A stretch of 50,822 bases of DNA from a virus (Duplodnaviria > Caudoviricetes). Below, piece after piece: positions 1 to 50,822 of this stretch. Position 1 is the first letter of the stretch, and every line of letters starts with the position of its first letter. The stretch covers positions 1 to 50,822 of IMG/VR virus record IMGVR_UViG_3300030450_002767. One strand, 5' to 3'. The notes below the pieces were generated by a model. It saw only the letters and a program-made list of their open reading frames with translations. It did not search any database and was not told where the DNA came from. Both the position numbers and the translations under genes were made by a program.

Positions 1-150
1 CTTGAATTTTTCTACTTCCACACGCTTTCTATCGTTTGTGGATTCTCTTTGAGCTGTTTGTAGGTCTCCCTCTAGCTCTTTAATTTTTCCTTCTTGTTCT
101 TCAACTTGTGCTTGTAACTGTTGTAACATACTTGTTCTCTTTAGAACGCC
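1..150. repeat. Terminal direct repeat (circular-assembly overlap), left copy
   Basis: 1-150 matches 50673-50822 except for 4 substitutions; lies inside the portal gene. Confidence 0.97.
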
Positions 151-2067
151 TTCTGTGTCTGCAACTTCTGTCTGTTCAAGAACTTCTTGCTGGTCTATAA
201 TTCCTTTTTCATATAGACTCATATAATAATCAAATCTTGCCCACCTATTAGATGGTAATGTCCCCCCACTAACTACAATTAAGTCATACTGTCCAATTGT
301 AATATCATTAGTTCTTCCAATAATCTCATTTGTTAAATCATCATATATAGGACTATTAATAGTAGTTTCTTGCTCTGTTCCATCTGGCTTCATTATCCTG
401 ATGATTTTCTCATCAGTATAAGTCTGCTGTATTAAATTAACAATAATTCTTCCCATTTGGTTTAAAGATGCCTCAATATCATCTAACTTTGATTTAATAC
501 GCCTTTGGGAATACTCATCAATAGCGACTGTACCCTTATAAGTACTAGGAGCAGATGATGGGTCTCCGTGCTGTAACGGATGAATGCCTAATATGTGATA
601 TATACTCTGTTTTGCATCTTCTCTATTTTTATATAATTCATTTGGCAGAGGAACTGGCCCAGCGACAACAGGCTGTCCTAGTTCTGGGTCAAACTCAATA
701 ACTCCAGTTCCAGCTCGAGACCATTCTTCTTCAAGCTGTTTTCTATTCATTGAGCCTCTAGGTATGAGCAATTTTGTATTTGTAGAAGATGATGCGTGAG
801 CTATAATAAGTGAAGTAATCTTATTTATATACTCTTGGATAGGTTTTATAAACCTAACATCGCTCATTGGATAAGGATTCCGATTATGCCTGTTCATTAT
901 AGTGACAATCGGATAATCTTGAATATCCATGATATGCATGGCTACCAGCACTCTACCGATTGACAAAATCCTCTTGATTCTATCTACTAATACATTATTG
1001 CAAACGAGTATTCCCTCTGCCAATAATTCATTGTAAGATATAGGAGCTAATTTTGTTTCTGAGCCTGGAATCGCTTCAGGTGTTTCAGGGCCAGGCATCA
1101 TTTGAGGCTGTCCAGTCTGCATGTCCATCATCATGTGAAAGACACCGCCAGTCTGTTGATAAACTTGCAATAACTCTTGAACTTCATACTTACCAGTAAC
1201 GAAGTTTGTTTGACCCTGTGTCTCAACAACCATAGCAGGTTGTTTTAAAAATTCTTCATAATCTCCCTCATCATGAATATACTCTTGTCCATTTGTAGTA
1301 TCTAAACAATGCCAGAAAGGGAGCTTTACTTTTTCATATCTGTCTATTATCTCAAATGTTCTAACATTGGTAACATCGTCTGTGATTGGCCCAACTTGTT
1401 GGTCTTCATTCCCTTCACGACTAGAGCCAGGGTATCTTTCATTAGATGTTTGTGTCATTTGGTCAAGTAATGAACCTTTGCCTTCACCTATTGGCTTTAA
1501 AACAGAAGGATACATTGTTGTAATCTGGTCTTCGGTAAACAATCTAGCAACAATAAGATTACTAGCATCCTTACAAAGAGAATCCCTAGAAGATGGGTCA
1601 ATATATAAATCTAATGGGTCTATACTCTTTAAACATACCTCACCTCTACCAAAATCCATCATTGGGTCTACATATGCTTGTAAAACACCCATTCCTTTTA
1701 CATAATAATCATCAATAGATTGTTTCAGCTCAACACTACCATTTGATGTATCCCAAATATAACTCATGACATCAGAAAATATTCTTCCTATTTTTGTATC
1801 ACTATCATCTCTTCCTGTAGATTGAAACTTTGGTTTATTTGCTGTAAGTAGAGCTTTTGCTTGCTCAACAGCAGGGTGAATTACATTATCAACTATTGGG
1901 GATTGCGCTCTATCTTTTAAGATAGTTTGCTGTTTAGATGTCCATTGAGAGTTATTACGAAACTCGTCATCTTCTACGGCTTGTTTAGCCCAAGATTGAC
2001 GATGTTCTTGATAATCATCAAGTAACTCTTCTGACTTTTGTACTTCTGGATGAATAGGTGCTGGCAT
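1..2067 (-). CDS. Portal protein (P22-like), N-terminal 689 codons; continues across the origin to the stop at 50532 (~735 aa in total)
   Basis: Absent from the ORF track because it runs off the window end. Read by hand from ATG 2067: MPAPIHPEVQ...EDDEFRNNSQWT..LKDRAQSPIVDNVIHPAVEQ..YYVKGMG..LYIDPSSRD, typical of P22-type portals; lies between TerL and scaffold. Confidence 0.9.
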   Translation of the reverse strand, partial: MPAPIHPEVQKSEELLDDYQEHRQSWAKQAVEDDEFRNNSQWTSKQQTILKDRAQSPIVDNVIHPAVEQAKALLTANKPKFQSTGRDDSDTKIGRIFSDVMSYIWDTSNGSVELKQSIDDYYVKGMGVLQAYVDPMMDFGRGEVCLKSIDPLDLYIDPSSRDSLCKDASNLIVARLFTEDQITTMYPSVLKPIGEGKGSLLDQMTQTSNERYPGSSREGNEDQQVGPITDDVTNVRTFEIIDRYEKVKLPFWHCLDTTNGQEYIHDEGDYEEFLKQPAMVVETQGQTNFVTGKYEVQELLQVYQQTGGVFHMMMDMQTGQPQMMPGPETPEAIPGSETKLAPISYNELLAEGILVCNNVLVDRIKRILSIGRVLVAMHIMDIQDYPIVTIMNRHNRNPYPMSDVRFIKPIQEYINKITSLIIAHASSSTNTKLLIPRGSMNRKQLEEEWSRAGTGVIEFDPELGQPVVAGPVPLPNELYKNREDAKQSIYHILGIHPLQHGDPSSAPSTYKGTVAIDEYSQRRIKSKLDDIEASLNQMGRIIVNLIQQTYTDEKIIRIMKPDGTEQETTINSPIYDDLTNEIIGRTNDITIGQYDLIVVSGGTLPSNRWARFDYYMSLYEKGIIDQQEVLEQTEVADTEGVLKRTSMLQQLQAQVEEQEGKIKELEGDLQTAQRESTNDRKRVEVEKFK

Positions 2068-2112
2068 TCTGGGGGCAAAATTGCAAAATAAACTAGGGGA
2101 ACATCAACAGTT

Positions 2113-3594
2113 TTATGCTAACATCCAATCTTTTGCTTTATTTATAATGCTTTTCTTTAATTGATGGCCCTCTATTACCTCATGGTGAGGTGAATAAGAA
2201 TTTTTATTAGCGTAGTATAATCCATCTAATAAGTCATCATGTTTTCCACGAGGAAACAATGAAAGCTCATCTTTTAAATCTTGCATATTTTCAAGTATGT
2301 GAACTTTTCCCCTAGAAAATATAGGCTGTAAGCTCTCAAGTCTTCTAGATTTACTATTTCTTGGATTTTCTTTAATATTTAGCCCTGGAATGAATATATT
2401 TTCTTCTTCACTGCGTTTTATCACATATTCTCTTAACATCTCCTGATAACCAACACTTTCAATACGTGTTCGCTCTGAGCGGTATTTTTTATAATTTTTA
2501 ACAATTGCCTCTGCTAAATTGAGAGGAGTAGCCCTGTCCCTGTAATAAGGCAAAGCATACCTGTTTCCATCTTTATCTACTGCTATATTGAAGATTACAG
2601 AATAATCAGCAGTTTGCTTTGTAGATGAAGCAGGGTCTACTCCTGTGAATATATTAACAGGTACTTCTCGCTTTTGTGGTGATATAATATCCAAAACAGC
2701 ATTTCCTTCTGCATCGTGTCTCACTTCTCCTTTATAGTAATTTAAATCTTCCAATTTAAACAATTGGTCTTCATCTCCAACTATTTCACACATATACTCT
2801 CTATAAAACACAGATAGTCTATTTATAGAGTCTAATTCTTCTTTTTTCTCCTTTAATTTTTTAATTGACCACCAATCTTCCCATAGGGCATATCCTTTAT
2901 CAAAATCTGGCTTATATGTTAAATTCAACCATCCCTTCATATCTTTTAATGTTTCAACTAAGCATCTCTGGTGTTGTGGTGTACCAACAATAATTATCCT
3001 TCCTTTTCTTGGGTCTAGTGAAGGAACTGCTGATTGTAGCAACCAACGTAAGTTGGATTCCATTGCTTCGGCTGTTTTTGTATTGTTTTCATCTTCTGGG
3101 TCATCAACGACAATAAGGCTGGGACGCTGGTTCCCTATTTTTATTCCTCTTAACTGTTGGCCTGTTCCCTTGCATATTATCACTGAGCCATCTTTTAACT
3201 CTACTTCAGCCTTCGCCCAGCTCTTAGCAGAATGTTGACCCCAATAGCCAAACAATTCTCTACACTGGTCGCTATAATCAAGTGTATCTTTTATTAAACC
3301 AAGTAATTTAACAGCATGGTCTTGAGTCCTTGATACTAGGACTATTAATTTTTTACCTTCTCCAAAAAATAAGTGGTGCATTGGAAGAATACCACCAACA
3401 ATGGAACTTTTAGCATGTCCCCTAGGCGCAACAATATTTATCTGCTTATTATCATGATTCATAATGTGCTTTGTTAAATCATAGTGAAAATCGGGAGATT
3501 TAGCAGAAAACATATTTGGGATGCACAATTTCCCAAACATCATCATATCATCTTTTAATCGAAAAAGTATTTCTTTCTTTTTACTCTCTTCCAC
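2113..3594 (-). CDS. terL: Terminase large subunit
   Basis: Walker A APRGHAKS, Walker B LIVVDDPED, GTP coupling motif, nuclease motifs GVDPA and FPRGKHDDLLD. Confidence 0.97.
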   Translation of the reverse strand: MEESKKKEILFRLKDDMMMFGKLCIPNMFSAKSPDFHYDLTKHIMNHDNKQINIVAPRGHAKSSIVGGILPMHHLFFGEGKKLIVLVSRTQDHAVKLLGLIKDTLDYSDQCRELFGYWGQHSAKSWAKAEVELKDGSVIICKGTGQQLRGIKIGNQRPSLIVVDDPEDENNTKTAEAMESNLRWLLQSAVPSLDPRKGRIIIVGTPQHQRCLVETLKDMKGWLNLTYKPDFDKGYALWEDWWSIKKLKEKKEELDSINRLSVFYREYMCEIVGDEDQLFKLEDLNYYKGEVRHDAEGNAVLDIISPQKREVPVNIFTGVDPASSTKQTADYSVIFNIAVDKDGNRYALPYYRDRATPLNLAEAIVKNYKKYRSERTRIESVGYQEMLREYVIKRSEEENIFIPGLNIKENPRNSKSRRLESLQPIFSRGKVHILENMQDLKDELSLFPRGKHDDLLDGLYYANKNSYSPHHEVIEGHQLKKSIINKAKDWMLA

Positions 3595-3788
3595 TAATAA
3601 TCAGCTCCAATTAGATGAGACATGTCATCTTCGTAAGCTTTTAGCCCCATATCTGAAGCAACATCTATTAAAACCTTACTAAATGAATCAAGTTTCTTTA
3701 ATTCCTTCTCGTTCGCCTCAACGACAAAATGTTTTAATATATACCTGGGTTTTTCCCTTTTTTCATCTTTTTCAAGAATTATCTTCAT
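3594..3788 (-). CDS. Hypothetical protein
   Basis: 64-aa ORF overlapping both neighbours in the packaging operon. Confidence 0.7.
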   Translation of the reverse strand: MKIILEKDEKREKPRYILKHFVVEANEKELKKLDSFSKVLIDVASDMGLKAYEDDMSHLIGADY

Positions 3789-4545
3789 TTTGCACCTCTT
3801 TTGTGCTTTCTAGTTTTAATTGACGAGTTTCTTCTGTAGCAATCTCATCAAGTATCTTTTTAGAGACATCAATCTGAATTGTGTCTGTTTGTTGTGTTTT
3901 TGATGGTAACATATCCATTATTTTAATATATTGCTCTGCCCCACGTAGCATATTGCTCGGGTCACCATTATTTCTTGCAATTGTAATGGCTTCTGCTATT
4001 ACATCAAGGACATCTCCCTGATTTAGCTCTCTTTCGTTTAAATATTCTTGAATTTTATCATCTACCATGCCTGATATCCTTTTTTGTTTAAATAATCTTT
4101 TTGCAGTAACTGCTGGTTTTGCTTGGTCTGGTCTATATACGTTCCCAATTTTGTCCCAATCAATTTTTCCAGTGCCAAGCATCATGTTAACATATAGCTT
4201 TACAGCGTTTTTTGTACGTTCTAAGCTAGCTTCTCGCTCAATCCAGGGTCTAGTCCCCGTTTGAGAAAATTCTCCCGTATCCCTATGTGGTTCATACAAT
4301 AATTTAGCATTATCATTTATCCACATCCTTCCATATGGCACAACTACTTGCAAAGCGCTCTTATATTTGGCTCTTTTAAGGCATTCTGCAACATATCCGT
4401 CATCTGAGAGGGCTAATTGTCCCTTTTTTGCCTTTTTCCAATGAACATATGACATTTGTTTCTCTTTTGCCTCTTGTTCAGTCATAATTGGGTAAGTAAC
4501 CTCTTCCCAGTTATTAATCTTCAATTTTCTTGATAGGAAGTCCAT
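3772..4545 (-). CDS. Probable terminase small subunit
   Basis: Upstream of terL; HTH-like segment (KPAVTAKRLFKQKRIS) followed by oligomerisation-like helices (DPSNMLRGAEQYIKIMDM). Confidence 0.6.
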   Translation of the reverse strand: MDFLSRKLKINNWEEVTYPIMTEQEAKEKQMSYVHWKKAKKGQLALSDDGYVAECLKRAKYKSALQVVVPYGRMWINDNAKLLYEPHRDTGEFSQTGTRPWIEREASLERTKNAVKLYVNMMLGTGKIDWDKIGNVYRPDQAKPAVTAKRLFKQKRISGMVDDKIQEYLNERELNQGDVLDVIAEAITIARNNGDPSNMLRGAEQYIKIMDMLPSKTQQTDTIQIDVSKKILDEIATEETRQLKLESTKEVQNEDNS

Positions 4546-4789
4546 CTATTTTCTTTGGTAGTTTGTATTTATCCATAATTTCTTGTGATACATCTAATTT
4601 ATCCATACACTCATTTAGGAACCTCTTTAGATAATCTGCTCCTTGATACCGAGGTTTAGGATATATAACCTCCTCATTTTGACAAAATGTAACCAGAACC
4701 CACGCAAGCTCCTCAAATGTTATTTGGTGTCCATGTACAAAGATAATCTTATCCTTTGGGTGTTTTTTGCCTGGAGCTAACTCTATCAT
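4514..4789 (-). CDS. Hypothetical protein
   Basis: 91-aa ORF overlapping the TerS candidate. Confidence 0.7.
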   Translation of the reverse strand: MIELAPGKKHPKDKIIFVHGHQITFEELAWVLVTFCQNEEVIYPKPRYQGADYLKRFLNECMDKLDVSQEIMDKYKLPKKIDGLPIKKIED

Positions 4790-4791
4790 AG

Positions 4792-4860
4792 TACTGCTGT
4801 ATATATATATATATTACTGTTCATCATACTGTATGTTACATACTGTAGTATATATACTGT
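4792..4860. repeat. Five TACTG(T) short repeats with a (TA)n tract
   Basis: TACTG at 4792, 4815, 4827, 4841 and 4855; TA run at about 4800-4814. Confidence 0.8.
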
Positions 4861-4899
4861 TAAAAAACGAAATAAACCCTATGAATGTCAACATGTTTT

Positions 4900-5094
4900 T
4901 CAATTTTTTTTAGTTTTTGCATAATCAGGGTGAATAAAATCGTAGTTACTCTCTAGAATCATCTGTTTTGTCTCTTCTATGCTAGCTTCTGCTTTGGAGT
5001 ACTCAAAAATATAGAATAAGTCTTCAATATCTGAATCTGTGGCTTCAACTTGTTCAAATCTATTGGTCTTACTATTCCACTTCTCAATTTTCAT
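4900..5094 (-). CDS. Hypothetical acidic protein, first gene of the leftward unit
   Basis: 64-aa ORF, no SD, promoter-like sequence immediately upstream. Confidence 0.7.
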   Translation of the reverse strand: MKIEKWNSKTNRFEQVEATDSDIEDLFYIFEYSKAEASIEETKQMILESNYDFIHPDYAKTKKN

Positions 5095-5099
5095 ACTGG

Positions 5100-5129
5100 A
5101 ATCTACTTAAAGTCACTTGGGTACCACAA
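5100..5129 (-). promoter_or_regulatory. Possible sigma70-type promoter giving a leaderless mRNA
   Basis: TTGTGG-18 nt-TAGATT, ending 5 nt before ATG 5094. Confidence 0.35.
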
Positions 5130-5192
5130 TTGTAAAAATTTTGAAAAAATTATGTTAGAGTGAGTGAACGTAATATATACCATTCCTACCCC

Positions 5193-5288
5193 CCAACGAG
5201 GAGTGTATGGGGGCCGTCTTTTTCGTTGAGAATTATTGCCGTTCCCGTTACCTCAACGAAGATGACAGCCCAGCCTCACTCCTGTTGG
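5193..5288. repeat. GC-rich long imperfect inverted repeat at the strand-divergence point
   Basis: CCAACgAGGAGTG pairs with CACTCCTGTTGG; inner GGGCCGTCTTTTTCGTTGAG pairs imperfectly with CTCAACGAAGATGACAGCCC. Confidence 0.85.
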
Positions 5289-5352
5289 CCCCTGGCTTAT
5301 TTAGCTACGCAGTATGTGTAGTGTTTTAATTAACTAATCATTGGGAGGTCTT

Positions 5353-5676
5353 ATGACTATCGATTTTAAAGCTAAAAATAACAGTTTAGGCAAAGTTAAT
5401 TCTCTAACTAGTATAGAGCTTATTAAGAACAGTATTGAGTACTGGGCTAATAGCTGTGATGCTATCTTTGTATCTTGCTCTGATAAGGGTGACAATGTAC
5501 AACAGGCTAAAGATAAGCTTATGTCCATTGCATCTGCTCAGAAGTTTGAGGATACAGAGCCTACAGAGATAGATTCTAAGTTCGAGAATAACCGTGTCTT
5601 TGTTATGAACAGAGTCAGTTTGAAGAATATTGATGACAATACTGATTTGGCTATGGAAATATTGCTTGGCTCATAA
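5353..5676 (+). CDS. Hypothetical protein, first early gene
   Basis: GGAGG SD before ATG 5353; followed by a terminator. Confidence 0.8.
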   Translation: MTIDFKAKNNSLGKVNSLTSIELIKNSIEYWANSCDAIFVSCSDKGDNVQQAKDKLMSIASAQKFEDTEPTEIDSKFENNRVFVMNRVSLKNIDDNTDLAMEILLGS

Positions 5677-5691
5677 CTGTTGAGTGATGTG

Positions 5692-5721
5692 AAAGGGTTT
5701 GCGTGTGTGCAGACCCTTTTT
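5692..5721 (+). terminator. Intrinsic terminator
   Basis: AAAGGGTTTGC-GTGTGT-GCAGACCCTTT stem running into a T tract. Confidence 0.75.
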
Positions 5722-5772
5722 AAATCCGTGCATAAAAAGCAATGCTAATCAAAAACCGAAGGAGAATAGTGT

Positions 5773-5913
5773 ATGTCTAACATAGTTCGTGCGACAGAAA
5801 ACTATTGGTTGATTGAATCTGGTTTTGGTACAATTGTTGAGGTAAGTAGGGAGCAGTATCCTACGCTTATGTCTGCAATTATCGAAGCTAGGCGTCATCT
5901 GATAGAAGGTTGA
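5773..5913 (+). CDS. Small hypothetical protein (46 aa)
   Basis: AAGGAG SD; MSNIVRATENYWLIESGFGTIVEVSREQYPTLMSAIIEARRHLIEG; below the ORF-track cutoff. Confidence 0.7.
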   Translation: MSNIVRATENYWLIESGFGTIVEVSREQYPTLMSAIIEARRHLIEG

Positions 5914-5925
5914 TGTTAATTGAAT

Positions 5926-6099
5926 AAGATTCGGAGTGTAACGAGCTTGGCAACAGAAATGCGTAGTTCCTTAAAATTTGTTTGTAGGTATGAAAAAACC
6001 TTCGATGCCCACTCATCAATAAGTGGCGACTAGTGTTGGAGAAACTGGTTGGGAGATAGAGCGTCCAATAGATAGTGTTTAGACCTACTATCTTTTTTT
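5926..6099 (+). ncRNA. Putative structured small RNA ending in a terminator
   Basis: No ORF with SD; several hairpins, CTTGGCAACAGAA motif at 5946-5958, terminator at 6070-6099. Confidence 0.45.
6070..6099 (+). terminator. Intrinsic terminator
   Basis: AGATAGT...ACTATCT stem followed by a T run. Confidence 0.65.
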
Positions 6100-6187
6100 A
6101 ACTATGCAGAGGGAGCTGGGTAAACCAGAGTAGTGGTAGGCAGTGGTGGGCTAGGTTGAAAAGCACTAGTCGTGTACGCATAGTTAA
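6098..6187 (+). ncRNA. Putative structured RNA module (~90 nt)
   Basis: Perfect 10-bp closing stem TTAACTATGC/GCATAGTTAA; inner CTGG-GTAAA-CCAG and CTAG..CTAG arms. Confidence 0.5.
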
Positions 6188-6244
6188 TATTTGTTACTAA
6201 ATGTAATATTGAGCAAGATGTTGATACATTTAGTTTTATATAGT

Positions 6245-6337
6245 TGAAAAAAGGGTGGATAAATACTGACGAGTATTGACTGTGGCCAGAGTTCCACGCT
6301 GTGCTGAGTAGCATTGCTGGTTTTCGCCCTTTTTTCA
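6245..6337 (+). ncRNA. Putative cloverleaf-shaped RNA module
   Basis: Closing stem TGAAAAAAGGGTGGA/TTCGCCCTTTTTTCA enclosing three hairpins. Confidence 0.55.
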
Positions 6338-6438
6338 CGGATTTAAGGTGTATGTGTGTTTTCTCACTTTTGTGACTATAGACTGTTAACCTTTCTACCC
6401 GAAGATAAATGGACAGTAACCTCAAAAGTGTAATAATT

Positions 6439-6512
6439 AGCGGAGACAAGCTTTGGTAGGCTAATCAGGCTCATATCCTGACTTATTGTGAGTTCGATTC
6501 TCACCTCCGCAA
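6439..6512 (+). tRNA. tRNA-Met(CAT), initiator-like and degenerate
   Basis: Acceptor GCGGAG/CTCCGC with an unpaired 1:72; anticodon arm TCAGG-CTCATAT-CCTGA; T arm GTGAG-TTCGATT-CTCAC; lacks U8 and A14; followed by CTA instead of CCA. Confidence 0.8.
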
Positions 6513-6522
6513 CTAAAAATTT

Positions 6523-6919
6523 GGGAATTGCATTCTGATATGTGTAACTACCAAGATATAGTGTGAACCTAAAGAAACTAATCTTTAGAAACTTCCTATT
6601 TATACTATTACCACTGATATAATGGTATGTGTAAAAACGATAACAGTTGTTGTAACTGTAGTACTTTCATGGGGTCTCCTAAAGAGATGTGATGGGTACA
6701 AGAAATGTTAAATCTATCGTTAGGTCGTATAATTTATATCTCGCATTACCGAAGACGGAGAAGTCCAATGTATCGGAGGATTATAATCGCTTATTTAACT
6801 GTTTAGCTAGCACTTAATATAAGTTATCCTACACAATGTAAACTGTGTTCTAAAGACAGCATTGTTATATCTTGACCGTAACTGGTATATCTAACCAACG
6901 GGGAAAGAATGCAATTCCC
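6523..6919 (+). ncRNA. Large (~397 nt) structured non-coding RNA candidate
   Basis: Perfect 14-bp closing stem GGGAATTGCATTCT/AGAATGCAATTCCC, nested CAAGATATA/TATATCTTG, many internal hairpins, no ORF >=60 aa. Confidence 0.7.
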
Positions 6920-6948
6920 TATAGTTTAAAATAAAAAAGGAGTATAGA

Positions 6949-7182
6949 ATGTTTAAATACAGAAAGTATTATGAATTTTATAATGTCACGGTACATGATG
7001 TGGCTATTAATATTTTTAATAGATTGTATAGATTGTCTTTTACTATTAAATATCCATCTTATAACTTAGAGATATTTGATAATAACGGTCATAAAAGAAT
7101 ATATGAAACAGCTTGGTTCTCTGATAGGTTTGAAAATCATTTAGAAGATGAAGTTAAGAAAAGAGAGGAATCTGATGACTGA
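6949..7182 (+). CDS. Hypothetical protein
   Basis: AAGGAG SD; 77 aa. Confidence 0.8.
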   Translation: MFKYRKYYEFYNVTVHDVAINIFNRLYRLSFTIKYPSYNLEIFDNNGHKRIYETAWFSDRFENHLEDEVKKREESDD

Positions 7183-7420
7183 ATCACATACTGTAAAAGA
7201 TAAATATATAATGTATGACCATGAAGTGATAAAAACACTTAATTTAATAAAAGAAATGATTCTTGATAAGCGCACAAAAACAAGATTTGACCATGTTAGA
7301 GGTAATGTGGAAAATAAAGAAATAATGATAGATGCGATTGATAGAGCTATTTGTATTATTCGTGATGAAGATTTCATTGCAGATGATATGAATCCATTTG
7401 TAAAAAACTTAACTGATTAG
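7175..7420 (+). CDS. Hypothetical protein
   Basis: GAGG SD before ATG 7175, overlapping the previous stop region. Confidence 0.75.
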   Translation: MTESHTVKDKYIMYDHEVIKTLNLIKEMILDKRTKTRFDHVRGNVENKEIMIDAIDRAICIIRDEDFIADDMNPFVKNLTD

Positions 7421-7464
7421 TTAAATGCCTGTCCTGCTCTTGTCTAGGATAGTTGTACCAATTA

Positions 7465-7620
7465 ATGTGACGAAAAGTTGTCCGCTGTGAACTAATTTCA
7501 TTCCTAGGGTGAAGGCAGTGAAGGAGCCACGACAAAGTAATTATGTTTATTGGATAAACGCAACAATCTTAGAAACCTCTGTTAACACTGCAAAGTACTC
7601 GAGTCCCTTCAGTGCCACAT
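7465..7620 (+). ncRNA. Putative structured intergenic RNA with alternative pairings
   Basis: GGCAGTGAAGG (7514-7524) pairs with CCTTCAGTGCC (7606-7616, one mismatch); its GCAGTG core can instead pair with CACTGC (7586-7591). Confidence 0.45.
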
Positions 7621-7708
7621 ATTTGTTAAAAGAGAGCTGGATAGGCGGTGATTTAGATAGGGTGTATATTGTGACTATCTAGTTTTAAACACATCGTTAT
7701 ACTGTGTC

Positions 7709-7780
7709 TGCTTAATAATGTATAACAAGGGTTCTTTTCATAATTATTCCTTTGGTACCCTTTGAGAGAGTTATTAAGCA
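7709..7780 (+). promoter_or_regulatory. Long bulged hairpin (RNase III-site-like or terminator)
   Basis: TGCTTAATAAT/GTTATTAAGCA with inner AAGGGT/ACCCTT, followed by a T run. Confidence 0.55.
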
Positions 7781-7807
7781 ATTTTTTAAAATAAAAAGGA
7801 GGACATA

Positions 7808-7987
7808 ATGTCTAATATTACAAAACAAGTAAGTAAAAATGATTTTAAACAATATAAAGTTGTTCAAGAATCAGGTGATTATAATATGCTCGACCGAAGA
7901 GCTAGGGAATTAACATCTTTATCTAAAGATACTTGGTTTCTTATTGTTCAGAATTATTCTGAATTAAATGAGGCTTACTCTAAATGA
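7808..7987 (+). CDS. Small protein, DUF5049-like (59 aa)
   Basis: AAGGAGG SD; VQESGDYNMLD motif recalls the common phage xxSGxxNMxD family; below the ORF-track cutoff. Confidence 0.7.
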   Translation: MSNITKQVSKNDFKQYKVVQESGDYNMLDRRARELTSLSKDTWFLIVQNYSELNEAYSK

Positions 7988-8097
7988 TTAGTTTTTTATC
8001 ACAGCCATATGTATTTATAACTTTGTTAATTACTGCATATGGATTAATAACTTATTTAATATTTAATGATTATAAAGGAGGAAATGAAAATGATTAA
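7984..8097 (+). CDS. Single-pass membrane peptide (37 aa)
   Basis: ATGA overlap with the upstream gene; MISFLSQPYVFITLLITAYGLITYLIFNDYKGGNEND. Confidence 0.55.
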   Translation: MISFLSQPYVFITLLITAYGLITYLIFNDYKGGNEND

Positions 8098-8539
8098 ATA
8101 TCAACAAGGTGATGTTGTTTTAACAACTATGACACCTAGTGAAATAAAACATATGGAAAAGAATACTGCTAAATCTGACCCAGAGGATAATAGTTGGAGT
8201 CATGCTAGTCAAGCTAGGAATGAAGCATTTTCTAAAAGACAAAATACAACTTCTGATGCAAAATGTATACTTGCATTAGGTGAACATACAGGTCATCATC
8301 ACAGGTTTGAAGCTAATAAAATGAATGGATTTATAGCTGAAAGTATCTATGCGAATTATGATAGAATACATGAACCATCATATGTTAGAATTTCAGAAAC
8401 TAAAAAAACTTCTGGAAAGGGTGCAATGCTTTATCATGAAGAACATAATCCTATAACAATACCACCTGGTGTTTATAAAAAGACAATTGTTCGAGAGTTT
8501 GACCATTTAACATTAGATACAAGGAGGGTAGTAGATTGA
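8090..8539 (+). CDS. His-rich QGDV-family protein, usual partner of DUF6745 genes
   Basis: YQQGDV, LALGEHTGHHH and HEEHNPITIPPGVY..VREFD motifs; AAGGAGG SD. Confidence 0.8.
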   Translation: MIKYQQGDVVLTTMTPSEIKHMEKNTAKSDPEDNSWSHASQARNEAFSKRQNTTSDAKCILALGEHTGHHHRFEANKMNGFIAESIYANYDRIHEPSYVRISETKKTSGKGAMLYHEEHNPITIPPGVYKKTIVREFDHLTLDTRRVVD

Positions 8540-9549
8540 TGATACGTAGCGTATGGAACGATAAACAAAATTCTGAGCAGTTATTTGATAGGTTTGAAAG
8601 ACTAAAAAGTAACGGTATAGGCTCTGTTTGGATTGACCATGTTAATTATACTAGAAAAGCTATATGGGTATGTGTTGGTAAAAACAAGGTAGTTGCTTAT
8701 GATGATTATGCCAGTCATGGTATGAATATTGGAACACCATCTGTTGAATTAACAAAAGATTCTATTATAATACATGATAGAAGTTTCTTTAGTCAATCAG
8801 CTTGTTTACTTGGAATACCATTTAACAATGTAGTTAAATTGCATAGTAGATGGTCTAGATGGACTCGTCCTATTGACTCAGATATGAACGATACTAGTGT
8901 TGAAGGTCAGGATTGGTTAACTGATAAAAATCATACAAAAGAAATACCAGTTGGTAAAGGCTGGTATCATTATGAAGACGGAATGCCTACTAAACATCTT
9001 CCTTTAAAGTTTAATTGGGATTATGAATTAATTGATTTCAAATTACCTAAAAACTTTAAAAATAGTGCTAAAGAATGGCTTGAAGCTAGAAGAATCCAAA
9101 GAAATACATCTTCTCGTGCTAGATATGCTAATAGAAAAGCTGAAGAAAGAGTTGATAATGGAATCTATGAGATGGATGATATATTCAAGTTAAATAATGT
9201 ATCAATAAGAAGAATCTTGATTCAACATTTTGGTATGGATACTGTCTTAAATACTCTTGATTCTGAAATATTAGATATTGATACTATTGATAAAAGAGCA
9301 TATGAACTTGTTAAAGTAAGTATACCTGATAGTAATTCCGACTCTGGTTTTAGAGATGGTAATTATTTAAGAATGATTAATCCATCTACTGGAGAAACTC
9401 ATTTTGAAGGTGTGCCTAATCATAGACCAGAAGGACGAACTGGTTGGATGGGTCGTGAAGTTCTTGATGAACCAACAGTTAAATGTGCTTTAGCTTGGAG
9501 AGATAGTGATGCAAATCAAAAGTATGTCGAGCCAATTGTATTGACATGA
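8536..9549 (+). CDS. Protein with a C-terminal DUF6745-like domain
   Basis: NVSIRRILIQHFG, LRMINPSTGETHFEGVP and TVKCALAW motifs. Confidence 0.7.
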   Translation: MMIRSVWNDKQNSEQLFDRFERLKSNGIGSVWIDHVNYTRKAIWVCVGKNKVVAYDDYASHGMNIGTPSVELTKDSIIIHDRSFFSQSACLLGIPFNNVVKLHSRWSRWTRPIDSDMNDTSVEGQDWLTDKNHTKEIPVGKGWYHYEDGMPTKHLPLKFNWDYELIDFKLPKNFKNSAKEWLEARRIQRNTSSRARYANRKAEERVDNGIYEMDDIFKLNNVSIRRILIQHFGMDTVLNTLDSEILDIDTIDKRAYELVKVSIPDSNSDSGFRDGNYLRMINPSTGETHFEGVPNHRPEGRTGWMGREVLDEPTVKCALAWRDSDANQKYVEPIVLT

Positions 9550-9755
9550 TTACAGAAAAAGATATTATTATGGACAATATATATGAAACAATACAATTAG
9601 GAGATTGGTTAGGAGATATATGTGATGATGAGGTTAAAAGAAAAGATGTCATTCATTATATGATGGAAGATTTTAGTTTAGATAAACCTACTGCTGAACA
9701 GTTATTAGAAATGTTTTATTTAAACAATATCGACTTAGAACCTAGCTGGAAATAA
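9546..9755 (+). CDS. Hypothetical acidic protein
   Basis: ATGA coupling; 69 aa. Confidence 0.75.
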   Translation: MITEKDIIMDNIYETIQLGDWLGDICDDEVKRKDVIHYMMEDFSLDKPTAEQLLEMFYLNNIDLEPSWK

Positions 9756-9764
9756 AGTTAAATA

Positions 9765-9890
9765 TGAAATAGAGATAAGATGGGTTTGTGCAATCCAAGA
9801 AGGTAGTCAATCCATGCACCACATTAGTTTGTGTATATTTGAGTTAATCGGAAGAACCGTAGCGCTCATCGATTCTTGTCTCTATTTTCA
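9765..9890 (+). ncRNA. Putative structured intergenic RNA (~125 nt)
   Basis: TGAAATAGAGATAAGA/TCTTGTCTCTATTTTCA closing stem; inner GATGGG/CTCATC, GTGCA/TGCAC and CGG/CCG arms. Confidence 0.55.
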
Positions 9891-9904
9891 TGAAAAGAGG
9901 GCTT

Positions 9905-10144
9905 ATGTTAAAAAGTAAAAAACAATATGTTCGTGGTGCATATCATATTAAAAACCACTATGGTAATGATTTACCTTTATACTCATTTAAGAGATTTATT
10001 AAAAATATAGGTCGAAAATATAAATTTCATTGGAGTTTAAATAAAGTTATTAACTGGACTAAGTATTCTTATACTTACTTAGATGATAATTTTACAGTAT
10101 GTGATAAAATTAAAATAATGTATATATATAAAAGGATAACATGA
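9905..10144 (+). CDS. Hypothetical basic protein
   Basis: GAGG SD before ATG 9905; ATGA overlap with the next gene. Confidence 0.6.
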   Translation: MLKSKKQYVRGAYHIKNHYGNDLPLYSFKRFIKNIGRKYKFHWSLNKVINWTKYSYTYLDDNFTVCDKIKIMYIYKRIT

Positions 10145-10548
10145 AATTAAAACAATTACAAGTAGTTAAAACTACTCAAGAACAAGAACTAGATATAGTT
10201 CAAGTCTGGGAATCTGGTATAGATAGGTCTGAATTCAATTGGATAAAATTGGGATATGTATGCTATGGTATGCAAAATGATGTGGGATATTCTAGATTAT
10301 ATGTTATGCTAGGAATTAAGCGGGATGCGAAGAATAAGCTAAAGCCAACTATTGTTGAAGTTACAGAAAAATATTATTCCTGTGAAGGAAATTATGATTA
10401 TGAAGAATTTGAACTACATCATTCCCCAAGGAAAAATCATCATGCTCAAGATATAGTTTATTATAAATGTCCTAGAAATTTTAATGCTGTATTGGAAACA
10501 ATTATAGGCAAAGATACTAGGACTAAAGATAAAGGAGAATGGATTTGA
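10141..10548 (+). CDS. Hypothetical protein
   Basis: AAGGA SD; 135 aa. Confidence 0.8.
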   Translation: MKLKQLQVVKTTQEQELDIVQVWESGIDRSEFNWIKLGYVCYGMQNDVGYSRLYVMLGIKRDAKNKLKPTIVEVTEKYYSCEGNYDYEEFELHHSPRKNHHAQDIVYYKCPRNFNAVLETIIGKDTRTKDKGEWI

Positions 10549-10790
10549 ATAAAAAATGGTACGATGTAGGAGAATTATTTGACATCGAAAAAGATATGCC
10601 TTGGTATATAAAAGAAATGAAGCCTTACAAACCCAATGACCAAAGAGTATGGACTAAGATAAAAGTAAAACTTTGTCCAGAATGCAATGATTGCTGGGAA
10701 TATGACAGATATAGTAGAGAAAGAATATTTGTATATGATGAGTTTCCAAAATATAAACTAAAAAAGGAAACTTGTGTAAGATGCAAATAG
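10539..10790 (+). CDS. Zinc-ribbon protein
   Basis: CPEC..CW and a C-terminal CVRC; AAGGAG SD. Confidence 0.8.
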   Translation: MDLNKKWYDVGELFDIEKDMPWYIKEMKPYKPNDQRVWTKIKVKLCPECNDCWEYDRYSRERIFVYDEFPKYKLKKETCVRCK

Positions 10791-10793
10791 AAC

Positions 10794-10823
10794 TTGATTT
10801 ATATAATAATTTATATTTAAATT
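10794..10823 (+). promoter_or_regulatory. Possible sigma70-type promoter
   Basis: TTGATT-18 nt-TAAATT in an AT-only gap, just ahead of the GAGG SD. Confidence 0.4.
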
Positions 10824-10834
10824 AAAGGTGAGGT

Positions 10835-11146
10835 ATGGAAATTAAACAAGACACTTTAGAAAAGATGCTAAATGTTTCTTATCGTAATATATATAGTAAT
10901 AGCGATAAGATAAGAGCATCACTTAAAGGTGATTATTATGCTCAGAAAATTATTGAAATAAGAAGTATGAGTAAGTTTAAGCTAACTAAGTTTATATCTG
11001 ATACGAAAAGTAAAAAGGGCGTAAAGCTCGGATATAGAATAGCAAGAGTTAGTTCTTCTAAGATATATAGAAAGTTGGACTCCGAAATTCAACAGGACAT
11101 AGAACTTATTAATTATGCCCGTAATAGGTTATATGCTAAAATCTAA
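10835..11146 (+). CDS. Hypothetical basic protein (possible nucleic-acid binder)
   Basis: GGTGAGG SD; K/R-rich 103 aa. Confidence 0.75.
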   Translation: MEIKQDTLEKMLNVSYRNIYSNSDKIRASLKGDYYAQKIIEIRSMSKFKLTKFISDTKSKKGVKLGYRIARVSSSKIYRKLDSEIQQDIELINYARNRLYAKI

Positions 11147-11156
11147 GAAGGATATC

Positions 11157-11205
11157 GTGGCTCTCTCAGCAGTTTTTTTATACATTTATTCTCTGAGAGA
11201 GTCAC
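11157..11205 (+). promoter_or_regulatory. 13-bp hairpin covering the initiation region of the next gene
   Basis: GTGGCTCTCTCAG/CTGAGAGAGTCAC ends just before the TTG start at 11207. Confidence 0.6.
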
Positions 11206-11206
11206 T

Positions 11207-11422
11207 TTGAATCAAAAGATAGTTAACAAAATCAAAGAACGACTTGAAAAAGGTAAAAAAGAATACGGTGATGAGCTTAATGTTCATGATGGTAGAGATT
11301 GGTTACAAGAATCGATAGAAGAATTACTCGATACTTGTGTATACTTATCTGCTTTTGCACTACAACTTCAAGAAAGGACTAAAAATGAAAATAAATCAAA
11401 CAATAATAAAAAAAGAGTTTAG
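11207..11422 (+). CDS. All-alpha (MazG/DUF5664-like) dNTP pyrophosphohydrolase-like protein
   Basis: GKKEYG...DWLQESIEELLDTCVY pattern (GxxxYG, ExxEExxD). Confidence 0.65.
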   Translation: MNQKIVNKIKERLEKGKKEYGDELNVHDGRDWLQESIEELLDTCVYLSAFALQLQERTKNENKSNNNKKRV

Positions 11423-11585
11423 CAAAGCAAGGGTTCAGCTAAGTGCCAATACTCTTGACATGATTAATCGTGAATTATTAATGACTGTTAAGAGAATGGC
11501 TCAAAGATGTGTTGATGGTAATGTTAAAAGATTAACACCTGAACTATTTTATGTTGCTTTAGGGAAATTAAATAACGATGCTTGA
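11385..11585 (+). CDS. Histone-fold protein (66 aa)
   Basis: AAGGA SD before ATG 11385; short helix, RVQLSANT loop, long helix, KRLTPELF loop, short helix, as in prokaryotic histones. Confidence 0.7.
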   Translation: MKINQTIIKKEFSKARVQLSANTLDMINRELLMTVKRMAQRCVDGNVKRLTPELFYVALGKLNNDA

Positions 11586-11745
11586 TACAATAGCAATAAC
11601 AAATGATAATTTTATTTCTTTTATATATTGGTTAGTGGATGAAAACTATATAAGCGACAACTCTAGAGCTGTTTGTTTAGTAGTAGAAAAACCCTGGAAA
11701 TATCAAAAAGAATATGAGGTGTTTATAGATGAGCAATATGAATAA
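11578..11745 (+). CDS. Small hypothetical protein (55 aa)
   Basis: Fills the gap and overlaps both neighbours; contains VVEKPWKYQKEYE. Confidence 0.7.
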   Translation: MLDTIAITNDNFISFIYWLVDENYISDNSRAVCLVVEKPWKYQKEYEVFIDEQYE

Positions 11746-11956
11746 TAAAATATATGCTAATATGGCTACTCATAGATATCAACAGCTTGTAAAGCTATTA
11801 GGTCAAATAGAGAATGTTGACAGACAAAGAATGTCTAATTCTAGTCAAATTTGGCTTGATGAAATATGGTCACTCTTAGGTCTCCCTACCTATGAGGAGA
11901 ATCAAAAATTAATTAGGGAAAGTGCGGAACATTTAAAAAGTGATGAGGAGGAATAA
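11729..11956 (+). CDS. Hypothetical protein
   Basis: GAGGT SD; 75 aa; TAATG coupling to the next gene. Confidence 0.75.
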   Translation: MSNMNNKIYANMATHRYQQLVKLLGQIENVDRQRMSNSSQIWLDEIWSLLGLPTYEENQKLIRESAEHLKSDEEE

Positions 11957-12957
11957 TGAGTCACATGATTGAAAGTATGTTCTATGTTGGGGATAAACCT
12001 TGGCATGGAATTGGTACACCATTAGAAAAGTCTCCAAGTATAGAAGATGCTTTGGAGCTAGCTGGCCTTGATTGGAAAGTTAAAAAAATACCAACCTTCT
12101 ATAATAGCACTAGTAAGTTAGGGTTTAAAACTAATTTACCAACTGGTCATTTTGTTACCATTAGAGATAATGGACAAGTACTAGGTAATGTAGGTACTAA
12201 ATATGAAATATTACAAAATGTAGATGCTTTTGCACCATTTAATGTGATAAAAGATTATGGTTATACATTAGAAACTGCTGGTTCTATTGATGATGGTAAG
12301 AGAGTTTGGATACTTGCAAAGACTCCAGACCATTACCTTGTTGGTGATGATAAAATTCTAGACTATGTATTGTTATATACTAGTCATGATGGCAGTTCTG
12401 GTAGTTGTTTTAGAGATGTATTTATCCGTGTTGTTTGTCAGAATACACTTTCTGCGTCACTTTCTGGTAAAAAGACATTTGAATACAAACTAAGACATAC
12501 TAGTAGTATAAAAGACAGAGTTACTGAGCTAACTGATAAGTTACATAATCGTAAGGGTAATATAGCTAAAGCAGTAGATTCAATGAACTCATTTCTTGAT
12601 ATTCCAATGAATGAAAAAGACCTTGATATTTATTTAGATGCAGTAATGCCATTCTTGAATAATAGACATAAGGAATCAAACAAAGAACTTGGAATATTAA
12701 CTAGAAATAAAGCTCTTCCAGTTTATAATGCTATTAAACAAGCATTTTATACTGGTAAAGGAAATAAAGGTGAGACATTATGGGATGCTTATAACGCAGT
12801 TACTGAGTATCACGACCATATTAAATCTCACACTCAAGATTGGGTAAAATCTACTCAATTTGGAGCTTCTAGTAGACATAAGAAAAATGCTTTCTTTGTT
12901 GCTAGTCAGATTGTTAAAAAGCATAATACGAAAACTACAATTGGAGGACTATCTTGA
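11956..12957 (+). CDS. DUF932 (TIGR03299-like) phage/plasmid protein
   Basis: PWHGIG, AGLDW, ETAGSIDDGKRVW, SHDGS, RVVCQNTL, RHT and TLWDAYNAVTEY motifs. Confidence 0.92.
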   Translation: MSHMIESMFYVGDKPWHGIGTPLEKSPSIEDALELAGLDWKVKKIPTFYNSTSKLGFKTNLPTGHFVTIRDNGQVLGNVGTKYEILQNVDAFAPFNVIKDYGYTLETAGSIDDGKRVWILAKTPDHYLVGDDKILDYVLLYTSHDGSSGSCFRDVFIRVVCQNTLSASLSGKKTFEYKLRHTSSIKDRVTELTDKLHNRKGNIAKAVDSMNSFLDIPMNEKDLDIYLDAVMPFLNNRHKESNKELGILTRNKALPVYNAIKQAFYTGKGNKGETLWDAYNAVTEYHDHIKSHTQDWVKSTQFGASSRHKKNAFFVASQIVKKHNTKTTIGGLS

Positions 12958-13793
12958 AAATGGTAGAAACAATAATGGCAGAACATCCTTATCAACTTCG
13001 TAAAGAAGATTATGAGGAGTTTAAAGAAACTCTAAATACTGGGTTTACTGCTGAATATTTATCTTGGTCAGTTTGCTGGGATAAATTAAAACAGATGTAT
13101 CCTTATGCTGTTGCAGAGAATGTTGTATATGAATATGATGGAAAACCTATCTTTGGGATTATGTTCCCAGATGGCTCTATTCAGGTTCATTGTAGAATCC
13201 ATTATGAAAATGCGGATGGTAATTCCTATTCTCATAATGAATATCTAGCGGTTAGAGATAAACGCAATCAAGCAATATCTAATCCGAATTCAGCACAAGT
13301 AGAAAATACTTATCGCAGAGCTTTGGCTAAAGGTGTTTCAACATTAACTGGCTATGGTATTAGTTTGTGGATGAATGAAGACCTTCGAGAAATGATGCAT
13401 ACTGAGACTCGCTTAGATGCGTCTGTTCCTAAAGAAGGTGAAATTACAGTAGACCAGAATGTTAAACTTGATAAACTAATGCGTGACCCAAAGACAACTA
13501 AATCTGATAAAGCCAGGATTAAAGCTTTAAAAGATAATAATTGGAAAGTCGATGGTGTTGTTATCACTGAAGTTATTGCGCAAGCTTTAATAGGTGATGT
13601 TGAAATTGGTAGAAAGTCAAATATGAAAGCTACTAAGAAATCTATTGATTCTTTAAAAGAGAAGATATTAGATGATAATAATGGTTTAACTGATGATATT
13701 CGCAAGAAGAGTATCGGGTGGTTAGATGAACAACCTAGAACAGTAGGAGAAGTGCTAGCCATTACTCTTAAACTAGGATTAAAGGAGGACTAA
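12954..13793 (+). CDS. Single-strand annealing protein, Sak3/DUF1071 (Rad52-like), with C-terminal extension
   Basis: YLSWSVCWDKLKQMYP...RRALAKG...GYGISLW..ED. Confidence 0.8.
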   Translation: MKMVETIMAEHPYQLRKEDYEEFKETLNTGFTAEYLSWSVCWDKLKQMYPYAVAENVVYEYDGKPIFGIMFPDGSIQVHCRIHYENADGNSYSHNEYLAVRDKRNQAISNPNSAQVENTYRRALAKGVSTLTGYGISLWMNEDLREMMHTETRLDASVPKEGEITVDQNVKLDKLMRDPKTTKSDKARIKALKDNNWKVDGVVITEVIAQALIGDVEIGRKSNMKATKKSIDSLKEKILDDNNGLTDDIRKKSIGWLDEQPRTVGEVLAITLKLGLKED

Positions 13794-14420
13794 ATGTCTG
13801 GATTTACATTAGAAAAAAGCACTAGTAATCAATCTCAAAAAGATTGGCCTAAAGGTGTTTATATTGACCGTGTAAAGATAACTAAAGTTGAAAATAAAGA
13901 GAGCAAATGGAATGACATTAACCTCTTTATAGAAGCTGAAGATGTCAGCGGTAGGAGTAAATATCCTAAAAAGTTCTTTCTTGGTGGTAAGCATCTTAAA
14001 GACGGAGATAAATTCGTTGGATGGGGCTCTACTAGCAAGGGAGTTACTGGTGGTAGCTGGAAAGTAAGAGATTTTCTTATTGATGCAGGTATTGAAAAAT
14101 CTACTAATATGATTACCGAAGATGGTAGTCTTTCTGATGAGATAATTGCTGATTTGCATGGTCGTGAAGTGTTTATACTTCAATATGATTCAAACGGTAA
14201 ATATTCTCGTGAGACTTGGTATTATTTTCAATCCCCTGAAAATGGAGATGCAATTAAAGACTTATTAGCAAAGTGGAATGGCTTTGATGATAAACCTAAT
14301 AAGTATCTTCATTCAAATAAGATAGAAGTTCAGAATAAGAAGCTTAACAACATGTGGGATAATCTTCCTGCTGGAAAAAGCGATACTGAATCTGAGCTAG
14401 ACTCTGTTTTAGGCGGTTAA
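13794..14420 (+). CDS. Probable ssDNA-binding protein (DUF669-like OB fold)
   Basis: Follows the annealase; N-terminal PKGVY..VKITKVE; acidic C-terminal tail. Confidence 0.55.
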   Translation: MSGFTLEKSTSNQSQKDWPKGVYIDRVKITKVENKESKWNDINLFIEAEDVSGRSKYPKKFFLGGKHLKDGDKFVGWGSTSKGVTGGSWKVRDFLIDAGIEKSTNMITEDGSLSDEIIADLHGREVFILQYDSNGKYSRETWYYFQSPENGDAIKDLLAKWNGFDDKPNKYLHSNKIEVQNKKLNNMWDNLPAGKSDTESELDSVLGG

Positions 14421-14755
14421 TGTCTTACGATTTTAGTAAGGTGTTAGAAAGAAGCAATGGAACTAAGGGGCGTGGCAATTCTGCCATGCTCCTTGAGTTT
14501 CTAAAAAATAAAAGAGGTCAAACCATTGCTAATCATGTAATCCAAACTGATGCTGTTAATTATCTAAATAATATGTATGGGAAATTAGTATCTCCTGATA
14601 CATTAAGTAGATTATGGAGAAGCTTGCGTGAGGAATATAATGATGATAAAAATAATTCTAAACTTTTTAAGTTTGGGATAAGCGTTTCTGAAAAGAAAGA
14701 GAATAAATCAACTCAAAAACATTATTACATAGGATTTTCAAATGAACATAGCTGA
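14420..14755 (+). CDS. Probable winged-helix DNA-binding protein
   Basis: SPDTLSRLWRSLRE recognition-helix-like segment followed by a beta hairpin. Confidence 0.55.
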   Translation: MSYDFSKVLERSNGTKGRGNSAMLLEFLKNKRGQTIANHVIQTDAVNYLNNMYGKLVSPDTLSRLWRSLREEYNDDKNNSKLFKFGISVSEKKENKSTQKHYYIGFSNEHS

Positions 14756-14927
14756 TATTAGTGAATTTGTAGATATTGAATACCCTGATGTTTGTGATGA
14801 ATGTGGAAAAACATGCGAAGGCAATGTTGCTGAAGTGGATGGTATTGGTAAATACTGTGCATATGAAAATGATGGAGAACTTTATGGTTGTTATTATGAG
14901 GTTAAAGAAGAGATAGCCAATGAATAG
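14742..14927 (+). CDS. Small acidic Cys-rich protein
   Basis: CDECGKTC..C..C; overlaps both neighbours. Confidence 0.7.
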   Translation: MNIADISEFVDIEYPDVCDECGKTCEGNVAEVDGIGKYCAYENDGELYGCYYEVKEEIANE

Positions 14928-16776
14928 TGATATTCGTATGGTAGAGGTTGCCACAGGACATGTGTCTAATCGTAGCCAAGCTGTTCTTGTTGAAAATCTC
15001 AATGACTATATCTTTAAAAAAGAAGATAGAACAGAAACATATCATAGTTGGTATGTATTTGATGAGCAACTAGACCAACATATAAAAGCCACAGGAAGTA
15101 TACAGGGTTATAATGGGGTTTATTATATAAATAACATTATACTTGATTACGATAAGAAAGACTTAGATGATACTCAACTATATGATGCTGTTAAATTTCT
15201 TGTTAATACTGAAATGATAAATGATTTAGGTATTGAAAAAGAACATATAATAATATGGTATAGTGGTACAGGTTTTCATATTGAAATGCCAGATGTATTT
15301 GGCTTTGCCCCTTCCACTACTTTGCCTGGGACTGTAAAAGAAACACTGTCTTCCTTATTTCCAGAATGTGACTCTATCTATGATGGAGCTAGGCTTATAA
15401 GAGCTGGATATTCATATAATCAAAAGAAAGGGAATTTTAAAGTACCTTTTTATGTTGATGATTTTAATAATCACAATATGGATTATATAAAAGAATGCTC
15501 TAATAACTTAGAATCTTCTGAATGGTGTAAAATTGCATCATTTTCGAATGAAAAATGGGGTAAAATTACACCATATTTGAATGAATATATAAAATACCCA
15601 TCTTTTAATACAAAGAATCCAACTACTGTTAGAACTGAATTTAAGATTGACCCTAATAGCGTTGTTACTTGTATGCAAAGTGTTCTTGGTTCTACTCCTC
15701 CTGCTGGTGAGAGAAATGATACAATGATGAGGATTGCATCTTGGATGAGACGCAATGGAATGCCAGAAAAGGTGGTAGAACATACTTTATCACAATGGTC
15801 AGGATTACCAGATGAGGCTAAAAGATGCTCTCAAAGAGTATTTGATGAGGCTTATGAGTATAGTTGTAGTGATTACATTATGTCAAAATATTGTAAACCT
15901 AACTGTATACACTTTAAACATAAGGATTACAATTTAAATATATTGAATCCAGCAGATATGGAAGAAAAGTTTGAGGAGTTCATGTCAAAAGACTTCACAA
16001 ATATGGCTTTTAATTTTGCTGACTTATATGAATTAAGTAGTGATTTCTGGGTGTATCCTGGTGAGCTTGTTGTAGTTACTGGTAATACAGGACTGGGTAA
16101 ATCTACTTGGGTTATGAATCTAGTTTCTAGACTTACTAACATGAGTTGCCTATTCCTATCTTTAGAGAATAGTTTCCATTTAACATTTAGAAGATTTGTT
16201 CAGATGACAGCATCATTAAGTAAAGATGATGTTATGTCTGCTTATCAAAAGCCTACTCAAGGTATTTTAAATTTAGATGGTAATGCCAAGCCAGAATATT
16301 ATAGGGCGTTTAAGCATATAAATATTCTGTGTGAATCTCCAGAGTTAAAAAAACTACAAGAGACTATTGCTCGAATTCAACCAAAAATAGTTGTTGTTGA
16401 TACCACTGATATGGTTTGGGTAAAAGGTGTTCAAGATGAATTAAGCAAGATGAATGACATTATTAATGGATTAAAGTCGACAGCCCAAAGTCAAGAATGC
16501 ATTATTATTGCTGTTCATCACATTAATAAGCAAGCTATGCATGATGGTATCACAACAATTACTAGCTTAAAAGGTAGTACTAATGTTGTTCAAAAGGCTG
16601 ATAAAGTTCTAGCTATCAATGGTGATAATAACGATAATCTTCGTTCTTTACATTCTGAGAAAGCTAGAGATGATGGTAATATTAAAATAATGTTTGATTT
16701 TAATAAGCGAGATATGACATTCAATCAGGTTATAGATTCTGGTGGATTTGTGATGAATAGGAGTGATAATAAATGA
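14920..16776 (+). CDS. AEP primase(-polymerase) fused to a DnaB-like SF4 helicase
   Basis: ILDYD and WYSGTGFHI (AEP motifs I/II), GERND (PriCT-like), Cys cluster, YPGELVVVTGNTGLGKST Walker A, VVVDT Walker B, KAR finger. Confidence 0.9.
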   Translation: MNSDIRMVEVATGHVSNRSQAVLVENLNDYIFKKEDRTETYHSWYVFDEQLDQHIKATGSIQGYNGVYYINNIILDYDKKDLDDTQLYDAVKFLVNTEMINDLGIEKEHIIIWYSGTGFHIEMPDVFGFAPSTTLPGTVKETLSSLFPECDSIYDGARLIRAGYSYNQKKGNFKVPFYVDDFNNHNMDYIKECSNNLESSEWCKIASFSNEKWGKITPYLNEYIKYPSFNTKNPTTVRTEFKIDPNSVVTCMQSVLGSTPPAGERNDTMMRIASWMRRNGMPEKVVEHTLSQWSGLPDEAKRCSQRVFDEAYEYSCSDYIMSKYCKPNCIHFKHKDYNLNILNPADMEEKFEEFMSKDFTNMAFNFADLYELSSDFWVYPGELVVVTGNTGLGKSTWVMNLVSRLTNMSCLFLSLENSFHLTFRRFVQMTASLSKDDVMSAYQKPTQGILNLDGNAKPEYYRAFKHINILCESPELKKLQETIARIQPKIVVVDTTDMVWVKGVQDELSKMNDIINGLKSTAQSQECIIIAVHHINKQAMHDGITTITSLKGSTNVVQKADKVLAINGDNNDNLRSLHSEKARDDGNIKIMFDFNKRDMTFNQVIDSGGFVMNRSDNK

Positions 16777-16955
16777 GTATGATAAAGATAAATAAATCAG
16801 AAACAGATAAGAGCCGTTCTTATAGAATGACTCTGTTTTGGTTATTTCATCTTGAATTAGGATTCCATTTTTTAAATGGATACCATATAAATACTGGTAT
16901 AGGAGTAGGCCCAATGGAAGTTTCTATGGCTCTTCATACTTGGGATAAGTGGTAA
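16773..16955 (+). CDS. Hypothetical protein
   Basis: ATGA and TAATG coupling at the two ends; 60 aa. Confidence 0.7.
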   Translation: MSMIKINKSETDKSRSYRMTLFWLFHLELGFHFLNGYHINTGIGVGPMEVSMALHTWDKW

Positions 16956-17257
16956 TGAGTAGTCCTAGTAAAAGAAAAGGCAATGGCTTTGAAACTGAAT
17001 TAGTTAAATTAGCTCAAGATTATGGATTAGAAGCTCAAAGAGCTTGGGGTTCAAATGGTAGAGCTTTAGGTAAACATGAAGAAGTTGATTGCGTAGTAGA
17101 AGATTACACGATACAAGCAAAGCGTAGAAAGAAGATTGCATCGTTTCTTAAATGTGAACATACAGATATTGTTGCATTTAGAGAAGACCGAGGTAATACC
17201 TATGCTTTAATGGATATAAATGTTTTCTTAATGTTATTAAAGAAACTAAGAGGATAG
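16955..17257 (+). CDS. Hjc-like PD-(D/E)xK Holliday junction resolvase
   Basis: SKRKGNGFETEL..RAWGS..VD..IQAK motifs. Confidence 0.85.
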   Translation: MSSPSKRKGNGFETELVKLAQDYGLEAQRAWGSNGRALGKHEEVDCVVEDYTIQAKRRKKIASFLKCEHTDIVAFREDRGNTYALMDINVFLMLLKKLRG

Positions 17258-17258
17258 T

Positions 17259-17540
17259 ATGATAGCTATTAAAACTGAAACTAAGACAATTACGGTACAT
17301 AAAGTAGGCGTATATTTAAGCTTAGAAGAAATAGATAGATGTATTAATGCTTTAATTGAACGACCCCAAATTGAAGAAGCTGATAGAGAATTAGCTGAAG
17401 AATTACATAAGTTGCTCAAGAAAGCAAATAAAAATATTGCTGATATAAAAGATGGTATGAAGAGGAATGAGGAGGCTCCAACTGAAGATGAAGTTATAGA
17501 TGCAAATAGTAGCAATTGTAAAACAGGAAATTGCGACTAA
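17259..17540 (+). CDS. Hypothetical protein
   Basis: GAGG SD; 93 aa, ends CKTGNCD. Confidence 0.75.
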   Translation: MIAIKTETKTITVHKVGVYLSLEEIDRCINALIERPQIEEADRELAEELHKLLKKANKNIADIKDGMKRNEEAPTEDEVIDANSSNCKTGNCD

Positions 17541-17545
17541 ATAAT

Positions 17546-17677
17546 TTGAGGCTTATTTAAATTAATAAACTCTTTTTTGAATATTAACTTATGAAAGGTC
17601 TATTTGGTATAGGTTCTCAGCTAGTTGACAGAAAGAAAGTCTTGTTAATTGCTTGGTTGGCGCCAAATAAGTCTCAA
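17546..17677 (+). ncRNA. Putative structured intergenic RNA (~130 nt)
   Basis: 13-bp closing stem TTGAGGCTTATTT/AAATAAGTCTCAA. Confidence 0.5.
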
Positions 17678-17682
17678 TAATT

Positions 17683-17752
17683 AAAGTGAAGGCAGGGACA
17701 ATAGATTGATGCTTACCTCCCTGCATGGATTCGACCTTCCTGCCTGAACTTT
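17683..17752 (+). ncRNA. Hairpin RNA with an anti-SD-like loop
   Basis: AAAGT..AGGCAGGGA/TTCCTGCCT..ACTTT stem; apical ATGC-TTACCTCCCT-GCAT. Confidence 0.5.
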
Positions 17753-17769
17753 ACAAACTAAAATAGGAG

Positions 17770-17979
17770 ATGATTATGTATCATTATTTTCAATCTGTAA
17801 TGCAAAACACCGTGCCTTTTTTATTGGCATGGGAAGTATATGTATTTTGTATGCTTCTATTCTTTTTAAGCATAGTTATAAGGCTTAATAGAATGGAAAA
17901 TAAAATACAAGCTATATGTGACTATCACGAAATAGAGGACTACGAAGAAGTTCCTAGGAGGAAAGAAGTACTCTTATGA
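17770..17979 (+). CDS. Small membrane protein
   Basis: AGGAG SD; one long hydrophobic segment. Confidence 0.75.
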   Translation: MIMYHYFQSVMQNTVPFLLAWEVYVFCMLLFFLSIVIRLNRMENKIQAICDYHEIEDYEEVPRRKEVLL

Positions 17980-18122
17980 TAATATTGGATGTTCCAAATT
18001 GGATAGTATCATTTACTTGGTTCTCTTTTGGATGTTTAATGCTGGCGGTAGCTGGTGGAATTGGACTGATAATTAGCGGGCCTACTGTGGATTTTATTAA
18101 GAAGAAATTTAATAAAAAATAA
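17976..18122 (+). CDS. Small membrane protein (48 aa)
   Basis: ATGA overlap; MIILDVPNWIVSFTWFSFGCLMLAVAGGIGLIISGPTVDFIKKKFNKK. Confidence 0.65.
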   Translation: MIILDVPNWIVSFTWFSFGCLMLAVAGGIGLIISGPTVDFIKKKFNKK

Positions 18123-18126
18123 AACT

Positions 18127-18195
18127 AGAGGGCATTTATTAAGTTGGGATTGGTTTTACGTGTCTAAGTCTCGAAGAACTTTTTAGATGCCCTTT
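18127..18195 (+). promoter_or_regulatory. Long bulged hairpin (RNase III-site-like)
   Basis: AGAGGGCATTTA/TAGATGCCCTTT with inner AAGTT/AACTT and GGGATT/AGTCTC. Confidence 0.55.
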
Positions 18196-18214
18196 ACAGA
18201 GGTTAGGATAGAAT

Positions 18215-18517
18215 ATGGGCTCGTCAAAGGATGAGAATAAAGGAGAGACGGTTTATAAAAAAAGAGCTGTAGCTAGGATAAGAGATTTAATTTATTATTT
18301 AGGAGAAGGTTGGGTTGACATTGGAGAGATAGGAAATAATGCAAATACTGAAAAGTATAGAAATATAGGAACTAGTAATTATCAACCAAAAAAATGTCCT
18401 TTATGTAAAAAATATTGGCATCTTTATTTGGATTCTAATAAAATATCAAATGAATATTTAAGAGATTCTATATTTAAAAATATACCAGTAGACAAAGAAA
18501 AATGTTGGAACTGTTAG
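18215..18517 (+). CDS. Zinc-ribbon protein, last plus-strand gene
   Basis: CPLC..YW and a C-terminal CWNC; stop overlaps the convergent gene. Confidence 0.8.
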   Translation: MGSSKDENKGETVYKKRAVARIRDLIYYLGEGWVDIGEIGNNANTEKYRNIGTSNYQPKKCPLCKKYWHLYLDSNKISNEYLRDSIFKNIPVDKEKCWNC

Positions 18518-19830
18518 TAGTCTCTTCCTTTTTTCTGTCCTCTACTGCCACTAATTGCTGGTACTAATGGAGCTAACAAGCCTAGCTTAAAATTCTTTCT
18601 TAAAACTTCTTGTGCTTTATTAGGGAAATATGGTATTTGCTTTTCTAGCCAATTTATAAAACCAGCACCTAAGTTAGGATTATTAGGGTCTGTTACTCCT
18701 CTTAGTTTTCTAAGGTCTTTTGTTGCTTGCCCTGACCTCCTAACTACATCAAGCGCTTGTACTGATATATTTTCAGGATTCCCTATATTCAATAAACTTT
18801 CATATCCAAATGGAGGAGCTGTTTTTTCTCCAGCCATATATGGCATTCTATCTGCTGTTTTTATGTCCAATCTAATTGCTGACAATTCACTTGGTGTTAT
18901 TCTATCTAAATGTCCGTGATGATAATATTTAGATAACTTATCTTCTACTGACTTCATAACAGCGTAAGGATTTTCATTAAAAGCATCTCTAGACGCTTTA
19001 TTTTTAAAATGATTCATTATTTTAACCCTATCAACTGGTGTCATATTTTTATATTCAGTTGCAACATTAATTTTTGACTCTACAGCCCTTTTCATTTCTT
19101 CATAAATATAATTAGGGTCTGTTTTAGTACCTTTTAAAAATTTTAATTTTTCAATCATTGAACCTGGGCCTTTTCTACTAGAATGTGCTTTTGCACTTAT
19201 ATCAAAAAATCTAGAACCTTCAGGTGTTGCACCAAATGATAAATAAGACTGAGGGTTGTCTTTTTGATATTTTAATATGTCTTCATATACTTCTCCAGCA
19301 TTTTTAGCATTCATACTTGAGTGAGGATGCATTGTTTGAACTCCTGGTATAGAAAAATCCCTATCCCCCATTAATGCTTTTTGATATCCATATACTACAT
19401 TTTCTTTAAGCTTTTGATTCCCCACCCTTACTGTTTTTGGAGTGATAGTGCCCCAAGTAAAATCTTTAACTGGATTCATATTTAACATATCTAATTCCGA
19501 AAAACCAGTATTTTTTAGAATAGCTTGAGCATCTTTAGTTGGAATATGTTCAATTTTTTTTGATACAGGATTCCAAATTGCTTGAAGATTTTCGTTAAAT
19601 TGATTTTTAGCTAGTTCATATTGAGCTGAACTTTTTGGAATTTTTTTCCAACCTCGTTTTAATAAACTAATAAGACTTTTTCCAGTTATTAAAGGACTTG
19701 ACGCAATTCCCAAATCTGGTGGCATACCTATAATAAGCTCTTTTGGTTTATAAACACCTGTAGCTTTCTCTAGGGTTTCTCTATCTGTAACGCCCATATT
19801 GCTTAAAACTTCATCCCAAGTTACTGGCAT
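18514..19830 (-). CDS. Putative virion/ejected protein with AEP-like motifs
   Basis: Coupled (TAATG) to the giant RNAP gene; ALMGDRD, ATPEGSRFFDIS, DPNY and IRLDIK motifs; function inferred. Confidence 0.6.
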   Translation of the reverse strand: MPVTWDEVLSNMGVTDRETLEKATGVYKPKELIIGMPPDLGIASSPLITGKSLISLLKRGWKKIPKSSAQYELAKNQFNENLQAIWNPVSKKIEHIPTKDAQAILKNTGFSELDMLNMNPVKDFTWGTITPKTVRVGNQKLKENVVYGYQKALMGDRDFSIPGVQTMHPHSSMNAKNAGEVYEDILKYQKDNPQSYLSFGATPEGSRFFDISAKAHSSRKGPGSMIEKLKFLKGTKTDPNYIYEEMKRAVESKINVATEYKNMTPVDRVKIMNHFKNKASRDAFNENPYAVMKSVEDKLSKYYHHGHLDRITPSELSAIRLDIKTADRMPYMAGEKTAPPFGYESLLNIGNPENISVQALDVVRRSGQATKDLRKLRGVTDPNNPNLGAGFINWLEKQIPYFPNKAQEVLRKNFKLGLLAPLVPAISGSRGQKKGRDY

Positions 19831-22800
19831 TATTCTTCCTCGTCTTCTTTTCTAGCTTTTCTCATATTGGCTCCTAGTTTATGTACTGGTATTCCAAACA
19901 TAAATTCAGGAAACATCTCAGGGGATTGCATAGTTTTATATATACTCCTAGCAAATCTACCACCTGGATATAATGTATGGACATAATAACTAGTATATTT
20001 ATCCCAATCTCCGTTTATTAAAGCAGTGATTACTGGAAGATAGTATCTATGTATTGGAGCTGTAACTGTTTGCAGTGGGGCCATTGCTGGGTGTGGATAA
20101 CTGCTAAAGAATGCTCTTTCTCTTTCTTCTGGGTCTCCAAATAATAATTCAGCAGATGATTGTGCCCAAGATAATGGGGGAGGTAGAGTGCTGTCAAATA
20201 TCGAACCGATGAAGATATTTGCTAAAGAAGCCACCATTAAATCTTGAGTTACAAATCTTCTTAATCTATCAACTGATTGTTTATCAGTCATTCCATAGCG
20301 TTTAGCCATTTTATAGATATTTCTTCTAAATTTTACTGAGTTCCATGCGAATGGTTGGAACCTAGTTAAAACTTTTCCCATTGCTGACCTAGAAAAAGAA
20401 GGTCTATTTACATTGTGATATAAAAACTGTGTTGCTTCAACTCCTTTCAGAGCTTGTCTTATTAAATAAGGATTATCAAATTTTAAATTTGGGATAAGTT
20501 GACCATATATTTCTCTAGCTTGTAAATAATGAGCTAAAAAAGCATCTGCTCTTAATCTAGCTTCTGATACTCTCATGAACCATCCACCAGATGCTACCAT
20601 AGAATCCCATACTCTATGTTTTTGTGCTATTTCTTTCCACTTTACTTGAGTCATTTCTTTTGTGAATAATTTTCCCCAAGGTATTTCATTTAGAAAAGGT
20701 CTCATTCTGGTTATAGAAAGCCCTTTATCCATAGATGCTTCTGTGACATAAAAAGATTCTAATGCACCAACCTCACTGATAAACCTCCGTATGGTATTCT
20801 TATCTGATATTGGAGTGCCATCTGCTAGTTTAGCGTCTTTAAAAACATGTGTTAGTAACCATTTTGTATCGTTTGCTTTTATAAAATTTCTAAATCCAGC
20901 ATTTGATATTGTATTCTGAGAACCTCCAAATATATTACCAAGAGCTGTTTTGGGATGAGCTAGTAATGATAATAAAGACATTTTAGCCTCAAAATTACCT
21001 ACATTTGTTAAAAAATCATGAAGAGCTTTCTCTCTTGCCTTCTGAGTAGGTGGTAATTTACCAATTATTGGTAATGCGGGCTGTTTAATTGTCCCAAATC
21101 CTTTAAGTTTTCCTGTTAGGCGACCTAAACCCTGTGATTTAATGTCAAGCCAGTCAATAATAGCTTGGTCTGATATAGTATATCTTATGCCTTTCACACC
21201 AGTTTGCTTTTTAAATTGCTCATCTGCTCTTAATCTATGTTGATAATTGACTATAATCTCTTGAACCTTAGAGTCTTTATTATCCTTATTCTCATCTATG
21301 TATGCTTTAATTCTTTTTACTTGATATTTACTTAATCCAAGTCTATGTATTGGCAATAATGCACCATGCCCTAGTTGGTCTTGAGTAAATCCACGCATTT
21401 CATCAGACCACCTTGAATATATTTCTTCTGGCATAGGATTATCTTTTTCATAATTCCTTATTGTTTTTCTAGCCATTAAAGAAAGGGTATTTTTAAAAAA
21501 GGAACTAGTCCATTGCTCTGCATATTTTTGTAAAACTTCTGGATTATAGCTAAAATGTGGCATAGGGACATCTCCTCTAGATGCTCCAGTACCTGGTCTC
21601 ATACCAAATGATTCCTTATCAGCCCAATCTTTTTTAGAATCTCTATACATTGAATTAACAAATTCTATTCCCCAAGTGCCTGTGTTGTCTCCTTCTACTG
21701 CCTTGCCAATTATCCCCTCTAAGTCTGCTAATTGTTTGGCTAGATACTTAGATATAAATTGCTTCTTACTTATTGACCTATCTTTTATTAAACCTAGATA
21801 TAATCTATTGTCATATTCTGATGGTTTATATTTTTTACTAATCTCCTTTGAACTTTCTGTTAGTTTGCCACTAGATGTTAAAGTATTTAAATGGTTTTCT
21901 AGCTGAAATCTTAACTTATTTTGTTGTTCGTTCATCCAGCTCATTAATTTATCTTTATTATGGAGCATTTGTGGAAAATATCCATCTTTAATTTGTCCGA
22001 TACCAACAAAAGTTGTTTCATTAAAAACTTCTTCTTTAGATAACCTATCAGTTCTTGTTGGATTTCTGTGTTTTGCTCTAATGTTCTGAGCTTGTATGCT
22101 GTTTGGTTTATGTTTATTTGCTTCTATTATTTCCTCTAATGCAATTTCGTATTGGACTCTATTTAATAATTCTACACTTAACGGACTGTTTCTATTGCCT
22201 ATCATTCTTTCAAACTGCCAATGTCCTTCAGATGCTAGCTTAATAACCTTATTATAAAAATTATCTATGTCAAACCTTCCCCACTTATCATACTTAATTA
22301 AGCTATGTATTACTAAGCCACTACCTTCATAAGCTCTTCTTTCATCAACTTCCTTCCAATCAATCTTTTCCCATTCTTTATTTTTATTAAGTAATCCAGA
22401 ACCTATCCAAGATTCATACATTTCTTCTTTGAAAAAAGTATTTAATTGCTCTGTTACTTCTGTTATTAATTCTTCTCCAGATTTCTCTATTGTTTTACCA
22501 TCCCTAGTTATTCTAAAAATTCTTTCGCTGTAGTCTAATATATCTTTTTTACTAACGCTTAATTCTTCTTGATAAAATTGAAGTCTATCTCCCTCAAGGG
22601 TTCTATTTACGTTCATTTTCTTAACGGCTATCTCCATTATTTTTTGAAAATGCTCAATCCCATTAGGAAGTGCTTCAATTTCTTGCTTTATACCGATAGA
22701 TTTAAAAAGGTTTTCCTGTAACTGGTTTTTTACAGAATCTTCAAATCTTCTTATTGAATTAGAACTACGCTGTAAATAAGACATTGCAGATAATGGAACT

Positions 22801-25800
22801 TTAATAGTTGCCTCTCCTGCTCCTCCATCCAAATTCCTAGCTAATACCTTTATTGAATATAGCTCTCCTAGGTCATGAGTAGACATTCTTTGACCGACTA
22901 CATCTGGAAATAACAATTCATAAATATTTTTAAATTTAAAGACCCATTCCTTTTTAGAATTTGATTTAGGGTTTGCACCAGCCTCTATATATTCTTTTAA
23001 AAACCTATCAAAATTTCTTATATCATCAAATGTTGCATTTCTTATGCTGGTAGATGATATTTTACCTTGCTGTGATTTCATTAGCACATATATATCATTT
23101 ATTTGACTTGTTAACTCAAAAGGTAATGTTCTCAAAGTTCTTTTTATACTAGGTATTACTTTATTTGTTATATCACTTGGTACCTTAGATTTGTCAATAT
23201 TCTTTGGTTTTTTAACATCAAATAATCTATCAATTTTAAATTCTTTTTGTTCAACAAATTCTGGCGTACTTCTTGGTTCTGTTTTTTCTACTGTTTCATT
23301 ATTTCTATAAAAAAATTCAGCTTTATATGACTTTAAATCTTGAGGTCTATGTGTATTTAAAATATCAAATGTTTTACCATAGCCTGTTAGAAATTCCTTT
23401 TTAAAACTATCTGGTATTGCTGTTAATTCCCAAGCGAATTTTGGTATTCCAGTATGTTCGTAATTATCATTTATATTATCTATTACTTTCTGTATTTCAT
23501 CCTTTTTGGATTCTGACTTAGTTTCATTTTTTAATCTTTCTAAATTCCTAAGTTTACTTCTTTTTGTAAAAGTCTGAGGTGTTAAGCTTCCTAGTAATTG
23601 TGAATAATAATAATCTAATGCGATTCTAGGGTCTATGCCCATACTTTCTGCTGTTTTAATGATATGGTCAGCGTATTCGAGTACTTTTTTATTAGCTGAT
23701 TCTTTAGTTTCATATACAGCAACTTCCTTGTCTCTAAAGCCTTTTCTGAAAAGTCCTTTAACATGGTTTGCATAAGTGGCTATGTTATCTCTAAAAACAG
23801 TCCAATCATTCTGTTCTTTACTCATAGGTGTTTTATATTTAGTAAAGACATCCATTTGCCCTTCAGGCATGCCCTGAATAACATTAATTGCTTCTTGTAC
23901 TTTCTTCTTCCATCTAGTAGATGTAACCTGCTCAGAAGCTGATAGTTTACCTCCAGAGATTATTTTAAATGCTAGATTGTTTATTTCTTGATAAGGGACA
24001 TTCCCTGCACCTTCAGTAGTTAACCCCTCATCTTTAATAGCATTTTTTAACCTTTTTCCATTCTGTAAAGCAGAGATAACACTATAAATATCCCAAGTAT
24101 CATTTAATCTATAGTCTCTCTCTTTCGAAGCATGGTGTTTGCTAATAGGCATATAATGAAAGCCTTCTGCATTAGCTCTATCATTTGTATACATTTTATC
24201 AAAAGTGGATTGTTGGCTCTTTGTTAGTTCTCCTTTTAAACCTTCAAATATAAAATCAGCATATGGAGCCTTGCCTTTACCACCACTACCAATCTCTTCT
24301 AGTGGAGCCCCTTTTTGGGTTCTATAATCTGGGTGCTTTTTAGACATTATATCATAAACTCTATCGTATGCAATACGCCAGTATTGTGGTTTAATAGTAA
24401 GGTTCTTTCTTACTGCAAAATCTAATACATCCTTATCTCGCCATATATTAGTGCCAATGAGTCTAATAGCTCTATCTAAGTGACCAAAATTAAAAGAACT
24501 TAATGGGTTTATATTTAAATTGTTTTTAGACATATGGTTAGCTATAGTTAAAATAGAATTCATATAACTACCATCAATCTTAGTATTTTTTAATGTTTCT
24601 TGAATTTCTTCAGCGCTATATTTTCTATTTTTATCATAATTCCATCCAAATAATTTCTGATTTAAATCATGTATTTGATTATAAGTTTCAGAATTTTTTA
24701 ACATCCAAAATTTAGGACTATCAATAGGACTAAGTTTGTTTTTTGGTGTAAACTTTAAGTTTTTAAAAGCACTTTTCCATAGAATCTCTACCATTTCATT
24801 TGCATCTGCCATTCTATAATAATTGGCACTATCTGCTGTTCTTGATGAGGCTTCAACCCCTATTACATAATAACCAGTTGGCCCCCTTAGTATAGCCTCA
24901 CTAGTTTTTCCAGTTAATCTACCTAAATAAGCGCCTTTCTTAGAATAGACTTTCAAGTCTAAGATTCCTTTTTTGTTTTTAATAATATCAGATAAAACAG
25001 TATTCATAAATGATTTGGTATTTACAACTCTACCCATACCTTCTTTTCCAGCAAAAGATGATTGACCAGCTTTACGCAAAGCTCCAGGTGACCACTGCCC
25101 TAAAGGGTTATTCTCAACATAATCTACTTCACTAACGCCATATTTGTTTTTCTTAGTGCCTAGTTCACTATTAAATAACTTATTTAATTTCTCATCTTTA
25201 TTTTCAAATATATATTTTTTTGTTTCTTTACCAACTTTTTTAACTCTCTCTAACATATCGTCATTTTTAACTAAATCACGCATATATTCTTTTGGTAGTC
25301 CTTGGTAGAAAAATACTTTATCCCCATCAACATCAGCACCATCAATATAGAAATGGTCTCTGGCTCTCATATAAACACCATAATCTGATAGCTGAACATC
25401 ATTATCAACAAATCCATCAAATAGTAATGCTCTAGTGCCAGATACTGCGTTAGCAGGAACTCTCATTACAGCCAATAATAACTGTTGTCTCATTCTCGAG
25501 ATTGCTACCTCACCAGATTTGTTTTTAATAGCGTCATTATATTCATTAAAAGCATCCTCAAGTCTCTCTACTCTTCCATCTACCCATTTGATTTTCATAT
25601 CCTTATGGGATTCTCCAAGTTTCACATGACCTACTTTTTGCTTGGTCATACCCTTACCATTCCAAAACTGATAAGTAGCGTTTTCTTTTAATCCACCAGT
25701 CATTGCTTCCATTACTGGGTCTACACCTGCAACCCATCCACTAGCACTATTTTCCCACTTTGGTTGATTAAATCTATTTATCCTATACTGATGTACGGCC

Positions 25801-28800
25801 CTTTGGTACAAATTCATGTTTAAGACAGTAGCAATAGGGTTATAACCAGTTAAATGGTATGTTTGCTCAAAAGAATTAGCATATTGTTTTAACTCCATTA
25901 ATGACCCATGCATTTCTGGCATTTCTTCTTCGATTTCTAATGCTCTAATTTTTTTAAATATCTCAAGATTCATTTCTTTAAATAGAGGATGATTTACATT
26001 ATTTACTATTTCAACTAAGTGCTTATCGCTCACTTTTGAAATATCAAAATTCTTAGGAGGTAATACTGAAGAGTCTTTTTCAAGAGATTTCATATATGTG
26101 TTAGTCTCTGGACTTCCACGCAAAGGAATTTCTAAAACACTATCCATAAATTTATCAAACCCAACTTTTGACATTGTGAGGTCATCAAAAAATGAATGCA
26201 TTTGCTTTTTAATTGTTGTTGCTCTAGCTGAATGACTATCGCCATAAACTCCGAAATTTATTCTAAAATCCTTAATTGGCATTCTAAGTGAAGGCTCTAC
26301 ATCAATTTTTTTCCCCTTACTGTCTATAGCTTCAAATATTGTCTTACCTCTAGATTGAGCTTTATATATTTTACCAGAATCTTTTACGCTTTGTGGTATA
26401 TGTTTTGCAGAGCTAGTAACAACAATCATGGCATTAGGATTCTTTAAAAATTTATCATATGCTTTTCTGCCTGGATGTACTCCTCCTTTTATTAAAAATA
26501 GTTCTCCATTTATTTCTACAGCAACAGATGGTTTAATATGAGATGTTCTATCTTCAAGATGATTTGACTTCAAGAATTGCTTATGCATATCAGAATGCAT
26601 AACAATCCACCCATCTATCTTACTTTCCCATGCTCTTTCTTCTAGCATTCCTTTTTCATTTAAAACATAATAAGTTTCTGGTTTTTTCTTATCAAATAAT
26701 CTTTTTGCTTTATTCTTTAAACCTCCAAGTAATCCACTTGAATCATCTATTATAAATATATCAATCTCATCAGTGCCTTTTGTCATTTTTGTAAAATCTT
26801 TAGGATTTACTTGAAAAAATGATTTTGCTGAAAATAAAGCTTCTCGTTTTACCCTATCTACAGCTCCTTTAAAATTATAAGATTTTTCATATAGATAATT
26901 AGATGTAAATGAATCGGAATATACTCTATCTAAAAATGTCCTGTCTTCCCCCTTAACCTTATCACGGGTCATTCCCATCGTATTATACCATACTTCTCTA
27001 TCTGTTTTATAATAAGATTCTAACAACTTTGGTTCTATTTTTGCTTTTTTTGAAACCTCTCCAAATATAGTATAAGCTCTAGTTTTTCTAGTATCTTTAT
27101 GAAATCTATAAATTCTCTCAACACCATTGTCTTTTTTAGGTATTTTTAAATAAAATTCCCCACGCCCATCAAATTTATCTTTTGAACTCCATAAGTGCCT
27201 TTGTATTTTTATCCAATCAGATGGTTTAATTTCATATTCCCATCGATTAGTAGTCGTGTTTAATGACTTAGCATACGGACTGAATGTTCTATACTCACCC
27301 CATTTAGTCTTTACAACCTCTCCAAATTCAAACACTCTAACCTTATCAGACCATAATCCCTTTTCCATGTTAATAACTTCATCTGCTGGCTTTGGACTAA
27401 GAACTCCCAATACTTTATTTACAACATTTTTATGCCATACTTGAGTAACTTCAGATTTATCAACATTAATTGAATATATAGGTCTAATTTCTTCTTGCTG
27501 TATTCTTGTAAATAATTGACCTAATCCACGCTCCATATCCTTATCTATGATTAACCCTTTATGCTTGAAAGTTAATGCCTTTAAGTAAGCCTTTACAGCC
27601 GATGTAACATCGTTACTATTCTTTATATCCTTCTTATTAAATAGTTTTATAGCATCATTAAATACCTTTTCAGGTTTAATATTAGGTAGTTCGACTAATT
27701 TATCTTGTAGCTTATCTAAGAATCTTTTCAGCATTGGAGCTGAACTAAGTTCTGGTTGCCCTTTTTGTAATTGAATTTGTGTTTTTAAAATATCATCATA
27801 AGTTGTTTGGACTTTATCGTGAGGTTTACTAGCAAAATAATCAAGTATCGCCCTATCTAATGACTCAGGATTCCCATTTTTTACAGCAAGTAAATCCTTA
27901 TCTGATAAATTTTTAGTTATTTCAAGTACGGCTTTTGATGGCTTATCAGTTAAGATTGCTTGATAAACTGTATTAACAATCTCATTTCTTTTCTCCATAG
28001 CCATTACTTTAGGAGGAACAGTATCGGCAACTTCTGCTTCTGCTTGTCTTTTTTCGTACTTATCTAAATCTTCTACTTTTTTATTCAGCTTTTCAGCCAT
28101 TCTTTTTTCAGCTCTTGGCAGTTCTGCCTTCATAGCTTCATATAATGTAGCACTAGGTATACTTAAAGTATTATCATACATTTCTCCTAAATGATGAAAA
28201 TGTGCTTCTTTTACAATCTTTTGAGCGCCAGGGTCTAATGCTTCAAATTCTGGATTACCTTTTTCAGCCATTTTCCTGACATCTTCAAATGTGTATTTAT
28301 TAGTACCATCTGAATTCTTCTCAGAATTAAACTTATTAAAATAGTCATTAGCTTGTTTAGCAACAGCTCCTTGTGCTTGATAACCAAAGAATCCACCTAA
28401 TAAATATTCATAAACTTGAGTAGCAGTAGGAGCGCCCTGCATTGTAGCCATTCCACCTTGAAATCCAGCACCAGCCACCATACTCAAAAGTCGCTCTTTA
28501 TTACCAGTTGCGAATTCCTTACTATAATTCCAAAGCCCTTTCATTCCAGCGCCTCGAATTTTAGCATTAGGATGCTTTATCATCTTTCCCATCGTTACAA
28601 AATTTCCTAATCCCCCAAAAGCACCACCAGCAACTGCTCCAAATAATAGATTATTCATTTCGTCATTCTCACCGTTAAATAATCCACTTATTCCACTTGC
28701 TACACTTAAATGACCAGCCTGAAAAGCAATATCTACAGCTTTTGTTACTCCTGTTATAGGGCCTTTTCTCCCGATATGCTTTGCTACTGCAAAACCGTGT

Positions 28801-29384
28801 TTAGCTAATTGTGATTTAGCCCAACTCTCTAAAGCGTCTGCTCCTAATAATGGAACTGATTTTAGAGGAACTTCGGCAATGCCTGCTATTGATACTGGAG
28901 AACCAGCTCTCATAGCACCACCTACACTTTGTAATGCTTCACCAGTCCATCCAACTGCTCTTCTTCCTTGATTAAATGCCCTACCTACCTTACTAGCAGT
29001 TCCAGCTTTTACAGCAACTTGAGTAGCAGATAAACCTAATCTAGCAACACCGCTACCTCCAAATGTAAGCAAACTACCAGCCATTGGAAGCGCAAACCCA
29101 AGTAGGTGCCCCATACTATGAGCCATTGCTTGAGCTTCATCTTCTGGCTCTTCAGACCAGCCACCCATAGATAGTGGCCCAAGAAATCCTTCTGTAAATC
29201 CAGAACTAAATTGGCTTAATAGACCACTTGATTTTCTAGCTTCTTTGGCATTTTCAGCAGAACCGCTAAATGGAATGCCATATATATCGGCATACTCTTT
29301 TAATTCGGCTATCTGATTATCATCATATAGATGGGGATTAAGGTTATAACCAGTAATCCTATTTTGTATATCAAAGGGACTCAC
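19830..29384 (-). CDS. Giant ejection protein containing a two-barrel RNA polymerase (candidate virion RNAP), 3184 aa
   Basis: IDGWIV, LIKGGV, TSSAK, VMRVP and DGADVDGDKVFFY in canonical order; Gly/Ala-rich hydrophobic N-terminus; C-terminal TQFLY..NRP..GKVLTRFQPF typical of large ejection proteins. Confidence 0.85.
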   Translation of the reverse strand: MSPFDIQNRITGYNLNPHLYDDNQIAELKEYADIYGIPFSGSAENAKEARKSSGLLSQFSSGFTEGFLGPLSMGGWSEEPEDEAQAMAHSMGHLLGFALPMAGSLLTFGGSGVARLGLSATQVAVKAGTASKVGRAFNQGRRAVGWTGEALQSVGGAMRAGSPVSIAGIAEVPLKSVPLLGADALESWAKSQLAKHGFAVAKHIGRKGPITGVTKAVDIAFQAGHLSVASGISGLFNGENDEMNNLLFGAVAGGAFGGLGNFVTMGKMIKHPNAKIRGAGMKGLWNYSKEFATGNKERLLSMVAGAGFQGGMATMQGAPTATQVYEYLLGGFFGYQAQGAVAKQANDYFNKFNSEKNSDGTNKYTFEDVRKMAEKGNPEFEALDPGAQKIVKEAHFHHLGEMYDNTLSIPSATLYEAMKAELPRAEKRMAEKLNKKVEDLDKYEKRQAEAEVADTVPPKVMAMEKRNEIVNTVYQAILTDKPSKAVLEITKNLSDKDLLAVKNGNPESLDRAILDYFASKPHDKVQTTYDDILKTQIQLQKGQPELSSAPMLKRFLDKLQDKLVELPNIKPEKVFNDAIKLFNKKDIKNSNDVTSAVKAYLKALTFKHKGLIIDKDMERGLGQLFTRIQQEEIRPIYSINVDKSEVTQVWHKNVVNKVLGVLSPKPADEVINMEKGLWSDKVRVFEFGEVVKTKWGEYRTFSPYAKSLNTTTNRWEYEIKPSDWIKIQRHLWSSKDKFDGRGEFYLKIPKKDNGVERIYRFHKDTRKTRAYTIFGEVSKKAKIEPKLLESYYKTDREVWYNTMGMTRDKVKGEDRTFLDRVYSDSFTSNYLYEKSYNFKGAVDRVKREALFSAKSFFQVNPKDFTKMTKGTDEIDIFIIDDSSGLLGGLKNKAKRLFDKKKPETYYVLNEKGMLEERAWESKIDGWIVMHSDMHKQFLKSNHLEDRTSHIKPSVAVEINGELFLIKGGVHPGRKAYDKFLKNPNAMIVVTSSAKHIPQSVKDSGKIYKAQSRGKTIFEAIDSKGKKIDVEPSLRMPIKDFRINFGVYGDSHSARATTIKKQMHSFFDDLTMSKVGFDKFMDSVLEIPLRGSPETNTYMKSLEKDSSVLPPKNFDISKVSDKHLVEIVNNVNHPLFKEMNLEIFKKIRALEIEEEMPEMHGSLMELKQYANSFEQTYHLTGYNPIATVLNMNLYQRAVHQYRINRFNQPKWENSASGWVAGVDPVMEAMTGGLKENATYQFWNGKGMTKQKVGHVKLGESHKDMKIKWVDGRVERLEDAFNEYNDAIKNKSGEVAISRMRQQLLLAVMRVPANAVSGTRALLFDGFVDNDVQLSDYGVYMRARDHFYIDGADVDGDKVFFYQGLPKEYMRDLVKNDDMLERVKKVGKETKKYIFENKDEKLNKLFNSELGTKKNKYGVSEVDYVENNPLGQWSPGALRKAGQSSFAGKEGMGRVVNTKSFMNTVLSDIIKNKKGILDLKVYSKKGAYLGRLTGKTSEAILRGPTGYYVIGVEASSRTADSANYYRMADANEMVEILWKSAFKNLKFTPKNKLSPIDSPKFWMLKNSETYNQIHDLNQKLFGWNYDKNRKYSAEEIQETLKNTKIDGSYMNSILTIANHMSKNNLNINPLSSFNFGHLDRAIRLIGTNIWRDKDVLDFAVRKNLTIKPQYWRIAYDRVYDIMSKKHPDYRTQKGAPLEEIGSGGKGKAPYADFIFEGLKGELTKSQQSTFDKMYTNDRANAEGFHYMPISKHHASKERDYRLNDTWDIYSVISALQNGKRLKNAIKDEGLTTEGAGNVPYQEINNLAFKIISGGKLSASEQVTSTRWKKKVQEAINVIQGMPEGQMDVFTKYKTPMSKEQNDWTVFRDNIATYANHVKGLFRKGFRDKEVAVYETKESANKKVLEYADHIIKTAESMGIDPRIALDYYYSQLLGSLTPQTFTKRSKLRNLERLKNETKSESKKDEIQKVIDNINDNYEHTGIPKFAWELTAIPDSFKKEFLTGYGKTFDILNTHRPQDLKSYKAEFFYRNNETVEKTEPRSTPEFVEQKEFKIDRLFDVKKPKNIDKSKVPSDITNKVIPSIKRTLRTLPFELTSQINDIYVLMKSQQGKISSTSIRNATFDDIRNFDRFLKEYIEAGANPKSNSKKEWVFKFKNIYELLFPDVVGQRMSTHDLGELYSIKVLARNLDGGAGEATIKVPLSAMSYLQRSSNSIRRFEDSVKNQLQENLFKSIGIKQEIEALPNGIEHFQKIMEIAVKKMNVNRTLEGDRLQFYQEELSVSKKDILDYSERIFRITRDGKTIEKSGEELITEVTEQLNTFFKEEMYESWIGSGLLNKNKEWEKIDWKEVDERRAYEGSGLVIHSLIKYDKWGRFDIDNFYNKVIKLASEGHWQFERMIGNRNSPLSVELLNRVQYEIALEEIIEANKHKPNSIQAQNIRAKHRNPTRTDRLSKEEVFNETTFVGIGQIKDGYFPQMLHNKDKLMSWMNEQQNKLRFQLENHLNTLTSSGKLTESSKEISKKYKPSEYDNRLYLGLIKDRSISKKQFISKYLAKQLADLEGIIGKAVEGDNTGTWGIEFVNSMYRDSKKDWADKESFGMRPGTGASRGDVPMPHFSYNPEVLQKYAEQWTSSFFKNTLSLMARKTIRNYEKDNPMPEEIYSRWSDEMRGFTQDQLGHGALLPIHRLGLSKYQVKRIKAYIDENKDNKDSKVQEIIVNYQHRLRADEQFKKQTGVKGIRYTISDQAIIDWLDIKSQGLGRLTGKLKGFGTIKQPALPIIGKLPPTQKAREKALHDFLTNVGNFEAKMSLLSLLAHPKTALGNIFGGSQNTISNAGFRNFIKANDTKWLLTHVFKDAKLADGTPISDKNTIRRFISEVGALESFYVTEASMDKGLSITRMRPFLNEIPWGKLFTKEMTQVKWKEIAQKHRVWDSMVASGGWFMRVSEARLRADAFLAHYLQAREIYGQLIPNLKFDNPYLIRQALKGVEATQFLYHNVNRPSFSRSAMGKVLTRFQPFAWNSVKFRRNIYKMAKRYGMTDKQSVDRLRRFVTQDLMVASLANIFIGSIFDSTLPPPLSWAQSSAELLFGDPEERERAFFSSYPHPAMAPLQTVTAPIHRYYLPVITALINGDWDKYTSYYVHTLYPGGRFARSIYKTMQSPEMFPEFMFGIPVHKLGANMRKARKEDEEE

Positions 29385-29390
29385 TATATA

Positions 29391-30212
29391 TTAATAGCCT
29401 TTTTGAATCCATCTTCTATTTTTCCATTCTTCCTGGGGAATTCCAAGTTGCATTAACATAGTTTGTACTTCGTCATAGACAGCTTTAGCTTGAATTTCTT
29501 CTGTATTGTCAACGCCTAACCATCCTAAAATGCCTCCTCCGTCTAAAAAGTCTTTTCCTTGGTCTGACATATTTAAATGTTTCCATACATCCATTACTAA
29601 ATTTTCAGCAGATTTTCTCCTAGGGTCATTTTTAGGTATGTCTAAACGATTTAACTCTCCAATCATTTGTCTTAATTCACCAGAACTTTTTCCATATTCT
29701 TCTATCATCTCACTTTCATCAAGACCCATTGTTTTATCTTCATTGAAAAAATCAGCAAGCCCACCTCTTAAATTTGGAGGAATATAAGCATCTCTTAATT
29801 TTTTCTTTTCTAACTCAGCATCATACTTTTTTTCTTCTCTTCCTGCATCATAAGTAAGACCCAATTTTTTAATCATGCCATCAAGTTCCATCTTATATTT
29901 TGCGAGTTCAGTTGCGCTTCTCAGACTGTCTTTTTTAGAAGTAGCATCTAATTGCTCTCTTAATCTTAAAAGCTCATTTGCATATCTACTGGAATCGTCT
30001 TTAGAACGAGCCTCTAATTCTTGTCTCATTTTTTCAAGAAGAAATTCATTTTGCTGTCCTTGGCGGTCTCCCGCTAAAGAATCAGCTAATAGCATCTCCT
30101 CTGTCTTAGCTACAATTCCTGTATTTTGCATTTGTCTCTGATTTGATTGATTTAGCCTATCTCGATATGTAGTGCCAATTTGGTTTGATAATTCATCTAA
30201 TATTCCTTGCAT
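29391..30212 (-). CDS. Putative ejection (internal virion) protein
   Basis: Helical, Q/E/K-rich; lies between the nozzle and the giant protein. Confidence 0.65.
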   Translation of the reverse strand: MQGILDELSNQIGTTYRDRLNQSNQRQMQNTGIVAKTEEMLLADSLAGDRQGQQNEFLLEKMRQELEARSKDDSSRYANELLRLREQLDATSKKDSLRSATELAKYKMELDGMIKKLGLTYDAGREEKKYDAELEKKKLRDAYIPPNLRGGLADFFNEDKTMGLDESEMIEEYGKSSGELRQMIGELNRLDIPKNDPRRKSAENLVMDVWKHLNMSDQGKDFLDGGGILGWLGVDNTEEIQAKAVYDEVQTMLMQLGIPQEEWKNRRWIQKGY

Positions 30213-30790
30213 TATGAACTCCTTACGTTTTGTTTTCGACCCTCTAAGGCAAAAATCCTGTCAGATGCCTGTGCGTCTCTTTCTATGTTTTTAGATATTG
30301 TATCTATATAATTCATGTTGGCTTTATTAACAGATGTTGATATTGCCTGTTTCCCTTGCTCAAACCTACTTGAATCAGTTGCAGTATTACCTGCAAAATT
30401 CATTGAATTAATTATTCCACCTGTTTTTTTCTGCTCAAGTGCATTAACTGTATTAAATTTCTGTAAAGCCACGTTTTTAGATGTTTCTACATTTGAACGA
30501 ATATTAGCAATGTCTTTGTCTAGCGCTTTTATTACCCTGCCTTTTTTATCTACCGTTGTTCCACTATCCCACCATCCTGTAGCATCACCTATACCTCCAA
30601 CGAGTCCTTCTCTTCCAATATGAGTATCCCAAAACTTTCTTCCACCTTTAGTTCCAGAAAGCGAGGCTCCAGCTATTCCACCACCTACAGCACCTAATAA
30701 TCCTCCTCCTATAAGTATTGGAGCATAATAAGCACCAGCTACACCTGCACCAACAGTTTTTAACCATCGTGGTATTTTCCATCTACTCAT
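30212..30790 (-). CDS. Putative ejection protein
   Basis: Gly/Ala-rich hydrophobic N-terminus followed by a coiled coil. Confidence 0.65.
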   Translation of the reverse strand: MSRWKIPRWLKTVGAGVAGAYYAPILIGGGLLGAVGGGIAGASLSGTKGGRKFWDTHIGREGLVGGIGDATGWWDSGTTVDKKGRVIKALDKDIANIRSNVETSKNVALQKFNTVNALEQKKTGGIINSMNFAGNTATDSSRFEQGKQAISTSVNKANMNYIDTISKNIERDAQASDRIFALEGRKQNVRSS

Positions 30791-31338
30791 ATTCCTAACT
30801 CCTTACTCCATCTATTGAGTGTAGTACCCTGTTTATTAGCTCCATATCCCATTGCCATTAGAGCTGTTAAAATCTGAATAGTAGGATTAGACATTAGCGT
30901 TCCAGCCGTACTTTGCGTTCCTGCTTTTACAGCTTCTTCTGTCATACCCTGTTGTACTAAAGCAGAAGTAGGTTGCTGTAAAGCCAATCTACCTAAATCT
31001 CCCATTGCCAACATATCCGAAGTGGGATTGTGGAAATTTTTTAAATTAGCCATTAACCCTTTTACTTTTGGAGCTTTTTGGAGGGGGTGCAATATTTTAT
31101 TTGGATTTGGATATGCCTTAGTTAACCAATCTGGATATTTTGTATTTTGAAATGTCTTAGCTACTTCTCTTCCAAAATTAGCATGCCTAGTTAAAGTCAT
31201 AATCTTATCTAAGTCTTTATACCTTTTATAAAGGCTTGTAAACATCCCTTGGGATTTCTTTTTATCGCTTTCATGTAAATCATAATCAGCTTGTGCTTTT
31301 ATATAATTAGTTGTGGGTTTATAACTATAATTACTCAT
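30787..31338 (-). CDS. Putative ejection protein
   Basis: Position; hydrophobic C-terminal helix. Confidence 0.55.
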   Translation of the reverse strand: MSNYSYKPTTNYIKAQADYDLHESDKKKSQGMFTSLYKRYKDLDKIMTLTRHANFGREVAKTFQNTKYPDWLTKAYPNPNKILHPLQKAPKVKGLMANLKNFHNPTSDMLAMGDLGRLALQQPTSALVQQGMTEEAVKAGTQSTAGTLMSNPTIQILTALMAMGYGANKQGTTLNRWSKELGI

Positions 31339-31339
31339 A

Positions 31340-31780
31340 CTATTTCCTCATAATTGGTCTAAATGTAAATGTTATATCTGCTAAAATAAAATTTTCAAAA
31401 TCTAATGGATTATCTGCTCCAACTGGAATTAATCTAAATCTTAATGCAATCCCCCGCCCTTTAGCCTTACCTGGTATTACCAATTCAGCAGTAGACTGTA
31501 AACCATTTGTTCTATTAAAATGCGTAATACCAGAACGGTGAACAACATGGGGATTTGTTGGCTCTGGGTCTACAGACCTCCATTGGCTCTTACCATCTAT
31601 TTTATAATTAACTGCTAACGCACTAGTCCCAAGGCCATCAATAGAATAAGTAACATGAATCCTACTATATTTCTTAATAAGACTCGCATCGCCACCATCA
31701 TATTCTTTAGTAGTAAAATGCCCTGTACTAATAGACTTTTTAGTCTTGGCACTTGATTTTAATCTTATTTCTACTCCCAT
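31340..31780 (-). CDS. Tail nozzle-associated beta-sandwich protein
   Basis: FTTKEYDGGDASLIKKYSRIHVTY resembles the C-terminal domain of P22 gp10-like proteins. Confidence 0.6.
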   Translation of the reverse strand: MGVEIRLKSSAKTKKSISTGHFTTKEYDGGDASLIKKYSRIHVTYSIDGLGTSALAVNYKIDGKSQWRSVDPEPTNPHVVHRSGITHFNRTNGLQSTAELVIPGKAKGRGIALRFRLIPVGADNPLDFENFILADITFTFRPIMRK

Positions 31781-34700
31781 TACTGTATTATATTGTTTGT
31801 AGCTTTTGAATTAGTTGCTGTATAGCCACCATCTTTGTTCTTAGGTAAATTAGTAGTATTATTCTTTACAATGCCATCCCCAGACGTTCTATTATATTCT
31901 TCTGCCCATAATATATGCCCATTTTTCGTATTTGCGAATCCAGTTTTTTGTGAACTATTAAATAAATTATCTGAAGTACTAAAAGCTTTATTATTAAATG
32001 AGTATACTAAGGTTTTATTATTATTTCTTAAATCCCTTGCTATTAAAACTTGATTCCAGTATGCGTCATATCCAATATGTAATCTAGCATTATAAAACTC
32101 TTCCCATTCTTGTTTAGATATTGTACTACCTTCTGGATTCTCAGTAAGTCTTTGAATTGTCTCTCCACTATAAATATAAATACCACTTCTACTCACCCAA
32201 AATATTCCATAAGGGGTTTGAGCTACTTGATTATCTGATTCGATTCCTACGTGGTGTACAATTTGCTCTATTACTTCACGAGTTTCTCCGTTCTCTAATA
32301 CTTTAATCCCCATAATCGTTAAACTATTCTTTTTAAATTGCAGTAATTTATTCCCAACAACCCTTAAAGAAGTTATTTCATCTCCATCATTAATAGTTGC
32401 TTCAACTAAATTACTTATTCCAACTGTATTATACATACCAATAGCAGATTTTAAAATCCCATCAGGCTTGTAAACCAAAGAGCCTTCCTTCCCTCTGATA
32501 CTAATATTCCCATAGTAAGCTCTCCTATTAAAGATACACGCTGTTTTCCATCCAGAACCACCAACATCAAATCCAATAGGGTCTTTATAGTCTAGTCCAT
32601 AGCGTTGATAAAAACTTTCTACTAAATTAGGAGAGGTAAATACTAAATAGTCACTTCTCCTTTTATGTTCAAAATCACTACTGGCAGATACTCCAATTGC
32701 GCCAGTTGAATACCCATGATGTTGACTAGATATAGTTAATGTATTTAAAGGAAGCCAATCACCAGATAAATTACTTCTAAATCCTTTTTCCAGATTTATA
32801 TCACAAACTAAATAAATATTAGACGGGTCTGATTCTGTATACTTAGCCCAAATTTCAACTCCTTTGAGTCTTTCATTATATGCATTTGTACCATCAGCGC
32901 CAGTTAACTGCCTACCAATAAATACCATAATGCCCATTGCTCTATTATTTTCTTTAGAGGCAGTACTTTGAAAATTTGTACTATTAGCAACTTCGTCTAT
33001 TTGAAATCTCTTTGGTTGACTTACATATCCCCCCTCAAAAACATAAGTAAAATAAAGTTCTACATAATTAGTTTTTGTAAAAGTTCCAACTGTATTATTA
33101 TTGGTATCTGCTGTACCAGCGCCATCAAGAAATTCTACATAAGCTCTTATACCGACTGCTTCAACTCCATATTTTCTATGAGTAAGTTTTTTTATAGCAA
33201 TCTTTGATGTGTCTTCATCATCACCAGCACCACTTCTGCCAAATATAAGAGCTTCTACTTCTGTATTATTCGAGAAAAAAGATTTTCTATCAGCAGGACT
33301 CATTCCCATATGTGACCATTGCGAAAGAGGGGCCGTTTGAACTAAAGAACCCCCATCAATTTCTTCTTCATAAGGAGTTGGAGCTAAATCAGCAGAAACA
33401 AAATTTTCACCCATTAAATCTTCTTTTAAATATGTTTTATCTGTAGATTGCTTACCAAACCACTTAGGTTTATTATTTGCCCTAAATGATGTATCACAAA
33501 CACTTAAATAGCCCTCTGAATCAAAAAATGATAAATCAGAATTATTAGTTGAAGTGGATGTGTCTATTTTTAAATCTATAGTATAGTCAGTCCATTGGTC
33601 ATTATCAACTGAATAAACAGTGGCTTCTGAGTTATCTGTTGCAATAGCAACTAAATTAGTACCTATATCCCCAGACGATTGCACAGAAGATAAATCAACC
33701 TCATTGTCTCTAGCAACCGTAATGCTTTTTATTCCATATGGCGCTGGAGTTCGCTCATCTTGAAAAATTTCAACACCCGCACTAGTTCTTCTCCAATAAA
33801 CAGCCTGGTCATCTGGTATGTCATCTGATTCAATTAAATTATCTTCACTAGCTCCAAATAACCCACTAAACAAATCATCTACTGTCTCCCCTTGGATATT
33901 TGTATGTGTTAAAATCTCTTCTTTTTCAGTTGTCTGGTCTAAATTAGTGTATACTTTTATAGTAATGGAATAATCATATTGTTTATTTCTAGGAATATTA
34001 GTAACACCGTAAATCCATTTACTGAATTGACCAAATACTGGACTGGCTCCAGACATATTCCAAAGAATAGCACTTTTATTTCGATTATTTGTTGAATTCG
34101 TTTTTGTAATATTCGTATTAAAGTCAGACCAGTCAATCGTAGTAGAGTCATATGTAAAGTTTCCACTAGATGGTTTTCTTTTTCTTTCAGAAGGAAAATT
34201 AGTCGAGCCACCACCGTTAGGCCAACTGCCATCTACACTATAATTTATTTGCCCATAATAATCAAATTCCATTTCCATCATCCACATTGGATAATTAGCT
34301 ACATCAGAGCCAAAATCAGCATCTGTTATTTTTTGAACAACAAATTTATTTGAACCACCGCTTTCATTTAAGATTGCTGTAGTTGAACTTAAATGGTCTT
34401 GATTATCAGCCTCATCAGAATAACTAACTGCGTCTGTAGAGTTTGGGTCATAAAATTTCCAAGACCAAGGGATTGTAGAATTACCTTGTACTTCACCAGT
34501 GGTTTTTTCATTAGCCATTATTTCAAGTGCTTTAACTGAGTTACCTTGGAGTTCTAAATTAGCATTATAAGTTGACCAATCCTCTCCACCTTTATAAGCA
34601 TTATGGTAAAAAAGAATATTTTCATCCCTGTCAATATTTCTAATATTTAATGTTCTATAATCTTCATTCCATACTCCATAATCGGAACCAAAATAAAATC

Positions 34701-35013
34701 GTATTACAGCTCTTTTAGGTTCTTTTACCTCTGTAATTGTAGGTGCTATTAAATTACTTGACTGACCAGAAATTGTAAACCCATCATTATCCGCAGACCA
34801 AGAATGTATATTTTTAGCATTACCATCTGGCAATAAGTCAATAAAAGAATCTGTAGATACTACAACCTCGTCTTGAATAGTTGTTAATTGCCCTACTGAA
34901 TCAGATAAAAAATTTACACTCTCAGTTAATTGATTATCTTTAAGATTCTTTTTATTAGAGCCCCGATTGATACCACCACTAAAGTCACGTATTGATTGTT
35001 GTTGTTTAGGCAC
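31780..35013 (-). CDS. Tail nozzle / DNA stabilisation protein (P22 gp10-like)
   Basis: Begins DFSGGIN; beta-propeller-type NRRAYYGN, DGDEIT, LLQFK and TPYGIFWVSRSGIYIYSG. Confidence 0.8.
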   Translation of the reverse strand: MPKQQQSIRDFSGGINRGSNKKNLKDNQLTESVNFLSDSVGQLTTIQDEVVVSTDSFIDLLPDGNAKNIHSWSADNDGFTISGQSSNLIAPTITEVKEPKRAVIRFYFGSDYGVWNEDYRTLNIRNIDRDENILFYHNAYKGGEDWSTYNANLELQGNSVKALEIMANEKTTGEVQGNSTIPWSWKFYDPNSTDAVSYSDEADNQDHLSSTTAILNESGGSNKFVVQKITDADFGSDVANYPMWMMEMEFDYYGQINYSVDGSWPNGGGSTNFPSERKRKPSSGNFTYDSTTIDWSDFNTNITKTNSTNNRNKSAILWNMSGASPVFGQFSKWIYGVTNIPRNKQYDYSITIKVYTNLDQTTEKEEILTHTNIQGETVDDLFSGLFGASEDNLIESDDIPDDQAVYWRRTSAGVEIFQDERTPAPYGIKSITVARDNEVDLSSVQSSGDIGTNLVAIATDNSEATVYSVDNDQWTDYTIDLKIDTSTSTNNSDLSFFDSEGYLSVCDTSFRANNKPKWFGKQSTDKTYLKEDLMGENFVSADLAPTPYEEEIDGGSLVQTAPLSQWSHMGMSPADRKSFFSNNTEVEALIFGRSGAGDDEDTSKIAIKKLTHRKYGVEAVGIRAYVEFLDGAGTADTNNNTVGTFTKTNYVELYFTYVFEGGYVSQPKRFQIDEVANSTNFQSTASKENNRAMGIMVFIGRQLTGADGTNAYNERLKGVEIWAKYTESDPSNIYLVCDINLEKGFRSNLSGDWLPLNTLTISSQHHGYSTGAIGVSASSDFEHKRRSDYLVFTSPNLVESFYQRYGLDYKDPIGFDVGGSGWKTACIFNRRAYYGNISIRGKEGSLVYKPDGILKSAIGMYNTVGISNLVEATINDGDEITSLRVVGNKLLQFKKNSLTIMGIKVLENGETREVIEQIVHHVGIESDNQVAQTPYGIFWVSRSGIYIYSGETIQRLTENPEGSTISKQEWEEFYNARLHIGYDAYWNQVLIARDLRNNNKTLVYSFNNKAFSTSDNLFNSSQKTGFANTKNGHILWAEEYNRTSGDGIVKNNTTNLPKNKDGGYTATNSKATNNIIQ

Positions 35014-35767
35014 GTATTATTTTTCCCGCATAAGAAGTAATTCCATCTACTATATCTAAAACTACTAAATTAAAATTTCCATCATCAAATATATCCACTA
35101 ATCCCACATTATGTGTCCAATTAGTAGGTCTACCCTTTAAGTAATCTTTAGTCATATCTGTTAAGCACCCCATTGAATATGCCATGTGGCTTCCTGAGAT
35201 ATGTGTAATGACGGCTTTTTGGGAATCATGCGTGTGTCCATAGATGATGTTACATCCCAACTGTAAGGCGTGAGTTCTTGCATGGGCAATTCCCATATAG
35301 TGTCCTCCGTGATAAGCGTGTAATTTGCTTCCAAACACTTTAAAGATTTCACCGTAGGGATGCCACTCATACCCACGCTCATCGAATTTGAAAGCTCTTC
35401 TGGAACCGAGATGGTCAAGATAGGGGTTTTCTTCGACAAAGTGGTCAAACCATTTTTCATGATTACCTTGGGCGAATTGCTTTTTGGTGCATTTAACAGA
35501 TTTAAGAACTTTGTCAATCCTGTCCAGCCCTTTATTGCCTTCTTTAATCTCTTTTTTAATTGCAGGAAGCTGGTACTCAAGAGGAGGGCGCTTTTTCTTA
35601 CTCCATTGCCAATGTGAAACTGATTCACCATCAATAGCATCTCCTATTAATAAGAAGCCAGTAGGCTTCACTGCTTTTATGACATTTAAAGCACATTTAA
35701 ATGCTTTCTCGTCTTGGTTTGGAAAATGTATGTCTGGAAATACAACTACTCTGTCTCTGATTTTCAT
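35006..35767 (-). CDS. Calcineurin-like metallophosphoesterase
   Basis: DIH, GDAID, GNHE, HG and GHTH motifs. Confidence 0.93.
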   Translation of the reverse strand: MKIRDRVVVFPDIHFPNQDEKAFKCALNVIKAVKPTGFLLIGDAIDGESVSHWQWSKKKRPPLEYQLPAIKKEIKEGNKGLDRIDKVLKSVKCTKKQFAQGNHEKWFDHFVEENPYLDHLGSRRAFKFDERGYEWHPYGEIFKVFGSKLHAYHGGHYMGIAHARTHALQLGCNIIYGHTHDSQKAVITHISGSHMAYSMGCLTDMTKDYLKGRPTNWTHNVGLVDIFDDGNFNLVVLDIVDGITSYAGKIIRA

Positions 35768-35786
35768 TTATTATCCTCATAATGCC

Positions 35787-36185
35787 CTATTCCTTGATTT
35801 CAAAATGAACCAAGTCATCAAATGAATTATCTTTAGTTGTTCTAGCATTTTTACTTAGACTAGAATCTGACCAGTCGCCACCCCAACGAACATCAACACC
35901 CATCTTAGAAGCAACACCAAGAACAAAGCCACCTAAATAATGAAAGTCGTCACGAGAATTCCAATCTATAGGATATGGAGCAATATCAACTGCCTTGCCT
36001 TCAACATGTTTTCCAAATTTAGTCTTACTCTTACCTTGCTCAACTAATTCATTTTGTCTCTCTTGACTTCTTAGTCCCTCAATTACGGTTATATCGAAAT
36101 ATTTAACTACTTCATTTAACACATTTACTAGGCGAACATCAACACCCTTTAATCTACTCCTAGACCTTTTTCCGAATCTAGGCAC
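35787..36185 (-). CDS. Endolysin, M15-family peptidase (L-Ala-D-Glu type)
   Basis: EGLRSQERQ, KHVEGKAVD, RWGGDW and DLVHFE motifs. Confidence 0.93.
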   Translation of the reverse strand: MPRFGKRSRSRLKGVDVRLVNVLNEVVKYFDITVIEGLRSQERQNELVEQGKSKTKFGKHVEGKAVDIAPYPIDWNSRDDFHYLGGFVLGVASKMGVDVRWGGDWSDSSLSKNARTTKDNSFDDLVHFEIKE

Positions 36186-36419
36186 TTAGAACTTCCAGAC
36201 CATTTTAACTACGGCCATCATGACATCCATGCATTCTTTTGCTATAGCCTGCCTCTCTTTTTCGTCAATTTTACCGTCCTTTGACGCTTCATGATATTTA
36301 GAGGCAACCTCTTTCAATTCTTTTACAACAATACGATATTTGGTAGCAACCATTGTGCCTACTGCACCAAGAATGATTATCATCAAATATGCAAAGTTTT
36401 CCCAATTCATCCAGTCCAT
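36186..36419 (-). CDS. Holin-like membrane protein
   Basis: N-terminal TM helix, DGKIDEKE motif, adjacent to the endolysin; AAGGAG SD. Confidence 0.6.
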   Translation of the reverse strand: MDWMNWENFAYLMIIILGAVGTMVATKYRIVVKELKEVASKYHEASKDGKIDEKERQAIAKECMDVMMAVVKMVWKF

Positions 36420-36566
36420 TTAAGACTCCTTTATCTTTTTTGTTTTTAAATATAAATAATAAATCTGTATTGCGAACATTATACACATAAGCACACCAGA
36501 TATAATATCTGTCCAATAGACAAATCCTAATCCAGTACTAACTCCTGTTACTTTTAAGCTATCCAT
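36420..36566 (-). CDS. Small holin-like membrane protein (48 aa)
   Basis: MDSLKVTGVSTGLGFVYWTDIISGVLMCIMFAIQIYYLYLKTKKIKES; TAATG-coupled; below the ORF-track cutoff. Confidence 0.7.
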   Translation of the reverse strand: MDSLKVTGVSTGLGFVYWTDIISGVLMCIMFAIQIYYLYLKTKKIKES

Positions 36567-36883
36567 TATGTTTTTCCATTTACTCTTGATAAACTACCCT
36601 TTATTTCAGACACCTGATTATCTAAATCATTTATCTCTTTATTTAAAGAATCAAACTTCCTATCTAATTTATCATCACTTTGATTCCATCTATTTATCAG
36701 CTTAATAACCATACCTTCCATGTTTTCAAGAGTCTCAGATTGACCCTTGTTTTCTACCTTTAAATTTTGCAAAGCCTCTGCTTGTTCGTTCCCTCTTTTG
36801 TTCATCGAGTATACCATGAATACAAACATAGCCCCTACGACACCTATCATACCCGCTTCTGAGTATATAGCTAGAAAGTCCAT
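36566..36883 (-). CDS. Membrane-anchored coiled-coil protein (holin/spanin-like)
   Basis: N-terminal TM helix plus coiled coil; GAGGAGG SD. Confidence 0.7.
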   Translation of the reverse strand: MDFLAIYSEAGMIGVVGAMFVFMVYSMNKRGNEQAEALQNLKVENKGQSETLENMEGMVIKLINRWNQSDDKLDRKFDSLNKEINDLDNQVSEIKGSLSRVNGKT

Positions 36884-36885
36884 TG

Positions 36886-36978
36886 CTATTCCTCCTCTTG
36901 CTTACATTCATCACAGATAGCATTTAATGCTTGCTCTACAGGTTTATCACAATCAATGCAGTGAAATGGCATTGGCAT
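36886..36978 (-). CDS. Zinc-finger micropeptide (30 aa)
   Basis: MPMPFHCIDCDKPVEQALNAICDECKQEEE; TAATG-coupled to the upstream gene. Confidence 0.6.
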   Translation of the reverse strand: MPMPFHCIDCDKPVEQALNAICDECKQEEE

Positions 36979-37295
36979 TATTTCTTTTTCCTTTTCCAAC
37001 TAAATGGGTTTAAGTTTAATTCCTTTTCAAAGAAGGAAATACGTTCTTCCATCTCTGCTCTTGTTTTTTGTTCTTCAATCATATGCTTATTGACAAGTTC
37101 TTCAATGCTGGTAGAAGCAAGTTCCATTCCTCGCTCAAGTTCTGCAATTCTGTTCGTAATCTGTAAGTATCCATAAATAACACCAGCGATAGCCACAAAC
37201 AACTGCATAAGCCACTTGATATTAATATGGAGGGAAAAATTATCATCAATAACTCCCGCCCTGTAACTACGTGCTGTCTTCGGTTTTTCACTCAC
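36978..37295 (-). CDS. Membrane-anchored coiled-coil protein
   Basis: One TM helix followed by a coiled coil; in the lysis cluster. Confidence 0.7.
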   Translation of the reverse strand: MSEKPKTARSYRAGVIDDNFSLHINIKWLMQLFVAIAGVIYGYLQITNRIAELERGMELASTSIEELVNKHMIEEQKTRAEMEERISFFEKELNLNPFSWKRKKK

Positions 37296-37566
37296 TTTTC
37301 TTTCTTACATCTTCCCAAACATTATGCTTATAGCAATAATTATCCCCGACAACAATCCCCTCCAATACAGATGGTCTATATAAATGTTGAATACTATCCT
37401 GGTCTGTTATGACTAAATACTCAATACTTATAGAGTCTGAAGGGCTTATATCTAAGCCCCCCACCGACCATCCGCTTTTACATCCTGTTACCGTAGTAAT
37501 TATTAAAAGAATAAAAAGAAGAAAACAAAGCCATCCTCCTAAAAGAACGACTTCGCTTTTCTTCAT
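37288..37566 (-). CDS. Putative lipoprotein (o-spanin-like)
   Basis: Signal peptide ending in the lipobox-like VTGC. Confidence 0.6.
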   Translation of the reverse strand: MKKSEVVLLGGWLCFLLFILLIITTVTGCKSGWSVGGLDISPSDSISIEYLVITDQDSIQHLYRPSVLEGIVVGDNYCYKHNVWEDVRKKSE

Positions 37567-37809
37567 TTAAGCCTCTACAGCTTTTTTAACTTCAGCCATC
37601 TCAGCTACTAAAGCAGTCTTGCGGTCAGCAAGTGATTTAGACTGAGCATCAATATTAGCTACTTCAGCTTCCATCTGTCTGTAAGAGACATCTGTTTTCT
37701 GTTTAGCTGGTTGATGTTCTTTTTCAACTATAGCATCTTTCCAAGCGTCTGCTGGTGGAGATGGTTCAGATGGAGAAGAAACAGCTTTTTTTGTGTATTT
37801 ATCAGCCAT
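37567..37809 (-). CDS. Hypothetical coiled-coil protein (possible fibre chaperone)
   Basis: AAAGG SD; directly after the tail fibre. Confidence 0.7.
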   Translation of the reverse strand: MADKYTKKAVSSPSEPSPPADAWKDAIVEKEHQPAKQKTDVSYRQMEAEVANIDAQSKSLADRKTALVAEMAEVKKAVEA

Positions 37810-37862
37810 TTTTATTTACCTTTTTGTTTTGTTATTGTTAATGTCACCATGACAAATTTTAA

Positions 37863-40800
37863 TTATTGTTTAGTCTGTACAATATGAATTTCTGCAACCC
37901 AATGTGTACGATTACTAGCATTATTTTTTACTTGAACTTTTAATGAATTATTTGTGTCATCAGCGACTACAGAACAATTCCAGCCTGAGACACCTTCTTC
38001 CTCACAAGTTGTTGTAGCTCCAACTAGAGTAACTGTATCATTTTCATTTTGCAATGCTCCTTCAAAACTATATCCAGCACTTCTAACTCCATTTTCTATT
38101 TGCCTAGCTACTACATTTACTTTAAAGAACCAAGTTGCATCAGTAGGTATTACCATTCTAGTTGAAGTACCATTTAAAAAGATTTCTTGAGTATTAGCAT
38201 CTGTAGTTATTGCTGTCCCAATATAGTCTATAACCTTTACTGAATCATCTATGTCAGCACCTAAAGCAGTTTCAAGTTTTCCTTTTTCACGATGTACTGA
38301 CGCATCAGTATCATCAATTCTAAGAAAGTTAATAAATGATGCAGTTCCTATAGCAATATCATTTCCAGCGTATTTTGGATAAATACTGCAATCACCACCA
38401 CCATTTGTTCCCAAGCGATAGTTTCTTACTTGTATATCAAATGTACCAGCACCACCAGAATGGACTATATCAGTTGGTAACCCTACAGAACCAGCATTTA
38501 CATAAAATCCTTGATTATGATTAGCTCCTCTTACATCGAACAATCCTCTAGGTGCATTTGTTGTACCATCTGTACCCATTTTAATATTACCATCATCGTA
38601 AATCCTCATTCGTTCAGTATTAGTAGTATGAAATGCTATATCGGCTTTATTATCAGCATCTCCTCTAATTGCAGTAATAGCACCAGCAAGTGTCCCAGCA
38701 ACAGTAAATTGGATATTGGCTATAGTATCATTTTCTGATGGTCTATCTGCCTCCATTGTAAAATAAGTTTGGTGATTAACACTTCCCGATTCTAATTTTA
38801 TTGATGCATGTGCATCTGGACTTTTGACATGCAAATCACAAGCTGGAGTAAGAGTATTTATCCCTACCCTTCTTGTATAACCAGTCCCACCACCTACTTT
38901 TAAAACAGGCTTATCTGTGCCTTGGTCAGCAAAAAAATGTATATCTCTATCGGTAGCACTAGCGTGGTGTATAACATTGGGCCCATACTGAGTCCATTTA
39001 CGAGCATAACCTCTTCCTGAAGAACCACCACCATCATGGAATCCATATATAGCATCAGATACTCGTATAGCACCATCAACATCTAATCTATAATCAATAT
39101 CATCCATCGCTTCAACACCGATGCCAACATTTCCATTACTCTTTATTTTCATCCTCTGAGTAATAGAGGCAGTAGTTCTGAATACTAAATCTCCACTTGC
39201 ACTCCTATTATCAATATATCCAGCATTATCAAAATATAATCCACCACTGGATTCCATAGCATTCCAGTTTTTAAGGAATTGATTGCAAAAATCAATATTT
39301 CCATTATTACTTATTTCTAATCTTTTTTGATTTCCATTTGCCCCAGTCCAAAATCTTATATCACCAGTCATACTCGAGCCACTATAGTAACCAGCAACTA
39401 AATCTATATGTCCCTTTGTAGCATTATCTCCAGTATTCCCACTTGCTACTTTTATATATGCTGAATTAGTAGTATTCACATTTGATGCTGAAAAATGCAT
39501 AGCTCCAGGGTCTGTATTGCCTTGTGCATTTGCACCAAATATTCCTTTAGCTCCATAAGAATCACCTACGATAACATTTCCAGTTTTAACTGAACCAGCA
39601 ACATGAAGGTCTTCTACTGGATTTGTAATAGCTATCCCAACTTTTCCACTTTGATTAATTGTTACTTTTCTACCGCTACCTAAATTATTACTTTGACAAA
39701 TAGCTAAGACATCATTATCACCATCATCAATTCCCATTGCCCAAGTAGTATTACCAGTAGTTCTCCATACTAAATATGGGTCACCATCAGTTGCACTATT
39801 TGAAATCATTAATCCAGTTGTTGCATTAGCACTATTAATGTGAAGATTTTCTTCTGGTGCAGTAATTCCAATACCAATATTACCACCCCAAGGATTTAAA
39901 TTAATAGGTTTCTTCGGTGCCCTATCTGAACTAGTATCAAATCCTTCTAAGAAAGTATAATCTGCATGAGTTCCAAGTTGAAGTTCACTAGCCTCTCTAA
40001 CACTAATCCTTCCCCTAACATCTAACATTGAATCATTACCTGGGTCAGTAGTTCCAATACCAACTTTACCAGCAGAGGTTATTTGCAGTCTATTTGTACC
40101 ACCAGTATAAAATTGAAGAGTATCTGCACCATTCTCTCTGATGAATGTGTTATCTCCACCATCAAAATATAGTGCTTTTGTTGTGGCTAAAGTGATTGGC
40201 TCGGTAAAAGATGCCCACCCATTACTTTGTATAGTCAATCTTGTAGTATCAGAAGTTCCAAATATTAATGAGCCACTTTCTCTGTTATTAAAAACTCCAT
40301 TAACACCATTCACTCCGATAGTTAAACCATCATTACTACCAACACCAGTTGATGAGGTATAAAAATATTGATAAGCGACTGTATTTGTGCTTTGTACTTG
40401 TGATATTGTACCAGTTCCTTTAAGATGGAGTTGTGATGTAGGATTATTTAATCCAATACCTACATGACCATTAGCCTTAATTCGCATTCTCTCATTAGTA
40501 GCATCATCCAACACAGTTGAGAAAGCCATGTATGTATCTACATCAGAGGCAGTCATATGGTCTGCCTCCTTACCTACTGTTATTTTAGATGTACTTGTAC
40601 TAGAATTACTTCCATTATTTAATTGTAAATATATTTCTGATGTTTCATTTATTGAACTTGAGCCACCAGCAGTATTCTTAATAGTTAAACCAGCCATTGC
40701 CCCATCAGTTGACTTATTAATTTCAAGAGGATAGCCTGGACTCATAGTACCAATGCCTAAACCAGTTGCATTAAATTTAAATCTTTGAGTACCAGCAGTT

Positions 40801-43800
40801 CGAATTTCAAAATGCTCACCTACTACATTCATATATGGATAACTACTTCCCGAACCACCAAATAATTGTATTGCATTTGATGTCGGAGCCCCGACTCTTG
40901 AAACTTGCAATGTACCATGTACATCAAGAGCCTCTGCTGGACTTGCGGTGCGAATGCCAATCTTAGACCCACTATTAGTCATAAGAAGTTGTCTAGCATA
41001 AAATCTTGCTATCTCTTCAAGACCAGCACTTCCATTTGAACCAGATATAACTACATCTGAATATTCAGCACCATCTTCAAAATTTCCACAGATACTATGT
41101 ATTTGTGAATATGTATGTGCCTCAGTTCCATTATTCCCTTTAAATTTTATTTTACCTAATGCATTATTATCAACTACAGTTCCTCTGTAAAATGATAAAC
41201 TATCTGAATCGCTAGATACACCAATCTCAAATGTTTCTGATGCATCAAGATTAACACCAATTTTACCATCAGCCCCTATTCTTAATCTATCTCCATTACC
41301 ACCAGCACCTAGAGTGAGCTTTCCAGAGCCTTCTACAAACATTCTTGCATGACCAGCTATATGATACATTGCCAAGTAATTACTTTGACCATCATTCTGT
41401 AACCTTATTTGTGGGGTAGTTCCTCTGATGTGTAAATGACTACCTGGACTTTCAGTATCAATACCTACATTACCACCAGTAAATGTAGCAGAATAATTAT
41501 TATGAGTTCCAGATTTTGTACCACCAGCAATATTCATTGCGACTCTTAAGCCAGTGGTATTAACTGTTGTGCCAGATGAACTATCAGTTGCATCATTAAC
41601 TGCTATATTTACACCTTTTATATGTGCAGTGCCACCAGTTGTAGCTTGAGTTTTATCGTAATCAACAAAAATACCATCACTAGTAATACCAGTTCCAATA
41701 TTCATATTGTGGTCAATATATAGACTTCTTTGAGTACCACTTTTATTTATTTTAATTCCATCCGAGTTTACATTAGTTTCTGTAAGTTCAAGTTTTGCTG
41801 ATGGAATACATGAAATACCTACTCGATTATTAGCTCCACCAACAGACATAACTGTAGTAGCATTAACTCCATCATAAGTTTGAAAACTATGATAGTGAGA
41901 TGTTGTACTTGTTTTATAGAGAGGTTGCCCTTCATTAAATGACATCCATGGTCTTGTAAATCCTCTATTAGAAGTAGCAAAAGAATGTATTGTATTTCTT
42001 ATTCTTATATCACCTTCAACATCTAATTCTTCTCCTGGGTCTGTAACTCCAATCCCAACATTACCAGTTGTTTTAATTCTAAATTTTTCGGCATCTTCTA
42101 TTTCAATAGCGAGGTCTCCATTATTAATTATTTCCCAATCACTTCCACCTCTTCTTAAATGTAATTTTGCCTCATGGCTACCAGCATCTTCATGTATTTT
42201 TATAGAAGTATTTACACCATTGCCATAGACCTCAAGTTGTTCTCCATGTCCACCTGGGGTTACAGTTCCAATGCCAACCCGACCATTATGCCCATCAAAA
42301 GCTATCACTTGTTTCTTTGCACTACCATCATCATTAACAGACTCAAATTTCATTACTTGTGTACTACTATCCAGAATCATATGCATTAACTTTGAATTCG
42401 AACTAGCACCACTAACTCCCCACCATTGTTGAGAAGAACTAGTACCTTCAATTATTAAATGAGGTTCTGCATCTTTTATATGAACTGGCATACCACCTGA
42501 AGTTTTTGATGTCCCAGCTATTGAGGCACCAGCATTAGCCATTAATCCATCTGCAACTATAAGACCTTGATTATTACCAAGATTAAATTGAATATCATAA
42601 CCATCTCTTGGAGTGTGAATAATATTACCATTACCATTATAAGCTATTGTACCTTGATAAGGTTCACCACCTACATAAAACGAACTACTTTGTATTGCAC
42701 CATTACGAACATCAATTTTTGTATTAGCACTATATGTTGCACTTGAGTCACCAATCCCAAGTGTTCCAGCAGTAGTAAGCTTCATTTTTTCAGAACCATT
42801 AGCATAAAAGGTGACTGGATGATTTGAACTTGAACCAAATTGAGCAGATACGCTATTACCTTCTATTGTTGCTTCAGCATAACCAGTCCTTCTTACCTTT
42901 ATTCTACCAGCACCACCATAAGTTTCTATATTTAATTGTGTACTAGATGAGTTAGTTGGGGGATTTCCAGTAGCATCTTTTGTTCCAAGATTTAATGTTG
43001 TTGATGCCATATCTCCCCAAACCTGTGCCTTATGGACTGGATTTGTAATTCCAATTCCGACATTACCAGTTCCCCCATCAATAGTCATTCTTACAGTATT
43101 ATTAGTACCAAAATGTAATTCTTCATCGGCAGTAGTCGTTAAGTATGTATCAAACACTGAAGCACCAGTACACTCTATACCAGTTCCTCTTCCGACTGCT
43201 AATGCAAATCCAGTTTGAGTACCACTAGCCCCACCACGACCTTTTATACCAGAACGCCAATTAGAACCATCTGCATTTTCAAGTGTTAAATCATAAATAC
43301 CATCTTTTTTCAGATGCAATAAACTAGTAGGACTTGTCCCGATTCCAATGTTACCTGATGAATTAATAACCATTCTATCAGTTCCATTGTCTTGAAACCT
43401 ATGTGTAAACCCACCACTTGTGCCTAATGCTTGAAGGTATAGTCCATTACCACTTGATGACCTTAATTCAGATGAAGTTTGTATAATTCCATTTACATGA
43501 AGTTTTTGAAGGGGACTTGTAGTTCCTATTCCAACATTTTGAGAATTATTAATTCTTATTACATCTGTGCTACCAGTTTGAATTTGAATATAAGATGATT
43601 GACCAGTTATTCTTGAACCAGTGCCACCCCAATCGAACCAACTATTTTCAGAAATTCTTACACTGCCATCAACCTGAAGTTTTTCTGCTGGACTCGTAAC
43701 GCCAATACCTAATTTTCCATCTGAGGTAAGTGCGTGTAAATCGGTATTACCATTTCTAATGTAAAGTTTTTGGTCATTATCTGCTCTGAATTGCCACCAA

Positions 43801-45710
43801 TCTTCATTAGCTCCACCAGCATCAGATTTTAGAATAAGTCTTGCATCATAACCACCTGGAGCTTCTACAATAAACTGAGAATCTGCACCACTATTTTTTA
43901 TTAAACCAGTACCTTGAACGTGCAAAGTCGAAGAAGGCGAGGTTGTTCCAATACCAACTCTTTGGTCACTACCATCTAGAGTCATTATTGTATACACACT
44001 ACTAGCTTTTCTAATTGCAAAATGAATGTCTGCTTCAGATACTTGATGAGTAATTGTTTTATTACCAGCAGTTGTAAATTCTATACCACCAGCTACATCC
44101 CACAAACCACCATCACTAGAATCCTCCCAAGCTACTCCAGAGCCAGTTGAAGTCAATACTTGTCCATCTGTGCCTTGACCACCAGCTATTTTTAAATTTG
44201 CTACATCAGCAAAACCAGCTTGATAAGTACTACCATCTAAATGTGCTTTCCATACTGTGGCTTGTGTGCTATTTTGTAATCCAAGAACAATATTAGATGC
44301 ACTACTTGCCCCACCTCGAACCATTAATCCTAATCCATTAGAATGAACATTTATTATTTGACTAGCATAATTACCAGTTGCGTCAGCTTTTACATGAAAT
44401 TGAGTACTTGGTGCATTTGTTCCAACACCGACACCCTCGCTTTTAATTGTCATTTTTTCAGTATTATTAACACCAAAAATAATTTTTGTATTAGTAGTAC
44501 CAGTACCGATTGCTAAACCATTAGCTGAGTCTTGACCTAAGATTTCTGTATATCCACCAAGTTGATGTCCATATCTGGATATTGTTCTTGAAGTACTATG
44601 ATTAACAAACCAACTACTTCCATCATCGCTTGTTAACTGAATATTTGAACCAGCATCAGCATGGTTAGCAGTACTTTCTACTTTTATAGTTGTAAAGTCA
44701 TTTCCAGTTTGTTTTATGTGTAATAATTCATCTGGTGCAGTATTCCCAATCCCGATATTGCCTGAACCTTTTATTGTCATTCTTGTAGAACTACCTTTTG
44801 TTCTAAGGAAAATATCGGCATCATCATTTGTCCATTTATTGTCTATATACATATCGTGACTAGCACCATTATGCCAGATATGTGATGCAGTTGCACCATC
44901 AAGACGAGTTAGTAAAAGACCTGATGAATCCGTATTTGATGCAGACTTTATTTCAAGTAAATTACCACTTCCAAAACCACTGGGGAGTATTGAACCTGGA
45001 TTTGTTGTACCAATTCCAACATAAGGGGAAGTACTACTTGGCTTTCCAATCTGCATAGCCACAGTTCCTCTATGAGAAAATTCATGTCCATCACCAACAC
45101 TAGCATGGTCTTTATATGTAGCTTTTAAATTGTAATAACCTAACTTTAATCTTTCATTATATATATCAATGCCTCTAGTATAAAGCATTCTAAAATCTTT
45201 ATCAGTAGTACTACCTAAATCAATTGTATTATCTGCTGATGGGATTATATGACTTGATGGAGTTATAGTGTCAGAAATAGATAGTCTAGTAGCATTACTA
45301 CCAGCAGTATATGTTTGAAAATCAATCTTACCAGATTCAGAACCACTTTCTACATTTGTAGCTATGGCTTTAATTAAACCAAAAACATTATTACCATCTA
45401 ATTCAGATTCACTAGAATCCCAAACATTACCAGTGAATTCTATTTGACCGATAGCGTCATTATTTGCTGGGGATGGAGAATCTTTTAATAATTCTAATAC
45501 TGAACCAGATGCCCCAGATGATTGAGTTTGGACTGATGTTTTAGTGCCTATAAAGGATGCAACAGTTCCAGAGGTCGTAAATGACCCCCCAGCATCAGTT
45601 GCCCATTCTAATGCTCCACTGCTACCAACCTTTAGCACCTTCCCCGTTGCTGGGGAAGATGCTATGTCACTAGCTGGAGGTATTTCCGTTAAGAGTTTTT
45701 TCCAGCTCAT
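37863..45710 (-). CDS. Long tail fibre / receptor-binding protein (2615 aa)
   Basis: About 20 GNVGIGxxxP..LHV-type repeats; Gly/Ser/Thr/Asn-rich. Confidence 0.9.
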   Translation of the reverse strand: MSWKKLLTEIPPASDIASSPATGKVLKVGSSGALEWATDAGGSFTTSGTVASFIGTKTSVQTQSSGASGSVLELLKDSPSPANNDAIGQIEFTGNVWDSSESELDGNNVFGLIKAIATNVESGSESGKIDFQTYTAGSNATRLSISDTITPSSHIIPSADNTIDLGSTTDKDFRMLYTRGIDIYNERLKLGYYNLKATYKDHASVGDGHEFSHRGTVAMQIGKPSSTSPYVGIGTTNPGSILPSGFGSGNLLEIKSASNTDSSGLLLTRLDGATASHIWHNGASHDMYIDNKWTNDDADIFLRTKGSSTRMTIKGSGNIGIGNTAPDELLHIKQTGNDFTTIKVESTANHADAGSNIQLTSDDGSSWFVNHSTSRTISRYGHQLGGYTEILGQDSANGLAIGTGTTNTKIIFGVNNTEKMTIKSEGVGVGTNAPSTQFHVKADATGNYASQIINVHSNGLGLMVRGGASSASNIVLGLQNSTQATVWKAHLDGSTYQAGFADVANLKIAGGQGTDGQVLTSTGSGVAWEDSSDGGLWDVAGGIEFTTAGNKTITHQVSEADIHFAIRKASSVYTIMTLDGSDQRVGIGTTSPSSTLHVQGTGLIKNSGADSQFIVEAPGGYDARLILKSDAGGANEDWWQFRADNDQKLYIRNGNTDLHALTSDGKLGIGVTSPAEKLQVDGSVRISENSWFDWGGTGSRITGQSSYIQIQTGSTDVIRINNSQNVGIGTTSPLQKLHVNGIIQTSSELRSSSGNGLYLQALGTSGGFTHRFQDNGTDRMVINSSGNIGIGTSPTSLLHLKKDGIYDLTLENADGSNWRSGIKGRGGASGTQTGFALAVGRGTGIECTGASVFDTYLTTTADEELHFGTNNTVRMTIDGGTGNVGIGITNPVHKAQVWGDMASTTLNLGTKDATGNPPTNSSSTQLNIETYGGAGRIKVRRTGYAEATIEGNSVSAQFGSSSNHPVTFYANGSEKMKLTTAGTLGIGDSSATYSANTKIDVRNGAIQSSSFYVGGEPYQGTIAYNGNGNIIHTPRDGYDIQFNLGNNQGLIVADGLMANAGASIAGTSKTSGGMPVHIKDAEPHLIIEGTSSSQQWWGVSGASSNSKLMHMILDSSTQVMKFESVNDDGSAKKQVIAFDGHNGRVGIGTVTPGGHGEQLEVYGNGVNTSIKIHEDAGSHEAKLHLRRGGSDWEIINNGDLAIEIEDAEKFRIKTTGNVGIGVTDPGEELDVEGDIRIRNTIHSFATSNRGFTRPWMSFNEGQPLYKTSTTSHYHSFQTYDGVNATTVMSVGGANNRVGISCIPSAKLELTETNVNSDGIKINKSGTQRSLYIDHNMNIGTGITSDGIFVDYDKTQATTGGTAHIKGVNIAVNDATDSSSGTTVNTTGLRVAMNIAGGTKSGTHNNYSATFTGGNVGIDTESPGSHLHIRGTTPQIRLQNDGQSNYLAMYHIAGHARMFVEGSGKLTLGAGGNGDRLRIGADGKIGVNLDASETFEIGVSSDSDSLSFYRGTVVDNNALGKIKFKGNNGTEAHTYSQIHSICGNFEDGAEYSDVVISGSNGSAGLEEIARFYARQLLMTNSGSKIGIRTASPAEALDVHGTLQVSRVGAPTSNAIQLFGGSGSSYPYMNVVGEHFEIRTAGTQRFKFNATGLGIGTMSPGYPLEINKSTDGAMAGLTIKNTAGGSSSINETSEIYLQLNNGSNSSTSTSKITVGKEADHMTASDVDTYMAFSTVLDDATNERMRIKANGHVGIGLNNPTSQLHLKGTGTISQVQSTNTVAYQYFYTSSTGVGSNDGLTIGVNGVNGVFNNRESGSLIFGTSDTTRLTIQSNGWASFTEPITLATTKALYFDGGDNTFIRENGADTLQFYTGGTNRLQITSAGKVGIGTTDPGNDSMLDVRGRISVREASELQLGTHADYTFLEGFDTSSDRAPKKPINLNPWGGNIGIGITAPEENLHINSANATTGLMISNSATDGDPYLVWRTTGNTTWAMGIDDGDNDVLAICQSNNLGSGRKVTINQSGKVGIAITNPVEDLHVAGSVKTGNVIVGDSYGAKGIFGANAQGNTDPGAMHFSASNVNTTNSAYIKVASGNTGDNATKGHIDLVAGYYSGSSMTGDIRFWTGANGNQKRLEISNNGNIDFCNQFLKNWNAMESSGGLYFDNAGYIDNRSASGDLVFRTTASITQRMKIKSNGNVGIGVEAMDDIDYRLDVDGAIRVSDAIYGFHDGGGSSGRGYARKWTQYGPNVIHHASATDRDIHFFADQGTDKPVLKVGGGTGYTRRVGINTLTPACDLHVKSPDAHASIKLESGSVNHQTYFTMEADRPSENDTIANIQFTVAGTLAGAITAIRGDADNKADIAFHTTNTERMRIYDDGNIKMGTDGTTNAPRGLFDVRGANHNQGFYVNAGSVGLPTDIVHSGGAGTFDIQVRNYRLGTNGGGDCSIYPKYAGNDIAIGTASFINFLRIDDTDASVHREKGKLETALGADIDDSVKVIDYIGTAITTDANTQEIFLNGTSTRMVIPTDATWFFKVNVVARQIENGVRSAGYSFEGALQNENDTVTLVGATTTCEEEGVSGWNCSVVADDTNNSLKVQVKNNASNRTHWVAEIHIVQTKQ

Positions 45711-45713
45711 TTA

Positions 45714-45917
45714 TTAAGCGCTCGCTTGTTTCGAATTCGCTTTATCAGCCTGCTTCTTGTCGCTCTTGTCAGATGCTTTTATCATTTCTTGATAAGAAGC
45801 TCCTAGTTTTTCAAGAACACCTTGTGCAAATGCAGAATCCTTTGCTTGAATCTGCGTATTTGCGATAGCCTGAATTACGAACTCCATTTCCTGTTGAGTT
45901 AGCTTATTCATGTGCAT
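45714..45917 (-). CDS. Small hypothetical protein (tail region)
   Basis: AAGGAG SD; 67 aa. Confidence 0.75.
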   Translation of the reverse strand: MHMNKLTQQEMEFVIQAIANTQIQAKDSAFAQGVLEKLGASYQEMIKASDKSDKKQADKANSKQASA

Positions 45918-45932
45918 TCTCCTTTATTGTGA

Positions 45933-46634
45933 TTATGGTTGCCATATACGAAAGGCACCTATTGTACTATCAAATGCAATTTCACCAGATGTTCCAGTGA
46001 GAGCATTTAATTCTGTTGTAGTTTTTGCTTTATATTTGACTGTACCACTAGACTTTACTTCCAATTTAGTATCGCCAGCTTTGTCTTTAATTGTTGTTGC
46101 CCCATCTTCTTTAACTTCTAGTATTTCTTTATCATTAGAATCATCGCCCACAACCGTTAATGCTATCTTATTATCAGTATTAGTTTTTGTTAATTTAACT
46201 TTAGGCGCATCTGTTACTGTAGATGTCACAGCTCCAGAACTGCTTTTTACTTCATTGCAAACAATATCACCATCTGTTGATATATCTCCGTTTGTTGCCA
46301 ATGTAACTCCAGTGCTACCAAAACCGCCTCCTACTGTCGCACTGCCAGATATCGCTAATGAATTACCGCTAATTAAATCAGTAACAGTTAAATCATCACC
46401 AACTGTTAAATCGCCAGTAAGTGTTGCATCAATACTGTTAAGAGTACCAGCTATTTCTAAAGTTTTACCCGAAGGTATTTTTAATGTTGTGGTAGAAAGT
46501 TGTATTGCTGTTGCTACCCCTTCTCCATCAGAAACTGTTTTTAAAGAAGATTCTATACCTTGGTTATCTGTCCCAGAGTTGACTGTTAAGATATCCTTAT
46601 AAGTATTTTTAATTTGCTTTCCTGCTAATGCCAT
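45933..46634 (-). CDS. Short tail fibre / fibre-attachment protein
   Basis: N-terminal LAGKQIKNTYKDIL; GDLTV beta repeats. Confidence 0.7.
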   Translation of the reverse strand: MALAGKQIKNTYKDILTVNSGTDNQGIESSLKTVSDGEGVATAIQLSTTTLKIPSGKTLEIAGTLNSIDATLTGDLTVGDDLTVTDLISGNSLAISGSATVGGGFGSTGVTLATNGDISTDGDIVCNEVKSSSGAVTSTVTDAPKVKLTKTNTDNKIALTVVGDDSNDKEILEVKEDGATTIKDKAGDTKLEVKSSGTVKYKAKTTTELNALTGTSGEIAFDSTIGAFRIWQP

Positions 46635-46816
46635 TATATTGCTCTCAAGTTTGAACTTTGTTGATTATCAGATTTTAAACTAGACTGACCAGTGTTTATT
46701 TTTTTAACTACACCTATAGTTAATCCTTGATATCCTTGGGCATTGCCCCATTTAGAATTAGCTAATTCCCATTTATTTTCTCCATACTGATGTATACTAG
46801 CGGGTCTTATATCCAT
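46634..46816 (-). CDS. Small hypothetical structural protein
   Basis: TAATG-coupled at both ends; 60 aa. Confidence 0.7.
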   Translation of the reverse strand: MDIRPASIHQYGENKWELANSKWGNAQGYQGLTIGVVKKINTGQSSLKSDNQQSSNLRAI

Positions 46817-47199
46817 TATAATTCCGCACCCATTATGACAACAGAACTTTCTTCTGATTTATGTGAATTAGCCTCTTTCTTTCCTTCTGCACACGCCATT
46901 TCAAATTTTCCAAGAAAGTACTGAGCTTGTTTTATATCTCCTAATTTTTCATAACCATGAGCTATGGCTTTATAACAAAGAGCCTCATGGAATTCAACAG
47001 GGATGTTAGGTGACTCACTCATTCCAATCTCAACCTTAACATTATTTGTATTCTCAGCTCCAGTAGTAGCACCAACAAATGGGGAATCATGCCTTGAAGC
47101 ATGAATTGTTAAAGTTCCCGCTGTTGGCCCAGTTAAATTTCCATTGCTCTCATCTGCAACAGCAAGAGCATCTTTATCTAGCCAATATACCTTTGCCAT
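46816..47199 (-). CDS. Head-tail adaptor-like protein (C-terminal-half type)
   Basis: PNIPVEFHEALCYKAI...AQYFLGKF motif of podovirus adaptor C-termini. Confidence 0.65.
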   Translation of the reverse strand: MAKVYWLDKDALAVADESNGNLTGPTAGTLTIHASRHDSPFVGATTGAENTNNVKVEIGMSESPNIPVEFHEALCYKAIAHGYEKLGDIKQAQYFLGKFEMACAEGKKEANSHKSEESSVVIMGAEL

Positions 47200-47510
47200 T
47201 ATACTGCATCCTTTTCTGGAACGCTTTGAAGTCTTTTTATCCTATTATCATCAAAATAAACGATATTAATTGACACAATTTCATCATCTATCTGATACCA
47301 TCTTGTATTAGCAGTAATTGCTTTAGTAAAGACTCCTCTTAAAATTTTTGTTTTCTTTGTGAATTCTCTCAGCGCTTGATTTAAATAAACTCTTGCTTCA
47401 TTCTCTAACATAGCTGGATGATGCGTTCTTATTAATTCTATCATCTGCTCTTGAGTTAAGCCGTATCCATAATCAGGAGAATTAGTTGTAGTAAAAGGTA
47501 TTTGTGCCAT
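47199..47510 (-). CDS. Head-tail adaptor-like protein (N-terminal-half type)
   Basis: YLNQALREFTKKT...TRWYQI motif of adaptor N-termini. Confidence 0.6.
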   Translation of the reverse strand: MAQIPFTTTNSPDYGYGLTQEQMIELIRTHHPAMLENEARVYLNQALREFTKKTKILRGVFTKAITANTRWYQIDDEIVSINIVYFDDNRIKRLQSVPEKDAV

Positions 47511-48184
47511 TAAGTCTGCTCTCCTTCAGGTTGTTTAGTTATTGGCATTCCATTTAATTGAGCTAACTCAACCATATACATTTGATTTAAAGTTTGAAGC
47601 TCCATTTGAATTACTTGAGCCAATTCAACATCTTCATCATCATGAAGTAACTTATTCATTTTATGTTGAATAACTCTAACAGCAGAACCTAAAACAACAG
47701 CATATTCAGCTTGGTCAGGAAAATTTGATATTGAGCTTGATGTATTTGATATAGTAGATGGAATTGCTAAGAAAAATAATTCTCCAGGTTCAGAAACAGT
47801 CGGAACTGGATAAATAAATAATTTAGCACCAGTAGCTGTTTGACCTTTTATATAGAAAACTGGGCTATTAATTGTAGGCTCATAAATACTTTTAGAATTT
47901 GCTTGAACTTTTGACTCCATTTCTAATGGAACCTCAACACAGCCAACTCCGTTTCTTAATACTTTACTTAGCTTCATATTAGTAACATCATAACCAGAAC
48001 TGCTATTTACAGTAGCTACTATATTATTTTGGTTAATGTATGAATCATCTAATACATCTAATACATTGCGTGCAGATTGAAGTAAGAAATTATCCAACAT
48101 AGTTGTATAATCTGCTTCTTCTTGAGCTGAATTGAATGAGCTTGCGCCAGCTAAGTTTTCTATTTGTACTCTAAAATTTGCCAT
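47510..48184 (-). CDS. Head-tail adaptor protein
   Basis: First gene after the capsid; LFIYPVP and FPDQAEYAVVLGSA motifs. Confidence 0.7.
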   Translation of the reverse strand: MANFRVQIENLAGASSFNSAQEEADYTTMLDNFLLQSARNVLDVLDDSYINQNNIVATVNSSSGYDVTNMKLSKVLRNGVGCVEVPLEMESKVQANSKSIYEPTINSPVFYIKGQTATGAKLFIYPVPTVSEPGELFFLAIPSTISNTSSSISNFPDQAEYAVVLGSAVRVIQHKMNKLLHDDEDVELAQVIQMELQTLNQMYMVELAQLNGMPITKQPEGEQT

Positions 48185-48196
48185 AGTTCCTCACAA

Positions 48197-48221
48197 GTGG
48201 GGAGCAAAAAGCGCTCCCCAC
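48197..48221 (-). terminator. GC-rich hairpin after the capsid gene (attenuator or terminator)
   Basis: GTGGGGAGC-7 nt-GCTCCCCAC; only a short T tail, so readthrough is likely. Confidence 0.7.
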
Positions 48222-48240
48222 CGTTGTTATTTTTCCGTTA

Positions 48241-49581
48241 TTACGGAGTAACCATTAAGGCATGGCTTTCGAGTAACGAAATACCAATACCTTCATCAGA
48301 CATATACTGGTCTTTAACACCATCATAGTCATTAGCCTGAATTGAGGCTTGAAACTGAGGCGCTCTGTATTGTGCGTGGAAAAGATTTTCCTCGTCAACA
48401 ATAAGCATATGTTTGCTGTAGTTATACCTTAAAGCAGGTGTTGGAATTAACTGAAGCATTCCATGAGGTGTTTCTAGCATTCTGTAATTGAATCCTAAAG
48501 AATCACGCTTCATGTCACCTAAGTTAACTGTCCAGCTTGAGCCTTTAGCCCAACCTGTATCAGCACTTCCACCGCCTTGCTTAGAAAAGAATCCTAAAGC
48601 ACCAGGGCCAACAAAAGCTTTTTTAACTCCTGCTGTTGGTACATATTGGAATATCTTTTCCATTGCGTCAACAAACTCTGGATATGTATCAATATCAGTT
48701 GAAGCAAATACGTTTTGAGCATCAACATCAGTTGATGTTCCGTATTTTTTCAATGCTGAAACAATACCCATTGTTGAACGAAGGGCTTTACCGCCTGCGT
48801 CTGCAACAGCTTCAATATCAGTAAAACCACCGCTTATTCCTTTTGGATTAGCTCCAAATAGAAAAGCTCTTTCTTTCTGTATTTTATGCTCTTGAGATTT
48901 CATTGTACGAAGTCTAGCTAACTCTTTAGACTCACCACGAAGCGAGGCTTCAAGAAGAGTACCCGTGATTTCCAAAGGTGTTTTGAAAATCTGAGTAGAG
49001 TTATAGACAACGGACAAATCATCAGACCATGCTTCTGGAGAGTTTGTTCCCTCACCGTGTGCGTTACCAATTACAGTAGCTACACAATCATCAGCAAAGT
49101 CAATACCGCCTGCATCGTATGAGTTTAATACTGTAATTACAACGCCAGGTTCGGTTCCGCCACCACCATCATCAAAATCAGAGTCATATGATTTAATAAC
49201 ACCCTGTCCTAACAAAACGCTAGCACTTGTTGCAATGTCAACTTCTAAGCCTATCCAGTGAGAGCCTGCACCACCAACATTAGAAGATGATTTTACTTTT
49301 AAAAGAGCAGAATCAGCACCAGGAGCAATATTTGCACTACCTGTACCTAATGTTAGAGTTTGGTTTACCCAAGGATTTCTGTGTTCAAACATTTTGAACG
49401 TAGGGTCACTCATACCAGAGATTGTATTTTGATTTGCAATCACAGTGGTAAAAGGCGTTACATCAGTCCAAAGTTCCTTAACAACATTCGGCTTGATATA
49501 GAAATCCCTTCTATCGGTGTATAATACACCACTACCGCCAAGATTCTTAGCGCCAGTATTTACACTTGCTACGTTTGCCAT
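48241..49581 (-). CDS. Major capsid protein (HK97 fold, DUF5309/SU10-like)
   Basis: NSTQIFKTPLEITGT, KERAFLFG, TMGI, TPHG and DGVKDQYMSDEGI motifs; follows the scaffold; strong SD. Confidence 0.9.
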   Translation of the reverse strand: MANVASVNTGAKNLGGSGVLYTDRRDFYIKPNVVKELWTDVTPFTTVIANQNTISGMSDPTFKMFEHRNPWVNQTLTLGTGSANIAPGADSALLKVKSSSNVGGAGSHWIGLEVDIATSASVLLGQGVIKSYDSDFDDGGGGTEPGVVITVLNSYDAGGIDFADDCVATVIGNAHGEGTNSPEAWSDDLSVVYNSTQIFKTPLEITGTLLEASLRGESKELARLRTMKSQEHKIQKERAFLFGANPKGISGGFTDIEAVADAGGKALRSTMGIVSALKKYGTSTDVDAQNVFASTDIDTYPEFVDAMEKIFQYVPTAGVKKAFVGPGALGFFSKQGGGSADTGWAKGSSWTVNLGDMKRDSLGFNYRMLETPHGMLQLIPTPALRYNYSKHMLIVDEENLFHAQYRAPQFQASIQANDYDGVKDQYMSDEGIGISLLESHALMVTP

Positions 49582-49594
49582 AGTAAGTTTTCCT

Positions 49595-50509
49595 TTATCG
49601 TTTGCTCTCCATCAAACCCATATTAAAGTAGTCTTCATCTGTGTACTGAGGCTCTGCCTTGCCAGAGGCTATACCTGCTGGAGTTGGAACCTTTGCCATT
49701 TCAGAACGACTTGCCATTGTTTGAGCTTTCTGTCGAGTAGCTACCTCTTGCTGTGAGGGAGCAGAACGCAACTTGTCTAGATTAACTAAGTTATCTAGAG
49801 TAATAGATTCAGGAGATGAATAGTATTCTACAAAATCTTGTGCTTTTTCTGGCGTATAGCCATATTCAGCAGTTAATTGACCTAACATAGCATTTTTATT
49901 TTGCTCTGCTTGGTAAGCATTTTGCCGTTCGGCAATCTCAGCTTCTTTTGCTTGTAACTGATTCATCGCAACAGCTTCACGCTGTTCTTGGTAGTCAATC
50001 ATGCCATCACGAAAGTCTTCCATTGCTAATCTATACTTATACGAGTCACTATCTGCATCCATTACAGATTCAGTAGCGTCATAGTTAGTTGGTTTGGTTG
50101 GACGAGTTGGTTTCTGTGGTAATTCCATAGATTTCTCTTGCGAGGGAACCCCTGGGTTATCACCAGAAAGTGAAGATGCTACTGACTTCAAAACATCTGG
50201 GTTAGATTGGATATACTCCGCAATTGGAGCAATCTTTTCATAATCTTCCAGTTTTTGACTCATATTATCAAATTCACTTGCCTTTTGGTCGTACCTTGAT
50301 TGCCAATACTGATAGCGCTGTTCTTCAGTGCCTTCTTCAATATTCTCTGGCATCTCCTCAACATTATTTTCGTTGAGGTGAGCTTGCTCCATTGGCTCAA
50401 GCTCAGTGGGTTCACTTACGTCATTTGTCTCAGCACCTTCATCCCACATGAGGTTTTCCTCTGGGATTGATGGGTCTTCAACAGCAATGACTTCTTGTTC
50501 TTCAATCAT
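49595..50509 (-). CDS. Capsid scaffolding protein
   Basis: Acidic low-complexity N-terminus, YWQSRYDQ coiled coil; between portal and capsid. Confidence 0.8.
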   Translation of the reverse strand: MIEEQEVIAVEDPSIPEENLMWDEGAETNDVSEPTELEPMEQAHLNENNVEEMPENIEEGTEEQRYQYWQSRYDQKASEFDNMSQKLEDYEKIAPIAEYIQSNPDVLKSVASSLSGDNPGVPSQEKSMELPQKPTRPTKPTNYDATESVMDADSDSYKYRLAMEDFRDGMIDYQEQREAVAMNQLQAKEAEIAERQNAYQAEQNKNAMLGQLTAEYGYTPEKAQDFVEYYSSPESITLDNLVNLDKLRSAPSQQEVATRQKAQTMASRSEMAKVPTPAGIASGKAEPQYTDEDYFNMGLMESKR

Positions 50510-50531
50510 CTTTTATCCTTTCCCCTATTCG

Positions 50532-50822
50532 TTATGTAACGGCAACAGGGTTTTGTTGGTTTGATTCGATTTCCCTAGTTTCTTCTTTGACCTTATTTAA
50601 TTCATCTCCTAATCTCATTTCAAACATACTCGATGCTTGCTCTGTTTTATTAGCTGACTTATTTAACTTGGTCTTGAATTTTTCTACTTCCACTCGTTTT
50701 CTATCATTTGTGGATTCTCTTTGAGCTGTTTGTAGGTCTCCCTCCAGCTCTTTAATTTTTCCTTCTTGTTCTTCAACTTGTGCTTGTAACTGTTGTAACA
50801 TACTTGTTCTCTTTAGAACGCC
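50532..50822 (-). CDS. Portal protein C-terminal coiled-coil part (continuation of 1-2067)
   Basis: In frame with 1-2067 through the terminal overlap; Q/E-rich coiled coil like the P22 portal barrel. Confidence 0.88.
   Translation of the reverse strand, partial: GVLKRTSMLQQLQAQVEEQEGKIKELEGDLQTAQRESTNDRKRVEVEKFKTKLNKSANKTEQASSMFEMRLGDELNKVKEETREIESNQQNPVAVT
50673..50822. repeat. Terminal direct repeat (circular-assembly overlap), right copy
   Basis: Same 150 nt as 1-150. Confidence 0.97.

What the first reader, a model, noticed from the sequence alone, without database searches (positions are those of the whole stretch)
6523..6919. ~400-nt ornate non-coding RNA candidate immediately downstream of the tRNA
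Seen: a perfect 14-bp inverted repeat (6523-6536 / 6906-6919) brackets the whole intergenic region. Nested inside are GATATGT/GTATATC and CAAGATATA (6552-6560)/TATATCTTG (6866-6874). A multi-branch interior follows: CTAAAGA/TCTTTAG; TACCA/TGGTA; AACGATA/TATCGTT enclosing ACAGTT/AACTGT and GTAC..GTCTC/GAGAT..GTAC; CCGA/TCGG; AGGAT/ATCCT. There is no ORF >=60 aa, and G-U-compatible mismatches favour the plus strand. Known: large phage-associated ncRNAs such as GOLLD and ROOL often sit beside tRNA genes. I cannot match this one to tmRNA, RNase P, or group I/II introns, so it may be an undescribed class. tRNA 3' processing could release its 5' end.
Basis: partly seen in the sequence, partly recalled or inferred. 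Interest (0 to 1): 0.82.

Follow-up and report, generated by a model that had tools for sequence, protein, structure and literature searches.

The report
New ornate RNA in marine phages
A roughly 400-base stretch of an uncultured marine phage genome encodes an intricately folded non-coding RNA that matches no catalogued RNA family; what it does is still unknown.

Summary
Window 6523-6919 (+) is closed by a perfect 14-bp inverted repeat and has no conserved ORF. It is conserved in 7 other distinct phage or metagenome sequences, at 70-85% identity for the five measured by blastn, while its flanks differ.

On the 8-sequence alignment, a structure of 18 nested helices plus two pseudoknots has 99.1% of cells paired. 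38 of 111 pairs changed on both sides, against 1-10 in slid controls and 0 of 500 shuffles. The fold of the window sequence alone passes the same test. 71 G-U cells put the RNA on the + strand.

Rfam 15 gives no hit, even at E<=10. Pattern scans found no copy in 185,579 prokaryote genomes, and blastn found none in GenBank phages.

The "tRNA" upstream is a non-canonical CAU tRNA-like gene, present in only 2 of 8 relatives, so tRNA adjacency does not define the family. Four RNA libraries hold identical fragments, which is a weak hint of transcription.

Best reading: a new family of self-contained, pseudoknotted phage RNA carried in the presumed early operon. It resembles ROOL and GOLLD in kind but is not a member of either. 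Function is unknown. One strand has two mutually exclusive partners, and both covary with it.

The parts
6523..6919 (+). The whole structured RNA: about 397 nt, 18 nested helices, 4 multistem junctions, at least 2 pseudoknots
   Evidence: Conserved in 8 distinct sequences with unalignable flanks. Covariation. No Rfam hit.
6523..6537 (+). Closing helix 1, 5' strand. It pairs with 6905-6919. It is a perfect 14 bp in the window and 10-12 bp in relatives.
   Evidence: 13 pairs, 5 changed on both sides.
6905..6919 (+). Closing helix 1, 3' strand
6552..6566 (+). 5' strands of helix 3 (6552-6560, partner 6866-6874) and helix 4 (6561-6566, partner 6741-6746)
   Evidence: helix 3 has 5 of 9 pairs and helix 4 has 4 of 6 pairs changed on both sides.
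6569..6590 (+). Local hairpin (6569-6575 / 6582-6588). Its 3' strand, 6583-6590, can instead pair with the loop of hairpin 18.
   Evidence: Hairpin predicted in 8 of 8 homologues. Alternative pairing is helix 5.
6600..6634 (+). Helices 6 and 7. The loop 6616-6622 forms pseudoknot PK1 with 6734-6740.
   Evidence: helices 6, 7 and 8. PK1 has 7 pairs, 100% of cells paired, 2 pairs changed on both sides.
6636..6721 (+). Central four-way-junction domain (helices 9-13), the most sequence-conserved part
   Evidence: Covariance model R1 was built on it.
6734..6746 (+). 3' strand of PK1 (6734-6740), directly followed by the 3' strand of helix 4 (6741-6746)
6749..6776 (+). Helices 14 and 15. Stem 15 covaries around an invariant GAAG loop (6760-6763).
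   Evidence: helix 15: 2 of 3 pairs changed on both sides..
6777..6830 (+). Variable arm (helix 16 and its interior). L006 and L018 carry an insertion of about 45 nt here.
   Evidence: helix 16: 4 of 5 pairs changed on both sides..
6833..6865 (+). Helices 17 and 18. The 9-nt loop (6847-6855) is the partner of 6583-6590 (PK2).
   Evidence: helix 18 has 4 of 4 pairs changed on both sides, and helix 5 (PK2) has 4 of 8.
6866..6874 (+). 3' strand of helix 3
6876..6901 (+). Hairpins 19 and 20. The loop holds an invariant AUAUC (6887-6891) complementary to GAUAU at 6537-6541.
   Evidence: The alternative nested pairing is used in the single-sequence folds.
6440..6511 (+). Non-canonical tRNA-like gene (anticodon CAU, 6-bp acceptor stem), 11 nt upstream. 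It is not part of the conserved RNA.
   Evidence: Present upstream in 2 of 8 homologues.

Best explanation
Window 6523-6919 is the gene of a self-contained, highly structured non-coding RNA of about 400 nt. It belongs to a family not in Rfam and is confined, as far as these searches reach, to one lineage of uncultured marine tailed phages.

Shown here:
- The + strand is the strand whose pairing is conserved.
- It forms a closing helix, four multistem junctions and at least two long-range pseudoknots, all kept by compensatory changes.
- Conservation stops at the closing helix.
- In all 8 genomes the RNA has the same orientation as the small genes beside it. In the 7 that share the window's gene families it lies after the first small genes of the operon that leaves the divergent control region (in the window this operon leads to the recombination and replication genes).

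Inferred:
- It is transcribed as part of that presumed early transcript. No terminator-like U tract follows it.
- It acts as a compactly folded particle, either excised (in 2 of 8 genomes the upstream tRNA-like gene would give a processing site) or as a structured block within the transcript.
- It works in trans as an RNA scaffold that binds or sequesters a host or phage macromolecule, or that self-associates as ROOL and GOLLD do.

One strand (6583-6590) has two mutually exclusive partners that both covary with it. The fold therefore probably passes through, or toggles between, two states.

My odds: real structured RNA of a new family, about 0.9. Trans-acting scaffold rather than cis-regulator or ribozyme, about 0.55-0.6.
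For: Homologues:
- There are 8 distinct sequences. The five measured by blastn are 70-85% identical to the window.
- 249 columns are invariant across all 8.
- The flanks are unrelated in 6 of 8.

Structure:
- RNAalifold on 6 sequences gives 100 pairs, 32 of them with compensatory double changes.
- On 8 sequences: 111 pairs, 99.1% of cells paired, 38 pairs changed on both sides against 1-10 in six slid controls, and 0 of 500 shuffles as high for four of the five measures.
- A structure taken from the window sequence alone gives 42 of 129 pairs changed on both sides, against 6-16 in slid controls.
- Both pseudoknots are kept. PK1: 7 pairs, 100% paired, 2 double changes. PK2: 8 pairs, 98.4% paired, 4 double changes.

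Strand: 71 G-U cells; 99.2% of cells paired on + against 90.6% on -.

Not coding: no conserved ORF, and at least 5 stops in every frame.

Not a known family:
- 0 Rfam hits at gathering thresholds in the window and in 7 homologous loci.
- 0 hits at E<=10 on the element alone.
- Only noise on the L006 copy.

Self-contained module:
- The next ORF differs. Three gene families start within about 50 nt in 5 of 8 homologues, and the gap exceeds 200 nt in 3 of 8.
- It is always co-oriented with the neighbouring small genes.

Transcription hint: contigs from four RNA libraries of four studies match the window with 0 differences at 6658-6808, 6706-6899, 6726-6905 and 6884-7138. The last one bridges into the next gene.
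Against: - Function is not shown by anything here.
- The RNA-library pieces are low-depth contigs (2-5x). DNA carry-over is not excluded, and they say nothing about transcript ends or abundance.
- No promoter or terminator can be assigned. Promoter-like sites are no more frequent than in shuffles (9 found against 9.4 expected).
- The contig bridging into the downstream gene fits a cis-acting leader just as well.
- The 8 sequences fall into about 4 clades of one phage lineage, so there are far fewer independent compensatory events than cells.
- The measure 'further standard pair types' did not beat shuffles (128 of 500 and 468 of 500 shuffles as high).
- Folding z-scores of two homologues are only -2.3 and -2.05.
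- No partner protein is evident. Of the 20 neighbouring proteins scanned against Pfam, one has a family hit above its cut-off (DUF932); another scores below cut-off for a PDDEXK endonuclease family.
- More distant relatives of the phage lack the RNA, so it is dispensable for the lineage as a whole.
Confidence: 0.6

Rival explanations
1. It is a cis-acting leader or intercistronic element of the presumed early operon. A large structured block could control read-through, processing, stability or translation of the downstream genes. The two mutually exclusive pairings of 6583-6590 would act as the switch, either riboswitch-like or as a co-transcriptional timer.
For: - No intrinsic-terminator-like U tract follows the closing helix, and a ribosome-binding site with a start codon lies within about 50 nt in 5 of 8 homologues.
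- An RNA-library contig runs from inside the element into the next gene (6884-7138).
- Both alternative pairings covary.
- Terminator-like hairpins lie upstream in the same transcription unit (my reading of the sequence, at about 5685-5722 and 6057-6100; the scan does not list them).
Against: - The downstream gene is not conserved: three different families in 5 of 8, and a gap above 200 nt in 3 of 8.
- The ribosome-binding site lies outside the structure and is not sequestered by any conserved helix.
- Four junctions and at least two pseudoknots in about 400 nt is far more than known leaders of this kind need (inference).
Confidence: 0.22
2. It is a catalytic RNA: a new self-cleaving or self-processing ribozyme, or a very divergent intron-like element that excises itself at the closing helix.
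For: - Its size, pseudoknotted compact fold and long invariant single-stranded stretches are typical of large ribozymes.
- Conservation ends sharply at the closing helix and the flanks vary, as for a discrete, possibly mobile, unit.
Against: - No hit to group I, group II, RNase P or any small-ribozyme model, even at E<=10.
- It does not interrupt any conserved gene. The flanks on both sides are unrelated between homologues, and no ORF or RNA is restored by removing it.
- A resemblance of 6553-6562 to the group I 'S' element (a recalled consensus) is explained away, because here those bases form a covarying helix (helix 3).
- It is single-copy in the genome.
Confidence: 0.1
3. It is a DNA-level element: a replication origin or cruciform, a recombination site, or a miniature inverted-repeat transposable element bounded by the 14-bp terminal inverted repeats.
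For: - Perfect 14-bp terminal inverted repeats.
- It lies near the divergent strand-switch region, where the cumulative GC skew turns.
- The - strand also folds better than shuffles (z = -3.05).
Against: - 71 G-U cells would be A-C mismatches on the other strand or in a DNA cruciform. Pairing falls from 99.2% to 90.6%.
- Selection keeps about 20 separate helices and two pseudoknots, which no DNA site needs.
- There is one copy per genome, no target-site duplication is visible, and no transposase is nearby.
- The GC-skew turn coincides with the change in gene orientation.
Confidence: 0.03

Closest known systems
GOLLD RNA (Rfam family; large ornate phage or prophage RNA)
   Same: - It is phage-encoded, of unknown function, and large with a complex fold.
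- It often lies near tRNA genes. One marine GOLLD lies downstream of a Met-tRNA (passages of bioRxiv 10.1101/2024.12.08.627333). Here a CAU tRNA-like gene lies 11 nt upstream in 2 of 8 genomes.
- Interactions first found by covariation turned out to be intermolecular contacts in GOLLD. That is a possible reading of PK2 here.
   Different: - No match to the Rfam GOLLD model, even at E<=10.
- About 400 nt, against many GOLLD members above 800 nt.
- tRNA adjacency is not conserved.
- Oligomerisation is untested here.
ROOL RNA (Rfam family)
   Same: - It is found in phages and prophages, often near tRNAs.
- It has many multistem junctions and pseudoknots, no known protein partner, and a poorly conserved linker region (passages of PMC5737381, and of the cryo-EM preprint).
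- The RNA here has 4 multistem junctions, at least 2 pseudoknots and a variable arm (6777-6830).
   Different: - No match to the Rfam ROOL model.
- ROOL averages 581 nt, with six junctions and three pseudoknots, and occurs in three phyla.
- This RNA is smaller, much more conserved in sequence, and known from only 8 sequences of one marine phage lineage.
Group I self-splicing introns of phages
   Same: - Similar size range, a pseudoknotted core, and occurrence in phage genomes (established knowledge, recalled).
- A 10-nt stretch resembles the recalled 'S' consensus.
   Different: - No hit to the Rfam group I model at E<=10.
- It is not inserted in a gene.
- The S-like stretch is a covarying helix here, not a junction strand.
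phi29 packaging RNA (pRNA)
   Same: A phage-encoded, early-transcribed structured RNA that works as a homo-oligomer held by covarying loop-loop pairs (recalled; cited in the reference list seen).
   Different: - pRNA is about 170 nt and belongs to phages with a protein-primed genome and a dedicated packaging ATPase (recalled).
- This phage has an ordinary large terminase and portal.
- There is no sequence or model similarity, since Rfam gave no hit of any kind.

Membership tests
GOLLD RNA | Match to the Rfam covariance model (conserved 3' domain) | tested here: not met
   No Rfam hit at gathering thresholds, and none at E<=10 on the element alone or in 7 homologous loci at gathering thresholds.
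GOLLD RNA | Phage or prophage location, often next to tRNA genes | tested here: inconclusive
   Phage location is met. A tRNA-like gene lies upstream in only 2 of 8 homologues.
ROOL RNA | Match to the Rfam covariance model; about 580 nt with six junctions and three pseudoknots | tested here: not met
   No Rfam hit. This RNA is 397 nt with 4 junctions and 2 supported pseudoknots. ROOL figures are from PMC5737381.
ROOL / GOLLD kind | Homo-oligomeric RNA-only assembly (nanocage) | not testable with these tools
   This needs native gels, mass photometry or cryo-EM of the transcript.
Group I intron | Match to the Rfam group I model (P3-P9 core) | tested here: not met
   No hit at E<=10.
Group I intron | Interrupts a gene whose exons are conserved and continuous after excision | tested here: not met
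   The flanks are unrelated in 6 of 8 homologues and no ORF or RNA spans the site.
Group I intron | Guanosine-binding site in P7, U-G pair at the 5' splice site, terminal G | not tested
   No P7 equivalent could be assigned, so there was no meaningful test without a model match.
RNase P RNA / tmRNA | Match to Rfam models; for tmRNA also an ARAGORN call | tested here: not met
   No Rfam hit. ARAGORN finds no tmRNA.
Canonical tRNA (the upstream gene, 6440-6511) | Called by a tRNA finder or above the Rfam tRNA threshold; 7-bp acceptor stem | tested here: not met
   ARAGORN finds none. The best clan hit is tRNA-Sec at 30.1 bits against a threshold of 47. The acceptor stem is 6 bp in both copies.
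Canonical tRNA (the upstream gene, 6440-6511) | Cloverleaf with a T-loop and a 7-nt anticodon loop, kept by compensatory changes | tested here: met
   The window and L009 copies both fold to a cloverleaf with a CAU anticodon. The acceptor, anticodon and T stems differ by paired changes.
MITE / transposable element | Multiple copies, target-site duplication, terminal inverted repeats | tested here: not met
   Single copy in the genome. No flanking direct repeat is seen. Only the inverted repeat is present.

The most novel reading that the evidence does not exclude
This is a new class of large functional RNA with biochemistry of its own. One option is a self-assembling RNA-only particle of the ROOL/GOLLD type, only about 400 nt per subunit, in which the covarying 'PK2' contact (6583-6590 with the loop at 6848-6855) is really an intermolecular bridge that competes with a local hairpin. 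The other is a new ribozyme or ligand-responsive switch that marine phages deploy early in infection.
Probability: 0.22. Interest if true: 0.9.

Novelty: new variant of a known kind. Interest (0 to 1): 0.72.

Why it matters
Large RNAs with complex folds are rare in bacteria and phages, and the known classes have repeatedly led to new biochemistry (a point made in PMC5737381; ROOL and GOLLD were later shown to form RNA-only cages).

This RNA is a compact example of about 400 nt with unusually dense covariation support. It has four junctions, at least two pseudoknots, and one strand whose two alternative partners both covary with it. It comes from an uncultured marine phage lineage that has no cultured relative.

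It is small enough for direct structural work such as chemical probing and cryo-EM. It would add a family to Rfam. It also offers a second, independent test of why phages carry ornate RNAs beside tRNA-like genes.

The limits are real: only 8 sequences from one lineage, the host is unknown, and nothing here shows what the RNA does.

Tried and rejected
Known families:
- Rfam gave nothing at gathering thresholds on the whole window.
- The permissive search of 5000-7300 gave only the weak tRNA-Sec match at 6440-6510 and three chance-level matches (mir-153, cyano_het_sRNA, U7), all outside 6523-6919.
- The permissive search of the element alone gave nothing.
- On the L006 copy there were only chance-level snoRNA, miRNA and similar hits.
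- The 7 homologous loci gave nothing at gathering thresholds.

Group I idea: I recalled that 6553-6562 resembles the group I 'S' element. I rejected this, because those bases form a covarying helix and the group I model does not match.

Wider distribution:
- blastn ('distant' mode) of 6300-7000 against GenBank phages found no match.
- Two exact-pattern scans of the prokaryote genome collection found 0.
- Five pattern scans of the viral collection always returned the same 5 contigs plus one chance hit, L014.
- One metagenome pattern scan returned 8 stretches, 2 of them new sequences.
- These are exact-pattern searches, so divergent members can have been missed.
- A search with the neighbouring 337-aa protein found no relative.
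- An alignment-based search with the 257-aa neighbour gave 15 loci. Only the 3 from already-known contigs hold the RNA by nhmmer.
- The sub-domain covariance model R1 found only known copies in 16 sources. L007, L031, L033 and L037 have enough upstream DNA and lack it.
- L007's equivalent intergenic region is unrelated.

Other checks:
- A full-length covariance model was not attempted, because the tool's stated size limit (400 columns) and calibration-time limit rule it out.
- Coding potential was rejected.
- Promoter scan: 9 sites against 9.4 expected, so it is no evidence. The TGGACA/AATAAT site at 6410-6437 is conserved in L009, but so is everything around it.
- A UAGCUA palindrome in the variable arm is present in 6 of 8. 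It lies partly inside a predicted stem, so I dropped it as a dimerisation-loop idea.
- A CUUCC / GAAG-loop tertiary pair is invariant, so it cannot be tested, and a second GAAG makes the partner ambiguous.
- My first hand-numbered helix list was off by one or more positions for several helices. I replaced it with the RNAalifold pair table.
- Parts of 6000-7400 without RNA-library cover are not evidence of anything.
- The short mismatched pieces (6096-6186, 6921-6955, 7131-7167) come from other sequences.
- Host: the large terminase is at most 26% identical to any GenBank phage. The host is unknown, and I ran no further search on it.
- Literature: three full-text searches listed no paper describing such an RNA. 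I read passages only of bioRxiv 10.1101/2024.12.08.627333 and PMC5737381.
I assume, from recall, that they are in Rfam.
Full report
**What the window is.** The window is a complete 50,822-bp virus record. It is a tailed phage with a portal, a large terminase, a Sak-like annealing protein and a primase-helicase. Its terminase is at most 26% identical to that of any GenBank phage. Genes at 1-5094 run on the - strand. Genes from about 5353 to 18517 run on the + strand. The finding lies about 1.4 kb into the + strand unit, after two small genes (5353-5676 and 5773-5913), inside roughly 1 kb that has no credible ORF.

**The observation.** The perfect 14-bp inverted repeat 6523-6536 / 6906-6919 is there. 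By itself it is unremarkable, because the genome has six inverted-repeat pairs of that class. The 397-nt stretch folds at -103.2 kcal/mol, with z = -3.65 against dinucleotide shuffles; the - strand gives z = -3.05. Two homologues give z = -2.31 and -2.05. No frame is open: the longest ORF in the window's element is 42 aa, every frame has at least 5 stops in every homologue, and no ORF keeps its position.

**Homologues.**
- Searching the viral collection with the neighbouring 257-aa protein gave 8 loci. blastn of the element against them found copies in 3 (L009 at 81%, L002 at 77%, L006 at 70%). Most of the rest end before the site. L007 has the site but not the element.
- Five exact-pattern scans of the viral collection added L016 (85%) and L010 (82%) and otherwise returned the same contigs.
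- One metagenome scan gave 8 stretches, 2 of which were new sequences, L021 and L018.
- That makes 8 distinct sequences, falling into about four clades.
- Nothing was found in GenBank phages or in 185,579 prokaryote genomes, scanned with two patterns.
- More distant relatives of the phage, whose neighbour protein is 64-73% identical, lack the element by nhmmer and by a covariance model of the central domain.
- Conservation starts and stops at the closing helix. Upstream and downstream sequence is unalignable in 6 of 8.

**Structure.**
- RNAalifold on the first six sequences predicted 100 pairs, 32 with compensatory double changes.
- On all eight I took the RNAalifold pair table and added two long-range pairings that an all-against-all scan for conserved complementary runs had turned up.
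- The result has 111 pairs in 20 helices. 99.1% of 888 cells form standard pairs, and 38 pairs changed on both sides.
- Six controls with the 3' partner slid by 1-3 columns gave 1-10 such pairs and 33-44% pairing.
- None of 500 column shuffles reached the observed pairing, double-change or covariation values. The count of 'further pair types' did not stand out (128 of 500 shuffles as high).
- That structure was derived from the same alignment, so I repeated the count with the minimum-energy fold of the window sequence alone. It gave 129 pairs, 89.2% pairing and 42 double-change pairs against 6-16 in the slid controls. Again 0 of 500 shuffles matched on four measures, and 468 of 500 on pair types.
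- The pairs include 71 G-U cells. Read as the opposite strand, pairing drops from 99.2% to 90.6%. So the + strand RNA is what selection sees, not a DNA cruciform.

**Anatomy, in window coordinates**.
- Helix 1 (6524-6537 / 6905-6918) closes the molecule.
- A junction of helix 1, a 3-bp hairpin (6542-6551), helix 3 (6552-6560 / 6866-6874) and hairpins 19/20 (6876-6901) follows.
- Helix 3 opens into a five-way junction of helix 4 (6561-6566 / 6741-6746), helices 14/15 (6749-6776), the variable arm 16 (6777-6830) and helices 17/18 (6833-6865).
- Helix 4 encloses a local hairpin (6569-6588), helices 6/7 (6600-6634) and the very conserved four-way domain 9-13 (6636-6721).
- PK1 pairs the loop of hairpin 7 (6616-6622) with 6734-6740, directly next to helix 4. 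G-C, A-U and G-U alternate at one pair, and A-U and U-A at another.
- PK2 pairs 6583-6590 with the 9-nt loop of hairpin 18 (6848-6855). Four of its eight pairs change on both sides.

**An unexplained feature.** The 6583-6588 strand is also the 3' strand of the local hairpin. That hairpin is predicted in 8 of 8 sequences and is also compensated in the divergent L006/L018 pair. Two mutually exclusive pairings are therefore both maintained. This could be a conformational switch, an ordered folding pathway, or an intermolecular contact. I cannot tell which.

Single-sequence folds of L002 and L006 use it in place of hairpins 19/20. It may be a third pseudoknot.

**The tRNA.** ARAGORN finds no tRNA in the window or in nine related loci. 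Rfam's best match at 6440-6510 is tRNA-Sec at 30.1 bits, below the threshold of 47. Even so, the window and L009 copies both fold as cloverleaves. Each has a normal T-loop, a CAU anticodon and a 6-bp acceptor stem, with paired differences in three stems. It is a conserved, non-canonical tRNA-like gene. It precedes the RNA in only 2 of 8 genomes, so tRNA linkage, and 5'-end release by tRNA processing, cannot be general.

**Context and expression.**
- In all eight genomes the RNA is co-oriented with a run of small genes. In the seven that share the window's gene families it follows the first small genes of the unit that leaves the divergent control region; in the window, L009, L002 and L021 these are the 107-aa and 46-aa families.
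- The next ORF differs: three families start within about 50 nt in 5 of 8, and the gap exceeds 200 nt in 3 of 8.
- No U-rich terminator follows helix 1. The promoter scan is no better than chance.
- No neighbouring protein has a family that would suggest an RNA partner.
- Of 22 public runs listed as sharing words with 6000-7400, I laid four RNA libraries from four studies. Each holds one contig identical to the window, at 6658-6808, 6706-6899, 6726-6905 and 6884-7138, at depth 2-5.
- That is a weak hint of transcription and of read-through into the next gene. DNA carry-over is not excluded, and contigs cannot show ends or strand.

**What it is.** No Rfam 15 family matches:
- at gathering thresholds in the window or in seven homologous loci;
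- at E<=10 on the element alone;
- at E<=10 on the L006 copy, which gave only noise.

That rules out membership of GOLLD, ROOL, group I and II introns, RNase P, tmRNA and the small ribozymes, as those families are modelled. It does not interrupt any gene, so it is not an intron in the usual sense. It is single-copy, so it is not a MITE.

What it resembles in kind is the small set of large ornate phage RNAs. Passages of PMC5737381 and of the cryo-EM preprint describe ROOL and GOLLD as phage or prophage RNAs, often near tRNAs. They have many junctions and pseudoknots and a poorly conserved linker. No protein partner has been identified for ROOL, and both form RNA-only cages whose intermolecular contacts had first shown up as covariation.

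**My reading.** This is a new family of that kind. It is smaller and much more conserved in sequence, and it is confined to one marine phage lineage. It probably acts as a folded particle in trans (about 0.55-0.6). The rivals are a cis-acting leader or switch (about 0.2), a ribozyme (about 0.1) and a DNA element (about 0.03). Three full-text searches found no description of it.

Noticed in passing
window 6440-6511 (+); L009:7882-7949 (-): A non-canonical tRNA-like gene with a CAU anticodon, a normal T-loop and a 6-bp acceptor stem. ARAGORN misses it and it scores below Rfam thresholds. Between two phages it is kept as a cloverleaf by paired changes.
   Followed up: partly
window 5914-6948: About 1 kb with no credible ORF in the presumed early operon. 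It holds terminator-like hairpins (about 6057-6100) and another inverted repeat (6236-6255 / 6327-6346) upstream of the tRNA-like gene. The 6238-6345 part is not conserved in L009.
   Followed up: partly
window 6569-6590 and 6848-6855: One strand has two mutually exclusive partners, a local hairpin strand and the loop of a distant hairpin. Both covary with it, which suggests a switch, a folding intermediate or an intermolecular contact.
   Followed up: partly
window 6576-6581, 6679-6683, 6847-6855: In the window sequence, three hairpin loops carry a similar CUAA(A/U) motif (the local hairpin loop, the helix 12 loop and the helix 18 loop). This could be a repeated protein- or RNA-binding site. 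Not tested.
   Followed up: no
window 19830-29384 (-) and 37863-45710 (-): Two giant ORFs in a 50.8-kb genome. The 3184-aa one has no PHROG match at all. The 2615-aa one matches tail-fibre families.
   Followed up: partly
L006:7108-7558 (-), L018:3874-4320 (+): These two homologues carry an insertion of about 45 nt that forms an extra hairpin inside the variable arm (helix 16). The rest of the RNA is kept.
   Followed up: partly
L007 (locus coordinates 7961-8260): A related phage, whose neighbour protein is 68% identical, has an unrelated intergenic region of about 280 nt at the equivalent site and no copy of the RNA.
   Followed up: partly
window 11956-12957 (+): A DUF932 protein (Pfam E = 3e-41) lies next to the Sak-like annealing protein in the replication/recombination module.
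   Followed up: no
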